Shown: piece after piece, positions 1-64,000 of the stretch
How positions within the stretch are numbered: the stretch's first letter is position 1
How the letters are laid out: the number at the start of each line of letters is the position of its first letter
Assembly: GCA_035699805.1 (NCBI GenBank)
Contig: DASSPF010000133.1
Location: forward strand, 9,659-73,658
Origin: Candidatus Limnocylindria bacterium
GTDB lineage: Bacteria; Chloroflexota; Limnocylindria; P2-11E
Reading direction: 5' to 3'
DNA: 64,000 nucleotides
Program-made: the position numbers and the translations under genes
Notes under the pieces: generated by a model
Databases searched by the model: none
Told to the model about the DNA's origin: nothing
What the model saw: the letters and a program-made list of their open reading frames with translations, nothing else

Positions 1-148
1 CCTGGATACGCGCATCGGCACGGACCTTCGTCCCGAGCGTCGTCACGAGCGCGCCGTCGACCACCACGTGCCCACCGGTGATGAGCTCCTCGGCGCGGCG
101 GCGCGAGGCGACGCCACGATCCGCGAGCACCTTCTGCAGCCGGATCAC
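1..148 (-). CDS. rluB: Pseudouridine synthase, RluB-like, N-terminal S4 domain only (gene continues past the 5' window edge)
   Basis: Minus-strand translation from a GTG at 146-148 gives [42 protein letters not shown], a classic S4 RNA-binding N-terminus of RluB. The start overlaps the scpB stop as GTGA. It is absent from the ORF track because it has no stop inside the window. Confidence 0.55.
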
Positions 149-699
149 GGCGAAGACGATCCGCCGACCTCGCGCGCCTCGGCCTCCGGGACCGTGCCCT
201 CCGGTGTGAGCGCGCGCGGAAGATCGTCCAGGCTCGAAAGGCCGAAGCACTCGAGGAACTCCCAGGTCGTGCCATAGAGGATCGGGCGCCCCGGCCCGTC
301 ACGACGACCGCGCTCCTCGATGAGCCGCCGCTGCATCAGCGTGTAGATGGTCTGGTCGCAGTTCACGCCGCGGATCGCCTCGACCTCGGCCCGGGTCACC
401 GGCTGGCGGTACGCGATGACGGCGAGCGTCTCGAGCGACGCCGGGGAGACGCGCAGACGATCCGCGCCCAGATATGCGGCCACCGCAGGCGCCTGCTCGG
501 GCGCGGTCACGAGCTGCCAGTCGTCGCCGTCGTGGGCGAGGCGCAGACCCGTGCCGCTGTAGCCCTCCGCGAGCTCGAGGAGCGCTGCGTCGACCTGCTT
601 CGGTGTGCCACCCACGACCTTCGCGATCTCGGCACGCGACACGGGCTTCTCGGCCACGAACAGCACCGCCTCGACGGCATTCGCGAGCGGTGATCTCAT
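145..699 (-). CDS. scpB: Segregation and condensation protein B (ScpB)
   Basis: ORF 145..828 with the start trimmed to the internal ATG ([17 protein letters not shown]...). It has the ScpB winged-helix pattern and its start overlaps the scpA stop (ATGA). Confidence 0.85.
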
Positions 700-1433
700 G
701 CGGGCGTCTCGGGCACTGCGCGCACCTTCCTCTTGATCACGATGTCCGTGAACAGCTCGTCCTGCTCCAGGTCGACGACGCTGCGGCGGTACAGATCGAG
801 CAGCGCGATGAACGTTACGACAGCCCACCCGAGCGTGGGTGCGGCACCGAGCAGCGCGGTGAACGTCACCTCCCCGTGCTCGATCACGATCGCCTCGATC
901 TCGTCGGTCCGCTCTTCCACCGAGTAACGCTCGCCCGGCGAGACCATGTCCTCCTCACGGGAGCGCGCGGCCAGGGCCAGGACGCGGCTCCAGGCCGCCG
1001 CAAGGGCGGTCACCTCGCCACCTCGTGGGGGCAGATCGACGGCGCTGCCGCCTTCCCGGTGGAACGCGCGCTCACCGCTGCGCAGCCGGTCGCCCAGCGC
1101 ACCAGCCCGCTCGCGCACGATGGCGTACTCCATGAGCCGCGCTCGCAGCTCCTCCTCGGTCTGGCCCTCGTCCTCGTTGGCGATCGGCGCGAGCGCGGGG
1201 AGCAGGCTGCGCGCCTTCAGCAGGACAAGTCGCGACGCGAGCGCGAGGAACGACGCGACCTCGCCCGCCGGCAGCGCCTCCAGCGCGCGCACCCGTGCGA
1301 GGTATGCGTCGGCCAGGTCGCCCAGCCGGACGGTGAGGATGTCGAGCTTCTTCTCCTCGACGAGCTGGAGCAGCATCTCGAGCGGCCCGTCGAATCCCTC
1401 GACCGTCACGCTCGGTCCCTCATTGCCGAGCAT
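696..1433 (-). CDS. scpA: Segregation and condensation protein A (ScpA, kleisin)
   Basis: ORF 696..1886 trimmed to MLGNEGPSVTVEGFDGPLEMLLQLVEEKKLDI, a typical ScpA N-terminus. The Arg-rich upstream extension is discarded. The 3' end overlaps the scpB start. Confidence 0.85.
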   Translation of the reverse strand: MLGNEGPSVTVEGFDGPLEMLLQLVEEKKLDILTVRLGDLADAYLARVRALEALPAGEVASFLALASRLVLLKARSLLPALAPIANEDEGQTEEELRARLMEYAIVRERAGALGDRLRSGERAFHREGGSAVDLPPRGGEVTALAAAWSRVLALAARSREEDMVSPGERYSVEERTDEIEAIVIEHGEVTFTALLGAAPTLGWAVVTFIALLDLYRRSVVDLEQDELFTDIVIKRKVRAVPETPA

Positions 1434-1834
1434 CAGGGCAACGCCTCCCGATCGGCACGCGCGAGCAGCTCCGCATCCGCATCCGCCGGTCGCTCGTGAT
1501 GCCCCGCGATCAGCCGCACCACCCGGTCGGATCGCCCCTCGGCCCGCGCCAGCTCCGCGCCACGCCGGGCGTGGTCGAGATATCGGGCCAACGTCCCCTC
1601 GCCGCGCGCGAGCCGCGACCGCACGAACGGCGCGAAGCGGTCGAGCAGGACACCCGCGACGCGATGCCAGATCCGCGTCTCCGCGGGCTTGGCCTGGTCG
1701 TGGAGCAGGCCGGCGAGCACCACGTCGGGATCGGCGCCATGGCGCCGGAGGATCTCCGCGGTGCGCTCCGCGTGGCGCGCGTCGCCGTCGGTGACGGCGA
1801 GATACCGCCACGTCTGCAGCACCCGGTCCCGCAC
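1433..1834 (-). CDS. Small HD-domain phosphohydrolase
   Basis: It carries the HD motif (LLHDQAKP ... IAGHHE). The ORF-track start at 1984 would overlap the upstream M50 gene by 147 nt, so an internal GTG near 1834 is more likely. The start is uncertain. Confidence 0.5.
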   Translation of the reverse strand: MRDRVLQTWRYLAVTDGDARHAERTAEILRRHGADPDVVLAGLLHDQAKPAETRIWHRVAGVLLDRFAPFVRSRLARGEGTLARYLDHARRGAELARAEGRSDRVVRLIAGHHERPADADAELLARADREALP

Positions 1835-1836
1835 GC

Positions 1837-2580
1837 TCAGAACGACCCACCCAGCAGCACGCGGATGAGGAACGTCGCCGGGACACGCACGAGCGGTGTG
1901 AGCAGGTCGATGCGCAGCATCGCCGGCACGAAGAAGATGAGTGCGAGAAGGATGAACGGCCCGTACTGCTCGTACGTGCGCCACGAGTACGCCTGACGCG
2001 GCGGGAGGAACCCGTACACCACCCGCGAGCCGTCGAGCGGCGGGATCGGGATGAGGTTGAAGACGAAGAGCAGGCAGTTGTAGATCACGATCGCGCTCAG
2101 TACCTCTTGGTACACGGCGCCGATCTCCCCTGCCCCGAGATCGACGAAGCGCAGCGGGATGGCACAGATCGTCGCGAGCACGAGGTTCGTCGCGGGCCCC
2201 GCGAACGCGACGAGGCTGCCGCCGCGGCGCCCGCCCTGCAGGCGCGACTCGTTCACCGGCACCGGCTTGCCGTATCCGAACCGGAGCAGCAGGAGGAAGA
2301 GCGAGCCCAGGAGGTCCAGGTGCGCGAGCGGGTTGAGCGTGAGGCGACCCATGAGCCTCGCTGTGTCGTCGCCGAGGCGGTGGGCGACGTACGCGTGCAT
2401 GAACTCGTGCACGGTGATACCCAGGACGATCGCGAGGATGAAGCTCCAGAAGCGCACGGGCTCCATGGTGGCCTCGTCCATCAGCGCGAAGATGGACCGG
2501 TAGTTGAAGAGGACGAGGAGGATGAAGAGGAACAGCATGGGGTCCATGCCGAACGGACCCGTGGAACGTCGAGCGATCAA
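1837..2580 (-). CDS. Site-2 protease family (M50) integral membrane metalloprotease
   Basis: Multi-TM protein with an HEFMHA (HExxH) zinc motif and an LDG motif, which define the M50/S2P family. The start is either 2580 or the ATG at 2547. Confidence 0.7.
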   Translation of the reverse strand: MIARRSTGPFGMDPMLFLFILLVLFNYRSIFALMDEATMEPVRFWSFILAIVLGITVHEFMHAYVAHRLGDDTARLMGRLTLNPLAHLDLLGSLFLLLLRFGYGKPVPVNESRLQGGRRGGSLVAFAGPATNLVLATICAIPLRFVDLGAGEIGAVYQEVLSAIVIYNCLLFVFNLIPIPPLDGSRVVYGFLPPRQAYSWRTYEQYGPFILLALIFFVPAMLRIDLLTPLVRVPATFLIRVLLGGSF

Positions 2581-2614
2581 TGCTCGACCAGTCTAGGTTT
2601 CTCGGCCGGACGCC

Positions 2615-3925
2615 TCAGCGGCCGGCGACCCGCGCGAGGAAGAGGCGTCGCGGCGCCACCCGTGCCACGCTCCATCCGAACGCGCGGCGGACCTGCTCGA
2701 CCGCCTCGCGGTCGTTCGGTGAGCCGGCGAGGTGCACCTCGGCGTACGGCGCGCCGCGCTCGACGCGGTCGCCGACCTTCGCGTGGAGCACGATCCCGGT
2801 CCGGTGGTCGATCGCATCGCCCTTCTTCGCGCGTCCGGCGCCCATCCGTACCGAGGCGAGCCCGACCTCATCCGCGGCGATCCGCTTCACGTAGGCCGTG
2901 CGGGCCGCGCGCAGTGTCTCGACGCGCGGCGCTCGCGGGAGCCGCGCCGGGTCGTCCACCATGCTCGCGTCGCCGCCCTGCGCGTCCACGAGCTCCCGTA
3001 GCTTCGCGAGCGCGCTCCCGTCGGCAAGAGCGGCCTCGGCGATCCTGCGCGCCGCGCGCGCGTCGCGAGCCCGGCGCCCGAGCACGAGCATCTCGCTTGC
3101 CGCGACGAGCGCGAGCTCGGTGAGGTCGCGCGGCCCATTGCCGTGCAGCGCCGCGATGGCCTCGGAGACCTCCAGCGCGTTCCCCACCGCGCGGCCGAGC
3201 GGCTGCTCCATGTCCGTGAGCTCGCAGGTCACGGCGAGACGGTGGGCGCGGCCGATCGCGACCATGGCGCGCGCAAGGGCGGTCGCTGAGCGGCGGTCCT
3301 TCATGGGGGCACCGCTGCCCACCTTCACGTCGAGCACGACCGCGTGGGCACCCGCCGCGATCTTCTTCGACATGATGCTCGAGGCGATCAGTGGGATCGA
3401 TGGGACGGTGCCCGTCACATCCCGGAGCGCATACAGGAGCCCGTCCGCTGGTGCCAGCTCCTTGGTCTGTCCCGTGACCACCACGCCGATCCGACCCAGC
3501 TGCGCGAGGAACTCAGATGTGGAGAGGTCCACGCGGTAGCCGGGGAACGACTCCAGCTTGTCGAGCGTCCCGCCCGAGAAACCCAGTCCGCGGCCGCTCA
3601 TCTTGGCCACGGGCAGACCGCACGCCGCCACGAGCGGCGCGACGACCAGCGTCGTTTTGTCGCCGACGCCGCCGGTCGAATGCTTGTCCGCGACGCGACC
3701 GAAGCGCGTGAGGTCCAGCCGCTCCCCGGAATCGACCATCGCGCGGGTGAGCGAGGCCGTCTCCTTCACGTCCATCCCGCGCCAGACGATGGCCATCAGC
3801 AGCGCGGCCATCTGGTACTCCGGGATCTCGGCACGTGTGAAGCCCTGGACGAGGAAGTCGATCTCCCCCGCGGAGAGCTTCCCGCCGTCGCGTTTGCGCT
3901 GGATGAGGTCGACCGTGCGCATCAC
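2615..3925 (-). CDS. deoA: Pyrimidine-nucleoside (thymidine) phosphorylase
   Basis: 436 aa with glycosyl-transferase family 3 motifs (DKHSTGGVGDKT, SGRGLGFSGGTLDKLE). Its stop overlaps the punA start region. Confidence 0.85.
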   Translation of the reverse strand: MMRTVDLIQRKRDGGKLSAGEIDFLVQGFTRAEIPEYQMAALLMAIVWRGMDVKETASLTRAMVDSGERLDLTRFGRVADKHSTGGVGDKTTLVVAPLVAACGLPVAKMSGRGLGFSGGTLDKLESFPGYRVDLSTSEFLAQLGRIGVVVTGQTKELAPADGLLYALRDVTGTVPSIPLIASSIMSKKIAAGAHAVVLDVKVGSGAPMKDRRSATALARAMVAIGRAHRLAVTCELTDMEQPLGRAVGNALEVSEAIAALHGNGPRDLTELALVAASEMLVLGRRARDARAARRIAEAALADGSALAKLRELVDAQGGDASMVDDPARLPRAPRVETLRAARTAYVKRIAADEVGLASVRMGAGRAKKGDAIDHRTGIVLHAKVGDRVERGAPYAEVHLAGSPNDREAVEQVRRAFGWSVARVAPRRLFLARVAGR

Positions 3926-4728
3926 AGCCGTCGCAGGACGCCCTTCACGAGCGTCCCCAGGCGCTTGCCGGCGCGGTCCGCGACCGCGAGCACCTCTTCG
4001 TGGGTGACGTGCTCCACCAGTCCGGGCAGCCCGGTCGCCATGTCGGTGACCGTCGCGATCGCCAGGATCCGCATCCCCATGTGACGGGCCACGAGCACCT
4101 CGGGCACCGTGCTCATCCCCACGGCGTCCGCGCCGAAGCCGCGCATCATGCGCAGCTCCGCGGGCGTCTCGTAGTTCGGCCCAGCCACGCCCACGTACAC
4201 GCCTTCGCGCAGATCGCCATCGACCTCGTGCGCGATCTTGCGCAGCTCCTCCGTGTACGTGCCGACCATGTCCGGGAATCGGGGGCCGATCGCATCGTCG
4301 TTGGGGCCCCGAAGCGGATTGGCCGCCATCAAGTTGATGTGATCGTTGATGACCATGAGGTCGCCGGTGCGGTAGGACGGGTTGAGGCCACCGCAGGCGT
4401 TCGTCACGATGAGCGTCTGGATGCCGAGCGCCCCGAAGACACGGACGGGGAACGTCACCGCCTTGATGTCATAGCCCTCGTAGTAGTGCAGGCGGCCCTT
4501 CATGACCGCGACCGTCTTCCCCTCGAGCGTGCCGATGACGAGCTCACCGGCGTGCCCCGGCGCCGTGCTCCGCTCCCAGCCCGGGATCTTCCCGTACGGG
4601 ATGCGGTCGGCGCCCTTCACCTCGTCCGCGAGCGCCCCGAGACCGCTCCCGAGGATGATCGCGATGGTCGGGCGCTGCGCGCTCTGGGCGCGGATCGCGG
4701 CGACTGCGGCGGCGGTGTCCAGCGTCAT
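3922..4728 (-). CDS. punA: Purine nucleoside phosphorylase (trimeric PNP-I, PunA type)
   Basis: 268 aa with motifs GSGLG, VMKGRLHYYEG and GMSTVPEV. It overlaps nadK upstream and deoA downstream by 4 nt each. Confidence 0.85.
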   Translation of the reverse strand: MTLDTAAAVAAIRAQSAQRPTIAIILGSGLGALADEVKGADRIPYGKIPGWERSTAPGHAGELVIGTLEGKTVAVMKGRLHYYEGYDIKAVTFPVRVFGALGIQTLIVTNACGGLNPSYRTGDLMVINDHINLMAANPLRGPNDDAIGPRFPDMVGTYTEELRKIAHEVDGDLREGVYVGVAGPNYETPAELRMMRGFGADAVGMSTVPEVLVARHMGMRILAIATVTDMATGLPGLVEHVTHEEVLAVADRAGKRLGTLVKGVLRRL

Positions 4729-5549
4729 AGCCCCGGCTCCTTCAAGATCTTCTGTCGCAAGAGCGCCACGAACGGGCGCGCGTGAGCGGTCCGCACGAGC
4801 CGCGCGCTGACGGGCGATCGCCGCACGGTCACCCGGTCACCCACGGCGAGGTCGCGCTCCACCTGCCCGTCGATGGAGAGGCGCGCCGGCTCATCCATCA
4901 CGTCGAGGTCGATGCGCGGGTCCTCCTCGAACACGAAGGCGTTCGGGAACGAAAGGTGCGGCGCCACCGGCGTCAGCACGATGGCCGGTGAGGTCGGCAG
5001 CATGAGCGGACCGCCCACCGAGAACGAGTAGGCCGTGCTGCCGGTCGCCGTCGCGGCGATGACGCCGTCGGCCCAGTACACGATGAGCGGATCGCCATCG
5101 ACGCTGATCGCGACGTGGATGGAGCGCACCAGCGCCCCACGCGCGACGACGACGTCGTTCAGGGCGAGCGCAGTCAGCACCGGCGCGCCCGCACGGACGA
5201 GGCGCGCCTCGAGCATGGCCCGCTCCTCGATGGCGTAGCGACCGGCGACCACGTCGGCGAACGCGGCGTCGAACTCCTCGATCTGCGCCATGGTGAGGAA
5301 GCCGAGGTGACCGAGGTTGACGCCGAGGAGGGGCACGCGATGCGGCCCGAGACCGCGTGCCGCGTGCAGCATCGTGCCGTCCCCGCCGAACACGCAGGCG
5401 ACCTCGATGCCCGACAGCTGGTCGGCACGCACGGCGTCGAGCGTGACCAGGGCGACCTCGTGACCCTCGCCTTCCATCCGTGCGGCCGCCTCACGCGCCG
5501 CGCCGGCGGCCTCGGTGAAATTCGGGCGGAAGCAGACCGCGACCTTCAT
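4725..5549 (-). CDS. nadK: NAD kinase
   Basis: 274 aa with the GGDGTML motif and an NAD-kinase C-terminal domain. It sits in the tlyA-nadK arrangement conserved in actinobacteria. Confidence 0.85.
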   Translation of the reverse strand: MKVAVCFRPNFTEAAGAAREAAARMEGEGHEVALVTLDAVRADQLSGIEVACVFGGDGTMLHAARGLGPHRVPLLGVNLGHLGFLTMAQIEEFDAAFADVVAGRYAIEERAMLEARLVRAGAPVLTALALNDVVVARGALVRSIHVAISVDGDPLIVYWADGVIAATATGSTAYSFSVGGPLMLPTSPAIVLTPVAPHLSFPNAFVFEEDPRIDLDVMDEPARLSIDGQVERDLAVGDRVTVRRSPVSARLVRTAHARPFVALLRQKILKEPGL

Positions 5550-6328
5550 CGCGATGCCTCGAGCGCGGCGGCCGCGAGCGCGTCCGTGCCGGCGGGCGTG
5601 GCGCCCTTCCGCGCGTGCACGAAGATCTCGCGATTCCCCTCGCGTCCCGGCAGGCGTGACGGCACGACAGCGATCACGGCCACCCCCTCATCGGCGAAGC
5701 GCGACGCGACCTCCATCACCGCGGCGGCGCGCGCGGCCGGATCGCGAACGATGCCGCCCCTGCCGACGGCCTCGCGGCCGGCCTCGAATTGCGGCTTCAC
5801 GAGCGCGATGACGTCGCCGCCTTCTCGCAGATGCGCGAACGACGGCGGCAGCGCGAGGCGGAGCGAGATGAACGAGACGTCCGCGACGATGAGATCGACC
5901 GGCCCAGGAAGGTTCACGCCCTCGCGCGCGTTCACCCCCTCCATGACGACGACACGCGGGTCGCCGCGCAGCTTCCACTCGAGCTGCCCCTTCCCCACGT
6001 CCACCGCGTAGACGCGCGCTGCGCCGCGCTGCAGCAGGCAGTCGGTGAAGCCCCCGGTCGACGACCCGATGTCGAGGACGACGGCGCCGGCGACGTCCAG
6101 ACCGAGCTCCTCGAGCGCGGCGTCGAGCTTCTCCCCACCGCGCGACACGAAGCGAGGACCTCTGTCGAGGGTGATCGTCGCATCCTCCGTGACGGCGTCG
6201 GCGCTGCGCCGGACATGGTCGCCGTCCACCCGCACCACGCCCGCCAGGATGAGCGCCTGCGCGCGCTCGCGGCTCGGGGCGAGCGAGCGTTGAACGAGGA
6301 GCTGGTCGAGGCGTACGCGGCGGGCCAC
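5546..6328 (-). CDS. tlyA: TlyA-family 16S/23S rRNA (cytidine-2'-O)-methyltransferase
   Basis: S4 domain plus an FtsJ-like methyltransferase domain (LDIGSSTGGFTDCLLQRGA, DVSFISL). The start is trimmed to a GTG (VARRVRLDQLL...), which matches the M. tuberculosis TlyA N-terminus. An alternative ATG lies at 6355. Confidence 0.8.
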   Translation of the reverse strand: MARRVRLDQLLVQRSLAPSRERAQALILAGVVRVDGDHVRRSADAVTEDATITLDRGPRFVSRGGEKLDAALEELGLDVAGAVVLDIGSSTGGFTDCLLQRGAARVYAVDVGKGQLEWKLRGDPRVVVMEGVNAREGVNLPGPVDLIVADVSFISLRLALPPSFAHLREGGDVIALVKPQFEAGREAVGRGGIVRDPAARAAAVMEVASRFADEGVAVIAVVPSRLPGREGNREIFVHARKGATPAGTDALAAAALEASR

Positions 6329-6365
6329 TGTGGCCGATTCTCGCCTATTTCGCATACTGCGCGTG

Positions 6366-7223
6366 ATGGCCAAGCGTCTGCCACGCACCCGGACCCTCAA
6401 GGGCGAGGTGAAGCTCGCCCATTACGACAGCGTCACCGGCGTGGCCGGTGAGCCGGCGATCCTCCTGATGCATTCGAGCCTGACGCGATCGGAGGACTGG
6501 GAGAACATCTTCCCGCGCCTGGCGACGCGCTACCGCACCGTCGCCTACGACGCGCGCGGCCATGGCCGCAGCGACCGCGCCACGGACTACTCGCTGAAGG
6601 CCCTCGGCGAGGACGCGGTCCATGTGGTCCGCGATCTCATCAAGGGGCCGACCGTGCTCATCGGTCATTCGCAGGGGGCGCTCGCGGCCCTGGCCGTCGC
6701 GGCGGACGCGAGCGAGCACGTCGCCGGCCTCATCCTCGAGGATCCCCCGCTCGCGTACGGGGCGCCCTGGCCGGTGGAGACGTACGGGCCGCTGCGCGAC
6801 GCGCTCCGCAGCGGCGACACTGCCGCGCTGCGCAAGGCGGTCGACCGCTTCCCGCTCCCCTCGCCGGGACCGCGGGGCGAGCGCACCTACGGCGAGATGC
6901 GCGGCTTCTACGCGGCAGAGCGGGTGCTCACGTACCACCGCGACGTCGATCCGGCGTTCATCGAGCATCGGCTCGCCGGCGAGGACGCCAAGCCGCTGAT
7001 CGCCGCATGGCTCGAGCGCATCGCGGCGCCGACGCTCGTGCTCGCGGGCGAGCCGCGTCTGGGCGCCGCGCTCGACGACGCCGCCGAGTGGCGGCTGAAG
7101 AAGGCGGTGAAGGATCTGACCGTGCGTCGCTTCCCGGGCACCGGCCACGTCATCCACGGCTACCGCCCCGAGCAGTTCCTCGAGAACATCGAGCCGTTCC
7201 TTCGCAGGCTCCGCGGCGCATAG
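6366..7223 (+). CDS. Alpha/beta-fold hydrolase
   Basis: HG oxyanion hole (LLMHSS) and GHSQG nucleophile elbow. The start is trimmed to MAKRLP. It is divergent from tlyA with a spacer of about 37 nt or less. Confidence 0.7.
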   Translation: MAKRLPRTRTLKGEVKLAHYDSVTGVAGEPAILLMHSSLTRSEDWENIFPRLATRYRTVAYDARGHGRSDRATDYSLKALGEDAVHVVRDLIKGPTVLIGHSQGALAALAVAADASEHVAGLILEDPPLAYGAPWPVETYGPLRDALRSGDTAALRKAVDRFPLPSPGPRGERTYGEMRGFYAAERVLTYHRDVDPAFIEHRLAGEDAKPLIAAWLERIAAPTLVLAGEPRLGAALDDAAEWRLKKAVKDLTVRRFPGTGHVIHGYRPEQFLENIEPFLRRLRGA

Positions 7224-7243
7224 CCGGGCTGCCCTCCGAAGCT

Positions 7244-7456
7244 CTACGCGCGATTCTGCTTCTGTATCGCCTCGGCGAGCTGGGTGATGCGCAGCTCCGC
7301 GGCGTCGAGCCGCTTCGCCGAGCGCTCGTAGAGGCGGAGTCCCTCTTCGTAGAGGCGGACCGCCTCGTCGAGATCGAGGCTCGGATCCTCGAGCCGATCG
7401 GCGATGGCCTCGAGGCGCACGAGCGCCTCCTCGATGGTCGGCTCAGCCTCGGCCAT
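7244..7456 (-). CDS. xseB: Exodeoxyribonuclease VII small subunit
   Basis: 70 aa (MAEAEPTIEEALVRLEAIADRLEDPSLDLDEAVRLYEEG), a textbook XseB. It overlaps the xseA stop. Confidence 0.85.
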   Translation of the reverse strand: MAEAEPTIEEALVRLEAIADRLEDPSLDLDEAVRLYEEGLRLYERSAKRLDAAELRITQLAEAIQKQNRA

Positions 7457-8672
7457 GTCGCTCCACCCCCTCCACGGTCACGCTCGCGCGGCCATCGCGC
7501 ATGCGGACCCTGGCGTGCTCGCCGGCGCGGAGCTCCGCGACGCCCGCGCGGACCCGTCCATCGGGTCCTTCGATGATGGCGTACCCGCGGCCGAGCACGC
7601 CGAGCGGGGAGAGCGCGTCGAGCCGCTGCTTGGCGTGCACCAGGCGCTGCCGGCGGGCCGGACCCAGACGGGCCATGGCCCGGTCGAGGGCGCGGCGATC
7701 CTCGTCCAGCCGCTGGCGCAGCGCTGCGACACGTGCGGGCGGCGCACGCCGATCGAGCAGCGTCTTCGCCGTGACCAGGCGCCGGCGGCGAAGGGCGAGC
7801 GCGTCGCGGACGCGCGTGGCGATGCGCCGGGCGAGGCGCTCCGCCGCGATCTGACCGATCCGGGCGTCGGGCACCACGAGCTCCGCCGCGGCCGAGGGCG
7901 TCGCGGCGCGCACATCGGCGACGAGGTCGCAGAGCGTCACATCGGTCTCGTGGCCGACGCCCGACACCACCGGCCAGGGTCGTCGCGCGATCGCCCGCAC
8001 CAGCGCCTCGTCGTTGAACGGCCAGAGCTCCTCGGGCGCGCCACCACCGCGGGCGATGATGACCACGTCCACGTCACGCAGCTGCTGGAGGCCGTCGAGC
8101 GCGCCGATGAGCGACTCGACCGCGCTCTGCCCCTGCACGATCGCGGGCGAAAGCACCAGCTCGATGCGCGGATCCCTCCGCGCCACGACGGTCTGGATGT
8201 CGCGCCAGACCGCGCCGATGGGGCTGGTCACGACGCCGATCCTCCGCGGCGCCGCAGGGAGCGGACGCTTGCGCTCCACGGCGAAGAGCCCCTCGGCGTG
8301 GAGCCGCTTCTTCAGCGCCTCGAGACGAAGATGCGCGTCGCCCACGCCGGCGGGGCGCAGGTCATCCACGCGCAGCTGGATCCGGCTCTGGCGGTGGTAG
8401 TACTCGACATACCCGTGCGCGAGGAGCTTCGCGCCGTCGCGCGGTGTCACGGTGAGCTGCGCCGCGTGCGACGCGAACAGCACGCAGGCGAGCTGACCGA
8501 CGTTGTCGCGAAGGGTGAAGTACACGTGGCCCGCCGGCGAGATCTGCGACTGCACCACCTCGCCCTCCACCCAGAGATCCTTGAACTCATCGCCCGACTG
8601 GATGCGCTCGGCCAGTCGGATGACGAGCTGCCCGACGCGCAGGACGTCACTAGGCGCGCTCGAGGTACTCAC
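7443..8672 (-). CDS. xseA: Exodeoxyribonuclease VII large subunit
   Basis: 409 aa with an OB-fold N-terminus (GEVVQSQISPAGHVYFTLRD) and an ExoVII catalytic domain. The GTG start overlaps the efp 3' end by 23 nt. Confidence 0.85.
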   Translation of the reverse strand: MSTSSAPSDVLRVGQLVIRLAERIQSGDEFKDLWVEGEVVQSQISPAGHVYFTLRDNVGQLACVLFASHAAQLTVTPRDGAKLLAHGYVEYYHRQSRIQLRVDDLRPAGVGDAHLRLEALKKRLHAEGLFAVERKRPLPAAPRRIGVVTSPIGAVWRDIQTVVARRDPRIELVLSPAIVQGQSAVESLIGALDGLQQLRDVDVVIIARGGGAPEELWPFNDEALVRAIARRPWPVVSGVGHETDVTLCDLVADVRAATPSAAAELVVPDARIGQIAAERLARRIATRVRDALALRRRRLVTAKTLLDRRAPPARVAALRQRLDEDRRALDRAMARLGPARRQRLVHAKQRLDALSPLGVLGRGYAIIEGPDGRVRAGVAELRAGEHARVRMRDGRASVTVEGVERHGRG

Positions 8673-9207
8673 CCGTTCGCGTGTCGACCTTGATGCGGTC
8701 CCCGGCGTTCACGAACAGCGGCACGTTCACCTTGAGGCCCGACTCGAGCGTGGCGGGCTTGGTCGCACCCGTGGCGGTGTCCCCCTTCAATCCGAAGTCG
8801 GTCGACGCCACGGTCATGACCACCGACGCGGGCATGTCCACCCCGATGGGCTCGCCCTCGTACTCGTTCAGCGTGACCTCCATGCCGTCGGTGAGGAAGT
8901 TCACCGCGTCGCCGAGCTGATCCTCGTCGAGCGCGATCTGGTCGTACGTCTTGGTGTCCATGAAGTGGAAGTGCGTGCCGTCCTTGTACATGAACTGCAC
9001 GGTCCGATGGTCGAGGCGGGCGCGCTGGAAGCGCTCCCCCGCCTGCACCGTCTTTTCGATGAGGTCCCCCTTGCGAACGTTCCGCAGCTTCATGCGCACC
9101 TGCGCCGAGCCACGCCCCATCTTGATGTGCTGGAACTCCACGATCTGGTACAGGATCCCGTCGATCTCGACGGTGATGCCGCGCTTGATCTCTCCGGTCG
9201 ATATCAC
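8650..9207 (-). CDS. efp: Elongation factor P
   Basis: 185 aa (MISTGEIKRGITVEIDGILYQIVEFQHIKMGRGSAQVRMKLRN), full-length EF-P. Confidence 0.9.
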   Translation of the reverse strand: MISTGEIKRGITVEIDGILYQIVEFQHIKMGRGSAQVRMKLRNVRKGDLIEKTVQAGERFQRARLDHRTVQFMYKDGTHFHFMDTKTYDQIALDEDQLGDAVNFLTDGMEVTLNEYEGEPIGVDMPASVVMTVASTDFGLKGDTATGATKPATLESGLKVNVPLFVNAGDRIKVDTRTGEYLERA

Positions 9208-9641
9208 GTCTTTGATGTCTCCTCGATGAGCCAGCGTAGGGCGACCTCGTAGCCGACGACGCCCATGCCGATCACTTGATACGCGGTGACGTCCTTCAGG
9301 TAGCTATGGTGCCGGAACTGCTCGCGCTTCGTCACATCGCTGATGTGGACCTCGACGACCGGGAACGCGCACGCGGCCACGGCGTCGCGCAGGACGATCG
9401 AGGTGTGCGCCAGACCGCCGGGATTGATGATGGCACCATCCGAGCGCGCGTGCGCCTGAAGGAAGTCGATGAGCGCTCCTTCGTGATTCGACTGATAGGC
9501 CTCGAGCTCTGCGCCCGCCTCCCGCGCGATGCGGCGGCACCGCTCCTCGACCTCCGCCAGCGTCGTGGTCCCGTAGATCGCCGGCTCGCGCGTCCCCAGC
9601 GTGTTCAGGTTCGGTCCATTCACCAGGAGATACCGCCTCAC
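9204..9641 (-). CDS. aroQ: 3-dehydroquinate dehydratase, type II
   Basis: 145 aa (LLVNGPNLNTLGTREPAIYG ... INPGGLAHTS). GTG start with a GGAGGG Shine-Dalgarno sequence. Confidence 0.85.
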   Translation of the reverse strand: MRRYLLVNGPNLNTLGTREPAIYGTTTLAEVEERCRRIAREAGAELEAYQSNHEGALIDFLQAHARSDGAIINPGGLAHTSIVLRDAVAACAFPVVEVHISDVTKREQFRHHSYLKDVTAYQVIGMGVVGYEVALRWLIEETSKT

Positions 9642-11224
9642 GAGCCCTCCACGACCCGGCCGGCGGCGCGCAGCGCGGCCGCGCCGACGTCCGTCACCAG
9701 GCTGAACCGGCCGATGCGCCGCGGTAGCACCCAGCGCACCTTGCCGGCACGCACCTTCTTATCACGAGCGAGGAGCGTCCAGGCGGCCGGCGGGATACGC
9801 CCTCTCACTGGAAGACCCGCCTTGGTGAGCAGCCGTTCCACGTCGGCGCGCAGCGCGACCGGCGCGAGGCCGAGCCGCTCCGCGAGCGCGCACGCGTACA
9901 CCATCCCGAGCGCGACGGCCTCGCCGTGCGTGACCCGGTAGCGGCTGGCCGCCTCGTAGGCATGACCCATGGTGTGTCCGAAATTCAGGAGCGCGCGGAG
10001 CCCATGCTCCAGCGGGTCGGCCGTCACGACGCTCGCCTTGACCTCCACCGCAAGCGTCACCGCGGTGAGCGTCGGACCGAGCGCACCCGCGAGCACGCCG
10101 GGGATGGCGCGCTCGACGTGCGCGACCGACTCGCGGTCGACGAGGAACGCCGTCTTGATGACCTCGGCCAGGCCCGCCGATCGCTGCCGGCGCGGCAGCG
10201 TGGCGAGCGCGACGGGGTCAACGAGCACCGCCGCCGGCGAGTGGAAGGCGCCGACGAGGTTCTTCCCGGCCGCGATGTCGATGGCCGTCTTCCCACCGAT
10301 CGAGGCGTCGACCATGGCCAACAGCGTGGTGGGCACCTGGACCACGGGGACCCCCCGCAGGTAGGTCGCCGCGGCGAAACCCGCGGCATCGCCGATCGAG
10401 CCGCCACCCAGGGCGACCACACCACCGTCCCGGCCGATGCCGGCTTCGGCGAACGCGTGCCAGAGCGACGCCACCGCGCCGATGGTCTTCGCCGCCTCGC
10501 CCGTCGGCGCCGGCACGACGGTGACATCGAGGCCGGCTCCCACGAGCGACGCGCGAACGCGGCCTGCCAGGCGCGCACCGGCGGTGGGCTCGGTGACCAG
10601 CGCGACCCGGCCGGTCCAGCCCAGCTCGGCCACATACGTCCCGACGACGTCGAGCAGGCCCGCGCGGATGACGATCGGCGCGCGCCGCTCTCCCACGTCC
10701 ACGCGCAGGCCCCGGCTCGCGGCGAGCCACGCGACGATCGCGTCCGCGGTCTCGTCGGGCGACGCGCCGCCCACATCGAAGGTGACGTCGACGTCGCGAT
10801 ACGCGGCCTTGCGCTCGGGATCGCTCAGTGCGTGCCGGGCCCGATCGCGCGGCGAGAGCGATTGGTCCGGCCGCTTGGCCATGGTCGCGGCGATGCCCGC
10901 GGTGACCCGCGCGAGCGGTGCCCGCAGACCCACGATCAGCCCGAGCTCGCGCATCCGCTTGCGGTTCTCGGTGCGGAGCGGCGTGCCTCCCCCGGTGTCC
11001 ACGACGCACCACGCCGGTGTCGCCGGAAGCCCGTGCAGCGCGCGCGACTCCAGATCGCGAAAGCGCTCGATGCCGTCCTGCTCGATGGTGTCCTTGTTGG
11101 ACTTGCGCGCCCGCCGCTCCACGGCGCGATCGATCTCGAAGACACTGGCGGCGAGGCGCGTCGCGAGCACGGGGGCGAGGGTGCTCTTGCCGATCCCCGG
11201 CGGACCGACGAGGAAGATGTACAC
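9638..11224 (-). CDS. aroKB: Bifunctional shikimate kinase / 3-dehydroquinate synthase (AroK-AroB fusion)
   Basis: A single uninterrupted frame. The N-terminal third has a shikimate-kinase Walker A (VYIFLVGPPGIGKSTL). The C-terminal two thirds is a dehydroquinate synthase (GGGSIGDAAGFAA, NFGHTMGHAYE). The start is the GTG at 11224, preceded by the aroC stop and followed by VYI. Confidence 0.8.
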   Translation of the reverse strand: MYIFLVGPPGIGKSTLAPVLATRLAASVFEIDRAVERRARKSNKDTIEQDGIERFRDLESRALHGLPATPAWCVVDTGGGTPLRTENRKRMRELGLIVGLRAPLARVTAGIAATMAKRPDQSLSPRDRARHALSDPERKAAYRDVDVTFDVGGASPDETADAIVAWLAASRGLRVDVGERRAPIVIRAGLLDVVGTYVAELGWTGRVALVTEPTAGARLAGRVRASLVGAGLDVTVVPAPTGEAAKTIGAVASLWHAFAEAGIGRDGGVVALGGGSIGDAAGFAAATYLRGVPVVQVPTTLLAMVDASIGGKTAIDIAAGKNLVGAFHSPAAVLVDPVALATLPRRQRSAGLAEVIKTAFLVDRESVAHVERAIPGVLAGALGPTLTAVTLAVEVKASVVTADPLEHGLRALLNFGHTMGHAYEAASRYRVTHGEAVALGMVYACALAERLGLAPVALRADVERLLTKAGLPVRGRIPPAAWTLLARDKKVRAGKVRWVLPRRIGRFSLVTDVGAAALRAAGRVVEGS

Positions 11225-11226
11225 GG

Positions 11227-12375
11227 CTAGCCGCGCTGGTCGATCGGCCCGAGGCGTGCCCGGTAGCGCTCGACCGCGACGCGCAGGTCGTCGGCGTTGT
11301 CGGAACCGAACTTCTCGCACAGGGCGTCGGCAAGAACGAAGGCGAGCATCGCCTCCGCCACCACGCCCGCGGCGGGGATGACGCACACGTCGCTCCGCTC
11401 CACGTGGGCCGGCGCGGGCGCGCCGGTGCGGAGGTCCGCCGACGGCAGCGGCTTCATGAGCGTGGAGATCGGCTTGAAAGCGACGTCCACCAGGATGTCC
11501 TCACCGTTGGTCATCCCGCCCTCGAGGCCGCCGGCGCGGTTGCGGGTGCGGACGAACCGTCCGTCCTCCACCGCGATCGGGTCGTGCACCGCGCTCCCCC
11601 GCTCGTGTGCTGCCGCGAACGCGTCCGCGAACTGGATGCCCTTCGCGCTCTGGATCGACAGCAACGCCTGCGCGATCCGGCCGTCGAGCCGGCGATCCCA
11701 CTGCGCGGTCGTGCCGAGGCCGGGGACCACACCGCTGGCCCGCAGCGCCACGACGCCACCCAGGGTGTCGCCGGCATCGCGCGCCGCGGCGATCGCCGCG
11801 ACCATCGCTCGCGCGCGCTCCGGATCAGCGCAGCGCACCTCGCTCGCCTCCACCGCCCCGGTCTCGAACCGCGGCTCGCTCACCACGTCGCCGATCGCGC
11901 GCGTCTCGCTCATCACGGCCATCCCCACGAACCGCAGCAGCGCCTTGGCGACAGCCCCCGCGGCCACACGCGCCGCGGTCTCGCGTGCGCTCGACCGCTC
12001 GATGACGTCGCGGACGTCCTCGTGTCCGAACTTCAGCGCACCCGCGAGGTCGGCGTGCCCCGGACGCAGCCGCGTCACCGGGGCGGGCGGGTCGGGCACG
12101 GGCGCGACGCTCATCACGCGCTCCCAGTTCACGGCGTCACGGTTGGGGATCTGCAGCGCGATCGGCGCCCCCGTGGTGCGGCCGTGGCGCACGCCGGCGC
12201 TGATGAACACCGCGTCGCGCTCGATGCGCTGGCGCGCGCCGCGCCCGTACCCCAGCTGGCGTCGGTGGAGGTCGGGGTCAATGTCCGCCGCGGAGAGCGG
12301 CAGCGCCGCAGGGACGCCATCGATGATCGCCACCAGACCGGGACCGTGCGACTCGCCCGCGGTGAGCAGTCTCAT
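11227..12375 (-). CDS. aroC: Chorismate synthase
   Basis: Start trimmed to MRLLTAGESHGPGLVAIIDGVPA. Full chorismate-synthase length, with an ATGA overlap onto aroE. Confidence 0.85.
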   Translation of the reverse strand: MRLLTAGESHGPGLVAIIDGVPAALPLSAADIDPDLHRRQLGYGRGARQRIERDAVFISAGVRHGRTTGAPIALQIPNRDAVNWERVMSVAPVPDPPAPVTRLRPGHADLAGALKFGHEDVRDVIERSSARETAARVAAGAVAKALLRFVGMAVMSETRAIGDVVSEPRFETGAVEASEVRCADPERARAMVAAIAAARDAGDTLGGVVALRASGVVPGLGTTAQWDRRLDGRIAQALLSIQSAKGIQFADAFAAAHERGSAVHDPIAVEDGRFVRTRNRAGGLEGGMTNGEDILVDVAFKPISTLMKPLPSADLRTGAPAPAHVERSDVCVIPAAGVVAEAMLAFVLADALCEKFGSDNADDLRVAVERYRARLGPIDQRG

Positions 12376-13202
12376 GTCCGCACCTCCGCTCGCGCCGGAC
12401 GGGGCAGGGCCGCGGCCATGACGCCAAGCGGCGCCTCGCGTCCGGTCCACAGCGTGAACGACCGCGCCGCCTGGTGCAGGAGCATCGCCAGACCGTCGAC
12501 GGTGCGCCGCCCTGCGGGCGCGTCCTCAGTCCGTGCGCGAAGGCAGAGCGGCGTCTCGGCAGCGGTGGGAACCAGGTCGATGACCACGGACGGCAGACGC
12601 GCCACCCCGGCGTCGGCCGCGGCGTCCTCCCCGTGCAGCCCGAGCGGTGTCGCGTTCACCAGCACGTCGATCCCCTCCAGGCCGGCGACAGCGGACCACG
12701 CCACGGCCGTCGCGCGCGGATCCGGCCCCAGGACCGTCGCGATGACCGAAGCGGCCTGGGCGGGCCGGCGGCTCGCGATGACGAGCTCGTTGCCATGGGC
12801 GAGCTCGGCCACGACGGCGCGTGCGGCGCCCCCCGCGCCGAGCACGAGGACGCGGCAACCCACCGGCCGCGGGGCGATCGCCTGCGCGAAGCCGGCGCGA
12901 TCGGTGTTCTCTCCGACCAGACGGCCCGCACGGCGGACGATCGTGTTCACCGCCCCGATCGCGCGCGCATCCGCGCCGGTCTCGTCCATGGATCGCAGTG
13001 CGGTCTCCTTGTGCGGGACGGTCACGTTCGCGCCCAGCCACTCGTCCCCGCGAAGCGCATCGATCGCGGCCGCGAGCCGGTCCGCCGTGACGTCGCGGAC
13101 CTCATAGGAGTGCGGGAGGCCCAGCGCCGCGAATGCGGCGTTGTGCATGGCCGGCGAGAGCGAATGCGCGACCGGATGACCGAGCAGCGCCACGCGTGCC
13201 AT
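12372..13202 (-). CDS. aroE: Shikimate dehydrogenase
   Basis: 276 aa (LLGHPVAHSLSPAMHNAAF, GAGGAARAVV, NATPLG). Confidence 0.8.
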   Translation of the reverse strand: MARVALLGHPVAHSLSPAMHNAAFAALGLPHSYEVRDVTADRLAAAIDALRGDEWLGANVTVPHKETALRSMDETGADARAIGAVNTIVRRAGRLVGENTDRAGFAQAIAPRPVGCRVLVLGAGGAARAVVAELAHGNELVIASRRPAQAASVIATVLGPDPRATAVAWSAVAGLEGIDVLVNATPLGLHGEDAAADAGVARLPSVVIDLVPTAAETPLCLRARTEDAPAGRRTVDGLAMLLHQAARSFTLWTGREAPLGVMAAALPRPARAEVRT

Positions 13203-14374
13203 CAGCGGTTCCCGTACTTCACACGGTTCGCCTCGTGCTCCTCGAGCGTCTTGGCGAAGACGTGCTGCCCCGTGCCGTCGCTCTTCGCGACGAAGAAGAG
13301 ATAGTCGTGCTCGGCCGGCTTCGCCGCGCCCTCCAGCGCCGCCTGCCCCGGATTGCAGATCGGGGTCGGCGGGAGGCCCGCGTTCCGGTAGGTGTTGTAC
13401 GGGGAATCGAGCTTGAGATCCTCGAGCGAGAGCTCACGCCAGTCACCGAGCGCGTACTGGATCGTCGGGTCGGCGTCGAGCTTCATGCCGATCCGCAGGC
13501 GGTTGGCGTACACCCCGGCGATCGCGGCGCTCTCGGAACGGTCGCGCGCTTCGCGCTCGACGATCGACGCGAGCTTCACCAGGTCGTACACCGTCGTGTT
13601 CCGCTGCGCGGCCGCGCTGCGGAGCGCGGGGCCAGAGCGCAGCTCGAACTGCGCGAGCAGCACGTCGACGATCTGCGCCGCGGTCGTCTCCGGCCGCAGG
13701 AAGTACGTGTCCGGGAAGAGGAAGCCCTCGAGGGACGTCTTCGCACCCAGGCCCGCGAGGATGCCGTTCTTGCGCTCGCCGACCACCGCGGCGCTGATGA
13801 ACGAGTCGCTCGAGATCTTGGGGAACGCCTTCTGGACCGCTGCCGCGATCTCCGTGAGCCGCCAGCCCTCGATGAGCCGGAGCACCACCTGATCGCCCGG
13901 CGCCTTCTCGAAGAGTCGGGCCAGCTGGCGTGGGGTGAGGCCGGGGGACACCTGGTAGGTGCCGGACTGGAGGGCGCTCTCCTTCCCGTTCTCGTAGAGC
14001 ACGAACACGAATGCCAGCGCCGAGCGCAGGACGCCCTCCGCGACCAGACGCTCGGCGATCTCACCAGCGGTCTCGCCCCGCGCGATGACGAACGGTCGCG
14101 TCTCGCCGCGCACGTCCTTCGCAAGATCGACCTCGCCGCTCACGCGGCCGGCCACGATCGAGCGGACGAAGTCCTGGCGAAGGAGCGTGTGGTGCTCGGT
14201 CACATAGGCGATGACCGCCTCCTCGGCGAGGGGCCGCGCGATGGCCACCGCCGCCACGGCGGCGATCGCGACGGCGATGAGGAAGACGAGTGGGCCCGAC
14301 GACGACCGCGGCCGCGGCGGCCGGGCGCGCGATGAGACCCGCGGCTGGGGACCGCGCGGCGCGGGACTGCTCAT
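13202..14374 (-). CDS. mltG: Endolytic murein transglycosylase MltG (YceG family)
   Basis: N-terminal TM helix followed by a YceG-like domain (RLRIGMKLDADPTIQYALG, LDSPYNTYRNAGLPPTPICNPG). In the conserved position after ruvX. Confidence 0.8.
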   Translation of the reverse strand: MSSPAPRGPQPRVSSRARPPRPRSSSGPLVFLIAVAIAAVAAVAIARPLAEEAVIAYVTEHHTLLRQDFVRSIVAGRVSGEVDLAKDVRGETRPFVIARGETAGEIAERLVAEGVLRSALAFVFVLYENGKESALQSGTYQVSPGLTPRQLARLFEKAPGDQVVLRLIEGWRLTEIAAAVQKAFPKISSDSFISAAVVGERKNGILAGLGAKTSLEGFLFPDTYFLRPETTAAQIVDVLLAQFELRSGPALRSAAAQRNTTVYDLVKLASIVEREARDRSESAAIAGVYANRLRIGMKLDADPTIQYALGDWRELSLEDLKLDSPYNTYRNAGLPPTPICNPGQAALEGAAKPAEHDYLFFVAKSDGTGQHVFAKTLEEHEANRVKYGNR

Positions 14375-14757
14375 GAGCGGCGCGCGTGTCCTCTGAAGAA
14401 GTCCTCGAGCAGCACGACCGCGGCGCCGGCGTCGAGGTCGGTCGCGCCCCGCGCCTGGGCCTCCGCGGTCGTGAAGCGCTCGTCGGCGAGGTGGATCGGG
14501 CGGTCGAGCGTGCGCGCGGCGTCCGCAAAGCGGCGCACGCGCTCGGCCTGGTGGGCGACCTCGCCCTTGAGGTTGAGTGGCAGCCCGATCACGATCGCGC
14601 CGACGTCCTCCTTCACGACGATCTCCCGCAGGGTCTCCAGGTCGGCGGCGATGCCACGCCGCCTCAGCGTACGAAGCGGACGCGCGAGTCCGAACGCCTC
14701 ATCACCCACCGCGAGGCCGATCGTCCGGTCACCGACGTCGAGCGCAAGATACCTCAC
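14371..14757 (-). CDS. ruvX: Holliday-junction resolvase-like RNase RuvX/YqgF
   Basis: Start trimmed to a GTG (VRYLALDVGDRTIGLAV...). RNase-H-like YqgF motifs. The start lies 3 nt after the upstream stop. Confidence 0.75.
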   Translation of the reverse strand: MRYLALDVGDRTIGLAVGDEAFGLARPLRTLRRRGIAADLETLREIVVKEDVGAIVIGLPLNLKGEVAHQAERVRRFADAARTLDRPIHLADERFTTAEAQARGATDLDAGAAVVLLEDFFRGHARRS

Positions 14758-14759
14758 GG

Positions 14760-16253
14760 TCAGGGCGAGGCCGCGGCGGGGGCGTCGCTCTCGATCTGGA
14801 TCCGCGAGTCGAGCAGCGGCAGGCGTGGCCACCAGCCTGGCCACGTGCTGACGCGCACCAGGCGCAGCCCGCGGCCCGAGACGATCTGCTCCACCTCCTC
14901 GAACGGGCGGCCGGCGAGCGCGGCGCGGATCGCCGCCGCATCGAGGCGGCGGAACTGCGAGGCGCGCGCGCGGACGCGCCAGTGCACGCCATCATCCTCG
15001 ACCGTCGGGGCGCCCACGATGTCGACGACCGCGCCGCGCGCGTCGATGTCATGCCCGGTGTCGGCCTCCTGCTGCAGCCGCGCGATGGCCGTCGTGCGCG
15101 GCTCGGTCGACGGGACGCTGTACCCGGTGGCCGTCCCCGTCGCGACCAGATCGAAGCTGGTCTCACCCACCTTCAGCTCCTTACCCACGACCTCGGCGGC
15201 AGCGGTGAGTCCGGTCCGCTTCACGACCACGCCGTAGATCGTCTGTCCGGCCGGCGCGGTCCGCTTCCAGACCTCGACCTGCGCGTCCGCCTGCGTGCGC
15301 AGCTCACCGTCGGCACGCGACGCCGCGAGCTCGTAGTCCGCCAGCTGCACGATCGGGATCTTCTTGGAGTCGCCGCCGCTGGTGGGCTCGGGATTCTCGA
15401 CGCTGTACTGGCTCGGGTTGGGGCTGACCACGATGCGCCGGGCTCCCACGTTGCCCGACGGGCCTGGCGCCACGGCCTCGATCGGGATGTCGACGCGCCC
15501 GGCGGTGATGCTGGGCGGGAAGATGACGAACGTCGTCCGCGGCAGCGTCTTGTCCTCGGTCGTCTGGAACGCGATGTTGTCCGACGTCTTCACGATGGTG
15601 CCGCGGGGGATGCGGATGTCCGAGGTGGTCAGGTTGGTGAAGCGCTCCACGCCCTTCGCCTTCGTCTCCTCCAGGCGCGAACCGGTCGCGGTGCCGGTGA
15701 ACCGCGCCGTGATGGCCGACGGCCCCTGCGTCGTCGCGTCGATATCACCGCTCGGGCCGGCACGGAGGTCGTACTCGCGCGGACCCAGCGGCTGCGAGAT
15801 CGGCGCCACCACCACGGTCGCGGTGGGTGCGAGCACGGCGAAGAGCACCGCGGCCGCGGCCAGGAGCGCCAGGAACGCCGCGCCCACGCGCACCGGCGAG
15901 GTCCGGCGTGGCTCGGCGGCCACGATCGCCGCGCGGCGGACCGGCCCGAGCGGCTCGGTGGCGTCGAGCTCGTGCCGCTCGAGCGCGGACACGCTCGCGA
16001 AGGCCGGCATGTGCACCGACGTCGCGAGCGATCGGGCGCGCGCTTCCGGCGTGACGAGCGCGACCCGCCTGGCGCCCGCCGCGCGCCGCATGACCTCGAG
16101 GAAGATCGGGCTGCGCAGGACCGGCGCACCCGCCGCGACCGCGAGCACCAGCTCGTCGTCGGCCGGCGCGGCTTGGATGCGATCGATGGCGTCCAGGACG
16201 GTCGCCCGCGCGCCGAGGTCGATCACCGTGCGTCCGCCGATGCGCGCGCTCAC
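14760..16253 (-). CDS. Hypothetical bitopic membrane protein: cytoplasmic domain of about 120 aa, one TM, and a large Thr/Pro/Gly-rich extracytoplasmic beta-rich domain
   Basis: 497 aa. Hydrophobic helix RVGAAFLALLAAAAVLFAVLAP. Coding-like composition throughout, with no recognisable catalytic motif. It is translationally coupled to ruvX downstream and to the PilM-like gene upstream. Confidence 0.6.
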   Translation of the reverse strand: MSARIGGRTVIDLGARATVLDAIDRIQAAPADDELVLAVAAGAPVLRSPIFLEVMRRAAGARRVALVTPEARARSLATSVHMPAFASVSALERHELDATEPLGPVRRAAIVAAEPRRTSPVRVGAAFLALLAAAAVLFAVLAPTATVVVAPISQPLGPREYDLRAGPSGDIDATTQGPSAITARFTGTATGSRLEETKAKGVERFTNLTTSDIRIPRGTIVKTSDNIAFQTTEDKTLPRTTFVIFPPSITAGRVDIPIEAVAPGPSGNVGARRIVVSPNPSQYSVENPEPTSGGDSKKIPIVQLADYELAASRADGELRTQADAQVEVWKRTAPAGQTIYGVVVKRTGLTAAAEVVGKELKVGETSFDLVATGTATGYSVPSTEPRTTAIARLQQEADTGHDIDARGAVVDIVGAPTVEDDGVHWRVRARASQFRRLDAAAIRAALAGRPFEEVEQIVSGRGLRLVRVSTWPGWWPRLPLLDSRIQIESDAPAAASP

Positions 16254-17338
16254 TCTTCGTACAGTCCGGCAGCGATCGCCGCCGCGCCCACGGCCACCAG
16301 GTCGTCCGAACGCAGGGGCACGTCGCCGTAGACCCGCGTCGCCGACCCGACACCGAGCGGAGCGATGTCGACGGCGTCACCGCGGATCTCCCCCGCCGCC
16401 TTCGCGAGCGCGGATGGCAGCGCGAGGAGCGACTCGGGGACGCCGACGAAGATCCAGCGACCGGGTGGTGGGCCGTCCAGACCACGCAGCGAGACGATCA
16501 CGCAGTCGGCCCACACCCGCGCATCCCCTTCCGCGGCCGATCGGGCGAGCAGCCCGGCACGGCCGAGCGCGAACACGCGCGTCGCGACGACACGCCCCTC
16601 GCGCAGGATGGCCAGCGACGTGGCATCGGGCCCCAGGCGCACGACGCCCGCATCGGTGATGCCCGACGCGGCGAGCAGCCGTCCGAGCGAATACGCGCCC
16701 GAAACGACGTTGCCCCGCCGGCGAGCGGCCTCGAGCGTGGCGGTGGCCGCACCGGTGATCACCAGCGGCGCGATGGTCACGTCCGTCCACACCTCGACGA
16801 GACGGCCGCGATGCCCGGCCAGCGAGCGCAGCCCTCGACCGTCGAGGGCGAGCGCGGCGACGTCATCGTGCAGCTGGGCCGTCGGCACGCCGCGAAGCGC
16901 CGCATCCTCCTCGGTCGCCGCGGCCGCGCGTGTCGTCGCATCCGCCGTCGCCTCCCGCACGGCGCGTGATTCCTCGCCGGCGCTCACGGGTGCCCGCGAG
17001 TCCTCACGCTCGAACGCCGTGAGCACGTGGAAGGTCCGCATGTCGTCGCTGTCGACGGCAAGGGCGATCCGATCGGACCGCTGCACCTGTTCCGCCTGCG
17101 CGAGCGCGGCGCGGAGCGCCTCGGCGGCGGCGCCACGATCGGCCACCAGCCCACCGCTGACCGCCGCGTCGGGCAACGCGGACTCCCCGCGGCCGAGGAC
17201 ACGCAGCCGCGAATCCTCGCGACGCGCCACGACGACGCGTGCGACGCCCGAGGAGAGCTCCGCCCCGGCCACCGCCGGTCCGCGCTGGGCCGTCGGCCGC
17301 GCGTCGCGGGCGTGGGTGACGGGTCTAGTTGCGGTCAC
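16250..17338 (-). CDS. Actin-like ATPase-fold protein (FtsA/PilM-like), probably degenerate
   Basis: 362 aa. N-terminal sugar-kinase/actin-like strand pattern (VARVVVARREDSRLRVLG...) and a C-terminal GVVRLGPDATSLAILREGRVVATRVFALGRAGL, resembling the second phosphate-binding repeat of FtsA/PilM but without a canonical DxGxxT motif. The call is by pattern only. Confidence 0.5.
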   Translation of the reverse strand: MTATRPVTHARDARPTAQRGPAVAGAELSSGVARVVVARREDSRLRVLGRGESALPDAAVSGGLVADRGAAAEALRAALAQAEQVQRSDRIALAVDSDDMRTFHVLTAFEREDSRAPVSAGEESRAVREATADATTRAAAATEEDAALRGVPTAQLHDDVAALALDGRGLRSLAGHRGRLVEVWTDVTIAPLVITGAATATLEAARRRGNVVSGAYSLGRLLAASGITDAGVVRLGPDATSLAILREGRVVATRVFALGRAGLLARSAAEGDARVWADCVIVSLRGLDGPPPGRWIFVGVPESLLALPSALAKAAGEIRGDAVDIAPLGVGSATRVYGDVPLRSDDLVAVGAAAIAAGLYEE

Positions 17339-19997
17339 GTCCCCCGTTCAAACGCTCGCGGACGGCCGATCGTGCCGCCTCGATCGCGTCGGAGAGGCGC
17401 CCGGGATCCTTGCCGCCCGCCGACGCGCTCTCGGGCCGCCCGCCACCACGTCCATCGATGATGCCCTGCACCTGCTTCACCAGCTTGTCGGCGTCCAGCC
17501 CGGGGACGAGATCCTTGGTGACCGTGATGACGAGCGTGGGCTTGTCCTCCCGAACGCCGCCGAGGATGACGACCCCAGACCCGATCTTCTCGCGCACGCG
17601 GTCCGAGAGGGCGCGCAGGAACGCGACGTCGCCGTCACCCACGTGCTGGGCCACGAGTCGGGCCTGGCCCAGGGCCTCGGCCTTCGCCAGCAGCGCGCCG
17701 GCGGTGCTCTCGATCCCGCTTCGCTGCACCGACTCGAGCTGCTGGCCGAGCCGCTCGCGCGACTCCATGAGCTGCGCCACGGCCTCGGGCACACGCGCCG
17801 CCGGCACCCGGAGCGCCGCGGCGGCGCGGCCCAGGCGCTCGCGGATCTCGCGCACCTCGCGGAGCGCGCCCACGCCGGTCACGGCCTCGATGCGGCGCAC
17901 GCCGGCGCCGATGCTCTCCTCCCTGGTGATGAGGAAGAGGCCGATGTCGCCCGTGCAGTGACAGTGCGTCCCGCCGCACAGCTCGCGGCTGGGCCCCGCC
18001 TCGACGACGCGGACCTGGTCGTCGTACTTCTCGCCGAACAGCGCCATGGCACCCGACGCGAGCGCGTCCTGGAGCGGCATGACCCGCGCATGCACGTCGG
18101 CGTTCTCGAGGATCGCGCGGTTCACCTCGTCCTCCACCCGCTGGAGCTCCTCGGCGGTGAGCCCCCGCCCGAACGTGAAGTCGAATCGGAGGTTGGGCGC
18201 GTGCACCAGCGACCCGGCCTGGTGGACGTCCTCGCCAAAGAGGCTCCGCAGCGTCGCATGCAGGAGGTGCGTCGCCGTGTGGTTGCGCATGGTGTCGCGG
18301 CGCAGCGTCTCGTCCACCACCGCCCTGGCCGGCGCACGCAGGCGGAGCACCCCATCGACGACCTTCGCGCTCATCACGATGACGCCGGGCGCGGCCGTCT
18401 GCGTGTCGGCCACGAGAGCCCGCCCCTCGTCGGTCGTGATGGTGCCGCGGTCGCCCACCTGGCCGCCACCCTCCGGATAGAAGGGGGTCCGGTCGAGGAC
18501 GAGCTCCACGTCCTGACCCTCATACGCCTGCTCCACGCGGGAACCGCCGACGACCAGCGACACGATGGCCGCGTCGCTCGCGAGCTCCTCGTATCCCCGG
18601 AACTCGCTCCTGATGCCCTCGGTCTCCTTCAGCATCGCGTAGAACTGGCCGAACTTCATCGCGTCCTGGGTGAACTTCGCGCTGGCACGGCTCCGGCTCC
18701 GCTGCGCCTCGAGCTGGTCACGGAAACGGTCCTCGTCCACGCCCAACCCGGCGCTCGCGGCGATCTCCTGCGTCATCTCCACCGGGAATCCGAACGTGTC
18801 GTAGAGGCGGAACGTCGTGTCTCCGTCGATGAAGGTCTGTCCCATCGCCTTCGCGCGATCGATGGCCTCGGTGAGCATGGCGAGGCCGTTCGCGAGCGTG
18901 CGCTCGAACTTGGCCTCCTCGTCCGCCAGGATCTCGGCGATCCGATCGCGCGCGGAGGTGAGCTCGTGGTGGTGGCGCTGCATGGTCTTCACCACCTCGG
19001 CCGCGAGGCCCGGCATGAAGCCGGTGCGCAGCCCGAGCCTCCGCCCGTGCATCGCGGCCCTGCGGATGAGCCGGCGCAGCACATAGCCGCGCCACTCGTT
19101 CGACGGCGCGATGCCGTCGGCGATGAAGAACGTCGCGGCACGCGTGTGCTCGGCCACGATGCGCATCGACATCGTCGTGTCGGTCTCGGCGCCGTACGTC
19201 TTGCCCGAGAGCGCCTCGATCTTCTTGATCAGCGGGAGGAACAGATCGGTCCGGTAGGCGTCGCCCACCACGCCCTGCAGCACCTGCGCGAGCCGCTCGA
19301 GGCCGACACCCGTGTCGATGTTCTTCTTTGCGAGCGGCTGGAGGGTCCCGTCGGCCTTGCGGTCGTACTGCTGGAAGACGAAGTTCCAGATCTCCAGATA
19401 CCTGCCACAGCTCTCCCCGGGGTCACAGCGGTGTGGCGCCACCCCCGGCTGCGGACCGCGATCGATGAACACCTCGCTGCACGGCCCGCACAGCCCGGTC
19501 GGGCCGGGAGACCAGAAGTTCGTGTCGTCGCCCTTCGCCAGGTCACCCAGACGGAAGACCTTCTCGGGCGGGAGGAGAGCGAGCTCCTTCGTCCAGATGT
19601 CGAAGGCCTCGTCGTCGTCGAAGTAGATAGTGGCGACGAGCTTCGTCGGATCGAAGCCGAACTCCTTGGTGAGCAGCTCCCAGCCCCAGGCGATGGCCTC
19701 TTTCTTCCAGTAGTCGCCGACACCGAAGTTGCCGAGCATCTCGAAGAAGGTCTGGTGATAGCCGTCCTTCCCGACCTCGTCGATGTCGGTGGAGCGGAAG
19801 ACCTTCTGGATCGTCACGATCCGCTTGCCCGGCGCCTGCTTGCGGCCGTTGAAGTAGGGCACGAGCGGCTGCATGCCCGCGCTGGTGAACAGCACGCTCG
19901 GGTCGTCCTTCAGGACCAGCGGCGCGCTGGGCAGCCGGATGTGGCCCTTCTCCTCGAAGAACCGGAAGAACCTGTCGCGGATGGTGGAACTCTCCAG
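17325..19997 (-). CDS. alaS: Alanine--tRNA ligase
   Basis: The 856 aa ORF plus a 34-codon in-frame N-terminal extension give ...ESSTIRDRFFRFFEEKGHIRLPSAPLVLKDDPSVLFTSAGMQPL, the canonical AlaS N-terminus. The extension contains no ATG, GTG or TTG. The best candidate start is the CTG at 19995-19997, 6 nt after a GGGAG Shine-Dalgarno. The coordinates assume that start. Confidence 0.85.
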   Translation of the reverse strand: MESSTIRDRFFRFFEEKGHIRLPSAPLVLKDDPSVLFTSAGMQPLVPYFNGRKQAPGKRIVTIQKVFRSTDIDEVGKDGYHQTFFEMLGNFGVGDYWKKEAIAWGWELLTKEFGFDPTKLVATIYFDDDEAFDIWTKELALLPPEKVFRLGDLAKGDDTNFWSPGPTGLCGPCSEVFIDRGPQPGVAPHRCDPGESCGRYLEIWNFVFQQYDRKADGTLQPLAKKNIDTGVGLERLAQVLQGVVGDAYRTDLFLPLIKKIEALSGKTYGAETDTTMSMRIVAEHTRAATFFIADGIAPSNEWRGYVLRRLIRRAAMHGRRLGLRTGFMPGLAAEVVKTMQRHHHELTSARDRIAEILADEEAKFERTLANGLAMLTEAIDRAKAMGQTFIDGDTTFRLYDTFGFPVEMTQEIAASAGLGVDEDRFRDQLEAQRSRSRASAKFTQDAMKFGQFYAMLKETEGIRSEFRGYEELASDAAIVSLVVGGSRVEQAYEGQDVELVLDRTPFYPEGGGQVGDRGTITTDEGRALVADTQTAAPGVIVMSAKVVDGVLRLRAPARAVVDETLRRDTMRNHTATHLLHATLRSLFGEDVHQAGSLVHAPNLRFDFTFGRGLTAEELQRVEDEVNRAILENADVHARVMPLQDALASGAMALFGEKYDDQVRVVEAGPSRELCGGTHCHCTGDIGLFLITREESIGAGVRRIEAVTGVGALREVREIRERLGRAAAALRVPAARVPEAVAQLMESRERLGQQLESVQRSGIESTAGALLAKAEALGQARLVAQHVGDGDVAFLRALSDRVREKIGSGVVILGGVREDKPTLVITVTKDLVPGLDADKLVKQVQGIIDGRGGGRPESASAGGKDPGRLSDAIEAARSAVRERLNGGRDRN

Positions 19998-20021
19998 CTC
20001 TCGCTCCCTACTCCAGTGATG

Positions 20022-20059
20022 AAAAAACGCGGGGCGACCGCACGGTCACTCCCCGCGTT
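20022..20059 (-). terminator. Rho-independent terminator (hairpin plus T6) downstream of the ytxH-like gene and immediately upstream of alaS
   Basis: On the minus strand: AACGCGGGG, a 16-nt loop with an inner stem, then CCCCGCGTTTTTTCA. Confidence 0.6.
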
Positions 20060-20088
20060 CCCCTGCTCTCTGGGGCAAGTCTAGCGAA

Positions 20089-20343
20089 TCAGACCGCGGA
20101 TCCGCCCTCGCCGCCCGAGCGCTGCGTGCTCTTCTCCCACTGGCGCTTGGCCTCGTCCGCGAGCTCGCGACCCTTGACCTGCGCCTGCTGGGAGAGCTCC
20201 TGCGCCGCGCGCTGCAGCTCGTCCGCCCTGCGCTTCAGCTCGTCGCTGCGCTGCCGCAGCTCCTCGCGCGTCACGTCGCCGGGCTTCGGCGCGTAGAGGA
20301 GCGCGATGACCGCACCGGTGAGCAGTCCGATGAAGAATCCCAT
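20089..20343 (-). CDS. YtxH-like membrane-anchored coiled-coil protein
   Basis: 84 aa. N-terminal TM (MGFFIGLLTGAVIALLY), then a charged helical region (EELRQRSDELKRRADELQRAAQEL). ATG with a GGGGAG Shine-Dalgarno. Followed by the terminator. Confidence 0.6.
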   Translation of the reverse strand: MGFFIGLLTGAVIALLYAPKPGDVTREELRQRSDELKRRADELQRAAQELSQQAQVKGRELADEAKRQWEKSTQRSGGEGGSAV

Positions 20344-20395
20344 GGCTCAAAAACTCCCCTCTGTCATCCGCTCGTGTGAGCGGTCGCCCTCGACG

Positions 20396-20653
20396 TTAGC
20401 GCTTCGCGTCGCGCTCCGCGATGCCGAGGCCCAGCGCGGCGAGTGCCGCGGCGGCGGCCGCGAAGAGCACCTGCGCGTCACCGACCATCCCCAGGCGGGA
20501 GCCGGTGAGCTCGCCGGCGGCCTGTGCGACGGCCACGGCCGCGAGCGCGAGCAGCCAGGCGCGGCCGAGCGCGCGCGGCCGACCGAGCGCTGCGCGGAAG
20601 GCGGCCGGCACACCGATCGCCACGAGCACGAGCGGGATGAGCGCGGGTGGCAT
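20396..20653 (-). CDS. Small hydrophobic protein (85 aa, 2-3 predicted TM segments)
   Basis: This is the C-terminal 85 codons of the otherwise Arg-rich 472-aa ORF. It starts at an ATG that overlaps the TGA of the upstream membrane protein (ATGA). Sequence MPPALIPLVLVAIGVPAAF...LFAAAAAALAALGLGIAE. Confidence 0.4.
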   Translation of the reverse strand: MPPALIPLVLVAIGVPAAFRAALGRPRALGRAWLLALAAVAVAQAAGELTGSRLGMVGDAQVLFAAAAAALAALGLGIAERDAKR

Positions 20654-22038
20654 CAGGCGGCCCGCTCGTCGCGCGAGATCGCCCGCAGCCTCGCCGGCAT
20701 GGCGAAGAGCGTGAGTGCCCCCGCCTCGCGCGCGCGCTGGACGGAGAGATCGCCCAGACCCAGGCGCACGAGCGCCGCGAAGGCGAAGAGCGGGACCAGG
20801 AAGAAGTACGAGAAGAGGCTGCGCCAGGCGAAGAACAGCGGGATGAACGCCAGCACGATGCCCAGCTCCGGGCTGCTGCGCCGCGCGCGCCAGGCGATCA
20901 CCAGGCACGTCACGAAGGCCAGGGCCTCGAGACCCAGGTACGCGGTCGCGGGGAGCAGCGGCAGTCCGCCGTTCGTCGAGAGGAACACCAGACCCGCGCC
21001 TCGGGCGAACATCGGCTCGACCACCGGTGTCAGGATGCCGGCCAGCCAATCCTGCGGGTGCCAGGCGGCGAACGGCAGGTTCGCCACCGCGAAGACGGCC
21101 GCGCCCGCCGCGGCGTGCCGCAGCACCGCGCGGAGCCCGCCGGTCGTGTACACCGCGATGAGGTAGAAGGGCGCCACGAACCAGGCGAGCTGCTTCACCG
21201 CCGCCGCGAGACCGAACGCGATACCCCCGGCGAGCCGGTCGCGCCACAGCCAGGCGGCGACGAGCGGCAGGGCGTACAGCAGGTCGGCGCTGCCGCCCAC
21301 GGTGAACGCGGCGAGACACGCCGAGCCCAGGAGTCCGGTCAGCACGAACGGGCGCAGCCCGGCCGTCGCGCGCGCCGTGATGAGCGCCATCGCGGCGATC
21401 AGACACGCCAGATACACGTAGTTCGTATCGACCCCGAGCGCGACGAACGGCAGGAGCAGCAGGAACGAGAGGCTCGGGTACGAGGGGCGCGAGACGAACT
21501 CCACGTTCTCGCCCCCGCTCGCGCGGCTGGCCCACGCGCGGTCGAGCTGGTCGTCGCTCGGATACACGCTCACGTCCGCGAAGAGCCCGCGTCGCAGGGG
21601 CGTCGTGCGGTCGGCCCCGATCGCGAAGCGCTCGTAGCAGTCGAAGATGTCCAGAGTCGCGTACGGGTCCCGGCCCTCGAGCAGGAGCCGGGCCGCGCAG
21701 TCGTTCAGCGCGATCGCGTCGTTGTGATACGGGGTCCAGTCGTTGCTGTGCTTGCGCGGCATGGTGAAGAACCACGCCAGCGAGACCACCGCCATGACGC
21801 ACACGAAGAGCCACACCAGCCGGTGCGCCGCGACGAGCCGCGGTGGGCTCGCCGCGTCACCGGCCCCGGTGCCCCGCAGCGCCGCGGCCATCACGACGAG
21901 CGCGGCGCCGATGGCGAGGACCACCGCGACCGTGCCCGGCCGCTCGGGCCGCTGGATGATCGTGCTGTTGAGGAGCCCGGCGTAGTAGAGGGCCGTCCCC
22001 GCCATGGCGACGGCGGCGATCCGCAGGAGCGCGCGCAT
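20653..22038 (-). CDS. Polytopic integral membrane protein, DUF2029/GT87-like (putative lipid-linked glycosyltransferase)
   Basis: 461 aa with about 10 or more hydrophobic helices, Trp/Arg-rich loops and no Arg-rich junk. The overlapping 472-aa ORF in the other frame is rejected. The start is 3 nt after the mnmA stop. Confidence 0.65.
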   Translation of the reverse strand: MRALLRIAAVAMAGTALYYAGLLNSTIIQRPERPGTVAVVLAIGAALVVMAAALRGTGAGDAASPPRLVAAHRLVWLFVCVMAVVSLAWFFTMPRKHSNDWTPYHNDAIALNDCAARLLLEGRDPYATLDIFDCYERFAIGADRTTPLRRGLFADVSVYPSDDQLDRAWASRASGGENVEFVSRPSYPSLSFLLLLPFVALGVDTNYVYLACLIAAMALITARATAGLRPFVLTGLLGSACLAAFTVGGSADLLYALPLVAAWLWRDRLAGGIAFGLAAAVKQLAWFVAPFYLIAVYTTGGLRAVLRHAAAGAAVFAVANLPFAAWHPQDWLAGILTPVVEPMFARGAGLVFLSTNGGLPLLPATAYLGLEALAFVTCLVIAWRARRSSPELGIVLAFIPLFFAWRSLFSYFFLVPLFAFAALVRLGLGDLSVQRAREAGALTLFAMPARLRAISRDERAA

Positions 22039-22040
22039 GC

Positions 22041-23111
22041 CTAGTGCGCGGGGATCCGGCTGACGACCCCGCCTCCGATGACCTCATCGCCCGAATAGAA
22101 GACCGCGGCCTGGCCCGGTGCCACCAGGGCCGGGGTATCGAGCTCGAGCGTCGCGCCGTCCGCCTGCACGCTCACCCATCCTGCGAGCGGCGTGCCGCGA
22201 TAGCGCAGGACGGCCTCCGTGCGGAAACGACCGGCCGGCGGGGCATCCGCGACGAAGCGGACGTCGCGCAGCTGGTAGGTCGTCGCGCTGATCTCCTCCC
22301 GCGTCCCCACGACCGCGGCCCGCCGGTCCGGCTCGAGGCGCAGCACGTAAAGGCGCTCGCCCGTGGCGACGCCCGTCCCGGTGCGCTGCCCGACGGTGAG
22401 CGTCCCGATCCCGCCGTGCTCGCCGATGCGCGTGCCGTCGGCGCGCTCGACCGGGCCCGGGGCGAAGGCATCGGGCGCGCGCTCGCGGACGAAGGTGCGG
22501 TAGTCGCCGCCGATGAAGCAGATGTCCATGCTGTCGGGCTTCGCCGCCGTCGGCAGACCGAATCGCGTCGCGATGGCCCGCGTCATCGACTTGTCGGGGA
22601 GCTCGCCGATCGGGAATTCGATCCGGGCCAGCTCGCGCTGGCCGAGCATGTAGAGCGCGTACGACTGGTCCTTCGCCGTGTCCTGCGCGCGCAGGAGGCG
22701 GTGCCGCGGACCGTGCTCGACCCGTGCGTAGTGGCCGGTCGCCAGGCGGTCGGCGCCGAACTTGGCGACGACGTCGCGCATGAGCGCCTCGAACTTCACG
22801 TGCTGGTTGCATGACACGCAGGGATTCGGTGTCTCGCCCCCGGCGTAGGAGTCGACGAAGCGGCCGACCACCTCGCGCCCGAACACGTCCGCGTAGTCGA
22901 GCGCGTAGAAGGGGATCCCCAGCACCCCGGCGGCGCGTCGCGCGTCCTCGCCCGCCTCGTCGGTGCCGCAGCAGCGGGGCGCGTCCGGCTGCGACCCGGC
23001 GGGCACCAGACGCATCCACACACCGACCACGTCCTCGCCCCGCTCCGCGAGGAGAGCGGCCGCAACGGACGAGTCCACCCCGCCGCTCATGGCGACGAAG
23101 ACGCGGCTCAC
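22041..23111 (-). CDS. mnmA: tRNA-specific 2-thiouridylase MnmA
   Basis: 356 aa with a PP-loop SGGVDSS and CCGTDE / CVSCNQHVKF cysteines. The start overlaps the iscS stop. Confidence 0.85.
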   Translation of the reverse strand: MSRVFVAMSGGVDSSVAAALLAERGEDVVGVWMRLVPAGSQPDAPRCCGTDEAGEDARRAAGVLGIPFYALDYADVFGREVVGRFVDSYAGGETPNPCVSCNQHVKFEALMRDVVAKFGADRLATGHYARVEHGPRHRLLRAQDTAKDQSYALYMLGQRELARIEFPIGELPDKSMTRAIATRFGLPTAAKPDSMDICFIGGDYRTFVRERAPDAFAPGPVERADGTRIGEHGGIGTLTVGQRTGTGVATGERLYVLRLEPDRRAAVVGTREEISATTYQLRDVRFVADAPPAGRFRTEAVLRYRGTPLAGWVSVQADGATLELDTPALVAPGQAAVFYSGDEVIGGGVVSRIPAH

Positions 23112-24268
23112 GCGGTCACCGCGCTCGCGCCGCGGACGCGCGCGACGATCGCGGGCAGGACGTCCAGGAGCGCGTCGATGTCCTCCCGCGTCGTGGACCG
23201 TCCGAGCGTGAGCCGCAGCGAGCCCTTCGCCGTCGCCTCATCGAGCCCCAGCGCGAGCAGCACGGCCGACGCCTGGGTGTCCCCGGACGTGCAAGCCGAG
23301 CCGCTCGATACCGCGAAACCCTCAAGATCGAGCGCCGCCACGAGGGACGGCCCGTCCGCGCCGCGGAAGCAGAACGAGGCGCTGTTCGGCAGGCGCAGCG
23401 TGCGGTGGCCGGTCAGCACGGCGTCGGGCACCCGCGCGAGCACCCCCTCGATGAGGCGCTCGCGAAGCGCCGTGAGGCGAGCCGCTTCGCTCGCGCGGCG
23501 CGCCGCCGCCAGGCGCATCGCGACGCCGAGACCGACGATGCCGGCCACGTTCTCCGTCCCGGTCCGCCGGCCCTTCTCCTGCCCGCCGCCGGTCTGCAGC
23601 GTGGCGAGCCGAGTGCCCCGCCGCACATAGAGCGCACCGACGCCCTTGGGGCCGTAGAACTTGTGCGCGTTCAGCGAGAGCAGGTCCACCGGCAGCGCGC
23701 GCACGTCAAGGTCGAGCGCGCCGACGCTCTGCACCGCGTCGCTGTGGAACGTCACGCCGCGCTCGCGGCAGAGCGCGCCGATCTCGGCGATCGGCTGGAC
23801 GGTGCCGATCTCGTTGTTGGCGTGCATGACCGAGACGATCGCGGTCCGCTCGTCGATCGCGGCGGCGACCGCCTCCGGCCGGATGAGGCCGTCGCGGTCC
23901 ACATCGAGCACGGTGAGCCGGACATGCGCGTGCTCGGCGAGGTCGTGCGCGGTGTCCAGCACGGCGTGGTGCTCGGTGGCGACCGTGACCAGACCGTCGC
24001 GCTCGGCGCGTCGCGCCTTCAGCACGCCGCGGAGCGCGAGGTTGTCCGACTCGGTGCCGCCGCTGGTGAAGACGATCTCGCCCGGCGACGCACCGATGGC
24101 GGCCGCTACCTGGTCGCGCGCCTCGTCCACCAGGGCGCGCGCGGCGCGGCCCTCGGCGTGGATGCTCGAGGCATTGCCGTGGACGTCGCGGTACACGCGC
24201 GCCATCGCCTCGGCGACCTCGGGGTCGACAGGTGTGGTCGCGGCGTGGTCCAGATAGACGCGTCGCAT
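23108..24268 (-). CDS. iscS: Cysteine desulfurase (IscS/NifS family)
   Basis: 386 aa (LDHAATTPVDPEV, SGGTESDNLA, PLP-lysine SLNAHKFYGPKGVGALY, SSGSACTS). The classic iscS-mnmA pair. Confidence 0.85.
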   Translation of the reverse strand: MRRVYLDHAATTPVDPEVAEAMARVYRDVHGNASSIHAEGRAARALVDEARDQVAAAIGASPGEIVFTSGGTESDNLALRGVLKARRAERDGLVTVATEHHAVLDTAHDLAEHAHVRLTVLDVDRDGLIRPEAVAAAIDERTAIVSVMHANNEIGTVQPIAEIGALCRERGVTFHSDAVQSVGALDLDVRALPVDLLSLNAHKFYGPKGVGALYVRRGTRLATLQTGGGQEKGRRTGTENVAGIVGLGVAMRLAAARRASEAARLTALRERLIEGVLARVPDAVLTGHRTLRLPNSASFCFRGADGPSLVAALDLEGFAVSSGSACTSGDTQASAVLLALGLDEATAKGSLRLTLGRSTTREDIDALLDVLPAIVARVRGASAVTA

Positions 24269-24308
24269 GCCCCTAAAGTCTAGGTGCGATGCTGCCCCTG
24301 CTCGGACG

Positions 24309-26084
24309 CTAACCCTTGTCCGGCGGCGGGATCACGCGCAGGCCGAGCTCGGCCAGGAGCGCGTCGTCGGCGGGCGCCGGCGCTTCGAGCAGCGGGTCGT
24401 AGCCGGTCTGGGTCTTCGGGAACGCCTGCACCTCGCGGATGTTCTCCGTGCCCGCAAGCGTCATGACGAGGCGGTCGATCCCCGGCGCGATGCCGCCGTG
24501 CGGCGGCGCGCCGTACTCGAGCGCGTCAAGGAGCGCACCGAAGCGCCGCTGCGCCTCCTCCTTCGAGATGCCCATCTGCCGGAACACGCGCTCCTGCACC
24601 GAACGCTGGTGGATGCGCACGCTCCCGCCACCGAGCTCGCGCCCGTCGACGACGAGGTCGTACTGCTTGCTGCGCGCCTTCTCCGGCTCGGTGTCGAGCA
24701 GCTCCACGTCGTGCGGCGTGAGCGGGCCGCAGAACGGGTTGTGCGCGAAGGTCCACCCGCCCTCCGGCGTGCGCTGCACGAGCGGGAACTCGTGCACCCA
24801 CAGCGCGTAGTGGGCACTGGTGTCGGCGAGGCCGAGCGCCGCGCCGAGGTGCTCGCGCACCGCGCCCAGGGACTCGCTCGCGACGTGATAGGCGTCCGCG
24901 ACGGCGAGCACGAGGTCGCCATCCTTCGCCGCGGCCGACCGGCGCAACGCATCGAGCTCGCCCGGGGACAGGAACTTCGCGACCGCCGAGACGACCTCGG
25001 TCCCCTTCATCGCGAACGTCGCCAGACCCTTCGCGCCCTTGCGCTTGGCGATCGCGGTCCAGCCATCGATGTCCTTGCGGCTGGCATCGGCCTTCCCCGG
25101 GACGGTCATCAGGCGCACGGCGCCACCGGCGCCGACCGCGTCCCGGAAGGCGTTGAAGCCGCTCGCGCGGAAGACATCGCTCGCGTCGCCGAGCTCCAGG
25201 CCGAAGCGCAGGTCCGGACGATCGCTGCCGAAGCGGCGCATCGCCTCCTCGTACGTGAGCCGCGGCCAGGGCACCTGCTTGAGCGGCTTTCGCGCGAACT
25301 TGGCGAAGATCGTCGTGTAGAGCTCCTCCGCGAGCGCCATCACATCGGCAGGCTCGACGAAGCTCATCTCCACGTCCAGCTGCGAGTGCTCGAGCGTCCG
25401 GTCGGCCCGCGGGTCCTCGTCGCGGTAGCAGCGCGCGATCTGGAAGTACTTGTCGATCCCGCCCACCATGAGGATCTGCTTCAGCTGCTGCGGCGATTGC
25501 GGCAGCGCCCAGAAGGACCCCGGGTAGTAGCGGGACGGGACGACCAGGTCGCGCGCGCCGGTGGGGTCGGAGCGGATGAGGTTCGTGGTCTCGATCTCCC
25601 AGAAGCCGCGCTCGCCCATGAACGAGCGGATGAACGCCACCACCTCGTGCCGCAGCCGCATGAGCTCGCGGGAGCGCTCGCGCCGCAGGTCGACGTAGCG
25701 GTACTTCCAGCGCAGGTTCTCGTCGACCGCGGTCTCCTCGTTCACATAGAAGGGCGGCGTCTTCGACTCGTTCAGGACGGTGATCGCCGTCGCCATCACC
25801 TCGATGTCCCCGGTGGCGAGCTTGGGGTTGCGCGTGCCCTCCGGTCGCGGTCGCACGGTCCCGGCGACTTGGACCACCCACTCGTTGCGGACATCCTTCA
25901 GCGCGGCGTGCGCCGACGGATGCTCGCTCTGGTGTGTCACCACCTGCGTGATGCCGTAACGGTCGCGAAGGTCGATGAACGTGACCGGACCATGGTCACG
26001 GCGGGTGTGCACCCACCCGGCGAGCGTGACGGTGGAACCGGCGTCGGCGGCCCGCAGGTCGCCGCAGGTCTTCGTGCGCAGCAT
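24309..26084 (-). CDS. aspS: Aspartate--tRNA ligase
   Basis: 591 aa. OB-fold N-terminus (VTLAGWVHTRRDHGPVTFIDLRDRYG), class II motifs (FQIARCYRDED) and GGGSVRIH. Confidence 0.9.
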   Translation of the reverse strand: MLRTKTCGDLRAADAGSTVTLAGWVHTRRDHGPVTFIDLRDRYGITQVVTHQSEHPSAHAALKDVRNEWVVQVAGTVRPRPEGTRNPKLATGDIEVMATAITVLNESKTPPFYVNEETAVDENLRWKYRYVDLRRERSRELMRLRHEVVAFIRSFMGERGFWEIETTNLIRSDPTGARDLVVPSRYYPGSFWALPQSPQQLKQILMVGGIDKYFQIARCYRDEDPRADRTLEHSQLDVEMSFVEPADVMALAEELYTTIFAKFARKPLKQVPWPRLTYEEAMRRFGSDRPDLRFGLELGDASDVFRASGFNAFRDAVGAGGAVRLMTVPGKADASRKDIDGWTAIAKRKGAKGLATFAMKGTEVVSAVAKFLSPGELDALRRSAAAKDGDLVLAVADAYHVASESLGAVREHLGAALGLADTSAHYALWVHEFPLVQRTPEGGWTFAHNPFCGPLTPHDVELLDTEPEKARSKQYDLVVDGRELGGGSVRIHQRSVQERVFRQMGISKEEAQRRFGALLDALEYGAPPHGGIAPGIDRLVMTLAGTENIREVQAFPKTQTGYDPLLEAPAPADDALLAELGLRVIPPPDKG

Positions 26085-26092
26085 CTCGCCCC

Positions 26093-27460
26093 CTAGTCTC
26101 GCGGGTCCACGAGGTACGGTGTCTCACCGGCCGCGCCGGGCTCGTGGTCCCCGGGATCGGACGGCGGCCGCCAGAGCGTCGGGATCGCGCGGGGCCGCAC
26201 GTGCCGGCCCACCTCGGTCACGACCGCGGCGAGGCGGGTCTTGCGCTGCTCCTTCTTCGCCAGGTCGCGCACCATCACGTACCCGCCGCGCGCCTCGGGC
26301 GTCCCCGCGATGATCGCCACGCGCGCTCCGTGCTTGATGGCGCTCTCGAGCTGCTTCTCGAGCGGGCGCCTGGAGTAGTCGATCGCCACGCTGAAGCCCT
26401 TCCCGCGGAGGCCAGCCGCCAGCTGCATTCGGTTCGCGACATCGTCCGGCTGCGCGGAGATCACGTACACGTCTGGCTTCGGCTCCTCCGCCACCTTCGT
26501 CCCCTCCTGCGTCAGCGCGTGATACAGCACGTCCATGCCCCCCGCGATCCCGGTGCCGGGCATGTCCTCGGCGCCCATCGTGGCGAAGAGGCCGTCGTAG
26601 CGACCGCCGCCGGCGACGGCGATGCCCTCGAACTCCGGAGCGGTGAGCACGAACTCCGTGACGGTGCGGGTGTAGTAGTCGAGCCCGCGCACGAGCGTCG
26701 GCACGACGCGGAACGGGATGCCCAGCCCGGTGAGACCCTCCTGCACCGCGCTGAAGTGCTCCCGATCGTCATCGCACAGCAGGTCGATGATCTTCGGAGC
26801 GCCCTCCACGACCGGCCGGTCCTGCGCCTCCTTGGAGTCAAGCACGCGCAGCACGTTCGTATCGACCCGGCGCTGCGACGCGGCTGAGAGCGCCGACCGG
26901 TGCTGGTCGAAGTAGGCGGTGAGCGCCTGGCGCACCGTCGTCCGGCACTTCGCGTCGCCGATGGTGTTGACGCGGATCTCGTAGCCGGTGAGGCCGACCT
27001 CGCTGAAGAAGCCGTGCGTGAATTCGATGATCTCCACGTCCACGGCCGCCTCGTCCGAGCCGAAGCACTCGAGGTCCCACTGCCAGAACTGGCGGAAGCG
27101 GAGCTTCTGTGGACGCTGGCCGCGGAACATCGGCTCGTACGCGAAGAACCGCTGCGGGCGCGGCGCCTTGTGGAGCCCCGCGCCCAGGAACGCGCGGGCG
27201 ATCGCCGGGGTGGCCTCGGGCCGGAGCGTGAGGTCCCCTTCGCCACCGAGCTGCACGTCGTACATCTCCTTGCCGACGATGTCCGACGACTCCCCCGAGG
27301 TCTTGATGAAGACGCGGCGCTCCTCCACGACGGGGGTGACGATGCGCGCGTAGCCGTAGCGCAGCGCACGCGCCTGCACGACGGCCGCGAGCGCATCCAT
27401 CGCCGCCGCCTCTTCTGGAAGGAGGTCCCGCATGCCGCGGGGCGCCTGAAAGCTCGCCAC
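26093..27460 (-). CDS. hisS: Histidine--tRNA ligase
   Basis: ORF 26093..27598 trimmed to a GTG giving VASFQAPRGMRDLLPEE, the HisS N-terminal signature. Motif 2 is present. Confidence 0.85.
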   Translation of the reverse strand: MASFQAPRGMRDLLPEEAAAMDALAAVVQARALRYGYARIVTPVVEERRVFIKTSGESSDIVGKEMYDVQLGGEGDLTLRPEATPAIARAFLGAGLHKAPRPQRFFAYEPMFRGQRPQKLRFRQFWQWDLECFGSDEAAVDVEIIEFTHGFFSEVGLTGYEIRVNTIGDAKCRTTVRQALTAYFDQHRSALSAASQRRVDTNVLRVLDSKEAQDRPVVEGAPKIIDLLCDDDREHFSAVQEGLTGLGIPFRVVPTLVRGLDYYTRTVTEFVLTAPEFEGIAVAGGGRYDGLFATMGAEDMPGTGIAGGMDVLYHALTQEGTKVAEEPKPDVYVISAQPDDVANRMQLAAGLRGKGFSVAIDYSRRPLEKQLESAIKHGARVAIIAGTPEARGGYVMVRDLAKKEQRKTRLAAVVTEVGRHVRPRAIPTLWRPPSDPGDHEPGAAGETPYLVDPRD

Positions 27461-27492
27461 CGGAGAGATGACTTTACCCGGTATCGTCGAAG

Positions 27493-28068
27493 GTGATGGA
27501 TCGCCGCTCGCTGCTCCGTCGCGCCGCCGCCGGGATCGTGCTCGCCGCATGCGGGTCGACGACCGGCAGTGCCGCGACGCAGCGTCCGGCGTCACCAACG
27601 ATCGGAGGAACGAAGACGACTACCCCCACATCAAACACCGGCGCGAAGGCCACCAAGGCGACGGTCGAGCTCGCCAAGGGCGGCTCGTTCACCTTCACAT
27701 TGCGCGCGGACAAGGCCCCGCAGACGGTGGAGCGCTTCGCCGGCAAGGCGCGGAGCGGCTTCTACGACAACCTCACCTTCCACCGCGTGGAGGACTGGGT
27801 GGTCCAGGGCGGCGACCCCAAGGGCACCGGCACGGGCGGCGAGCGCGTCCCCAGCGAGTACAACGACCTCAATTTCGCGGTCGGCGCGGTGGGCATCGCC
27901 CGCGGGCAGGATCCCGCCTTCAACAACGATTCGCAGTTCTTCGTCTGTAAGAAGGACGCGTCGTTCCTGGACAAGCAGTACACGAACTTCGGGATGGTCA
28001 CGAGCGGCATGGACGTGGTCCAGGGCATCAAGATCGGGGACAAGATCAAGCGCATCGCGATCGAGTAG
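27493..28068 (+). CDS. Secreted/lipoprotein peptidyl-prolyl cis-trans isomerase (cyclophilin type)
   Basis: Tat-like RR signal with a lipobox (MMDRRSLLRRAAAGIVLAAC). Cyclophilin motifs (FHRVEDWVVQGGDPKGTGTGG, FFVCKKD). Confidence 0.8.
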   Translation: MMDRRSLLRRAAAGIVLAACGSTTGSAATQRPASPTIGGTKTTTPTSNTGAKATKATVELAKGGSFTFTLRADKAPQTVERFAGKARSGFYDNLTFHRVEDWVVQGGDPKGTGTGGERVPSEYNDLNFAVGAVGIARGQDPAFNNDSQFFVCKKDASFLDKQYTNFGMVTSGMDVVQGIKIGDKIKRIAIE

Positions 28069-28806
28069 GTGCTCTCGACCCGCCCGACGCTCGCTCTCCT
28101 CGCCGCATTCACCGGCTTCGTCGCGCTCGCGCTGCCCCTCGACCGGGACACCGACGTGTGGCAGCAGAGCGTGCTGGGGCTCTCGGCATGGATCTTCCTC
28201 GGCATCGCGCTCTGGCTGCAGCCGCGCGAGCTGCGCATCCAGGTGGGCGTGCTCGTGGTCGTCGCCACGATCCTCGAGGTCATCGGCTCGATCGTCTGGG
28301 GCGCCTACCGGTACCGGCTGGACAATCTCCCGCTCTACGTGCCCGCCGGCCACGGCCTCTTCTACCTCTGCGCGCTGCGCGCCGCGGCGCTGCCGATCGT
28401 CCGGCGCAACGAGAGGGCCCTCATCGTGGCGGTCACGCTCGGCGCGACCGCGTACATGCTCCGGAACCTCGCGGCCCCGCCACTCCCCGATCTCCTCGGC
28501 TTCGTCACCTGGGCGATCTTCCTGCGCTTCATCATCCGCGGGACCGCGCCCGCCCTGTACGCGATCTCGTTCGCCATGACGACCGCGCTCGAGCTCTATG
28601 GGACCGCGCTCGGGATCTGGCGCTGGTCGCCGGTGCTCCCGCTCCTCATGCTGCCCGCGGCGAATCCGCCGAGCGGCATCGGTGCGGGCTACGCGGCGAT
28701 GGACGCGCTCACCCGGCGCATCGTGAGGCGGATCGCCCCTACTGGACCCCGCCCTTCGTCATCGGCAGCGGATCCAGCACCTGCCGCAGCTTCGCGTCGT
28801 CCATGA
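28069..28806 (+). CDS. Hypothetical integral membrane protein (about 6 TM)
   Basis: Starts on the GTG directly after the cyclophilin stop. Hydrophobic throughout. The 3' tail overlaps the convergent aspA by about 67 nt, so the true stop may be earlier. Confidence 0.5.
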   Translation: MLSTRPTLALLAAFTGFVALALPLDRDTDVWQQSVLGLSAWIFLGIALWLQPRELRIQVGVLVVVATILEVIGSIVWGAYRYRLDNLPLYVPAGHGLFYLCALRAAALPIVRRNERALIVAVTLGATAYMLRNLAAPPLPDLLGFVTWAIFLRFIIRGTAPALYAISFAMTTALELYGTALGIWRWSPVLPLLMLPAANPPSGIGAGYAAMDALTRRIVRRIAPTGPRPSSSAADPAPAAASRRP

Positions 28807-30163
28807 CCTTCTCGTCACGGGCCACGTCGAAGAGGGAGCGCTTCTCGGCCAGCGCGCGCTTCACCAGGGCGGCCGACCGCGCGTAGCCGATGTGCGGCGT
28901 GAGCGCCGTCACGATGAGCGATGGCGAGAGATCCATGAGCTCGCGGCAGCGCTCCTCGTCCACGCGCATCCCCTCGATCGTCCTCACGCGGAGCGTCTGG
29001 ACCGCGTTCGCCAGGATCGTGGCGGAGAAGCACACCGCGTAGTTGATGCCGGGCATCATCACGTTCAGCTCGAGCTGCCCGGCCTGCGCGCCCCAGACGA
29101 CCGCGGTGTCGTTGCCGATGACCTGGAAGCAGACCTGGTTGACCATCTCGGCGATCGCCGGGTTCACCTTCCCCGGCATGATCGACGACCCGGGCTGCAC
29201 AGCGGGGATGGACAGCTCGCCAAAGCCGGTGCGCGGACCGGAGACGAGCAGGCGGATGTCGTTGCAGATGGACGAGACCTCGATCGCCGCGGTGCGCATC
29301 CCGCTCGAGACGCGGACGAATGGCGCCATGGACTGCATCGAGGCGAACAGGTCCTTGGCCGGGACGATCGGCTCGCCGTACCACTCGGCGAGCAGCGTGC
29401 ACACGCGTTCGCGCACACCCTCGCTGGCGTTGAGGCCCGTCCCTGCGGCCGTGCCGCCGATCCCGAGCTCGCACAGCTCGCCGCGGCCAGCGCGGAGCCG
29501 CGCCGACGCACCGCGCACGCGCACCGCCCAGCCGCCGATCTCCTGACCGAAGGTGACCGGCACCGCGTCCTGCAGATGCGTGCGGCCGGGCTTCACCACG
29601 TTCGCGTACTGCGCCGCCTTCGCCGCGAGCGCGTCGGCGAGCTGGTCGAGCTCCTCGCACACCGTTCGGGTGAGCTCCAGGTGCGCGAGACGCATCGCCG
29701 TCGGCGTCACGTCGTTGGTCGATTGCCCCATGTTCACGTGGTCGTTCGGGTTCACGTGCTCATACGTCCCGAGTCCGCCGCCGAGCAGCTGGTTCGCGCG
29801 GTTGGCGATCACCTCGTTCACGTTCATGTGGAACGAGACGCCGGCGCCGGAGTGGAACACGTCGAGCACGAACTGGTCGGCGTGCTGTCCGCCGAGGACC
29901 TCGTCGCACGCGGCGACGATGGCGTCACGCCGCTTGGCATCCAGCCGACCGGTCTCCGTGTTGGCCAGCGCCTGGGCCTTCTTGATCCGCACCATGGCGC
30001 GGATGAAGGCCGGGAATGGGCGGTAGCCGCTGATGGGGTAGTTCTCGATGCCGCGCTGGGTCTGCGCGCCCCAGAGCGCTTGGGCCGGTACGGCGATCTC
30101 GCCGAGGGTGTCCTTCTCGGTGCGCGTGGTCGCGGCGCGCGGCTCCTTCGCGACGGTCGCCAT
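28739..30163 (-). CDS. aspA: Aspartate ammonia-lyase (fumarase/aspartase superfamily)
   Basis: GSSIMPGKVNPAIAEMVNQVCFQVIGND, QAGQLELNVMMP, PISGY and HVNMGQSTNDV fit aspartase (AnsB/AspA) better than FumC. The start is trimmed to the second ATG, which has an AGGGAG Shine-Dalgarno. Confidence 0.75.
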   Translation of the reverse strand: MATVAKEPRAATTRTEKDTLGEIAVPAQALWGAQTQRGIENYPISGYRPFPAFIRAMVRIKKAQALANTETGRLDAKRRDAIVAACDEVLGGQHADQFVLDVFHSGAGVSFHMNVNEVIANRANQLLGGGLGTYEHVNPNDHVNMGQSTNDVTPTAMRLAHLELTRTVCEELDQLADALAAKAAQYANVVKPGRTHLQDAVPVTFGQEIGGWAVRVRGASARLRAGRGELCELGIGGTAAGTGLNASEGVRERVCTLLAEWYGEPIVPAKDLFASMQSMAPFVRVSSGMRTAAIEVSSICNDIRLLVSGPRTGFGELSIPAVQPGSSIMPGKVNPAIAEMVNQVCFQVIGNDTAVVWGAQAGQLELNVMMPGINYAVCFSATILANAVQTLRVRTIEGMRVDEERCRELMDLSPSLIVTALTPHIGYARSAALVKRALAEKRSLFDVARDEKVMDDAKLRQVLDPLPMTKGGVQ

Positions 30164-30198
30164 CTGTAACTCCCTTGTCCCGGTCATGGGTAGAATAG

Positions 30199-32130
30199 GT
30201 GTTCCGCGTGCAGAAGAATCGGCTGACCTGGATGATCGGCGGACCCCAGGGCAGCGGTATCAACGCCTCCGCCGAGGTGTTCGCGAAGGCCTGCTCCCGC
30301 GCAGGCCTGCGTGTCTACGCGAACATCGAATACCACTCGAACATCATGGGCAAGCACTCGTTCTACCGGGTGCGTGTCGACGAGCAGGACATCCGCTCGT
30401 ATCGCGAGAAGACCGACATCCTCGTCGCGCTCGACCACGAGACGCTGGCCGGCGACGGCGATCACCGCCGCTGGGCCACGCACTTCGGTCACCTCCACGA
30501 GATGAACGAGGGCGGCGGCGTGGTCTTCGACACCGAGGCCGACTTCGATCCCGCGCACAGCCCGCGAACGGACCTGCGCTTCTACCCGGTCCCGTTCATG
30601 GAGATCATCAAGCAGGCCCTCGAGGAGGTCGGCAAGGCCGAGCAGTCGCGCCGGTACGAGGTCATGAAGAACACCGTCGGCCTCGGCGCGTCGCTCGCGC
30701 TGTGCGATTACCCCTTCGACCTCGTCGCGGAGGTCATCCTCGGGCAGTTCAAGGGCAAGCGCTCCGAGGTGGGACAGCTGAATGTCCGCGCCGCGAAGAT
30801 GGCGTTCGAGTACGTGAAGAAGAGCTTTGACGTGAAGGAGTTCCCCTACACGCTCAAGCCCGGCCCCGAGCCGAAGGCGCGCATCCTCGCGAAGGGCTAC
30901 GAGATCGGGGCCATCGCCAAGCTGAAGGCCGGCTGCGCGATCCAGACCTACTACCCCATCTCGCCGGCGACCGATGAGAGCGTCTACCTCGAGCGCCAGC
31001 AGCGCGAGCACGGCCTGCTCGTGGTCCAGTGCGAGGACGAGATCTCGTCCATCAACATGGCCGTGGGCGCCGCGCACATGGGTGTGCGCGTCGCGACGGC
31101 GACGAGCGGCCCCGGCTTCGCGCTCATGGTCGAGGGCATCGGCTTCGCCGCGATCACCGAGGCGCCCGGTCCGGTGCTCGTCCTCTACCAGCGCGGCGGA
31201 CCATCCACCGGCCTCCCGACGCGTCAGGAGCAGGGCGACCTGCTCTTCGCCCTCCATCCGGCGCAGGGCGACTTCCCGCACATCGTCACCGCACCGGGCG
31301 ACCTGCGCGAGACGTACCAGGACGTCTTCTCGGCGTTCAACTGGGCCGAGCGCTACCAGCTGCCGGTCCTGGTGCTCTCCGACAAAAAGCTCGCCGCCGT
31401 GTACACCACCATCGACAAGCTCGAACTGAAGTACGACCAGATCGACCGGGGCGAGCGCTTCACCGGCAGCGAATGGACCGCGGTGGATGCCAAGGGCCCG
31501 AACGACGGCCACGATGGCAACGGGAACGGCCAGGGCGCGGCCGACGTGAAGGAATACCTGCGCTACGCGCTCACCAAGGACGGCATCTCGCCGCGCAGCC
31601 GCCCGGGGATCCAGGGCGGTCGCTTCTGGTCCACCAGTGACGAGCACGACCCCGACGGACACATCACCGAGGGCGTGGAGATGCGCATGGCCATGATGCG
31701 CAAGCGCATGGGCAAGCTGGCGCTCGCGCAGAAGGCCATCCCGCAGGACATGCAGTACACGCTGCATGGCCCGGCGGACGCCGAGCTCACCATCGTCGCC
31801 TGGGGCTCCACCAAGGGCACCATCCTCGACGCGCTGCGGATGCTCGAGGCCGACGGCAAGCGCATCAACTTCCTCCAGTGCCGGCTGATGCGCCCGTTCC
31901 CCGCCGAGGCCGTGGGCAGCATCCTGCGCAAGGCCAAGCGCGTGGTGAGCATCGAGGAGAACTACTCCGGCCAGCTCGCGACGCACATCGCGTCGGAGAC
32001 CGGCTTCCTCATCACGGACCGCATCAACAAGTACGATGGCCGGCCGTTCAGCGAGGACGAGATGGTCGCCGCGATCGCCAACGCGTACGCCGGCGGCAAG
32101 ATCGAGGCGGTGGTGACGAATGTCCGTTAG
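30199..32130 (+). CDS. korA: 2-oxoacid:ferredoxin oxidoreductase, fused gamma-alpha subunit (KorA)
   Basis: 643 aa (LTWMIGGPQGSGINAS ... GPGFALM). An alternative GTG at 30208 has an AGGTG Shine-Dalgarno. The 3' end overlaps korB by 11 nt. Confidence 0.85.
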   Translation: MFRVQKNRLTWMIGGPQGSGINASAEVFAKACSRAGLRVYANIEYHSNIMGKHSFYRVRVDEQDIRSYREKTDILVALDHETLAGDGDHRRWATHFGHLHEMNEGGGVVFDTEADFDPAHSPRTDLRFYPVPFMEIIKQALEEVGKAEQSRRYEVMKNTVGLGASLALCDYPFDLVAEVILGQFKGKRSEVGQLNVRAAKMAFEYVKKSFDVKEFPYTLKPGPEPKARILAKGYEIGAIAKLKAGCAIQTYYPISPATDESVYLERQQREHGLLVVQCEDEISSINMAVGAAHMGVRVATATSGPGFALMVEGIGFAAITEAPGPVLVLYQRGGPSTGLPTRQEQGDLLFALHPAQGDFPHIVTAPGDLRETYQDVFSAFNWAERYQLPVLVLSDKKLAAVYTTIDKLELKYDQIDRGERFTGSEWTAVDAKGPNDGHDGNGNGQGAADVKEYLRYALTKDGISPRSRPGIQGGRFWSTSDEHDPDGHITEGVEMRMAMMRKRMGKLALAQKAIPQDMQYTLHGPADAELTIVAWGSTKGTILDALRMLEADGKRINFLQCRLMRPFPAEAVGSILRKAKRVVSIEENYSGQLATHIASETGFLITDRINKYDGRPFSEDEMVAAIANAYAGGKIEAVVTNVR

Positions 32131-33067
32131 CGCACCCGTGAAGCTCACGATCAAGGACTACAAGTCCGATCTCCACAACGACTGGTGCCCCGGCTGCGGC
32201 GACTTCGGCATCCTCACCGGGATCCAGATGGCGCTCGCGCAGCTCCAGCTCGACCCCGACAAGGTCGCCTGCTTCTCGGGCATCGGCTGCTCGGGCAAGA
32301 CGCCGCATTACATCAACGCCTACGGGTTCCACACGCTCCACGGCCGCGTGCTCCCGGTGGCCACCGGCGGCCGTCTCGCGAACACCGGCCTCACCGTGCT
32401 CGCGCTCGGCGGGGACGGCGACGGCTACGGCATCGGCGCCGGCTATTTCGTGAACACCGGCCGGCGCAACCTGAACTTCACGTACATGGTCCACAACAAC
32501 AACGTGTATGGCCTGACCAAGGGCCAGGCCTCGCCGACCCTCTCCAAGGGCAAGAAGACCAAGTCCATGCCGGAGCAGGCGATCCAGGACGGCATCAACC
32601 CGATCGCCATGGCCGTTGCCGCGGGCTACACGTTCATCGCGCGCGCGTACGCGCTCGAGCCGAAGTACCTCGCGAGCATCATCGTGCGCGCGATCCAGCA
32701 CCCCGGCTCCGCGCTCGTCGACGTGCTCCAGACCTGCCCGACGTACAACGACCTGTACACGAAGGAGTGGTACGAGGGCGCCGACCTCGCCGAAAAGAAG
32801 TCGCGCCTGTACAAGCTCGAGGAGCGCGGCTACGACGGGAAGGTGCAGGACCCCACGGACGAGCAGGAGATCGTGGCGAAGAAGGCCGCGGCCGTCGCTC
32901 GTTCATACGAGCGCGAGCCGATCCCGATCGGCGTGTACTACGAGGCCGTGCTGCCGACGTACGAGGACGAGATCTACAAGCGCATCCCGGCCATGAAGGA
33001 CACGCCGCTCGCGGAGATGGACACCTTCAAGCGCAACATCGACCCGCTGCTCGAGGCGATGCGCTAA
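32120..33067 (+). CDS. korB: 2-oxoacid:ferredoxin oxidoreductase beta subunit (TPP-binding, KorB)
   Basis: 315 aa (WCPGCGDFGIL, GIGCSG, GGDGDGYGIG TPP motif). Confidence 0.85.
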   Translation: MSVSAPVKLTIKDYKSDLHNDWCPGCGDFGILTGIQMALAQLQLDPDKVACFSGIGCSGKTPHYINAYGFHTLHGRVLPVATGGRLANTGLTVLALGGDGDGYGIGAGYFVNTGRRNLNFTYMVHNNNVYGLTKGQASPTLSKGKKTKSMPEQAIQDGINPIAMAVAAGYTFIARAYALEPKYLASIIVRAIQHPGSALVDVLQTCPTYNDLYTKEWYEGADLAEKKSRLYKLEERGYDGKVQDPTDEQEIVAKKAAAVARSYEREPIPIGVYYEAVLPTYEDEIYKRIPAMKDTPLAEMDTFKRNIDPLLEAMR

Positions 33068-33082
33068 GCGCGAGGTCCGGCG

Positions 33083-34849
33083 CTACTGGGCCCCGCGCGT
33101 CCCCAGACGCTTCGCGACGAAGTCCAGCTCCATGGCCACCTGCTTCAGCGACTCGTCGACCTTCAGCGACCCGTGCCCTGCGTCGTAGCGGTACTCCTCG
33201 TAGGGCTTGCCGAGCTCCTTCAGGCGCTCGACGTACACGTCGACGCTGCGCGACGGGCAGCGCGGGTCGTTCTGTCCCACCACCAGGAGCATCGGCGCCT
33301 GCACGCGATCGACATAGGTGATGGGGTTGGCGCGGCGGTACGCCTCCGGGACCTCGGCCGGCGTGCCACCGAAGAGCGCCGCGTCATAGCGCTTCAGCGG
33401 CTCCATCTCGTCCTCGAAGGCGGCGACGTAATCGCCGATGGGCACGATGCCGATCCCCAGCGCCCAGCGCCCGGGCTGCGTCCCCAGACCCAGCAGCGTC
33501 AGGTAGCCGCCCCACGACCCGCCGCCGAGGACGCAGCGATTCGGGTCGGCCAGGCCGGTGCGGACCGCCCAGTCCTGCACCTTCGCGATGTCCTCGAGCT
33601 CGGTGAGGCCCGGCCGGCCGACGATCGCGTCACGCCAGGCCTTGCCGTAGCCGCTGGACCCGCGGTAGTTCACCAGCACCACCGCGAAGCCGTGATCCAC
33701 CCAGGCCTGGACCGTCGGCGAGAACGCGTCACGGTCGTGGGCCTCGGGCCCGCCGTGGATGAAGAAGTGCGTCGGGTGCGGCCCCGTCGCCGGCGGCTCG
33801 GCCACGAACACGTGGACGCCCTCGACATCGGCGTCGCGGTAGCTCACCCCTGCGGGTGCGGCGGGGCCCTCGGGGCGCAACACGACCTCACCGCCGATCG
33901 CGCGCACCACCGGCGCCTCGCTGGAGCGATCGAGCAGATACCAGACCGCGCCGTCCGGACGCACACGCGCCGCCGCGATCGTCCCGGCCTCCGTGGCGAG
34001 GCGCTCCAGCTGCGCGCGGTCGAGGTCGTAGCGGTACAGCTCGGTCCGACCACGATGATCGTGGCTGATGAGCAGCGCCTGGGCATCGGGGTACCAGTCG
34101 GCGCTCATCTCGCCGGGAAGTTCGAGCGCGAGCTCGATCTCGCGGTCGCGCGCGACGTCCCAGAGCAGCGGCCGCGCGGTACCGGTCCGCTCGTGCATCA
34201 CCAGCAGGCGCGCGTCGCCGCGGACCGGCGACCATCGCCCGGCCACCAGACCGCGACCGGGACCGTCCCACTTCTCCGCCACCGGCTGGCCCTCCGCATC
34301 GAGGACGCGGAGCGCGCGGTTGCGGCTGTCGCCGTGCTCCGAGTGCGAGAGCACGAAGAGCGCTTCGTCACGCGACAGATCGCCCACATGCGCGCTCTGG
34401 GCGTGCGCGTAGATCCGCCGGGGGGCCTCGCCCTCACGAACGAGATAGGCGCTCGTGCCCTCGCCGCCGCGCGAGCGGCCGACGATCGCGAACGCGGCGG
34501 CGAGCGCCAGACCAGCGCTGTACGCGGGCTCCAGGTCGGGCGCGATGCGCCGCTGGTCCCCGCCCGCGAATCGCTCGCGCACCCAGTGACCGAGCTCGTT
34601 CCCCTTCGCGTCATCGAACCACCACGCGTGTCCACCGTCCGGCTCGAGGCGCGACGGGACGCGGTAGCCGGTGCCCTCGCTGCGGTCGGTCAGGCGGCGG
34701 CGCTCACCGGTGCGGCGATCCCAGGTATGCACCTCGAACGTGCCCGATGCGTTCGAAAGGTAGAGGAGGTGCTCGGGCTCGTCGCGCGCCCATGAGGGGA
34801 ACGTGACGCGCGCGGCGCGGAACCGCTGCCGCCAGCGCGCCTCGGTCAT
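33083..34849 (-). CDS. S9-family prolyl oligopeptidase / acylaminoacyl peptidase (beta-propeller plus alpha/beta hydrolase)
   Basis: The C-terminus has a GGSWGG nucleophile elbow and the catalytic Asp/His region (VGQNDPRCP, DAGHG). The start is trimmed to MTEARWRQRF. Confidence 0.75.
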   Translation of the reverse strand: MTEARWRQRFRAARVTFPSWARDEPEHLLYLSNASGTFEVHTWDRRTGERRRLTDRSEGTGYRVPSRLEPDGGHAWWFDDAKGNELGHWVRERFAGGDQRRIAPDLEPAYSAGLALAAAFAIVGRSRGGEGTSAYLVREGEAPRRIYAHAQSAHVGDLSRDEALFVLSHSEHGDSRNRALRVLDAEGQPVAEKWDGPGRGLVAGRWSPVRGDARLLVMHERTGTARPLLWDVARDREIELALELPGEMSADWYPDAQALLISHDHRGRTELYRYDLDRAQLERLATEAGTIAAARVRPDGAVWYLLDRSSEAPVVRAIGGEVVLRPEGPAAPAGVSYRDADVEGVHVFVAEPPATGPHPTHFFIHGGPEAHDRDAFSPTVQAWVDHGFAVVLVNYRGSSGYGKAWRDAIVGRPGLTELEDIAKVQDWAVRTGLADPNRCVLGGGSWGGYLTLLGLGTQPGRWALGIGIVPIGDYVAAFEDEMEPLKRYDAALFGGTPAEVPEAYRRANPITYVDRVQAPMLLVVGQNDPRCPSRSVDVYVERLKELGKPYEEYRYDAGHGSLKVDESLKQVAMELDFVAKRLGTRGAQ

Positions 34850-34951
34850 GCGTGGCCCAGCCGCGCGCTCGCGCGGTAACGAAGCGGTCATCGGCGCCGA
34901 CGGATCGCGGTCATGGAATCATCGTAGGGCGATGCGCGTTGTGGTGATCTG

Positions 34952-36013
34952 ATGGAGCTCGGTCTGTACACCTTCGCGGAGGTCACACCGGACCCCCGCA
35001 CCGGTGTCACCATCACCGCCGAGGAACGGCTCCGCGATCTCATGGAGGAGATCGAGCTGGCGGACCGCCTCGGCCTCGACGTGTATGGCGTGGGCGAGCA
35101 CCACCGGCCGGATTTCGCGGTCTCCGCGCCCGCGGTCGTGCTGGGTGCGGCCGCCGTGCGCACGGAGCGGATCCGCCTCACCAGCGCGGTGAGCGTCATC
35201 AGCTCCGACGATCCGGTCCGCGTGTTCCAGGACTTCGCCACGATCGATCTCCTCTCCCACGGCCGCGCCGAGATCATGGCCGGCCGGGGCTCGTTCACCG
35301 AGTCCTTCCCGCTCTTCGGCCACGACCTGAAGGACTACGACGAGCTCTTCGCCGAGAATCTCGACCTGCTCCTGAAGGTGCGTAAGTCGGTCCGTGTCAC
35401 CTGGTCGGGCGCGCACCGGCCGCCCCTGCGTGACCTCCCGGTGTACCCCAGACCGGTGCAGGACCCGCTCCCGGTGTGGATCGCGGTCGGCGGGAACGCC
35501 GGCTCGGCGGCGCGCGCGGGGGCGCTCGGCCTCCCGATGGCCCTGGCGATCATCGGCGGGATGCCCGAGCGCTTCGCGCCCTTCGCCGAGATCCACCGCG
35601 AGGCGGCGCGCCGCGCGGGGCATCGCGAGCCTGCGTTCTCCATCAACTCGCACGGCTTCATCGCCGACACCTGGCAGGAGGCCGTCGACCTCGCCTACCC
35701 GGCGGTGGAGATCACGATGAACAAGATCGGCCGAGAGCGTGGCTGGCCACCCATGTCGCGCAGCGACTTCGAGGCGTCCACGGCCCTGCGCGGGGCGAAC
35801 TTCGTCGGCACACCAGAGCAGGTGATCGAGAAGATCCTCTTCCAGCACCGGATCTTCGGCCACCAGCGGTTCCTCATGCAGATGACCGTCGGCACGCTGC
35901 CACATGACCGGGTCATGCGCTCGATCGAGCTATTCGCCACCAAGGTCGCCCCCGCCGTGCGTGCGGCTCTCGGGTCGGCTCAGGCCTCCACGCCCGCGGC
36001 CTTCTTGCGCTGA
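34952..36013 (+). CDS. Luciferase-like (LLM class) flavin-dependent oxidoreductase
   Basis: 353 aa TIM-barrel LLM pattern ([18 protein letters not shown]). Possibly F420-dependent. It overlaps the typA 3' end by 34 nt in convergent orientation. Confidence 0.75.
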
Positions 36014-37821
36014 CCGGCGAGGCGGTCGCGGTCCTGCTTGGCGAGGATCTTCTTCCGGATCCGGTACGTCTTCGGCGTCACCTCGAGCAGCTCGTCGTCC
36101 GCGAGGAACTCGATGGCGTCGTCGAGCGAAAGGTCGCGCACGCCGTCCAGGCGCACCGCGATGTCCGAGTTGCTGCTGCGCATGTTGGTGAGGTGCTTGC
36201 GGCGCACCACGTTGACCTCGAGGTCGCGGTCGCGGATGTGCTCCCCCACCACCATGCCCTCGTAGACCTCGACGCCCGGCCCGATGAACAGCTGCCCGCG
36301 CTCCTGCGCCTGCGCGAGCCCGAACGTCGTCGTCGTCCCGTCTTCCCACGCGATGAGCGACCCAAAGGTGCGTGAGTCGATGTCGCCCGCGTAGGGACCG
36401 TACCCGGCGAAGAGCGTGTTCATCACGCCCTGCCCACGTGTGCTCGTCAGGAATGCCTGCCGGAAGCCGAGCAGACCGCGGGTCGGGATGCGATATACGC
36501 AATGCGCCGAGCCGTCGTCGCGGTACTTCATGTCCATGAGCTCGCCGCGGCGCTTGCCGGCGAGCTCGACCACGGCTCCCAGACCCTCCTGCGAGACCTC
36601 CACCTCGAGCTGCTCGTAGGGCTCCTGCCGGACGCCCCCCTCCACCTTCTCGATGACCTCGGGCCGCGAGACCTGTAGCTCGTACCCCTCACGCCTGAGG
36701 TTCTCGATGAGGATCGCCAGATGCAGCTCGCCGCGGCCGCTCACGGTGAACGTGTCGGGGCTGTCGGTGTCGGCGACGCGCAGCGCGACGTCGCGCTCCA
36801 GCTCGGCGTAGAGGCGCTCGCGCAGCTTGCGGCTGGTGACGTGCTGCCCCTCCCGTCCCGCGAATGGGCTGGTGTTGACGGCGAACGTCATCCGCAGCGT
36901 CGGCTCCTCCACTCGGATCGGCGGCAGCGGCCGCGGATCGTTCGCATCGGCGATGGTGTCGCCGATCGCGATGTCGGGGACACCGGCCACGGCGACGATG
37001 TCGCCGGCCCGGACCTCCTCCACGGCCTCGCGCGCGAGGCCCTGGAACGTGAAGAGGTCGGTCACCTTGCCCCGGCTGATCGCGCCCTGGTGATCGATAC
37101 GCGCCACCGGCTGGCCCCGCCGCAGCATGCCGCCCTGCAGCCGGCCGATCGCGATGCGGCCCTTGTAGTCGTCGTAGCTCGTCGTCGTCACGAGCATCTG
37201 CGTGAGCGCGGCCTCGTCCACGTCGGGCGGCGGGATCTCGCTGACGATCGCCTCGAAGAGCGGCTCGAGCGAGGGCGTGATGTGCCGCGGGTCGGTCCCG
37301 GCCGATCCGGTGATCGCATTGGTGTAGACCGTCTCGTACTCGGCCTGTTCGTTCGTCGCCCCGAGGTCAAGGAACAGGTCGAAGGTCTCGTTCAGGACGT
37401 GGTTCGGCCGCGCCTGCGGGCGGTCGATCTTGTTGATGACGACGATGGCGCGATGCCCACGCCTGAGCGCCTGGCGCAGCACGAACTTCGTCTGCGGCAT
37501 GGGCCCATCCACGGCATCGACCAGGAGCAGCACCCCATCGACCATGTTCATGACCCGCTCGACCTCGCCGCCGAAGTCGGCGTGGCCGGGCGTGTCGACG
37601 ATGTTGATCTTGATGCCCTTGTAGATGATCGCGGTGTTCTTGGCCATGATGGTGATGCCGCGCTCGCGCTCGAGCGCGTTCGAGTCCATGACGCGCTCGG
37701 CGACCTGCTGGTTGTCGCGGAAGATGTGGCTCTGCCGCAGCATCCCGTCCACGAGCGTCGTCTTGCCGTGATCGACGTGGGCGATGATCGCGATGTTGCG
37801 GATGTCCTGACGTGGCGCCAC
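35980..37821 (-). CDS. typA: Translational GTPase TypA/BipA
   Basis: 613 aa ([32 protein letters not shown]). Confidence 0.9.
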
Positions 37822-37851
37822 TAGCTCGCCCTCCCCCCGCGCTTCGCCAAC

Positions 37852-40080
37852 CTATCGCCCGTCCCGGTGCACGCTGAACACGTCGCGGATGCCTTCGAGG
37901 CGCGCCAGCACGCGCGAGAGCTGCTCCACGCTGGTGACCTGGAGCGTCGCGTTGACGGTCGCGGTCTTGTCGGGGTTGGCGGCCGCGGACAGCGCGACGA
38001 GCTGGACCTGGTTCTCGCTGATCACCGCCGCCACGTCGCGGAGGAAGCCGTCGCGATCCCACCCCTCGATGCGTATCGCGACCGGGTAGGTGCGCGTCGT
38101 GCTCTGCTCCCACTCCACCTCGACCAGCCGCTCCTTCTCGCCGCTGCCAGCGACGTTCGCGCAGTCGCCGCGATGCACCGTCACGCCACGACCGCGCGTG
38201 ATGTAGCCCAGGATCTGATCGCCCGGCACCGGGTTGCAGCAGACCGCGAAGCGCACGAGCAGGTCCCCCACGCCCTTCACCCGCACGCCGCCGCGCGAGG
38301 AGGTCGGCGGCAGTGCCGGCGCGATCTCGGGAAGCTGCTGCTGGGCATCGTCCACGATCCCGAGGCGCGTGACGACCTGGGCCGCGGTCACCGCACCGTA
38401 GCCGAGCGAGGCGAAGAGCGTCTCGACGTCGTGCATGTTCATCGCCTCGGTCACGCGGCGCAGGTCCGCATCGGTGATGTCGCCGAGCGAGCGCTGCGCG
38501 AGGCGCTTCAGCTCGCGGTCCAGGAGCTCCTTGCCGTGCGCGACGTTCTCGTCCCGCTGCGAGCGCTTGAACCACTGCCGGATCTTCTCGCGCGCGCCCG
38601 GCGTCCGGACCATGCCAAGCCAGTCGCGGGACGGACCGCGCGCGGCCTTGCTGGTGACGATCTCCACGATGTCCCCGGACTGGAGCCGGTGGTCGAGCGG
38701 AACGATCCGGCCGTTCACCTTCGCGCCGATCGTGCGATGCCCGACGTCGGTGTGGATGCGGTAGGCGAAGTCGATCGGAGTCGAGCCGGCCGGGAGCGCC
38801 TTCACCTCGCCCTTCGGGGTGAACACGAAGACCTCGTCCTGGAACACGTCCACCTTGAGCGATTCGACGAACTCCTGCGCGTCGGCGACGTCGTGCTGCC
38901 ATTCCAGCAGCTGCCGCACCCAGGCGAGCTTGGACTCGTAGCTCTTGTCGCCCTTGCCGCCCTCCTTGTACCGCCAGTGCGCGGCGATGCCGTACTCCGC
39001 GAGCGCGTGCATCTCGGTCGTGCGCACCTGGATCTCCAGCGGCTGGCCGCCCGGACCCATCACCGCCGTATGCAGCGACTGGTAGAGGTTCGCCTTCGGC
39101 ACGGCGATGTAGTCGTCGAACTGCCCCGGCACCGGCGGCCACAGGGTGTGCACCACGCCGAGCGCCGCGTAGCACGAGGGGACATCGTCGACGATGACGC
39201 GTATCGCGAGCAGGTCGTAGACCTCGTTGAAGCCCACGTCCTTCCGTCGCATCTTCTGCGCTATCGACCAGAGGTGCTTCGCGCGGCCGGAGAGCTCCGC
39301 GCGGATGCCGGCCTTCTCCAGCTCGCTCGCGAGCGTCTTCATGGCCTGGTCGATGTGGCGCTCGCGTACCTGGCGCCGCTCCGCGAGCTGCTCGGCGAGC
39401 TCCTTGTAGCGCTCCGGCTCGAGGTACTTGAACGCGAGATCTTCGAGCTCCCACTTCATCTGCCAGATGCCCAGACGGTGAGCCAGCGGCGCGTAGATCT
39501 CCATCGTCTGCTGCGCGATCCGGCGCTGCTTCTCGACCGGGAGCGGCGACAGGGTGCGCATGTTGTGCAGCCGGTCCGCGAGCTTGATGACCACCACGCG
39601 CAGGTCGTCGGCCATCGCGAGGAACATCTTTCGGATGTTCTCGGCCTGGTGCATGTCGCGCGACTGGCCCTGGAGCCGGCCGAGCTTGGTCACCCCCTCC
39701 ACCAGCCGCCCGATCTCGTCGCCGAACTGCTGGCGGATGTCGTCTGCGGTCCGCGCGGTGTCCTCGGGTACGTCGTGGAGCAGGGCGGCGGCCACCGTGG
39801 CAGGGTCCATCCCCAGCTCGGCGATGAGCATGGCGACCGCGGCTGGGTGCGTCATGTACGGCTCACCGGAGACGCGGCGCTGCGGCTCATGCGCCTCCGC
39901 CGCGTACGCGTAGGCGCGACGCACCAGCTCGGTGTCACCGTCGGGGTAGTGCCGCAGCAGCTCCTTCACCACGGTGTCCGCATCCACATGCGCGTGCCGT
40001 GGCCGGAACCGTTCGGTGATCCCGACGATGCGGGCGGTGATGGGATTGGCGCGCGGCGCCGTCGTCCGTTCCACTCTCAT
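37852..40080 (-). CDS. relA: Bifunctional (p)ppGpp synthetase/hydrolase RelA/SpoT
   Basis: HD hydrolase (LLHDVPEDT), synthetase domain, TGS and ACT. The start is trimmed to MRVERTTAPR. ATGA overlap with recJ. Confidence 0.85.
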   Translation of the reverse strand: MRVERTTAPRANPITARIVGITERFRPRHAHVDADTVVKELLRHYPDGDTELVRRAYAYAAEAHEPQRRVSGEPYMTHPAAVAMLIAELGMDPATVAAALLHDVPEDTARTADDIRQQFGDEIGRLVEGVTKLGRLQGQSRDMHQAENIRKMFLAMADDLRVVVIKLADRLHNMRTLSPLPVEKQRRIAQQTMEIYAPLAHRLGIWQMKWELEDLAFKYLEPERYKELAEQLAERRQVRERHIDQAMKTLASELEKAGIRAELSGRAKHLWSIAQKMRRKDVGFNEVYDLLAIRVIVDDVPSCYAALGVVHTLWPPVPGQFDDYIAVPKANLYQSLHTAVMGPGGQPLEIQVRTTEMHALAEYGIAAHWRYKEGGKGDKSYESKLAWVRQLLEWQHDVADAQEFVESLKVDVFQDEVFVFTPKGEVKALPAGSTPIDFAYRIHTDVGHRTIGAKVNGRIVPLDHRLQSGDIVEIVTSKAARGPSRDWLGMVRTPGAREKIRQWFKRSQRDENVAHGKELLDRELKRLAQRSLGDITDADLRRVTEAMNMHDVETLFASLGYGAVTAAQVVTRLGIVDDAQQQLPEIAPALPPTSSRGGVRVKGVGDLLVRFAVCCNPVPGDQILGYITRGRGVTVHRGDCANVAGSGEKERLVEVEWEQSTTRTYPVAIRIEGWDRDGFLRDVAAVISENQVQLVALSAAANPDKTATVNATLQVTSVEQLSRVLARLEGIRDVFSVHRDGR

Positions 40081-41783
40081 ACGGCCGCCGCTTCCAGCCG
40101 CATGCGGTCGGCGGTACCCACGGGTCCGAAGTCGCGGAGCTCGAGCTCGACGAACCCTCGAAGACCCGTCCCGATCGTGACCACCGCGTCCACGTGCCCC
40201 GCGTCGGTCATGTCCCCCGCATGATCGCCGCGGCGGAAGGCCATCGCGTCGAACGTGAACCGCCCGAGCGTGATCTTGCACCGCAGGTGGTCGGCATCGG
40301 CCCCGACCTGGCGGATGCCGTACACCCGGACGTTCCGCAGCAGGAAGTGCGGCCGCGGATTCCCCGCCCCGCACGGCTCCAGGTCGGCGAGCTCCAGCGC
40401 GAGCCGGGCGGTCACCGCCTCCGGTTCGATCTCAGCGTCGACGCGCAGCGTCGGCACGGGCCGCACGCCACCGAGTCGTCGCCGCACGACCTCGTCGAGC
40501 CGCTCGGTGAACGCTGGGATGAGGTCGCGGGCGACCGAGAATCCGGCCGCCATGGCATGTCCACCGTGCTTGATGAGCAGGTCCCCACACTCACCGAGCG
40601 CCTCCGCGATGTGCACCGACGAGATCGAGCGGCACGAGCCTTTGCCTTCGTCACCGCTCATGGCGATGACCACGGCGGGGCGGCCGTGATCCTCCACCAG
40701 CCGTGAGGCGGCCAGGCCCACGATGCCCGCCGGCCACTCCGGATCGGCGACCACCGTCGCCCAGGCGTCCGGACGCTCCGCCGCGCGCTCCCGCGCCGCC
40801 TTCACCACCTGGCGGGTGAGCTCCTGGCGCTCGCTGTTCCGCTGTTCGAGGCGGTCCGCAAGCCCCTTGGCCTCCTCGGCGTCCTCCGTGAGCAGGAGGC
40901 GCAGCGCCTCCTCGGCGTCGGCGATCCGGCCCGCGGCATTGAGGCGCGGTCCGAGCACGTACCCGATGTCGCCCGCATCGACCTGACCGAGCTTCAGTCC
41001 CGCGCGCTCGACCAGTGCGCGCACGCCGACGAGCGGCGCGCGGTTGAGCGCGGCCAGGCCGCGGCGGACGAGCGCCCGGTTCGCGCCCTGGAGCGGCACG
41101 ACGTCCGCCACCGTGGCGAGCGCGACGAGCTGCAGCAGCTCATCCTCGCGCAGGGCGTAGCCGAGCTCGCCGAGGAGCGCGCGCGCCAGCACATGCGCGA
41201 CCCCGGCGCCGGACAGATCCTTGTCCAGGGACGGATCGCCCGGTCGCCGCGGATTCACCACCGCGTGGGCATTCGGCAGCTCGGCCGGCGGATGGTGATG
41301 ATCGGTGACGATCAGGTCGACCCCGAGCTCGCGCGCGAGCTCCGCTTCGCGGACCGCGGTCACGCCGCAGTCGACGGAGACGATGACCGTCGCCCCGTCG
41401 CCGGCGAGCTTGCGGATGGCCATGCCGTTGAGGCCGTACCCCTCCTCGTAGCGGTCGGGGATGTAGGCGGCCACCGCCACCCCGAGCTGACGGAAGGCGC
41501 GCACGAGAATGGCCGCGCCGGCGATGCCGTCGACGTCGTAGTCGCCATAGACGACGATGCGCTCGCGGGCGGCGAGCGCACGACGGAGTCGAGCGAGCGA
41601 CCGATCCAGATCGATCATCGGCGGCCCGCCCTCGAGCGCCCGCGCGGCGAGGAACTCGGCCATCTCGGCCGGCGCGTGGCCACGCGCCGCGAGGATGCGC
41701 GCCACCAGGGGCGCGATACCCGCGGGCGCCAGGACCGCGCGCTGTTCTGGGAGCAGCCAGCGCCGCTGCGGTGTCAGGGCCAT
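40077..41783 (-). CDS. recJ: Single-stranded-DNA-specific exonuclease RecJ
   Basis: DHH motifs (VYGDYDVDGI, DHH) and DHHA1. The start is trimmed to MALTPQRRWLL. Confidence 0.8.
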   Translation of the reverse strand: MALTPQRRWLLPEQRAVLAPAGIAPLVARILAARGHAPAEMAEFLAARALEGGPPMIDLDRSLARLRRALAARERIVVYGDYDVDGIAGAAILVRAFRQLGVAVAAYIPDRYEEGYGLNGMAIRKLAGDGATVIVSVDCGVTAVREAELARELGVDLIVTDHHHPPAELPNAHAVVNPRRPGDPSLDKDLSGAGVAHVLARALLGELGYALREDELLQLVALATVADVVPLQGANRALVRRGLAALNRAPLVGVRALVERAGLKLGQVDAGDIGYVLGPRLNAAGRIADAEEALRLLLTEDAEEAKGLADRLEQRNSERQELTRQVVKAARERAAERPDAWATVVADPEWPAGIVGLAASRLVEDHGRPAVVIAMSGDEGKGSCRSISSVHIAEALGECGDLLIKHGGHAMAAGFSVARDLIPAFTERLDEVVRRRLGGVRPVPTLRVDAEIEPEAVTARLALELADLEPCGAGNPRPHFLLRNVRVYGIRQVGADADHLRCKITLGRFTFDAMAFRRGDHAGDMTDAGHVDAVVTIGTGLRGFVELELRDFGPVGTADRMRLEAAAV

Positions 41784-41797
41784 CGTGTGGTCCAGTC

Positions 41798-41836
41798 TCG
41801 CATGCGACGAGGCCGGCCCGTGATTGGCCGACCTCG
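41798..41836. promoter_or_regulatory. Perfect 10-nt palindrome TCGCATGCGA plus an adjacent 11-bp imperfect inverted repeat, between ftsH and recJ
   Basis: Seen directly, 14-40 nt upstream of the recJ start. A candidate operator and/or ftsH terminator stem. Confidence 0.3.
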
Positions 41837-41856
41837 CGATACGTGCGGGTGCGCGG

Positions 41857-43752
41857 CTAAGGGATCGTCTTCGTCGCGCCCTGCCCGGCGGCCGCCGCGG
41901 CGGCGATGGCGAGCGGGGCGGCTTGATCGCTCCGCTCACCCCACTCCTCGTTGATCTTCGGCAGGACCACCGGCTTTCGCTCGAAGGGCTTGGCGGCCTC
42001 GGGGTTGGAGAGGTCGGCCGCGTCGAAGATCTCCTCGAGCTCCTGCCCGATGAGCTCACCCTTCTGCATGAGCGCGCCGGCCACGGCGTGGACGGCGTAC
42101 TCCTTCTCGCGCATGAGGCGCTTGGTCTCTTCGAACAGCTCGTCGAGCAGGCGGTCGGCCAGGCGCAGGACCGGGCCGGGTGGCGTCATCACGCCGCTCG
42201 CCGGCACGGCGAGGAGCGTCGGACCCATACCGAGCTGTCCGATGTACTGCATCGCCAGATACGTCGCGGTCTGGAGATCCGAGCCGGCGCCGGACATCCG
42301 CGTCTGAAGGATGACCTCCTCGACGGCGCGGGAGCCGAGCGACACCATGATGTCGGTCTCGATCTCACGGGCATGGCGCGTGTAGCGCTCTTCGCGCGAG
42401 CTGCGCTGCACCACGCCGAGCGCATCGCCCATCCGGATGATGGACGCCTTCTGGAGACGATTCTCCTGCTGGAGGTAGCGGGCCGCGACGGCGTGGCCGG
42501 CCTCGTGGTACGCGATGGCGCGGCGATCGGCCGCGGACATCGTTTGGATGGGCTGCTTGATCCCGAGCTGGCGCGAGTCGCGTGCCTGGAGCCAGTCGCG
42601 GTAGTTCAGCGCGTCGCGCCCAGCGTCGTGCGCGATCACGAGCGCCTCGTTGATGATCGTCTTGATCTCGATGGGCGTCCAACCGATCGAGTCCTGCACC
42701 ATCATGTCGACGGGGATCGCTGGATCGTGCGACTTCTGCCGCAGGTAGAACTGGATGATGTCCCTTCGACCGTCGCCGTCGGGCGCGTAGATGTTGAGAC
42801 GACGGTCGAGGCGTCCTGGACGGACCAGGGCCGGATCGAGGACGTCGGGGCGGTTCGTCGCTCCGATCACGAAGACGATCGGCTTCTGGCCGACGGGGCC
42901 GCGGATGAGGCCGAGCCAGCGCCCGATGCGCCGGCTGAGGCGGTCCTCGACGTGCTGCCCGAGGGAGTCCATCTGATTGAGCATGGTGTTCAGCGCGAAG
43001 CCGCGGCCGCCCATCATGCCCATCGGGCCCATCGCGCCCTGCTGCTGGCCGCCCTGCACGCCGCCGCGCGACATGCCGACGGAATCGAGCTCGTCCAGGA
43101 ACATGATGCAGACGCCGGGGCTGCCCGGGGTCGCGTACTTGCGCGCGAGACCACGCGCCTTGCGGAACAGCGAGATGACGATGAGCGCGTCCATACCGAA
43201 CCACATGCTCGTGAGGCTGGACGCATCGACGTAGATGAAGGGCAGGCCGGCTTCGGCGGCGACGACGCCCGCCAGGAACGTCTTGCCGGTGCCGGGGGGA
43301 CCGGCGAGGAGCATGCCCTTCGGCATCTCGCCGCCGGCCTTCTGGAAGCGCTCGACGCCCTTGAGGATCCGCACCAGGCTCTTGGCGTGATCGAGCAGAT
43401 CGGGCTGACCCCGGTAGTTCTCGAATGACAGGCCGATCTGCGGGCTGTCCGGCGTCACCGTGTAGGTGCGCGGCCGCGAGAGGAACCACATGAGCACGCC
43501 GAACTGCATGATCATCGCGAAGGCGTAGAAGAGGAGCAGGACGAGCATCTGCGGCGCGTTCGAGATGAGGCCGAGGAGGCCCTCGAAGATGCCGCGGATG
43601 CCGTACAGGAAGAGGGCGATCCCGAAGATGACCGCGAGGATGATCAGGCGCCGGAGGTTGTGCTCGAGCACGTAGGCGGTCGTCATCAGGAAGGATTGCG
43701 CGCGCGTGGGCGGGGTCGGCGCCCCAGCGGGTTGCACAGAGGTCTGCTGCAT
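41857..43752 (-). CDS. ftsH: FtsH-like AAA+ zinc metalloprotease (atypical: two closely spaced TM helices, no periplasmic domain)
   Basis: Walker A GPPGTGKT, second region of homology, HEAGHAV zinc motif and a long C-terminal extension. Only about 20 aa separate the two N-terminal TM segments. Confidence 0.8.
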   Translation of the reverse strand: MQQTSVQPAGAPTPPTRAQSFLMTTAYVLEHNLRRLIILAVIFGIALFLYGIRGIFEGLLGLISNAPQMLVLLLFYAFAMIMQFGVLMWFLSRPRTYTVTPDSPQIGLSFENYRGQPDLLDHAKSLVRILKGVERFQKAGGEMPKGMLLAGPPGTGKTFLAGVVAAEAGLPFIYVDASSLTSMWFGMDALIVISLFRKARGLARKYATPGSPGVCIMFLDELDSVGMSRGGVQGGQQQGAMGPMGMMGGRGFALNTMLNQMDSLGQHVEDRLSRRIGRWLGLIRGPVGQKPIVFVIGATNRPDVLDPALVRPGRLDRRLNIYAPDGDGRRDIIQFYLRQKSHDPAIPVDMMVQDSIGWTPIEIKTIINEALVIAHDAGRDALNYRDWLQARDSRQLGIKQPIQTMSAADRRAIAYHEAGHAVAARYLQQENRLQKASIIRMGDALGVVQRSSREERYTRHAREIETDIMVSLGSRAVEEVILQTRMSGAGSDLQTATYLAMQYIGQLGMGPTLLAVPASGVMTPPGPVLRLADRLLDELFEETKRLMREKEYAVHAVAGALMQKGELIGQELEEIFDAADLSNPEAAKPFERKPVVLPKINEEWGERSDQAAPLAIAAAAAAGQGATKTIP

Positions 43753-44168
43753 CAGTTCACACCTACGATCTCGCCATTTTCGACACCGAATACGAATCCC
43801 ACGATCGCGTCGCTCCCCTGCGAGTCCTTCCCCGTGACGACATAGCCGGCGAGGACACGACCCTCCTTCTCGGTCGCTCCCACGAAGCGAACGCTGCGGA
43901 TGTCGGCCATCGCCGTGCCCGCCGGGCTCATGAGCGCCTCGCGCAGGGCGCCCAGCGTGTCCGTGTCGAGCAGACGCGCGAGCGTCTTCGCGTCGTTGTT
44001 CACCAGCGCGGACGCGACCTCCGCCGACGCCGGCGGCTCCGCGACCCGCTCGAGGCTCGGATACGGATTGGCCCGGGCGCCCGTGTCGGTGACCCGCTGG
44101 AGGACGACCCCGCCCACGATGCCTCCCAGGAAGAGCGCCAGGACGACCGCGGCGCGAGCCTCGTTCAT
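43752..44168 (-). CDS. Small membrane-anchored protein (N-terminal TM plus about 110 aa alpha/beta domain), paralog of the next gene
   Basis: 138 aa. Its start overlaps the upstream stop and its stop abuts the ftsH start. The C-terminal strands resemble the neighbour (DSQGSDAIVGFVFG vs DGSQQLFPLALTLLG). Confidence 0.5.
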   Translation of the reverse strand: MNEARAAVVLALFLGGIVGGVVLQRVTDTGARANPYPSLERVAEPPASAEVASALVNNDAKTLARLLDTDTLGALREALMSPAGTAMADIRSVRFVGATEKEGRVLAGYVVTGKDSQGSDAIVGFVFGVENGEIVGVN

Positions 44169-44596
44169 CGCGTGGTGACCACCTTGCCGCCGAGCAGCGT
44201 CAGCGCGAGCGGGAACAGCTGCTGGCTGCCGTCATTCGTGCGCACTTCCACGGCGTAGATCTGGACGCTGAAGCTGCCCTGCGAGGCGCCGCCGAGGTAC
44301 GTGAGCGATACCGGCTTGGCGGACTGTTGGCTCTGCTGGGCCGCGTGCTCCGAGAGCGCCTGCGACACCACGTCCTGCTGGGGGCGGAGCCGGTTGATGT
44401 TGTCCGCCTCGCGCTGGAGCAGGGCGATCATGTAGTTGCGCGCCTGGGCCGACTCGCCCGACGTCGCGAACCAGCCACGGTCGCTGATGACCGCGCTCAC
44501 CGAGGCGGAGAGCATGTATCCGACGACCGCACCCACCAGGATCATCCCGAGCCCGGTGCGGATGCCGCGCGGCAGCCAGCCGAAGAGCTTCCCCAC
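44165..44596 (-). CDS. Small membrane-anchored protein (N-terminal TM plus about 110 aa domain)
   Basis: 143 aa (MGKLFGWLPRGIRTGLGMILVGAVVGYML...). First gene of the ftsH-like operon. Confidence 0.5.
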   Translation of the reverse strand: MGKLFGWLPRGIRTGLGMILVGAVVGYMLSASVSAVISDRGWFATSGESAQARNYMIALLQREADNINRLRPQQDVVSQALSEHAAQQSQQSAKPVSLTYLGGASQGSFSVQIYAVEVRTNDGSQQLFPLALTLLGGKVVTTR

Positions 44597-44630
44597 GTGT
44601 GAAGTCTATGTGCCGAATGGCAGAAAAGGT

Positions 44631-45779
44631 TCAGCCGGCGCTGCGCAGGACCTCCACCGCGAAGCCCAACAGACCCGCGAGCTCGCGGACCCAGAAGTCC
44701 GCTCCCTGCTGGCGGGCTTCGGGTCCGAGCGCGGCCGCATGCGAGAGGAGCCTGGTCAGCTGCAGCCGCGTCGCGGCCGGACGCGGCGCCACGGCGGCGG
44801 TCTCGGCCTCGCTCACCGGCTCGAAGCGATCCCCCTCGTCGTGCAGCCAGTACACCGGCACCCGCACGTCGGCCCAGCGCGTCCGCGGCGAGAGCGTCGA
44901 GAAGGTGTCGCGGAGCCCGGTCGGCAGGGCCGCGAGCCGGGCGAGGGCGCGCTCGTAGTCGGTCTCCGCGAGCGCTGCCCAGAGCGCGCGCGCCTCGAGA
45001 CCGAGGGTCGCGGGCGCCTCGACGGCGAGCGGGCCGCCGCTGGAGCGGATCGCGTCGCCGACCGCGCGTCGATCGGCCTCGTCGGCGAGCGCCATCGCGG
45101 CACCCAGCGGAAGCTTCAGCCTGGCCTCGGGGTCCGGTGTCCACGGCTCGAGCGCGCCGTGGCGCCGCTGCGTGCCGGTGACGACGCTGGCGAGGTACGT
45201 GTCGATGTCGAAGTACGCCCCCAGAGCGCCGAGGTAGCGGGCACCCGCGAGCGCGGAGTCCGACCGCCCCGCTGCCGCGAAGAGGATCCCTCCGCCGACC
45301 GAGAAGCCGAACGCCCCGCTCCGGTCCGGATCGGCGTCGCCGCGCTGGAGCATCGTCGCGAACGCGGCGTCCACCTGGGCCGGCGCCGCGCGCTCGAGCC
45401 GGGCCTCCTTCAGGAATCCGAGCTCGGGGAGCATCACCAGATACCCCGCGCGCGCCAACGCGTCGCAGATGCGCCGCGTCTCAGCATCGTCGTTGCCGAG
45501 CGGCGTCGCGCCGTTCACGATCAGCATCGCCGGATGACGCTCCCCCGCGCCCGGCGCGAACCACGTGACACGCGACCTCACGCCCGCAAGGTCCACCGAG
45601 CTCTCGCTCACGCGCGGTTCCGGCGTCACCGCCGCCACCGCGTTCGATCCGGAGAGCGCGGATGAGTACACCGAGACGAGCACCACGCCGCCGCGCGCCA
45701 CCGGGCCGAGCAGCAGTGGCCACCACACCACGATGGCGACGAGGGACAGCGCGATGAGCAGGAGACCCGGTCGCCGCAC
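44631..45779 (-). CDS. Membrane-anchored alpha/beta hydrolase (dienelactone-hydrolase-like)
   Basis: N-terminal TM (LLLIALSLVAIVVWW) and a GFSVGG nucleophile elbow. Confidence 0.55.
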   Translation of the reverse strand: MRRPGLLLIALSLVAIVVWWPLLLGPVARGGVVLVSVYSSALSGSNAVAAVTPEPRVSESSVDLAGVRSRVTWFAPGAGERHPAMLIVNGATPLGNDDAETRRICDALARAGYLVMLPELGFLKEARLERAAPAQVDAAFATMLQRGDADPDRSGAFGFSVGGGILFAAAGRSDSALAGARYLGALGAYFDIDTYLASVVTGTQRRHGALEPWTPDPEARLKLPLGAAMALADEADRRAVGDAIRSSGGPLAVEAPATLGLEARALWAALAETDYERALARLAALPTGLRDTFSTLSPRTRWADVRVPVYWLHDEGDRFEPVSEAETAAVAPRPAATRLQLTRLLSHAAALGPEARQQGADFWVRELAGLLGFAVEVLRSAG

Positions 45780-45819
45780 GCGACGACGATAGTGGGGCGC
45801 GCCTCCGCTGGGATCCGGC

Positions 45820-45845
45820 GGACCCTCAGCTGAAGCGGAGGGTCC
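45820..45845 (-). terminator. Perfect 8-bp hairpin (GGACCCTC / GAGGGTCC) just downstream of secF, with no U-tract
   Basis: Seen in sequence. A weak terminator candidate. Confidence 0.3.
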
Positions 45846-45848
45846 TGT

Positions 45849-46760
45849 TCAGGCGGCGGCCGCGGTCCGGTGCCGCAGCCGATCATCGATCTCCTGCCAG
45901 AGCGACACGATCTGGCTGGCGTTGAAGATCGACGAGTACGTCCCGGAGATGATGCCGACGAGGAGCGCCAGGGCGAAGTTCCGGATCGAGAAGCCGCCGA
46001 ACAGGAACAGTGCGAGCAGTGTGAACACCACGGTGAGAGAGGTGATCACCGACCTGGTCATCGTCTGCATGATCGAGAAGTTGATGACCGGGTTCAGCGC
46101 CTCTCCCGGATTCAGCCGGAGGTTCTCGCGGATCCGGTCGAACACGACGATGGTGTCGTGCACGGAGAAGCCGATGATCGTGAGCACCGCTGTGACGAAG
46201 AGGCTGTCGATCTCGACGTTGAAGAAGTACCCGAGGATGGCGAAGAGGCCGAGCACGAACGCGGCGTCGTGGAGCAGCGCGATGATCGCGGCGATCCCGT
46301 AGCGGAAGGCCGCCCAGCCGAAGTTGCGGAACGCGAACGCGATGAGCAGGACGATGACGACGCTCGCGAGCGCGATCGATTTCACGGCGTTCTCGATGAG
46401 CTCGCCACTGAACGACGGGCTCACGACCGACGACGACACGTCCTTCATGTTCGCCCCGTAGCGCGCGCGAAGCGTGTCCTGGGTCTTGGTCACCTCGTCC
46501 GGACTCATGGCGAAGGTGCGCACCTCCACCCGGCCCCCCTCCGCGACCTGGACGATCGCCTCGTCATGGCCGAGGCCGCCCATGACCTCATGTACCTCGC
46601 TCACCGCGGGTGGCGAATCGAAGCGGATGTCGAGCAACGTGCCACCCTTGAACTCGATCCCCGGCTTCAGACCGCCCAGGGCAAGGAACACCAGCCCGGG
46701 GACGATGAGCAGGCCGGACAGGACGAAGTACAGCGTCTTGCGTTCGACGAAGTGGATCAC
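45849..46760 (-). CDS. secF: Protein translocase subunit SecF
   Basis: 303 aa, 6 TM (FKGGTLLDIRF, LHDAAFVLGLFAILG). Overlaps the secD stop. Confidence 0.85.
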   Translation of the reverse strand: MIHFVERKTLYFVLSGLLIVPGLVFLALGGLKPGIEFKGGTLLDIRFDSPPAVSEVHEVMGGLGHDEAIVQVAEGGRVEVRTFAMSPDEVTKTQDTLRARYGANMKDVSSSVVSPSFSGELIENAVKSIALASVVIVLLIAFAFRNFGWAAFRYGIAAIIALLHDAAFVLGLFAILGYFFNVEIDSLFVTAVLTIIGFSVHDTIVVFDRIRENLRLNPGEALNPVINFSIMQTMTRSVITSLTVVFTLLALFLFGGFSIRNFALALLVGIISGTYSSIFNASQIVSLWQEIDDRLRHRTAAAA

Positions 46761-48109
46761 GGGGTCACCGCCGCGGTCACGCGGCCCTCACGGGCTTCCG
46801 CGCGCTCTTCGACGCCGTAGAAGCGCCGCTGCCGGAGCGCCGGGACCTCGATCGCGGCGTGCAGCAGCATCTGCGTCACGACGATCGCCGTGAAGAACGA
46901 GATCGCCACACCGATGGCCAGCGTGAGCGCGAAGCCTTTCACCGTGCCGGTGCCGAACCAGAAGAGGATGCCGGCGGTGAGGATCGTGGCGAGGTTCGAA
47001 TAGAAGATCGACGGGAAGGCGCGGACGCGGCCGGCCTCGACCGCCGCGCGCAGGGACTTCCCGCTGCGGAGCTCCTCCTTCAGCCTCTCGAACGTGAGCA
47101 CGTTCGCGTCCGTCGCCATGCCGATCGACAGGATGAAGCCCGCGACACCAGCGAGCGTGAGCGTCACCGGCACGAGACGGAAGATCGCGTACACCAGCGC
47201 CGTGTAATACAGGAGCGCGATCACCGCGATGGCCCCGGGCAGCCGGTAGTACGCGACCATGAAGAACGCCAACAGCAGCAGGCCGATGATCCCCGCGACG
47301 AGGCTCCGGTTCACCGAGTCGCGTCCGAGCGTCGGCTCGACGCGCGAGGACTGGATGACCTCGAGCGGGACCGGGAGCGCACCGGAGTTCAGAAGGAGCG
47401 AGAGCTCGCGTGCCTCCTGCGTCGTGAAGTTGCCCTCGATGATCCCGCTGCCCGAGGTGAAGATCGCGTTGATGCGCGGGGCCGAGATCTCCTTGCCGTC
47501 GAGGGTGATCTGCACCGGCTGCTGGTAGAAGTCCTTGGAGAGTTGCACCCACCGGTCGGAATCCGCGCCGGTGAACTCGAAGTTCACCACGGGCTTCGTG
47601 CCGTTGGCGAAGGTGACGAAGGTCGGCTTGAGGTTCGCGCCGGTGAGCGGCGGCTCCAGCGATTTGTACGAGCCCGGCTTGTCCTTGTCGGGCACCTTGA
47701 TCTCGAGGAACGCCTGCTGCGTCGCGACCTTGTTCGCCTGCGCCAGGTCGGAGATGCCCGGAAGCTCGAGTAGCAGCTTGTCATCGCCCAGGCCCTGGAT
47801 GACGGGCTCCGACACGCCGAGCGAATTGATGCGGCGCTCGATGACCCGGATCGCCTGCCGCTGGAGCTCGGACTGGGGCGTGGTGACGCCCGGCGGGAGC
47901 CTGTCCATCTGCATGCGCAGGATCAGCTGGGTCCCGCCCTGAAGATCCAGACCGAGGTGCGTCTTGATCTCCTGGTTCACCTTGAAGTCACCGATGCGCA
48001 GGCAGATGCCCGGGCAGTTGAACGGGAACGAGAACTGGTGCTTCGGGATGTCGACGAACACCGCGAGCACCGCGATGATCCCGACCAGCCACGGACCAAG
48101 ACGTCCCAA
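46757..48109 (-). CDS. secD: Protein translocase subunit SecD
   Basis: 450 aa (LGLDLQGGTQLIL, periplasmic domain, C-terminal 6 TM). Confidence 0.85.
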   Translation of the reverse strand: MGRLGPWLVGIIAVLAVFVDIPKHQFSFPFNCPGICLRIGDFKVNQEIKTHLGLDLQGGTQLILRMQMDRLPPGVTTPQSELQRQAIRVIERRINSLGVSEPVIQGLGDDKLLLELPGISDLAQANKVATQQAFLEIKVPDKDKPGSYKSLEPPLTGANLKPTFVTFANGTKPVVNFEFTGADSDRWVQLSKDFYQQPVQITLDGKEISAPRINAIFTSGSGIIEGNFTTQEARELSLLLNSGALPVPLEVIQSSRVEPTLGRDSVNRSLVAGIIGLLLLAFFMVAYYRLPGAIAVIALLYYTALVYAIFRLVPVTLTLAGVAGFILSIGMATDANVLTFERLKEELRSGKSLRAAVEAGRVRAFPSIFYSNLATILTAGILFWFGTGTVKGFALTLAIGVAISFFTAIVVTQMLLHAAIEVPALRQRRFYGVEERAEAREGRVTAAVTP

Positions 48110-48131
48110 CGGTGTGCTTCCCTCCGAGCGT

Positions 48132-48156
48132 GAAAACGAGCGCCACGAGGGCGCTC
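48132..48156 (-). terminator. Intrinsic terminator after tatA (GAGCGCC-loop-GGCGCTC followed by GTTTTC)
   Basis: Seen on the minus strand in the tatA-secD spacer. Confidence 0.5.
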
Positions 48157-48184
48157 GACCGCCTCAGTATAGGTCGCTCGGCGG

Positions 48185-48514
48185 TCATGTCCCGCGCAGC
48201 CGCTCGCGCGCCTCCCGCATCTCGCGATCGAACGCTGTCTCGACCGCCGGCTCGCTCGCCGTGCTCTCGGCCCGCTCCCCCGCGGTGCCGCCCGCGGGTG
48301 CGGCCGACTCGCCGGTCACCGCCGGCGCCACCGCGGGAGCCTCCAGGTACTTGTCGGCGTTCAGGAACTCCTCCCGCAGCTCATCGGACGTGCGCCGCAG
48401 ATCGCCCACCACGCGGCCGACATCGCGCGCGACCTTCGGCAGACGCTCTGGCCCAAGGACCAGGAGTGCGAGGAAGAGGACGAAGAGGAGCTCCTCGGCG
48501 CCGACGCCCAGCAT
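48185..48514 (-). CDS. tatA: Twin-arginine translocase TatA/TatB-family subunit
   Basis: 109 aa (MLGVGAEELLFVLFLALLVLGPERLPKVARDVGRVVGDLRR). TM plus amphipathic helix and an acidic tail. The start overlaps the pyrF stop. Confidence 0.7.
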   Translation of the reverse strand: MLGVGAEELLFVLFLALLVLGPERLPKVARDVGRVVGDLRRTSDELREEFLNADKYLEAPAVAPAVTGESAAPAGGTAGERAESTASEPAVETAFDREMREARERLRGT

Positions 48515-49338
48515 CAGCGGCGCTCCAGCACGGTGGCGCGCGCCGCGTTGGCCTCGTCGCGGAGTGCCCGTGCCGCTTCGGCGGCGGCCCGCCCGAAGTC
48601 GTCGGCGCGTGAGGCGTACAGCACCGAGCGCGACGCCGACGGCAGCACGCCTCCGCCGTCAGCGTCGAGCGCCGCCCGCAGCGCGGCGGCGAGATCGCCG
48701 CCCTGCGCACCGACACCCGGCATGAGGAACAGCCGATCCGGCGCGAGCTCGCGCAGGCGTCGCGCTTCCTCCGGGTACGTCGCGCCGACCACGAAGCCGC
48801 AGCGGCTCGCGGGGAACGCGCTCACCGCGGCCATGACGACCCGCTCGTACAGCGGCCGACCGTCCACGATGAGGTCCTGCAGGTCGCGCGCGCCAGGGTT
48901 GCTCGTGCGGGCCAGGACGAGCGCGTAGCGGTCGTCACCGGTGAATGGGGTGATCGAGTCCATGCCCAGGTACGGCGCGACCGTCACGGCATCGGCACGG
49001 AAGGGTCCGAAGAGCGCGTCGGCGTAGGCCGCGGCGGTGTTCGGGACATCACCGCGCTTGGCGTCAAGGATCACCGGGATGTCGTCGGGGATCGCCTGGA
49101 GCGTCAGCCCGAGCACGTCGAACGCCGCGCTGCCGTAGCGCTCGAAGAACGCGAGATTCGGCTTGTAACAGCAGGCATATTCCGACGTCGCGTGGATGAT
49201 CCGCCGCAGGAAGCGCAGCGCCGCCTGGGGACCACGACCCAGCGATGTGGGAATGAGATCGGGTTCGGGATCCAGACCAACGCAGATGATGCTGTCCCGA
49301 GCCCGCGACGATGACGCGAGCTTCTCGAGGAACGTCAT
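48514..49338 (-). CDS. pyrF: Orotidine-5'-phosphate decarboxylase (long, type-2 form)
   Basis: 274 aa (ICVGLDP, KPNLAFFE, DAKRGD). Confidence 0.8.
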   Translation of the reverse strand: MTFLEKLASSSRARDSIICVGLDPEPDLIPTSLGRGPQAALRFLRRIIHATSEYACCYKPNLAFFERYGSAAFDVLGLTLQAIPDDIPVILDAKRGDVPNTAAAYADALFGPFRADAVTVAPYLGMDSITPFTGDDRYALVLARTSNPGARDLQDLIVDGRPLYERVVMAAVSAFPASRCGFVVGATYPEEARRLRELAPDRLFLMPGVGAQGGDLAAALRAALDADGGGVLPSASRSVLYASRADDFGRAAAEAARALRDEANAARATVLERR

Positions 49339-49385
49339 CTGGCGCTTATCATACGAGCGCTTCCACAGATCGAAGGAGGGAACCC

Positions 49386-50411
49386 ATGCGCTTCAGCCTA
49401 CGCGGCCCGTTGGGGTGGACGTTGGCCGCAGGCCTGGTCATCGCAGCCTGCGGTGGCACGGGCGGCACGACGACCCCGACATCCTCGGCTGCGCCCACCG
49501 CGGCCGCGAGCACCGGCCCCCGTCTCGGCTCATTCGACCGGCCGATCGTGCTCTCGTTCACGCCCTCGCAGGACACGCAGCGCGTCACGGCGAGCGGCAG
49601 CGCGATCACCGCGGCGCTCGAGAAGGCCACGAGCCTCAAGTGGAAGGTCTCCGTGCCCACGAGCTACGCGGCCACGATCGAAGGCATGTGCGCAGGATCG
49701 GTCGATGTCGCCTTCCTCGCGCCGCTGCAGATGGCACTTGCGCTCGACCGCGGTTGCGCGACGCCGTTCCTCGGAGCGCTCCGCAACGACGAGACCGGCA
49801 AGCCATCGACGGTGTACTACTCGCAGATCCTCGTCCGCGCAGACAGCGGCATCAACGATGTGAGCGGCCTCAAGGGCAAGAAGTTCGCCTTCGTCGACAC
49901 GCTCTCGGCGTCGGGCTACCTCTTCCCGCTCCTCAAGATCAAGGAGAAGGGCGGGGCGGACCCGAAGACGTTCTTCGCCAGCAACGGGATCGTCTTTGCT
50001 GGTGGACATGACAAGGCCGCGCTCGCGGTCTATCAGGGGACCGTCGACGGTGCGGCGACGTTCATCGACGTGCGCACTCAGCAGGGCATGCCTGCCGACA
50101 TCATGCAGAAGACGAAGGTGATCGAGCGCGCCGGACCCATCCCCAACGACGGCGCCGCGCTCCGCAAGGGCTTCCCCACCGATCTCGCCGCGCAGATCCA
50201 GAAGGCGATGACGGACTACGCCGCGACCGACGACGGGAAGAAGACCTTCAAGGCGCTCTACAGCTGGGACGGCATGCAGCCGGTGGACTCGAAGACCTAT
50301 GACCCGGTGCGCGACGCCGCCAAGCTCGCGGGTATCGACCTCGAAGGCGAGGCGAAGAAGACCGCGCGGCCGGTCGCCACGCCAGCCCCGTCACCGACAA
50401 AGGCACCGTAG
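49386..50411 (+). CDS. phnD: Phosphonate/phosphite ABC transporter substrate-binding lipoprotein
   Basis: Start trimmed to MRFSLRGPLGWTLAAGLVIAACGG (lipobox). PhnD-like periplasmic binding fold (LAPLQ, GYLFPL). Confidence 0.7.
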   Translation: MRFSLRGPLGWTLAAGLVIAACGGTGGTTTPTSSAAPTAAASTGPRLGSFDRPIVLSFTPSQDTQRVTASGSAITAALEKATSLKWKVSVPTSYAATIEGMCAGSVDVAFLAPLQMALALDRGCATPFLGALRNDETGKPSTVYYSQILVRADSGINDVSGLKGKKFAFVDTLSASGYLFPLLKIKEKGGADPKTFFASNGIVFAGGHDKAALAVYQGTVDGAATFIDVRTQQGMPADIMQKTKVIERAGPIPNDGAALRKGFPTDLAAQIQKAMTDYAATDDGKKTFKALYSWDGMQPVDSKTYDPVRDAAKLAGIDLEGEAKKTARPVATPAPSPTKAP

Positions 50412-50438
50412 CAGAGCACGCGCACACGAACGCGCAGC

Positions 50439-50467
50439 GAGGGCCGCCGGCACGTCCGGCGGCCCTC
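50439..50467 (+). promoter_or_regulatory. Perfect 12-bp stem-loop between phnD and phnC (GAGGGCCGCCGG-CACGT-CCGGCGGCCCTC)
   Basis: Seen in sequence. A typical intra-operon attenuator position after a binding-protein gene. Confidence 0.4.
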
Positions 50468-50488
50468 GTCATTCACGGATATCCTCCA

Positions 50489-51337
50489 ATGCAGATGGCA
50501 TCCATCCTCAGCGTCGAGAATCTCACCAAGGTCTACCCCGGCGGTACGCGTGCGCTCGACGGCATCTCACTGGACATCGGACGCGGGGAATTCGTCGTGC
50601 TCATCGGCCTCTCGGGGTCAGGCAAATCCACCTTGCTGCGCTGCCTCAATCGTCTCATCGAGCCAACGAGCGGCCGGGTGGTCTTCGACGGCATTGACGT
50701 CACGGCGGCGCGTGGTGCGGAGCTCCGCCGTATCCGCAGGCGAATGGGCATGATCTTCCAGCAGTTCAATCTCGTGAAGCGCGCATCGGTCTTCCAGAAC
50801 GCACTGGCCGGGCGCCTGGGCTACCGGTCCACCTGGCGGACCATCGCGAGCCGTCCCGACCGAGAGGACGTCGCGCTGGCGTTCGAGAATCTCGGACGGG
50901 TGGGGATCCTGGAAAAGGCGTACTCGCGTGCCGATGCCCTGTCGGGCGGCCAGCAGCAACGGGTGGGGATCGCTCGCGCGCTCATGCAGCGACCCGACGT
51001 CATGCTCGCCGACGAGCCGGTCGCGAGCCTCGATCCCGCGACGAGCCACTCGGTCATGAAGTATCTCGAGGAGATCAACAAGAAGGACGGCATCACGGTC
51101 ATCTGCGCGCTCCATTTCCTGTCGCTCGCCCGACGGTATGGCACGCGCGTGATCGCGCTGAAGGACGGCCGCGTCGCATTCGATGGCCAGCCGGCCGCCA
51201 TCGACGAGCGCCGCTTCAAGGAGATCTACGGTGAGGACGCCGTGGAGGTCGAGATCGGTCCGGGCAAGACCCGCACCGAGCTGCTGTCAGAGGCCGAGGC
51301 GCTGATCAAGGCGCCCGACCTCACCCCGGACCGCTGA
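50489..51337 (+). CDS. phnC: Phosphonate ABC transporter ATP-binding protein
   Basis: Walker A GLSGSGKST, signature LSGGQQQRV, Walker B LADEP. Confidence 0.8.
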   Translation: MQMASILSVENLTKVYPGGTRALDGISLDIGRGEFVVLIGLSGSGKSTLLRCLNRLIEPTSGRVVFDGIDVTAARGAELRRIRRRMGMIFQQFNLVKRASVFQNALAGRLGYRSTWRTIASRPDREDVALAFENLGRVGILEKAYSRADALSGGQQQRVGIARALMQRPDVMLADEPVASLDPATSHSVMKYLEEINKKDGITVICALHFLSLARRYGTRVIALKDGRVAFDGQPAAIDERRFKEIYGEDAVEVEIGPGKTRTELLSEAEALIKAPDLTPDR

Positions 51338-52230
51338 TGGCGGACTACTTCCGGTCCAGGGGTCTGCCCGTGCCACCCGAGCTCGAGCGCACGCCGCTCA
51401 CCGATTGGCGTCGCTATCTGGCGCTCCTTGCGACAGCCGCCGTCCTCTGGGTCGGGCTTCAGGTGACCGCCATCGACACGAGCCGCGCGAATCCCTCGTA
51501 CGTCGGCCAGATCCTCGGCCAGCTCATGACGCCCGACTGGGAGATCCTCTTCCCGCCGGTCGACATCTTTTGCGATCTGCCCGCCGACCAGCGCGACCAA
51601 TGTGCGCGGGGCAGCTTCTGGGACGGTGGGATCGGTCTCATGATCATCACGATCTTCATGGCGATCATCGCCACGGCGCTCGCGGTCGTCGTGGCGGTAC
51701 CGCTGTCGTTCCTCGGCGCGCGGAATGTCATGACCGGAAATCCCATCACGGCCGGCATCTATGCGGTCGTCCGCGTGTTCTTCACGGTCGTCCGTTCGAT
51801 CGACATCCTCATCCTCGCCGTGATCGCGGTGGTCCTCTTCAGCACCGGCAACGCCGCGGGCGTCTTCGCGATCGCGTTCCACAACGTCGGCGTCATGGGC
51901 AAGCTGTACTCCGAGGCTGTCGAGGGGATCGACCCGGGCCCGATCGAGGCGATCACCGCCACCGGCGCGAATCGCTTCCAGGTGATCTGGACGGCCGTCC
52001 TACCGCAGATCGTCAACCCGTACATCTCGCTCACCATCTACCGCCTCGACACCAACGTCCGCCTGGCGCCTGTGCTCGGCCTGGCGGGTGCGGGCGGCAT
52101 CGGCGTGCTGCTGTTCCAGAACATCAATCTCTTCCGCTACCACGCGACCGGCGCGCTCATCTTCCTCATCGTGCTCACGGTCGTCGTCATGGACTTCGCC
52201 TCGGCGCAGGTCCGCAAGCGTCTCGCCTAG
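51337..52230 (+). CDS. phnE: Phosphonate ABC transporter permease
   Basis: 297 aa, about 6 TM. Start overlaps the phnC stop. Clear PhnE-like permease. Confidence 0.75.
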   Translation: MADYFRSRGLPVPPELERTPLTDWRRYLALLATAAVLWVGLQVTAIDTSRANPSYVGQILGQLMTPDWEILFPPVDIFCDLPADQRDQCARGSFWDGGIGLMIITIFMAIIATALAVVVAVPLSFLGARNVMTGNPITAGIYAVVRVFFTVVRSIDILILAVIAVVLFSTGNAAGVFAIAFHNVGVMGKLYSEAVEGIDPGPIEAITATGANRFQVIWTAVLPQIVNPYISLTIYRLDTNVRLAPVLGLAGAGGIGVLLFQNINLFRYHATGALIFLIVLTVVVMDFASAQVRKRLA

Positions 52231-52237
52231 CGACGGC

Positions 52238-53290
52238 TCACCTCGACCACGAGAGCCGGCTCTGGCCGTCGACGCCCTCGCCCCGCGTGAGCTTCACCGC
52301 CGCCTTCACCGGACCACCGGTGAGCGCTGCGCCGAGCTCCATCGCGTAGAGGTCGATCGCCGCGCCGGCCTCGCGCAGGAACGCGATGGAGCCGCCATCC
52401 GGCGAGAACACGCCGTTCCAGCTCTTCCCATCGCTGGTGAGCGCGACGTCGCGCCCGGTCGACACCTCCACCGCATGCACGTCGTTGCCACCGGCGGGAT
52501 GCCGCAGCGTGTACACGAGCCAGCGACCATCAGGCGAGTACGACGCGCGGTACGGCTCCCCCTCCGCGCCGATCTTCTGCGGTGTGGCGATCCGCCCGTC
52601 GATCGGCACGATGAGCAGCCGCGGCACGCCCTGCGTGTACGAGGTGACGACGAGGGTCCGGCCATCGGGCGACCACGATGGATCGGCCAGGTTCGAGCCC
52701 GTCGAGAGCTGGCTCACGAGCATCGGGCGCGAGGCTGTGGACCGCATGTCGTAGACCATGAGCTCCGCAGCGCCGTCGCCACCGTCCACGATGACGGCGA
52801 AGCGCGTCCCGTCGGGCGAGATCGCCGGGCTCTCATGCCAGGCGACCTCGTGGAAGCCGTTCGACGAGCGCGCCACCAGACCGGTCAGCAGGATCGTCTC
52901 GGAGCCGCCCCGCGTGCTCAGGCTGACGACATCGCTGTAGTGAAGGAGCGCGGGGGTCGTCTGCCCGTCCACCGTGCGCCGCCCATCGATCGTCTCGCGG
53001 CGCGAGAAGAGCAGCGTCCGTCCGTCCATCGACAGGCTCGGCGACAGGCTGCGGCTCTCCTGCGTCGCCGCACCGTACTTCCCCTCGCGCAGGAGATAGA
53101 TGTCGCCGCGGAGCGCGAAGGCGATGGTGCCGGCGATCCGCGGCGCATCCACCGGCGCGCTCGGCCGCGCCGGCGTCGGCGAGATCGTGCCGCCCGGGAG
53201 GAGCGGTGCGACCGTCCGGCCGCCGAGCACGCCGTACCCGACCAGCACCACCAGCGCCACAGCGCCGAAGAGCGCCTCGCGCCGTCTCAT
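52238..53290 (-). CDS. Membrane-anchored TolB-like WD40/PD40 beta-propeller protein
   Basis: Start trimmed to MRRREALFGAVALVVLVGYG (TM). Repeated PD40 motifs (SPDG x4). The Arg-rich upstream part of the 609-aa ORF overlaps the kinase gene in another frame and is rejected. Confidence 0.65.
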   Translation of the reverse strand: MRRREALFGAVALVVLVGYGVLGGRTVAPLLPGGTISPTPARPSAPVDAPRIAGTIAFALRGDIYLLREGKYGAATQESRSLSPSLSMDGRTLLFSRRETIDGRRTVDGQTTPALLHYSDVVSLSTRGGSETILLTGLVARSSNGFHEVAWHESPAISPDGTRFAVIVDGGDGAAELMVYDMRSTASRPMLVSQLSTGSNLADPSWSPDGRTLVVTSYTQGVPRLLIVPIDGRIATPQKIGAEGEPYRASYSPDGRWLVYTLRHPAGGNDVHAVEVSTGRDVALTSDGKSWNGVFSPDGGSIAFLREAGAAIDLYAMELGAALTGGPVKAAVKLTRGEGVDGQSRLSWSR

Positions 53291-53946
53291 GTGCCGGCCC
53301 GCACGGCCGCCGCGATCCGTGCCACTTGGTCCGCGACATCTGGTCCATTGCGGATCTCCAGATGTCCTCCCGGCGGTGGCTCGAGATCTCGCGCGCGCAT
53401 CCGCTCGTACACGCGGACATCGGCGTCGGAGTGATCGCCGTCGGCGCGCTCGCGCGCACGCGCGGCGAGGCGCTCGCGCGTCGCCGCATCGTCGGCGGTC
53501 ACGAGCACGTGATGGAGCGCCGCTCCGCGTGCGCGCGCCACCGCCTCCGCCGGGGCGCGGTTGCGCGCCACCAGATGCGTCGCGTCGAGAACGACGATGT
53601 GGCCCTCGCCGAGCAGCTCGTCGACGAGCGCCTCGGCGATGCCGAACACCGCCGCGTTCTCGTCGTCCGCATACGACGCCGCGATGAACAGCCGGCTGCG
53701 GAGGTGATCCGTCGCGACGTGTGCGGCCCCGAGCTCGCGCGCGAGGAGCGCCGCGCAGTGCGACTTGCCGACGCCCGGCAGGCCCATGAGCATCACGAGC
53801 GCCGGCCGACCCGCGGCGGCGCGCGGGACCCCGATCTCCTCGCGCAGCTGCGCGGTGAGCGCACGACGGTGCGCCGCGAGCGCGCGTGTCTGCGCGCGGG
53901 TCGCCGCGTCCGAGAGCCGCGCCGTCCGCGCGCGCGCCCGGGTCAT
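53287..53946 (-). CDS. P-loop kinase, AAA_33/zeta-toxin-like family
   Basis: Walker A MGLPGVGKSH and Walker B-like VVLDAT. 219 aa. ATGA overlaps with murE upstream and the TolB-like gene downstream. Confidence 0.6.
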   Translation of the reverse strand: MTRARARTARLSDAATRAQTRALAAHRRALTAQLREEIGVPRAAAGRPALVMLMGLPGVGKSHCAALLARELGAAHVATDHLRSRLFIAASYADDENAAVFGIAEALVDELLGEGHIVVLDATHLVARNRAPAEAVARARGAALHHVLVTADDAATRERLAARARERADGDHSDADVRVYERMRARDLEPPPGGHLEIRNGPDVADQVARIAAAVRAGT

Positions 53947-55442
53947 GCGCCGTGACCCAGCTGCGCGAGCGCCGCCCGCGCGGTGGCGGCCTCGTCCCAG
54001 GGAAGCTTCTCCTCGCCGACGATGATCGAGCCCTCATGGCCCTTCCCGGCGAGGAGGACCGTGTCACCAGGACCCGCGCGCGAGATCGCCTCGCGGATCG
54101 CCGCGGTGCGATCGTCGATGACGAGGTAGTCGACGCCCGCGCGCTTGCCCTGGGCGACCGCCCCGGCCTCGATCTCGGCGAGGATCGTCGCGGGATCCTC
54201 GAGCCGCGGGTCCTCCTGCGTGATGACGAAGAGATCGGCGTAGCGTGACGCGACCTCCGCGAGGCGCGGCCGCTTGGCGCGGTCGCGCTCCCCCGCGCTG
54301 CCGAACACCGCGATGAGCCGGCCCTTCGTCAACGGGCGCAGCAGCGCGAGGACCTTGTCCAGCGACTCGGGCGTGTGCGCGTAGTCCACCACCACCGTGA
54401 ACGGCTGCCCGCTGTCGACGCGCTCCATCCGTCCGCGGACGGGCGTGGCCCGCTCCAGCGCGGTCTTCGCGACCGCGAGCGTGAGGCCCGCGGCGACGCC
54501 GGTCGCGGCGGCGGCGAGCGCGTTGTGCACGTTGAAGCGGCCGACGAGCGGCAGCGCGAGCTCCACCTGCTCGCCCTCACGCGCGATCCGGACACGCGAC
54601 CCGCTCGCGTCCGCCGCGAGGATCGTCCCCTGGACGTCGGCGTGCGCGTCGATGCCGTACGTCAGCACGCGCGCGTCACCGGAGCGGTCGGCGAGATAGC
54701 GCCAGTGCGGATCGTCGGCGTTCAGCACGGCCGTCTTGGGCACGCCCTTGTCCGCGCTCGTCGCGAGCTGCGCGAACAGGAGGGCCTTCGCATCGAGGTA
54801 CGCCTGGAGCGTGCCGTGGAAATCGAGATGCTCCGGGCTCAGATTGGTGAACACCGCGATGTCGATGTCGCATCCGCGTACCTTCCGCAGCGCGAGCGCG
54901 TGCGACGTCGCCTCGAGCACGCCCCAGGTGCCGCCCGCGACGAGCAGCTCGGCGAAGAACTCCTGGATCTCGACGGCCTCCTGCGTGCTCTGGCGCGTCT
55001 CGTTCGCCCAGGCCGAGCCCGCCATCTTGAAGTCGACCGTGGTCGCGAAGCCGGTGCGCTCCTTCCCCGCCTCGAGGACATCCGACACCAGATGCACGGT
55101 CGTGGTCTTCCCGTCGGTGCCCGTGACGCCGACGACCTTCAGCTTGCGGGTCGGGTGATCGAAGAGCTCCGCGGCGAGGTCCGCGAGCGCCGCGCGTGTA
55201 TCGGGCACGATGGCGCGCGGTGCGGCCGTGCGGACCTTCTTCTCCACGACCACCGCGATCGCCCCGGCGGCGACGGCCTCCTTCACGTAGTCGTGGCCAT
55301 CGCGATGGAAGCCGCTGATGGCCACGAACACCGCGCCTGGCCCGGCCTTCCGCGAGTCGTAGGCGAGGCTGCGCACGTCCAGGTCGGCCGCACCCGGCGG
55401 TACGGGTATGCCGCAGGCCACGAAGAGCGGACCCAGCTTCAC
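53943..55442 (-). CDS. murE: UDP-N-acetylmuramoyl-L-alanyl-D-glutamate--diamino-acid ligase MurE
   Basis: Mur ligase motifs (GVTGTDGKTTT, DNADD-like NADDPHW, YAHTPESL). The start is approximate. The coding-like signal begins near VKLGPLFVACG. Confidence 0.8.
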   Translation of the reverse strand: MKLGPLFVACGIPVPPGAADLDVRSLAYDSRKAGPGAVFVAISGFHRDGHDYVKEAVAAGAIAVVVEKKVRTAAPRAIVPDTRAALADLAAELFDHPTRKLKVVGVTGTDGKTTTVHLVSDVLEAGKERTGFATTVDFKMAGSAWANETRQSTQEAVEIQEFFAELLVAGGTWGVLEATSHALALRKVRGCDIDIAVFTNLSPEHLDFHGTLQAYLDAKALLFAQLATSADKGVPKTAVLNADDPHWRYLADRSGDARVLTYGIDAHADVQGTILAADASGSRVRIAREGEQVELALPLVGRFNVHNALAAAATGVAAGLTLAVAKTALERATPVRGRMERVDSGQPFTVVVDYAHTPESLDKVLALLRPLTKGRLIAVFGSAGERDRAKRPRLAEVASRYADLFVITQEDPRLEDPATILAEIEAGAVAQGKRAGVDYLVIDDRTAAIREAISRAGPGDTVLLAGKGHEGSIIVGEEKLPWDEAATARAALAQLGHGA

Positions 55443-56461
55443 CGCCGCACGCGACCCAGGATGCGCAGTGCGCCCGTGTATGCGGGCTCGGCCACGAGGT
55501 ACGCCCGGTACAGCGCGCCGGCGGGCACGGTGTCGTGCGCACCGACCCAGCGCCGGACGACGCCGCCGAAGCCCTTCTTGAACAGGTACGGGCCGTACAT
55601 CGGGTCGTCCTTTCGCTCGGTGTCCTGCGGGATGCCGCCCATGTCGAAGACGCGACGACCCGCCCGCTTCGCTTCGATGATGCACTCCCAGAGCAGCGCG
55701 TACGCCGCGTAGCTCTTTCGCCCGGCCTCGTTCGTCGCCCCGGTCTGGTACAGCGCGCGGTCACCGCAGCGCCACACCATCGCCCCCGCGACCGGCGCGC
55801 CGTCCACGTAGGCGAGACGGAGCGACGCCAGGCCCGCGTCGATGAGCGTCGACCACGTGGCGCGGTAGTACTCCCAGGTGCGTGTGATGAAGCCGGCGCG
55901 GCCCCCGGTCGTCGCGTACAGCTCGTAGAACGAGCGCAGCGCGGCCTCATCCGAGGCGGCGCGGATCTCGACGCCGCGCTTGGGTCCCTGGCGCACGCTC
56001 CAGCGCGTGTCCTTCTCGAGCGACGCGAAGAGCGCGTCCTCCTCCGGCATCAGGTCCAGCACGAGCGTCGCGAGCACCGGCTGGACGTCCTGCGGCGATC
56101 GGCGGAAGCCGGCCGCGGCGAGCGCGGCCCCGGCGTCCTCGGACGCGAGCTCGGGGTCGACCTTCAGGAACACCGCCCGCCGCTCGCGCGCCAGCTCGGC
56201 GAGCCGCCGGAGCGCGCGCTCCAGTCCCGCGCCGTCGCCGGGCGCGACGATCGGGCCGCGCGGGACGTAGCCGATCGGCCGTCCGGGGAGCGCGTCGCGC
56301 CACAGGACCAGCGCGAGCGGCAGGGGATCGCCGACGCGCACGTACTCGGCGCGCCAGCCCTGCGCCGCTCGGATCCTCGCCCACGCGCTCGACTGGAGGG
56401 TGTGGCCGCCCGGTGAGCGCGCGGCGGCATCGTCCCAGCCGGCGGGTGCCGCCTCGCTCAT
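55439..56461 (-). CDS. FemAB-family peptidoglycan interpeptide-bridge aminoacyltransferase, paralog 1
   Basis: Start trimmed to MSEAAPAGWDD. The FemX-like fold pattern is shared with the next gene (LQSSAWARI.../GYVPRGPIV.../FKKGFGG). Confidence 0.7.
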   Translation of the reverse strand: MSEAAPAGWDDAAARSPGGHTLQSSAWARIRAAQGWRAEYVRVGDPLPLALVLWRDALPGRPIGYVPRGPIVAPGDGAGLERALRRLAELARERRAVFLKVDPELASEDAGAALAAAGFRRSPQDVQPVLATLVLDLMPEEDALFASLEKDTRWSVRQGPKRGVEIRAASDEAALRSFYELYATTGGRAGFITRTWEYYRATWSTLIDAGLASLRLAYVDGAPVAGAMVWRCGDRALYQTGATNEAGRKSYAAYALLWECIIEAKRAGRRVFDMGGIPQDTERKDDPMYGPYLFKKGFGGVVRRWVGAHDTVPAGALYRAYLVAEPAYTGALRILGRVRR

Positions 56462-57543
56462 GCCGCCGACCGCGCGAGGCGCCGCCGCGCTGCGAGCTGC
56501 CACAGCGGATACAGCAGCGGGCGCACCGGGATCTCGAGCGCCCCCACCCACTCGGTCACCTCGCCGCCGAAGCCGAGCTTGAAGTTCTCCACGCCCGCGA
56601 GCGGATCGGCCGCGCCCTCGGCGAGGCCCCACATGTCGTACCGGCGCGCCCCAAGTGCGCGCATGCGCTGCATCGCGCGCCACTTCAGGAGATAGAACGG
56701 CCGCGCCTCCGCGTGCGCGCCGCTCCATCCGCCATAGAGCTCCCAGGCGCGATCGGCCAGACGCACGACGAGCAGCGCGCCGGCGTCCTCGTCGCCCACC
56801 CGCGCCATGAGCAGGTGCGCGCGCTCACCGAACGCCGCGAGCAGCCGCTCGAAGTACTCACGGGAGTGCAGGGCGAACCGGTCGCGCGCGCCGACCGCCG
56901 CGAGCACGCGAAGGAACCGCCCGAGGTCCGTCGTCTCCTCGGTGACCACGCCGAGCCGCTCGGCCTTGTGGATGTACTGCCGCGTCTTCTTGCGCATCGC
57001 CGCGAGCAGGTCGTCGGGCTCGCGCGTGAGGTCCATGAGCAGGGTGCGCCGCGGCTGGACGTAGACCGGCGAGCGACGGATGCCGGCGCGGGCGAGCTCC
57101 GCGGCCACCTCGGGGCCCGCCGGCTGCTCGGGGTCGCAGAGCAGGCTCGCGCATCGCTTGCGCGCGAGGGCGTCGCGGACCGCCACGATGGCGGCGGGGA
57201 GATGTGCCGGGTCGACGAGCGGACCGCGTGGCGCGTACGCGACCGTGATGCCCAGCGGGAGTCGCTTCGTCAGCACCTGCGCGACCCCGTGACGGACGCT
57301 GCCCCGCGAGTCCTCCAGCACGTAGCGCTCGGCACGCCAGCCCGTCGCGGCCTTGAGCTCGGCCCAGGCCGCCGACTGGAGGATGTGCGGCCGCCCGGTC
57401 GCGACGACGAGCTCGTCCCACCCCTGGGCTTCGGCGTAGGTCGCCGGGCTCGCCTTCAATCTGTCGCGCTCGCCTCGGCCCGCCTGCGGCGGCCTGCGGC
57501 TCGCCGCGTCGCTCCGCTCATCTGGTCTCGCTCCTCGCGGCAA
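56458..57543 (-). CDS. FemAB-family peptidoglycan interpeptide-bridge aminoacyltransferase, paralog 2
   Basis: ILQSAAWAELKAATGWRAE, VAYAPRGPLV, FKLGFGG. An alternative TTG start lies at about 57459. Confidence 0.7.
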   Translation of the reverse strand: MPRGARPDERSDAASRRPPQAGRGERDRLKASPATYAEAQGWDELVVATGRPHILQSAAWAELKAATGWRAERYVLEDSRGSVRHGVAQVLTKRLPLGITVAYAPRGPLVDPAHLPAAIVAVRDALARKRCASLLCDPEQPAGPEVAAELARAGIRRSPVYVQPRRTLLMDLTREPDDLLAAMRKKTRQYIHKAERLGVVTEETTDLGRFLRVLAAVGARDRFALHSREYFERLLAAFGERAHLLMARVGDEDAGALLVVRLADRAWELYGGWSGAHAEARPFYLLKWRAMQRMRALGARRYDMWGLAEGAADPLAGVENFKLGFGGEVTEWVGALEIPVRPLLYPLWQLAARRRLARSAA

Positions 57544-57594
57544 AGCCGCTCGTCACTCGTCTTGGGTCCGGGTGCCTCTCCGGCTTTCGTGACC

Positions 57595-59760
<2,166 letters not shown>

Positions 59761-59800
59761 TGGTCTTCCTGTTCCCTCACACGCTTGCGGTTTGGGCAGC

Positions 59801-59824
59801 AAAAAGGGCCCTTTTCCCGGGCCC
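59801..59824 (-). terminator. Intrinsic terminator (GGGCCC-loop-GGGCCC followed by T5 on the minus strand) upstream of topA
   Basis: Seen in sequence. It would terminate the trpS-manC transcript. Confidence 0.5.
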
Positions 59825-59913
59825 CCACGTCCATAACTCTACCCGGAGCGGCAACACGCTCTAGTTAGATATAGAGCGACCCGGCCTTTCCGGCGGCCAA
59901 GCGGGGCCTGGTC

Positions 59914-59950
59914 GGGCGAAAAATGGCCTGTTTTACGGCCGTTTTCGCCC
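59914..59950. other. Long imperfect hairpin (15/14-nt arms) 8 nt downstream of the manC stop
   Basis: GGGCGAAAAATGGCC-tgttttac-GGCCGTTTTCGCCC. Not followed by a clean U-tract. Confidence 0.4.
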
Positions 59951-59957
59951 GTCGGGA

Positions 59958-61034
59958 CTAGAGCAGGTCCTCGCGCTCCTCCCGGCGGAGGCGGTCGACC
60001 ACGTCCTTCACCTGCTCGGAGCGGTCGGCCGAGGCGACGAGCAGGGCGTCGGGCGTGTCGATGACGATGAGGCCCTCGACCCCCACCAGCGCGACCGTCT
60101 TCCCCGGCGCCCAGGCGTAGTTGCCGTCGGCGTCGACCGCGACATGACCGTCGGAGGACCAGTTGTCGCCCGGGCGGGCGACGATCGACGCGAGACGGGC
60201 CCAGCTCCCCACGTCGTGCCAGCCGATGTCTGCCGGGACGACCGCCACGTTCGCGGCCTTCTCGAACACGCCGTAATCGATGGTGGTGCGGTCGGTCTCC
60301 TCCCAGACCTCGGCGAGGACTGACTCGTACCTCGGCGACCCGATCGCCTCGGCGAGCGCGTCGATCGCCTTCGCCGTGCCCGGGAGATGCGCGCGGTACG
60401 CGGCGATGATGTCGGCGACCCGCCAGACGAACATCCCCGCGTTCCAGAAGTGACCGCCCGCGGCGATCATCCGCTGGGCCGCCTCGCGCTTGGGCTTCTC
60501 GATGAAGCGCTTCACCGTCCGCACCGGAACAGGCGTCCGCAGCGACGCGATGACCTCACCGGCCTCGATGTAGCCGAACCCGGTGTCCGGCCGCTCGGGC
60601 TCGATGCCGAGCGTCACGAGATTCCCGGCCTCCGCGGCGGCCGTCGCCGCGAGGAGCACGTCGCGGAACTTCGGGCGCTTGTCCACCACGTGGTCCGACG
60701 GCAAGACCGCGACGACCGCCTCCGGGTCGAAGACGTGGAGCGCGGCCATCGCCAGCCCGATCGCCGCCGCGTTGCCGCGCGGGTACGGCTCGATCACGAC
60801 GTGGTCGGCGCGCAGCTCGGGGAGCTGCTCGTGGATGAGCGCGCGGTGCTCCGGCGGGGCCACCGCGAAGATGCGCTCGCTCGGGATGATCTCGGCGATC
60901 CGGTCGACCGTGTCCTGCAGCATGCTGCGCTCTCCGAGCAGGCCGAGGAACTGCTTGGGGCGCGCTCGCCGCGACAGCGGCCAGAGGCGCGTGCCCGCTC
61001 CGCCGGAGAGGATGAGCGCGTAGAGCCGGGGCAC
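59958..61034 (-). CDS. manC: Mannose-1-phosphate guanylyltransferase (GDP-mannose pyrophosphorylase)
   Basis: Start trimmed to a GTG whose G is shared with the trpS TAG. N-terminus VPRLYALILSGGAGTRLWPLS. The upstream Arg-rich 196 codons of the 553-aa ORF are rejected. Confidence 0.8.
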   Translation of the reverse strand: MPRLYALILSGGAGTRLWPLSRRARPKQFLGLLGERSMLQDTVDRIAEIIPSERIFAVAPPEHRALIHEQLPELRADHVVIEPYPRGNAAAIGLAMAALHVFDPEAVVAVLPSDHVVDKRPKFRDVLLAATAAAEAGNLVTLGIEPERPDTGFGYIEAGEVIASLRTPVPVRTVKRFIEKPKREAAQRMIAAGGHFWNAGMFVWRVADIIAAYRAHLPGTAKAIDALAEAIGSPRYESVLAEVWEETDRTTIDYGVFEKAANVAVVPADIGWHDVGSWARLASIVARPGDNWSSDGHVAVDADGNYAWAPGKTVALVGVEGLIVIDTPDALLVASADRSEQVKDVVDRLRREEREDLL

Positions 61035-62077
61035 TACAGGCCGAAGTAGTCGAGCTTCATCGCGTGACGAACATCGTGGAGGGTCTGCGCCGCCTCGTGG
61101 CGCGCGCGCTCGCTGCCGTTCGCGATGATCTCGTTCACGAGCTTCGGGTCCGACGCGTACCTCGCGCGACGCTCGCGGATGGGTCCGAGGAAGGCCTCGA
61201 GGGCCGCATACAGCTTCTGCTTCACCTCGACGTCGCCCACCTTCCCCTTCCGGTACCGCTCCTTCAGGTCGGCGACCTCGGCCGTATCCGTGTTGAACAT
61301 GTCGTGGTAGACGAACACCGGGTTGCCCTCGACCGTCCCCGGGTCGGTCGCGCGGAGCCGCTTGGGGTCGGTGTACATGCCCATGACCTTGCGCCTGACC
61401 GTCGCGGGATCGTCGGCGAGGTCGATGGCGTTCCCGAGGCTCTTCCCCGCCTTGCTCGCGCCGTCGGTGCCGGGCAGGAGCGTATCGCTCGGGATGAGCG
61501 CGTCGGGCACTGGGAAGACCGGCGTGAAGAGCTCGTTGAATCGCCGCGCGATCTCGCGGGTCATCTCGATGTGTGACTCCTGATCGCGGCCGACGGGGAC
61601 GAGGTCGCCCTTCACGCAAAGGATGTCCGCGGCCTGAAGGATGGGATAGCCGAGGAGCCCGTACGAGGGCTGTGTGATCTCGTGGTCGCGCATCTGTTCC
61701 TTCAGCGTCGGGATGCGCTGCGCGCGCGACACGGTGACGAGCATGGAGAAGTACAGGTGAAGCTCGGTCGTCTGCGGCACCAGGGACTGCAGGTAGATCG
61801 TCACCTTCTCCGGATCGATGCCCGCGGCGAGGTTGTCGAGCACGACGTCCCGCACGTTCTGCCCGATCTCGTCGAGCCGCTCGAGGCGCGTCGTGAGCAT
61901 GTGGTAGTCCGCGACGAGCAGGAAGGTGTCGTAGGTGTCCTGCAGCTTCACGCGGTTCTGGAGCGTGCCCACGTAGTGCCCCAGGTGAAGCCGGCCCGTC
62001 GGGCGGTCACCCGTCAGGATGCGCTTGCGCGTCGGCACGGTGCCGGGCGCGCGCGTCGTTGGCGCGAGGCTGGTCAT
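61034..62077 (-). CDS. trpS: Tryptophan--tRNA ligase
   Basis: 347 aa (KRILTGDRPTGRLHLGHYVG HIGH motif, KMSKS-like KAGKSLGN). Confidence 0.85.
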   Translation of the reverse strand: MTSLAPTTRAPGTVPTRKRILTGDRPTGRLHLGHYVGTLQNRVKLQDTYDTFLLVADYHMLTTRLERLDEIGQNVRDVVLDNLAAGIDPEKVTIYLQSLVPQTTELHLYFSMLVTVSRAQRIPTLKEQMRDHEITQPSYGLLGYPILQAADILCVKGDLVPVGRDQESHIEMTREIARRFNELFTPVFPVPDALIPSDTLLPGTDGASKAGKSLGNAIDLADDPATVRRKVMGMYTDPKRLRATDPGTVEGNPVFVYHDMFNTDTAEVADLKERYRKGKVGDVEVKQKLYAALEAFLGPIRERRARYASDPKLVNEIIANGSERARHEAAQTLHDVRHAMKLDYFGL

Positions 62078-62766
62078 GGGACCCTCGATGCTAGCGTGCG
62101 GGCGAGCTCGTCCGCGACGAGACGCCCCACCTCATCGCGCTTTCCCACGAAGAAGTGATCGACGCCGCTCACCGTGGCGATGCGCGCGCGAGGCAGCGCG
62201 ATCGCGAGCTCGGCGGCCGTACCGAACTGGTCGTGCTCGGCGGCGACGATGTACGTCCCGTCCGGCACCGGCGGGAGCTCATGTGGCGCGAGGCTCACCG
62301 AGCGGAGCGGCACCCCGACCAGCGCCACCGCGTCGGCGCGACCGCCCTCGGCCATCCAGCGCAGCGTCATGAGCGCCCCGAACGAGTACGCGGTCACCCC
62401 GACGGGTGCTCCCGGCAGGAGCGCGCGGGCGTGCGCGACCGCCTCGCCGACATCGCGCCATTCCTCTCGGCCCCCGGTCCACTCCCCCACGCTCGCGCCC
62501 ACGCTGCGGAAGTTGAAGCGCAGCGCGTAGCAGCCTGCCGCGGCGACGGCGCGCGCCAGTGCGGCGACGAGCGGGTTGCGCATCGTCCCGCCATGCGTGG
62601 GAAGCGGGTGCGCCACCACGACGATCGCCCGCGGCTCGACGTCGGGGATGCGCAGGGTCGCCTCGAGGCGGTCGGCGATACGGAGGGCCTCTTCACGCAC
62701 GCGGCCCAGTGTCGCAGCCGGAACCGGATGGCGGCGGACGCTGTAATACCGGTGTCGTGCGACCAT
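62074..62766 (-). CDS. Alpha/beta hydrolase (short, YqiA/esterase-like)
   Basis: Start trimmed to MVARHRYYS. HPLPTHGGT and a YSFGA nucleophile elbow. The upstream Arg/Trp-rich extension is rejected. Confidence 0.55.
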   Translation of the reverse strand: MVARHRYYSVRRHPVPAATLGRVREEALRIADRLEATLRIPDVEPRAIVVVAHPLPTHGGTMRNPLVAALARAVAAAGCYALRFNFRSVGASVGEWTGGREEWRDVGEAVAHARALLPGAPVGVTAYSFGALMTLRWMAEGGRADAVALVGVPLRSVSLAPHELPPVPDGTYIVAAEHDQFGTAAELAIALPRARIATVSGVDHFFVGKRDEVGRLVADELARTLASRVP

Positions 62767-64000
62767 GGGCCGTCCTCTTCGCCGTGTCGGCCGTCCTGGC
62801 GGCAGCCTGCCAATCCACCGGTCCGCTCTCGTCCGCATCCGCCACGCCCGGCCCGACCGGTGGGCAGGCCAGCGCGGCGGCACCGACCCCCACCCCCAGC
62901 CCCACCGCGACGCCGTCACCGACCCTCGAGCCCCAGGTGGCGACCTGCAACATGCAGCTCACCACGAGCTTCGTGCTGGCCAACGACCTGACCTGCCCGG
63001 GCGACGCGTTCGTCATCCACACGAGCGGGATCGTTCTCGATCTGAACGGCCACACCATCACCGGACCCGGCATGGGGCCGCAGACCTGGCCGAATCCGCA
63101 GCTCGACAGCGTGGGCGTCCGCGCCGGCGGCCACACCGACGTGACCGTGCGCAACGGCAAGATCGTCGGCTTCTCCACCGGCATCTACTTCATCGACATG
63201 CAGCGTTCCACGATCGAGAACGTCGTGAGCGCGCAGAGCCGCTACGGGTTCTACCTCCACGCCTCCACCGGGCTCACCGTCACCGGATCGACCGTGATGG
63301 CGAACATCTATGGCCTGCATCTCCAGGCATCCAGCGGCAACGTCGTGCGCGGCAACAAGCTCATCCGCCAGACGTACAACAGCCCCGGCGGCTACGGGAT
63401 CTACCTCTACCGCAGCAACGACAACCGCGTCTTCGAGAACGACATCGACAACAACGTGAACTGGGGCATCTGGTTCAGCGAGGCGCGCGGCAACCTCATC
63501 TTCCACAACAACGTGCAAGGGAACAACCCGCCGGTGAGCGACAACCAGCCGGCCGCGAACCAGTGGTTCGATCCCGTGACGAAGCAGGGCAACTACTGGG
63601 CCGACTACAAGGGCCGCGATGCCGACGGCGATCTCATCGGCGACGCGCCGTATCCGATCCTCGGCCCCGGTGGCGCGGTCGACGCGTATCCCTTCGTGGA
63701 GCGTGACGGATGGAAGCGCAAGACGCGCCCCACCGTCGATCACTACCAGCCGGCGGCGGCGCGGCCGCCGCGCGAGGTCCGCGTCGTCGTGGTGACCGGC
63801 GCCGGTGTGCAGGTGGCCGAGCCGCAAAGCGGCGCGCTGCGCTCACTGGACGTGGCGGCGACGCAGGTGGCGCTCGGCACCGATGGCCGCACGCTCCTGG
63901 CGCTCGATGGGCGGGCGCTCACGGTGCTCGATCTGGGCGGCGCGGGCACGCGGCACACCCGCACCGTGCAGATCGACTCGGGGATCGTCGCCGCGAACCG
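62757..64000 (+). CDS. Lipoprotein with right-handed parallel beta-helix (NosD/PbH1-like) repeats, partial (runs off the window end)
   Basis: Not in the ORF track because it has no stop. The frame +1 relative to the listed 62765 ORF translates as (M)RPWAVLFAVSAVLAAACQS (lipobox), then a Pro/Thr linker, then repeated N-x-I/V beta-helix rungs and NYWADYKGRDADGDLIGDAPYPI. Confidence 0.65.
   Translation, partial: MRPWAVLFAVSAVLAAACQSTGPLSSASATPGPTGGQASAAAPTPTPSPTATPSPTLEPQVATCNMQLTTSFVLANDLTCPGDAFVIHTSGIVLDLNGHTITGPGMGPQTWPNPQLDSVGVRAGGHTDVTVRNGKIVGFSTGIYFIDMQRSTIENVVSAQSRYGFYLHASTGLTVTGSTVMANIYGLHLQASSGNVVRGNKLIRQTYNSPGGYGIYLYRSNDNRVFENDIDNNVNWGIWFSEARGNLIFHNNVQGNNPPVSDNQPAANQWFDPVTKQGNYWADYKGRDADGDLIGDAPYPILGPGGAVDAYPFVERDGWKRKTRPTVDHYQPAAARPPREVRVVVVTGAGVQVAEPQSGALRSLDVAATQVALGTDGRTLLALDGRALTVLDLGGAGTRHTRTVQIDSGIVAAN

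Follow-up and report, generated by a model that had tools for sequence, protein, structure and literature searches.

An FtsA-family actin-fold protein and a membrane-anchored baseplate-wedge-like protein form a conserved gene pair in Candidatus Limnocylindria

The bacterial actin-fold proteins FtsA, MreB and PilM all act by way of a bitopic partner protein in the membrane. RodZ binds its actin homologue through a small folded cytoplasmic domain, followed by a juxtamembrane linker, one transmembrane (TM) helix and a beta-rich outer domain, and the MreB-RodZ complex is part of the elongasome, in some species along with MltG. In GspL, the cytoplasmic domain is itself a nucleotide-free actin fold devoid of subdomain 2B. 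Here we analyze a locus of a Candidatus Limnocylindria bacterium (Chloroflexota), contained in a 64,000-nt stretch of DNA (hereafter, the window), in which two genes, designated A and B, lie between alaS and ruvX (Table 1). The initial annotation had delimited these genes, encoding 362 and 497 aa, with exact coordinates, and the neighbors it had named (alaS, ruvX, mltG, and aroE) are all recovered by Pfam and NCBIfam matches. Current annotations list A as a "hypothetical protein" and B as a "baseplate J/gp47 family protein" (NCBI).

Table 1. Coordinates of genes, protein segments and sites at the alaS-ruvX locus, numbered along the window.
Feature	Position	Strand	Description
aroE (shikimate dehydrogenase)	12372..13202	(-)	Next in co-directional run; Pfam/NCBIfam profile matches
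mltG (YceG-family endolytic transglycosylase)	13202..14374	(-)	Pfam YceG 275 bits, TIGR00247 224 bits
ruvX (YqgF-type nuclease)	14371..14757	(-)	Pfam RuvX 100 bits
Gene B	14760..16253	(-)	Bitopic membrane protein of 497 aa, with a cytoplasmic domain, a TM helix and an outer domain resembling baseplate wedge proteins
B extracytoplasmic domain	14763..15827	(-)	Residues 143-497 (~350 aa); resembles whole baseplate wedge protein (J/gp47/gp6-type)
B Trp/Pro motif	14802..14843	(-)	Residues 471-484, WPGWWPRLPLLDSR, end of outer domain; long-type equivalent WPDWVxxIPTxDxR
B Baseplate_J homology segment	15372..15680	(-)	Residues 192-294; Pfam PF04865, PHROG
B single TM helix	15828..15887	(-)	Residues 123-142 (segment ~118-142)
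B juxtamembrane segment	15927..15986	(-)	Residues 90-109, ALERHELDATEPLGPVRRAA; conserved, low AF2 confidence
B cytoplasmic domain	15969..16253	(-)	Residues 1-95; alpha/beta, STAS-like by fold; best conserved part of B
Gene A	16250..17338	(-)	362-aa FtsA-family actin-fold protein; nucleotide-binding motifs decayed
A adenosine-motif position	16430..16450	(-)	Residues 297-303 FVGVPES; orthologues LCGGGS
A phosphate-2 position	16616..16639	(-)	Residues 234-241 RLGPDATS; orthologues D[IV]GGGTTD
A 1C/SHS2-like insert	16766..17047	(-)	Residues ~98-191, strand-helix-strand-strand; DSSP of AF2 model
A phosphate-1 position	17237..17269	(-)	Residues 24-34 AGAELSSGVAR; orthologues ALDIGTEFAK (MAFFT with long-type orthologues, family alignment)
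alaS (alanine--tRNA ligase)	17325..19997	(-)	Pfam tRNA-synt_2c, tRNA_SAD, DHHA1; TIGR00344 802 bits
Terminator-like hairpin and T-run	20027..20043	(-)	After ytxH; sole such site on strand, 12000-20600

The genes of this run are tightly packed, and the overlapping or abutting junctions previously described are all present. The alaS stop (TAG at 17325) and the A start (GTG at 17338) overlap by 14 nt, the TGA of A and the GTG of B share the GTGA at 16250-16253, a 4-nt overlap, and the true start of ruvX is likely the GTG at 14757, 2 nt past the TGA of B at 14760; a ruvX start at 14844 is read as an ORF over-extension because ruvX in the related locus L001 comprises 128 aa. The ruvX stop overlaps mltG by 4 nt. 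At the other end of the run, the mechanically called alaS ORF begins with GTG at 19895, and comparison with 40 loci indicates that the conserved N-terminus runs on upstream, where there is no in-frame ATG, GTG, or TTG, making CTG at 19997 the probable start. No Rfam family and no tRNA was found in the 64-kb window, and the odd alaS start region is thus left without an RNA explanation. No terminator-like site was found between alaS and aroE, and the hairpin upstream of alaS may delimit the transcription unit on that side. Around the pair lies a cluster of general housekeeping genes, which includes aminoacyl-tRNA synthetase, shikimate-pathway, efp, and xseAB genes.

The length of the A and B reading frames is by itself weak evidence for genes, since the region has a GC content of 73-75% and is also spanned by a 1239-aa antisense ORF. 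That both genes are real is instead supported by their GC3 (0.85 for A and 0.94 for B), by their homologues (101 for A and more than 359 for B), which share many invariant columns, by confident AF2 models (pLDDT 91.5 for A and 84.8 for B) and by conserved synteny. A tblastn search found no paralogues of A or B elsewhere in the window.

The FtsA/PilM-type actin fold that had been proposed for A is corroborated by its AF2 model (pTM 0.89), for which the top Foldseek matches are FtsA and PilM (E 1e-19 to 1e-14; FtsA TM-score up to 0.68), and by a family profile whose best sequence-profile match in the PDB is PilM (5eou, E 1.5e-5). Ppx/GppA or a sugar kinase was rejected as the identity of A, with Foldseek matches some 12 orders of magnitude below those to FtsA and PilM. 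Assignment of both proteins to unrelated known families, such as a Ppx/GppA phosphatase and a transporter, had been named as the refuting outcome and did not occur. DSSP of the AF2 model identifies an insert composed of a strand (residues 101-110), a helix (120-144) and two further strands (153-165 and 180-191), which opens with the clade-invariant motif D96-x-D98-D99-x-R101-T102, and whose topology we read as the SHS2-like subdomain 1C, in place of 1B, typical of FtsA and PilM. A has no Pfam match at all, and hence none to PF14450 or PF11104 (PilM_2), it does not match TIGR01174, and it scores 14.5 bits on the PilM model TIGR01175, against a cut-off of 133.

The affiliation of A becomes apparent through its relatives, which fall into a short type, represented by the pair in the window, and a long type. 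A aligns with a long-type FtsA-like orthologue with an hhalign probability of 98.5%. The long-type protein, named "cell division protein FtsA" in IMG, comprises 420 aa, retains intact phosphate-1, phosphate-2, and adenosine motifs, contains a GGRAFTKxLA segment that aligns to FtsA subdomain 2B, and carries an amphipathic helix at its C-terminus. Long-type orthologues pass the Pfam FtsA model (PF14450) and have TIGR01174 as their best NCBIfam match, at 110-115 bits, below the equivalog cut-off of 175.85 and covering model positions 3-259 of 371; on the PilM model they score 17-33 bits, against about 110 on FtsA. On these sequence grounds, A is a descendant of an FtsA-like ATPase, with FtsA-like rather than PilM-like ancestry.

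Alignment with the orthologues that keep the phosphate-binding motifs also bears out the suggestion that A no longer has them intact. At the phosphate-2 site an Arg stands in place of the Asp and the three Gly are missing, and the decayed phosphate-2 and adenosine state is fixed across 52 family members, in which D238 and T240 never vary and conservation of R234 and G236 reaches at least 90%. Compared with the long-type orthologues, A has further lost about 30 residues aligning to FtsA subdomain 2B, 27 additional residues and the C-terminal amphipathic helix, ending in AAIAAGLYEE, whereas long-type orthologues end in LDAALRRVLRAMKL. In T. maritima, FtsA binds the FtsZ tail at the 2B-aligned stretch that is lost in the short type (PDB 4A2A). 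The motif losses suggest that A neither binds nor hydrolyzes ATP, a non-catalytic reading that is weakened by PilM, which binds ATP through a phosphate-1 motif not unlike that of A.

The description of B as a bitopic protein stands. Kyte-Doolittle windows exceed 1.6 solely at residues 118-136, the AF2 model contains a helix at residues 120-140, and five Arg just upstream of the TM segment indicate an N-in/C-out topology. In both types, conservation within B peaks in the cytoplasmic domain, and the juxtamembrane segment that follows, which is modeled at low confidence, is equally conserved, a pattern that fits a cytoplasmic binding partner. The juxtamembrane segment is among the two most conserved B peptides picked, with an identity of 0.70 and invariant E95, D97, T99, E100, L102, and A108, and AF2 pLDDT is below 50 at residues 96-118; residues 90-109 hence constitute a candidate docking motif. 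The cytoplasmic domain resembles STAS proteins (SpoIIAA, RsbV, and RsbS) to a degree that generic alpha/beta domains come close to matching. By sequence, neither B nor the long-type N-terminal domain alone matched a STAS model in Pfam, with E up to 1 admitted, and NCBIfam gave no STAS match either; B differs from STAS anti-sigma-factor antagonists in having no kinase or phosphatase partner nearby.

On the other side of the membrane, the exported domain had been characterized as Thr/Pro-rich, which holds only mildly (10.1% T and 7.9% P), and it is not an anonymous domain. Its Baseplate_J segment scores 31.8 bits on PF04865, against a cut-off of 21.1 (profile positions 16-109 of 255), and B matches the PHROG baseplate wedge subunit family phrog_6 with an E-value of 3e-14. 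In fold comparisons, the outer domain aligns over its full length with phage baseplate wedge proteins and adopts their overall fold, with structural matches to phage, PVC, Afp, and diffocin wedge proteins. The GNV and NPxxTSGG-type hallmarks of wedge proteins such as P2 gpJ, Mu gp47, T4 gp6, and Pvc11/Afp11 can be discerned in B by eye, and GlxA, a cellular enzyme, is another match to its beta-barrel module. B differs from these wedge proteins in being membrane-anchored with a cytoplasmic domain and in being chromosomally encoded amid housekeeping genes. The B sequence profile yielded no match to PDB sequences. Within the Trp/Pro motif, which hhalign aligns between the short and long types, W471, P472, W475, P476, R477, P479, and R484 are invariant. 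Residues 422-489 have a POTRA-like beta-alpha-alpha-beta-beta arrangement by secondary structure alone; such a match is absent from the listed fold matches, and we make no claim for it.

The named relatives of the pair are all Candidatus Limnocylindria or Chloroflexota MAGs, and the cluster names given for long-type and low-GC (L053) relatives are "Limnocylindrales" or "Chloroflexota," placing the pair in Limnocylindria and not in the Thermoleophilia or Actinobacteria to which the initial annotation had looked. The alaS-A-B-ruvX-mltG order is kept in every locus with enough flanking sequence (48 short-type genome loci and 85 long-type loci) and extends to aroE, as far as contigs reach, in 48/48 short-type genome loci and in L001; five long-type loci have the same gene arrangement. 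Among 80 metagenome loci, the upstream genes are FtsA-like in 56/56 and alaS in 35/35 cases, and the downstream genes are ruvX in 67/67 and mltG in 52/52. This order persists even though AlaS identity between short and long types is only 38-47%. Translational coupling of the pair is conserved: of 45 related loci, 31 have the 4-nt A/B overlap and 14 have a 1-nt overlap or a 1-2-nt gap. In the top 150 representatives, no protein fuses A with B. The two genes constitute a module that is passed on vertically within the class Limnocylindria and always lies between alaS and ruvX-mltG, and the earlier proposal of an inserted, tightly coupled module in this cluster is borne out by its strict co-inheritance across related loci. 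We found no literature on the pair, in agreement with its having been called undescribed.

The long type is the commoner form and, we infer, the ancestral one. In long-type B, a long disordered linker connects the STAS-like cytoplasmic domain to the TM helix, beyond which lies the baseplate-wedge-like outer domain, and the protein is homologous end to end with short-type B (hhalign E 2e-70), in which the linker has shrunk to the conserved juxtamembrane segment of about 25 aa. Mean identity among long-type loci is 0.80 for the FtsA-like protein, 0.81 for EF-P, 0.73 for AlaS, and 0.43 for B. In the short type, A has evolved about twice as fast as AlaS (Kimura distances of 0.58 and 0.29). Once the AlaS signal is subtracted, the A-B distance correlation (r 0.67) is close to those of A-ruvX (0.66) and A-mltG (0.65).

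The reading we favor, with a probability of about 0.45, is that the pair constitutes a lineage-specific transmembrane scaffold of the envelope or division apparatus, in which B would anchor a non-catalytic A. Short-type A has lost its Gly-rich nucleotide loops, yet it still folds confidently and keeps invariant residues of its own. If A no longer hydrolyzes ATP and cannot reach the membrane alone, it may act as a scaffold held there by the cytoplasmic domain and juxtamembrane segment of B, following the logic of MreB-RodZ, FtsA-FtsN/ZipA, and PilM-PilN or the fused GspL. The outer domain of B might oligomerize as wedge proteins do, carrying the complex to the cell-wall side. GspL is the nearest analogue of the decayed A in terms of function, because it is a nucleotide-free actin fold without 2B; it is absent from the 50 fold matches listed for A. 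In overall layout, and in adjoining mltG, B is comparable to RodZ, but the parallel goes no further than analogy: the two are unrelated in sequence and fold, RodZ carries an HTH domain where B has a STAS-like one, and A is of the FtsA and not the MreB type. Co-transcription with mltG suggests a role in peptidoglycan growth or division, but the link may be historical rather than functional, since the genes around it serve general housekeeping. In keeping with the scaffold reading, the peptidoglycan of this organism has interpeptide bridges: a MurE-like ligase and two FemAB genes are present in the window.

Among other explanations, there is a minor but real chance that the long-type protein is the actual FtsA of the organism, moved beside alaS, with B as an FtsN-, FtsQ-, or ZipA-like divisome partner and with the short-type FtsA decaying as another Z-ring anchor (e.g., SepF) took over. 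Such a relocation would be a sharper version of the scaffold reading rather than a contradiction of it. The IMG name, the Pfam FtsA and TIGR01174 matches, the amphipathic helix and 2B-aligned segment of the long type, its EF-P-like conservation and the inclusion of the 2B-aligned stretch among the short-type losses are all consistent with relocation. The TIGR01174 score, however, is below cut-off and restricted to part of the model, and the gene is not beside ftsZ in any locus. No ftsZ was found among the major ORFs scanned in the 64-kb window, and a separate canonical ftsA may exist, as other Chloroflexota keep ftsA beside ftsZ (PMC10608941). A itself shares with FtsA the fold, including the insert read as 1C/SHS2-type, but it lacks the family-model matches, the nucleotide loops, part of the 2B-aligned region and the membrane-targeting helix, and it lies between alaS and B in every locus, with a different membrane partner. 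It is likewise unlikely, though credible, that A and B are independent and adjacent through operon inertia, A being a soluble actin-fold pseudoenzyme or regulator and B an autonomous envelope protein, such as a wall or S-layer organizer or a receptor. An A-B co-evolution signal that is not specific to the pair, the much faster evolution of long-type B relative to its FtsA-like neighbor and the mixture of unrelated housekeeping functions in the surrounding cluster speak for independence. Against it stand the perfect adjacency and frequent 4-nt start/stop coupling across lineages with AlaS about 40% identical, the fact that the cytoplasmic domain is the most conserved part of B, and the retention of A despite the loss of its own membrane-targeting helix.

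The initial annotation had compared the pair to PilM-PilN and FtsA-FtsN, as a pilus or divisome sub-module. A PilM-PilN-type inner-membrane platform, in a type IV pilus-like or secretion machine, would match the combination of a cytoplasmic actin-fold protein with a bitopic partner, also seen with GspL, and PilM is both among the top fold matches of A and its best PDB profile match. This reading is nonetheless improbable: A falls far short of the TIGR01175 cut-off, its ancestral form is nearer to FtsA, and pilin, PilB/C/T, PilO, and secretin genes are absent from the major ORFs of the window and from the listed related loci. Moreover, B has in the cytoplasm a folded STAS-like domain, some 90 aa long, instead of the short peptide of a PilN- or FtsN-type partner, and its outer domain is wedge-like rather than ferredoxin-like. 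Its Pfam, PHROG, and structural matches could also portray B as the relic of a prophage or contractile injection system, with A unrelated. This origin we consider extremely unlikely, and we reject it on the absence of viral relatives (tblastn found none in 2.9 million viral contigs or 50,697 phage records) and of phage neighbors. No sheath, tube, gp25/TssE-like or gpI/TssG-like component, nor any other phage or injection-system gene, lies near B, whose neighbors are all housekeeping genes; its GC3 is host-like, its housekeeping position is fixed in more than 130 loci, and its TM helix and cytoplasmic domain exceed the room available in the matched wedge proteins (346-416 aa).

A broader form of the scaffold reading, possible but on balance doubtful, portrays a Limnocylindria transmembrane machine in which an FtsA-family ATPase as conserved as EF-P would act through the STAS-like domain on a membrane-anchored wedge homologue that oligomerizes outside and organizes wall growth or division with MltG, and which would survive the loss of the ATPase, with A as a partner-tethered pseudo-enzyme. 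Present annotations hide that A and B form one conserved unit, fixed in an uncultured class that abounds in soil and freshwater and endowed with an outer domain related to a phage baseplate protein. If the scaffold reading is correct, the pair would represent a fourth pairing of this kind, after those of FtsA, MreB, and PilM, extending the known set of bacterial cytoskeleton-to-envelope couplers, and it would clearly exemplify a wedge-protein architecture put to use in cell biology. The coexistence of an intact, constrained ATPase and a decayed, faster-evolving one offers a natural comparison on what the FtsA-like nucleotide cycle is for.

The genes for protein A, which has an FtsA/PilM-type fold, and for the one-pass membrane protein B lie within an uninterrupted co-directional run on the minus strand (hisS, aspS, a cysteine-desulfurase-like gene, mnmA, an unknown gene, ytxH, alaS, A, B, ruvX, mltG, aroE, aroC, aroK-aroB, aroQ, efp and xseA). 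The coordinates and sizes given for both genes in the initial annotation match exactly, and the overlapping or abutting stop and start codons are as it described: alaS shares 14 nt with A, the stop of A and the start of B overlap as GTGA, and the stop of B is followed after 2 nt by the likely GTG start of ruvX. The mechanical ruvX ORF begins 85 nt inside B, and comparison with locus L001 (RuvX of 128 aa) and other related loci indicates that the downstream GTG is probably the real start. The sole terminator-like hairpin on the minus strand (scanned over 12000-20600) lies upstream of alaS; it carries a T-run, directly follows ytxH and ends up only some 30 nt before the codon at which alaS probably starts. 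No Rfam family, such as a T-box, matches the segment upstream of alaS.

Features of the A-B region and of the wider window
Feature	Position	Strand	Detail
A	16250-17338	-	362 aa
B	14760-16253	-	497 aa
Antisense ORF opposite alaS/A	16365-20084	+	1239 aa
Antisense ORF opposite B	14577-16331	+	584 aa
Probable ruvX start	14757	-	GTG
Mechanical ruvX ORF start	14844	-	GTG; 14758-14844 precedes the probable start
Stretch upstream of first ATG/GTG/TTG of alaS	19895-20048	-	Conserved AlaRS N-terminus
Homologous alaS start position	19997	-	CTG
Terminator-like hairpin and T-run	20027-20043	-
Segment compared with Rfam	20012-20088	-
ORF between mnmA and ytxH	20653-22038	-	461 aa
aroK-aroB ORF	9638-11386	-	582 aa
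MurE-like ligase and two FemAB-family genes	53943-57543	-	FemAB ORFs overlap

Since the region has a GC content of 73-75%, at which long ORFs arise by chance, and an antisense ORF even spans A and alaS, ORF length is not evidence for genes here. Both A and B are nonetheless real genes, as indicated by their GC3 (0.85 and 0.94), by homologues with many invariant columns (101 for A and more than 359 for B) and by confident AF2 models; the long antisense ORFs opposite alaS/A and B are high-GC by-products. For the ORF between mnmA and ytxH, GC3 is 0.95 and neither Pfam nor NCBIfam gives a match. L001 has a gene of equal length, also lacking a Pfam match, in the same position (2241-3626), and the ORF may represent another conserved, uncharacterised gene of the cluster. 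The single aroK-aroB ORF, an apparent fusion of shikimate kinase and 3-dehydroquinate synthase, also occurs in L001 (528 aa). At alaS, the conserved N-terminus of the protein reaches upstream of the first usual start codon, and gene callers hence truncate AlaS by about 34 aa. The codon at the start position varies over some 40 related loci (L001-L054) among ATG, GTG, TTG, CTG, ATA, ATC and even GTH or ACN, and the alaS start codon appears, from these alignments, to be non-canonical.

Protein A has no Pfam match, but the profile of its family matches Pseudomonas aeruginosa PilM among PDB sequences (E 1.5e-5), and the AF2 model (pLDDT 91.5, pTM 0.89) finds FtsA and PilM as its top structural matches (E 1e-19 to 1e-14), bearing out the actin-like fold proposed from sequence. 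Matches to EutJ or Ppx/GppA are weaker by at least 10 orders of magnitude, and Ppx/GppA was rejected as the identity of A. A strand-helix-strand-strand insert (residues 101-191) can be read, on the model, as the 1C/SHS2 subdomain that sets FtsA and PilM apart from other actin folds. The loss of intact phosphate-binding motifs is likewise upheld by alignment with the FtsA-like protein of the long type, the second form of the pair (hhalign probability 98.5%, 28% identity): phosphate 1 reads GAELSSGVAR in A against ALDIGTEFAK, phosphate 2 RLGPDATS against D[IV]GGGTTD, and the adenosine motif VGVPES against CGGGS. The long-type protein ends in an amphipathic ...LDAALRRVLRAMKL, whereas A ends in ...AAIAAGLYEE without such a helix. 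A is also shortened by two deletions (17 and 13 aa) in GGRAFTKSLADRLDLPFPRAE..., a stretch aligned with FtsA subdomain 2B, and by a third one of 27 aa.

Protein B contains a single hydrophobic segment (118-142), and the five Arg residues directly before it imply an N-in/C-out topology, in agreement with the bitopic protein initially proposed. Its AF2 model (pLDDT 84.8) comprises a compact alpha/beta domain (1-95), a low-confidence segment (96-118) and, after the transmembrane helix, an outer domain of some 350 residues rich in beta structure; the juxtamembrane region contains ALERHELDATEPLG. In both types, conservation within B is highest in the cytoplasmic N-domain. The linker is long and of low complexity in the long type and spans about 25 residues in the short type of the window's lineage, where its conservation (0.70) nearly equals that of the folded N-domain (0.73) despite its low AF2 confidence. 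In locus L046 (5980-7325), B is matched in one piece over residues 1-235 only, with a 313-nt gap before ruvX, which may reflect a frameshift, a deletion or an assembly error.

A profile search of the whole library returned 4850 representative clusters at E<=1e-3, 2033 at E<=1e-10 and 176 at E<=1e-30, revealing the long type of B (520-700 aa) as a large group homologous end to end with the short type (hhalign E 2e-70) and bearing an invariant YLDxDDEIT...TSRINFRLL motif in its N-domain. Its gene invariably follows one encoding a 420-aa protein recognised by Pfam FtsA, and this pair, too, lies between alaS and ruvX-mltG. Among 80 metagenome loci, counting those with enough flank, the FtsA-like gene (56/56) and alaS (35/35) are found upstream, and ruvX (67/67) and mltG (52/52) downstream; in each of the 48 short-type genome loci, the genes are ordered identically over whatever part the contig covers. 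AlaS is only 38-47% identical between the two types, indicating that the alaS-A-B-ruvX-mltG arrangement is old. The 2033 clusters and a low-GC relative with the same arrangement (L053) suggest a wider distribution of the pair, perhaps beyond Limnocylindria. MltG measures 452-715 aa in long-type loci (L050, 10654-12801; L051; L052; L054) against 390 aa in the window, and thus carries a long N-terminal extension there; long-type lineages also have a pepQ-like M24 peptidase in the interval from mltG to efp, which is occupied by the shikimate genes in the window.

The placement of the host in Thermoleophilia or Actinobacteria was wrong. Named relatives are all Candidatus Limnocylindria, Limnocylindrales or Chloroflexota MAGs, and the AlaS of the window shares 84-85% identity with its counterparts in the Limnocylindria loci L001 and L002. 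The guess is understandable, because the flanking order alaS-ruvX-mltG-aroE ... aroQ-efp is also that of Mycobacterium tuberculosis (Rv2555c-Rv2552c, Rv2540c-Rv2534c). Two MAGs labelled 'Candidatus Acidiferrales' (L007, DASQIF010000254.1) and 'Candidatus Bathyarchaeia archaeon' (L032, DASPWX010000016.1) carry typical Limnocylindria alaS-A-B-ruvX-mltG loci, and these labels probably reflect binning contamination.

In the most pointed rival reading, the long-type protein would be the real FtsA, which the window's lineage is in the course of losing. Other Chloroflexota keep ftsA beside ftsZ (PMC10608941). The long-type protein scores 110-115 bits on TIGR01174, under the cut-off of 175.85 and far over its own PilM score, and its mean pairwise identity (0.80) is close to that of EF-P (0.81), with AlaS at 0.73 and B at 0.43. 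In the short type, the Kimura distance of A is 0.58 against 0.29 for AlaS; the decayed nucleotide motifs are fixed over 52 family members, which have new invariant residues in common (e.g., D96-x-D98-D99-x-R101-T102).

It is also possible that A and B are independent of each other. Their distance matrices correlate (0.67), but not specifically, since A correlates similarly with ruvX (0.66) and mltG (0.65); independence nevertheless fits badly with perfect adjacency and coupling across such deeply diverged lineages. The pair is unlikely to be a pilus platform; A reaches only 14.5 bits against the PilM model. B was not uncharacterised in the annotation sense, as NCBI already names it 'baseplate J/gp47 family protein', a name that conceals its membrane topology and its partner. 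That B is a phage relic is unlikely, and tblastn detected no relatives of B in viral collections.

We rate A-B as a module of an actin homologue and a bitopic partner. Neither fold is new, and for B a family name exists; in the literature that we searched, neither the pair nor its fixed position nor its intact and decayed states were described. The layout parallels MreB-RodZ, FtsA-FtsN/ZipA, PilM-PilN and GspL, and the decayed A is comparable in principle to the nucleotide-free cytoplasmic domain of GspL. As an FtsA-like protein lacking the Gly-rich phosphate loops, A is, judging from its sequence, unlikely to cycle ATP and, without the amphipathic helix, would require another route to the membrane. 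The obvious anchor would be B, which is translationally coupled and could make the contact that we infer through its cytoplasmic domain and juxtamembrane motif, both highly conserved. Such a complex would connect the cytoplasm with an outer domain whose architecture is that of a protein ordinarily forming rings. The window also encodes one MurE-like ligase and two FemAB proteins, implying a peptidoglycan with interpeptide bridges, and these genes, together with the constant company of mltG, point to a complex that may act in wall growth or division.

Follow-up and report, generated by a model that had tools for sequence, protein, structure and literature searches.

Two membrane-anchored NTF2-like proteins encoded with a divergent FtsH-type protease as a conserved unit in Limnocylindria

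We describe a group of genes on a 64-kb stretch of DNA (the window) from Candidatus Limnocylindria bacterium, a member of the Chloroflexota with a GC content of about 70%. A check of the open reading frames found all four genes of interest on the minus strand, at the coordinates given by the initial annotation (Table 1): a divergent FtsH-type protease (FtsHL), two small membrane proteins (S1 and S2) and a hydrolase. On the coding strand the order is secF, hydrolase, S1, S2, FtsHL; the hydrolase, which had been described as following the others, in fact comes after secF and before S1, upstream of both small genes. The S1 stop and the S2 start share a 4-nt ATGA overlap at 44165-44168, and the last nucleotide of the S2 stop is the first of the FtsHL start (TGATG, at 43752), in agreement with the proposal that the small genes and FtsHL belong to one operon. 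A scan of positions 41500-46200 for promoters and terminators found none.

Table 1. Genes and protein features of the locus, in window coordinates
Feature	Position	Strand	Description
FtsHL	41857..43752	-	Divergent FtsH-type AAA+/M41 membrane protease, 631 aa
Zinc-binding HEAGH (residues 416-420)	42493..42507	-	Invariant in the FtsHL family alignment (A3); aligned to the FtsH HEAGH
Family-specific AAA insertion (residues 239-291)	42880..43038	-	Alignment to 2dhr breaks here; conserved in A3
Walker A GPPGTGKT (residues 151-158)	43279..43302	-	Invariant in A3; aligned to the FtsH P-loop
Transmembrane hairpin (residues ~31-92)	43477..43662	-	Hydropathy scan; two hydrophobic helices, no ectodomain
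S2	43752..44168	-	138 aa, single-pass membrane protein, predicted NTF2-like domain
S1	44165..44596	-	143 aa, single-pass membrane protein, predicted NTF2-like domain, GTG start, distant S2 paralogue
Hydrolase	44631..45779	-	382 aa, membrane-anchored alpha/beta (dienelactone-hydrolase-like)

FtsHL, which is 54-100% identical across Limnocylindria, matches the Pfam families AAA (98 bits) and Peptidase_M41 (96 bits, with a cut-off of 29.9, the strong match covering only the first half of M41). It falls well below the thresholds for FtsH itself: the NCBIfam equivalog TIGR01241 demands 600 bits and FtsHL reaches 287.8, split over two stretches, while for PRK10733 it scores 199 bits against 1008. 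Its best solved relative is the Thermus thermophilus FtsH (2dhr), to which it aligns collinearly as far as residue 601 of 631, spanning the whole protease domain; of the long extra C-terminus reported earlier, only a tail of some 30 residues, rich in Ala, is left. The AAA+ architecture is complete as regards Walker A, Walker B, the pore-1 aromatic loop and the second region of homology, which is intact and includes the Arg fingers; in A3, GPPGTGKT, DELD, MWFG and ATNRPDVLDPALVRPGRLDR show little or no variation. The M41 architecture is likewise retained, with H416-E-A-G-H420, E478/E479 and D492 invariant, and both modules are thus preserved as originally noted. Because its catalytic motifs are intact and invariant, FtsHL is probably a catalytically competent, if divergent, FtsH-type ATP-dependent zinc protease.

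Canonical FtsH (from E. coli, and in the compared structures 2dhr and 2ce7, the latter from T. maritima) and FtsHL share a two-helix N-terminal anchor, an AAA+ module, an M41 HEAGH protease and an aromatic-hydrophobic-Gly pore loop (W/F-M/F-G), but they also differ. Canonical FtsH carries an extracytoplasmic domain of about 70 residues between its helices, whereas the hydrophobic segments of FtsHL (approximately residues 31-60 and 66-92 in a hydropathy scan) are joined by a connector of at most 16 residues. A search of FtsHL for the Pfam family FtsH_ext, which occupies some 70-100 residues between the transmembrane helices, gave no match, in keeping with the two closely spaced helices and missing periplasmic domain of the first description. 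This hairpin is gap-free and constant in length across A3, with N32, R35, G58, P67 and Q83-F84-G85 conserved. A further difference is an insertion in FtsHL after Walker B, at pore-2, where 53 residues correspond to 19 in T. thermophilus FtsH, giving about 34 extra. It consists of a Gly/Gln/Met-rich extension of the pore-2 region followed by a basic amphipathic segment, HVEDR..RWLGLIRGPV, and had been overlooked in the initial annotation.

S1 and S2 each have one N-terminal transmembrane helix, in which a GxxxG motif is invariant in both families. Neither protein family has a match in Pfam, NCBIfam or PADLOC, consistent with the earlier remark that no motif is recognisable. BLASTP (E 5.4) and shallow profiles (E 0.022) had suggested that S1 and S2 are unrelated, a view overturned by non-iterated, broad disjoint profiles built from the 80 related loci, which hhalign aligned over 122 collinear columns (Prob 97.6%, E 4e-12); an iterated HMM search, by comparison, had merged both families. 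The S1 HMM matches 58 of 63 S2 sequences. The paralogy originally proposed is therefore real but visible only at the profile level, and S1 and S2 are distant paralogues that descend from one ancestral partner gene by tandem duplication. Both genes are under purifying selection, with dN/dS of 0.25-0.45.

The fold of the small proteins had been guessed to be NTF2-like, and modelling bears this out. By the criteria of N-terminal helices packed on a curved antiparallel sheet and structural similarity to known NTF2-like proteins, each is predicted to combine its GxxxG helix with an NTF2-like globular domain, the S1 model being of low confidence (pLDDT 60). At the level of sequence, neither the window proteins nor 26 S2 family members matched Tim44-like, SnoaL or other Pfam NTF2 families (E up to 1), NCBIfam gave no such match, and S1 and S2 had no SPFH/Band_7 domain in Pfam or NCBIfam. 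The charge bias around the S1 helix clearly supports an extracytoplasmic domain. That of S2 leaves its orientation ambiguous (K+R 1.04 on the N-flank vs 1.88 on the C-flank), and its domain could be cytoplasmic since the C-flank is the more basic. A signal peptide in S2 was considered and rejected, as the hydrophobic core ends about 10 residues before the putative AXA site, which is unconserved and has Glu at position -1 in several homologues. A single reading frame across S1 and S2 at one locus (L032) was likewise rejected as a natural fusion, being a lone case produced by the loss of about 45 nt at the 3' end of S1.

The small genes are constant companions of the protease. In all 71 related loci with at least 1 kb of sequence upstream of FtsHL, two S genes lie directly 5' of it on the same strand. 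The trio is found in at least three genomic contexts (secDF...recJ-relA; uvrB-uvrA-MFS; ROK-ABC sugar transporter...ccsA), and one metagenome-assembled genome, VGPE01, carries two copies of FtsHL (L040, L046), each preceded by a separate S pair. S1, S2 and FtsHL are thus a conserved, translationally coupled three-gene unit, dedicated as first suspected and kept in several unrelated neighbourhoods, and a functional link among the three is very probable. Because the S pair always precedes FtsHL in this Chloroflexota group, the genes likely act as one protease module, and together they probably constitute an undescribed one. The initial annotation had let its interpretation depend on the small genes being kept at orthologous loci and on their being under purifying selection; because both hold, that interpretation is not overturned.

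In the wider FtsHL family, proteins of 36-51% identity align in a single stretch from the hairpin to the protease and share the AAA insertion. Relatives at 40-44% identity, including those of Chloroflexaceae, have upstream either one S-family gene (L082 of Chloroflexaceae, E 2e-6; L083, 1.5e-7; L086, 1.7e-9) or another, non-homologous single-pass membrane protein (L084, L085, L087, L088), and no small membrane gene was found upstream at the outgroup locus L089. One locus without it and four with non-homologous proteins show that the S partner does not occur throughout the wider family. A single S gene of the ancestral type still adjoins some of these more distant relatives of FtsHL.

Several known systems offer points of comparison. 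The E. coli proteins HflK and HflC are paralogous single-pass N-in proteins with large extracytoplasmic domains that modulate the access of membrane substrates to FtsH. Like them, S1 and S2 are paired, paralogous single-pass membrane proteins, with an association with the protease that is in their case proposed; but HflK/C belong to the SPFH/Band-7 proteins, measure about 350-420 aa, assemble into a large cage and are not encoded beside ftsH, whereas S1 and S2 are NTF2-like by prediction, measure about 140 aa and are coupled to the protease gene. Membrane-anchored NTF2-like scaffolds are known in Tim44 and in conjugation proteins of the VirB8/TraM/TcpC type, from which S1 and S2 differ in lacking sequence membership and in having a protease as partner; no secretion or conjugation genes were found near the trio. 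Mitochondrial i-AAA Yme1, a member of the FtsH family with a reduced membrane/ectodomain part, uses the small membrane adaptors Mgr1 and Mgr3 to recruit substrates. Yme1 spans the membrane with a single helix and is exposed to the opposite compartment, and Mgr1/Mgr3 are unrelated to S1/S2 in sequence and fold, making this an analogy only. PaFtsH2 of Pseudomonas aeruginosa clone C is a second, specialised FtsH whose activity differs through its membrane-proximal region (PMC10850787). It retains the periplasmic domain and lies on a horizontally acquired proteostasis island, whereas FtsHL is inherited vertically across a bacterial class and has no ectodomain. A literature search returned nothing relevant on FtsH with NTF2-like proteins, Limnocylindria FtsH, FtsH without a periplasmic domain or Chloroflexi FtsH paralogues.

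The explanation that we favour overall, with moderate confidence, is that of a trio in which the partners join the protease in the membrane; a putative physical complex of S1 and S2 with FtsHL is somewhat more probable than its absence. S1 and S2 would pack against the FtsHL hexamer helix to helix, and could provide in trans what canonical FtsH bears in cis, namely the extracytoplasmic module, a role resembling that of the FtsH periplasmic domain together with HflK/HflC in E. coli. Assembly or stabilisation might be the task of such a module; alternatively, it might be a gate or adaptor that decides which membrane or exported substrates gain access to the protease. We put this function as a trans ectodomain or adaptor forward only tentatively. 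NTF2-like domains are also found as enzymes, ligand binders and sensors, so that a scaffold role is one option among several.

An unlikely alternative is that FtsHL has S1 and S2 as its dedicated substrates or regulated targets, for example as sensors or anchors degraded to relay an envelope signal, as in the regulated proteolysis of membrane-anchored regulators. With about 13 residues in S1 and about 5 in S2, however, their putative cytoplasmic tails are very short and have no recognisable anti-sigma or DNA-binding domain, no conserved sigma factor or regulator was found near the trio, and the overlapping, translationally coupled reading frames suggest stoichiometric co-production instead. 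It is quite improbable, too, that FtsHL is a fast-evolving housekeeping FtsH next to clade-specific accessory genes for small membrane proteins of unrelated function (for instance, lipid or ligand binding) that stay there by operon inertia. This would accord with the failure to find a second ftsH either within the window or in the roughly 1 Mb of flanking DNA of the 80 related loci, and with JGI pipeline names, which call FtsHL "cell division protease FtsH" and one S2 homologue "lipid-binding transport protein (Tim44 family)". Operon inertia fails as an explanation, however, because the trio moves intact among at least three unrelated contexts and duplicates as a unit, and because the S-FtsHL pairing recurs in Chloroflexaceae and other lineages at the distances given above; moreover, shared derived features mark FtsHL as a member of a distinct, widespread subfamily and not as a lone fast-evolving orthologue.

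Adding the hydrolase, as initially proposed, to form a single four-gene quality-control operon is very improbable. The gene encodes a predicted alpha/beta hydrolase of the DLH family (Pfam DLH 26.8 bits against a gathering cut-off of 21, partial over profile positions 12-129 of 217), with the G-x-S-x-G nucleophile elbow GFSVGG and an N-terminal hydrophobic segment. All four genes share a strand and lie close together, the hydrolase 34 nt from S1, with no intervening terminator-like site, and about 20 related loci have the hydrolase as well. All of these (hydrolase cluster c6) are of the secDF-recJ synteny type, however, and the gene is missing both from close relatives that keep secF-S1-S2-FtsHL (L003, L006, L012, L013, L015-L018, L055, L057, L075) and from every locus of other synteny types. 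This distribution rules out the hydrolase as a module member, and hydrolase, secDF, recJ and relA are mere neighbours in one subclade; of the four-gene block, only S1, S2 and FtsHL are conserved throughout. The initial annotation thus stands as to its genes, motifs, hairpin and paralogy, its NTF2-like guess and its conserved unit of small genes and protease, but not as to the position and membership of the hydrolase or the C-terminus. An anti-phage or conflict system built around the AAA ATPase deserves almost no credence: the PADLOC models IetA and TRIP13 and the NCBIfam model IteA match the AAA module, but only its generic core, with nothing for S1, S2 or the hydrolase and no complete anti-phage system called by PADLOC at the locus, and the trio is class-wide among core housekeeping genes at the identities noted, unlike mobile defence islands.

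Returning to the trio as a membrane-associated protease module, a bolder and rather doubtful extension is a "split" FtsH, its ectodomain replaced by separate membrane-anchored NTF2-like subunits that would set assembly and substrate choice, with S1 and S2 as a heteromer in Limnocylindria. S1/S2 would possibly form a ring over the hexamer, and FtsHL may be the only, and thus essential, FtsH of Limnocylindria. A variant with S1 and S2 on opposite membrane faces is compatible with their opposite charge bias. Such a split subfamily would extend over Limnocylindria, Chloroflexaceae and other lineages, widespread and uncharacterised.

FtsH is, to our knowledge, the only near-universal membrane-anchored ATP-dependent protease in bacteria, and how its ectodomain and HflK/C control substrate access is still under study. 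With its ectodomain gone, pore-2 remodelled and NTF2-like partners apparently co-evolved, the FtsHL subfamily offers a natural experiment on the purpose of the ectodomain. It also gives the first genomic association for the orphan S1/S2 family, which abounds among the Chloroflexota of soil and fresh water. Automatic annotation labels the proteases "cell division protease FtsH" or "AAA family ATPase" and the partners "hypothetical", and because of these labels the link between them is currently invisible in databases.

The S1-S2-FtsHL trio is a class-wide, translationally coupled unit of three genes in Limnocylindria, encoding FtsHL, a divergent FtsH-type AAA+/M41 membrane protease of 631 aa, and two small membrane proteins, S1 and S2, whose genes lie just 5' of it. 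In the window, where GC content is about 70%, an ORF scan places every long coherent reading frame between 41857 and 45779 on the minus strand. An ATGA overlap joins S1 to S2, a TGATG overlap joins S2 to FtsHL, and a gap of 34 nt separates the S1 start from the stop of the upstream neighbour, a membrane-anchored alpha/beta (dienelactone-hydrolase-like) protein, hereafter the hydrolase. While the initial annotation had the hydrolase following the small genes, it in fact lies 5' of both on the coding strand. The tatA-like, secD, secF, recJ and relA/spoT genes occupy 37852-48514 on one strand, with the hydrolase-S1-S2-FtsHL block lying between secF and recJ, and Pfam confirms the identity of the genes flanking this block. 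A scan of 41500-46200 for a sigma-70-like promoter and an intrinsic terminator found neither. Because other Limnocylindria clades hold the trio in quite different neighbourhoods, it looks like an insertion into the secDF-recJ-relA cluster.

Features of the window around the trio, with minus-strand genes of the cluster in 5'-to-3' order
Feature	Coordinates	Strand	Length (aa)	Place or remark
tatA-like	48514-48185	minus		first in order
secD	48109-46757	minus		after tatA-like
secF	46760-45849	minus		after secD
hydrolase	45779-44631	minus	382	between secF and S1
S1	44596-44165	minus	143	after hydrolase; GTG start
S2	44168-43752	minus	138	after S1
FtsHL, FtsH-like	43752-41857	minus	631	after S2
recJ	41783-40077	minus		after FtsHL
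relA/spoT	about 40050-37852	minus		after recJ
pyrF (OMP decarboxylase)	48514-49338	minus		ordinary
phosphonate-type ABC substrate-binding protein	49311-50411	plus		5' end overlaps that of pyrF ORF

Public data contain an identical FtsHL protein under the name Candidatus Limnocylindria bacterium, a lineage of Chloroflexota. FtsHL carries AAA and Peptidase_M41 domains by Pfam, and its catalytic machinery is, as far as sequence can tell, intact. The motifs that ATP hydrolysis, substrate threading and zinc proteolysis require are all there, invariant in 23 family members: Walker A (GPPGTGKT), Walker B (DELD), the pore-1 loop (M-W-F-G), the second region of homology (ATNRPDVLDPALVRPGRLDR) and the zinc site (HEAGH, plus E478/E479 and D492). 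It departs from canonical FtsH in three ways: in its hairpin, in an insertion and in its match to the M41 profile. The two N-terminal hydrophobic helices (residues ~31-60 and ~66-92) are joined by at most 16 residues and therefore leave no room for an extracytoplasmic domain; Pfam finds no FtsH_ext match, and the hairpin region shows zero length variation across the family alignment. Alignment to solved FtsH structures is interrupted between residues 238 and 292, where FtsHL has 53 residues versus 19 in Thermus thermophilus FtsH. The first part of this conserved insertion is Gly/Gln/Met-rich (GGQQQGAMGPMGMMGG) and lengthens the pore-2 region, and the second is basic and amphipathic (HVEDRLSRRIGRWLGLIRGPV). 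A strong match to the Pfam M41 profile is limited to its first half; since the pairwise alignment to the T. thermophilus structure 2dhr nonetheless continues to residue 601, the long extra C-terminus previously described reduces to roughly 30 residues of Ala-rich sequence beyond the FtsH fold.

Apart from the ectodomain, FtsHL resembles FtsH in working mode and architecture. However, against TIGR01241, the FtsH equivalog model with a cut-off of 600 bits, it scores only 288, and because it falls short of FtsH proper on both this threshold and the ectodomain, we file it as a distinct subfamily of the FtsH family. No canonical ftsH was found within the 64-kb window or about 1 Mb of related-locus flanks.

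S1 and S2 each have one N-terminal hydrophobic helix and no family match in Pfam, NCBIfam or PADLOC; their fold is of the NTF2-like class, but they fit no described sequence family. About 140-150 homologues of each are detectable, all from Limnocylindria/Chloroflexota and often with adjacent locus tags. BLASTP finds no similarity between the two, and shallow profiles yield only E 0.022. With disjoint S1 (n=70) and S2 (n=63) sets, which non-iterated searches picked out of 80 related loci, profile-profile comparison aligns 122 collinear columns, the transmembrane helix among them (Prob 97.6%, E 4e-12), and the S1 HMM matches 58 of the 63 S2 sequences at E < 0.01; on these profile comparisons S1 and S2 are real paralogues, at about 20% identity. 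A GxxxG motif is invariant in both helices (G22/G26 in S1, G16/G20 in S2), as is the S2 C-terminus, IVGVN. Judged by charge bias, S1 is clearly N-in, with its domain predicted to lie outside (K+R 1.74 on the N side versus 0.15 on the domain side), whereas in S2 the values are 1.04 and 1.88, slightly higher after the helix, a bias that is ambiguous or reversed. The positive-charge bias around the helix runs opposite ways in the two paralogues. Pairwise dN/dS values of 0.25-0.45 for each small gene against seven relatives indicate purifying selection.

Scanning one genome per GTDB species with two FtsHL-specific peptide patterns yielded 80 loci, all in Limnocylindria/Chloroflexota-type metagenome-assembled genomes (MAGs), at 54-85% identity. 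In 71 loci the DNA reaches 1 kb or more upstream of FtsHL, and all 71 have two S-domain genes directly upstream of it on the same strand; the six loci without S genes are all cut at a contig end. Neighbour-gene clustering distinguishes at least three contexts: secD-secF-(hydrolase)-trio-(opposite-strand gene)-recJ-relA, uvrB-uvrA-MFS-trio, and ROK-sugar ABC transporter-trio...ccsA-like. Only S-S-FtsHL is invariant within the four-gene block of the initial annotation. The hydrolase is a lineage-specific neighbour, as it is confined to about 20 loci, all of the secDF-recJ-relA context, and is missing from close relatives of the same type (e.g. L003, L006, L012, L013, L015-L018). Two FtsHL genes (L040, L046), each with its own S pair, occur in a single MAG, VGPE01, which suggests that the trio duplicates as a whole, unless bins are mixed. 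JAGWSB01 likewise has two FtsHL copies (L024, L077). The opposite-strand gene between FtsHL and recJ (cluster c4, ~470 aa) occurs in 28 loci, among them L004, L008, L009 and L011-L017 (for example L012:4795-6213, minus strand); the window lacks it, FtsHL and recJ being just 73 nt apart there.

An exhaustive HMMER search against 1.8 billion cluster representatives extended the subfamily, recovering dozens of proteins of 36-51% identity that align unbroken from hairpin to protease, one cluster of them named Chloroflexaceae/Oscillochloridaceae; canonical FtsH, by contrast, aligns in pieces broken at the insertion. These relatives share four derived features with FtsHL: the short hairpin, an F-x-D-Y-x-G-x-P motif, the Gly/Met-rich loop and the MDPP...LLRKMGL insertion. 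Among eight distant loci fetched for inspection, the gene immediately upstream is of the S family in three (L082, Chloroflexaceae, E 2e-6; L083, E 1.5e-7; L086, E 1.7e-9), and L086 has an additional upstream gene with two similar repeats. In GenBank the accessions of the Chloroflexaceae S-FtsHL pair, MCX7791852.1 and MCX7791853.1, are consecutive. Four loci (L084, L085, L087, L088) encode another kind of single-pass membrane protein upstream, and L089 has no small membrane protein gene there; separate lineages may have recruited different ectodomain partners. The upstream proteins of L085 (4032-4979) and L087 (3022-3981), both ~315 aa, are mutually similar and not S-family, seemingly with two repeats each, and that of L084 combines a transmembrane helix with a coiled-coil behind it. 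In outgroup S proteins the N-tail is strongly basic and the helix leads into a linker rich in Pro and Thr, which supports an ancestral topology with the N-terminus in and the domain out. The simplest history is an ancestral single S gene with FtsHL, followed by tandem S duplication in Limnocylindria.

Recurrence of the S-FtsHL pairing across contexts and lineages contradicts the notion that the S genes adjoin FtsHL without a functional link, just as the distribution of the hydrolase contradicts a four-gene module that includes it. Reading the trio as a defence system meets only generic AAA matches in PADLOC. A role as cognate substrates or sensors of FtsHL is possible for the S proteins, but they have very short tails and the trio has no linked regulator.

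We instead regard S1 and S2 as paralogous, single-pass, NTF2-like partners of FtsHL. Through their GxxxG helices they would pack on each other and on the conserved FtsHL hairpin, and could supply an extracytoplasmic module in trans that stabilises or gates the hexamer, or recruits substrates. More speculatively, the basic amphipathic AAA insertion might touch the membrane surface or the short cytoplasmic tails. The role proposed for S1 and S2 would be comparable, by analogy only, to that of the FtsH periplasmic domain with HflK/C, or of Mgr1/Mgr3, the adaptors of Yme1. In the open-access literature we found no paper tying FtsH-type proteases to NTF2-like partners and no description of the FtsHL subfamily; the finding bears on the AAA+ protease field and on the annotation of abundant soil and freshwater Chloroflexota.

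S1 and S2 read as one 284-aa ORF in L032 (2088-2942), a single case in which about 45 nt (the last S1 strand and the stop) are missing through deletion or assembly error. On contigs labelled Candidatus Acidiferrales (L003), Dormiibacterota (L071) and Actinomycetota (L080), FtsHL shows 84%, 67% and 65% identity and follows an S1-S2 pair just as it does in Limnocylindria; these contigs are probably mis-binned Limnocylindria. In L074, L078 and L080, two of them from the uncultured Chloroflexia 'MFD' assemblies and one labelled Actinomycetota, FtsHL is broken into overlapping ORFs in different frames, most likely by assembly indel errors.
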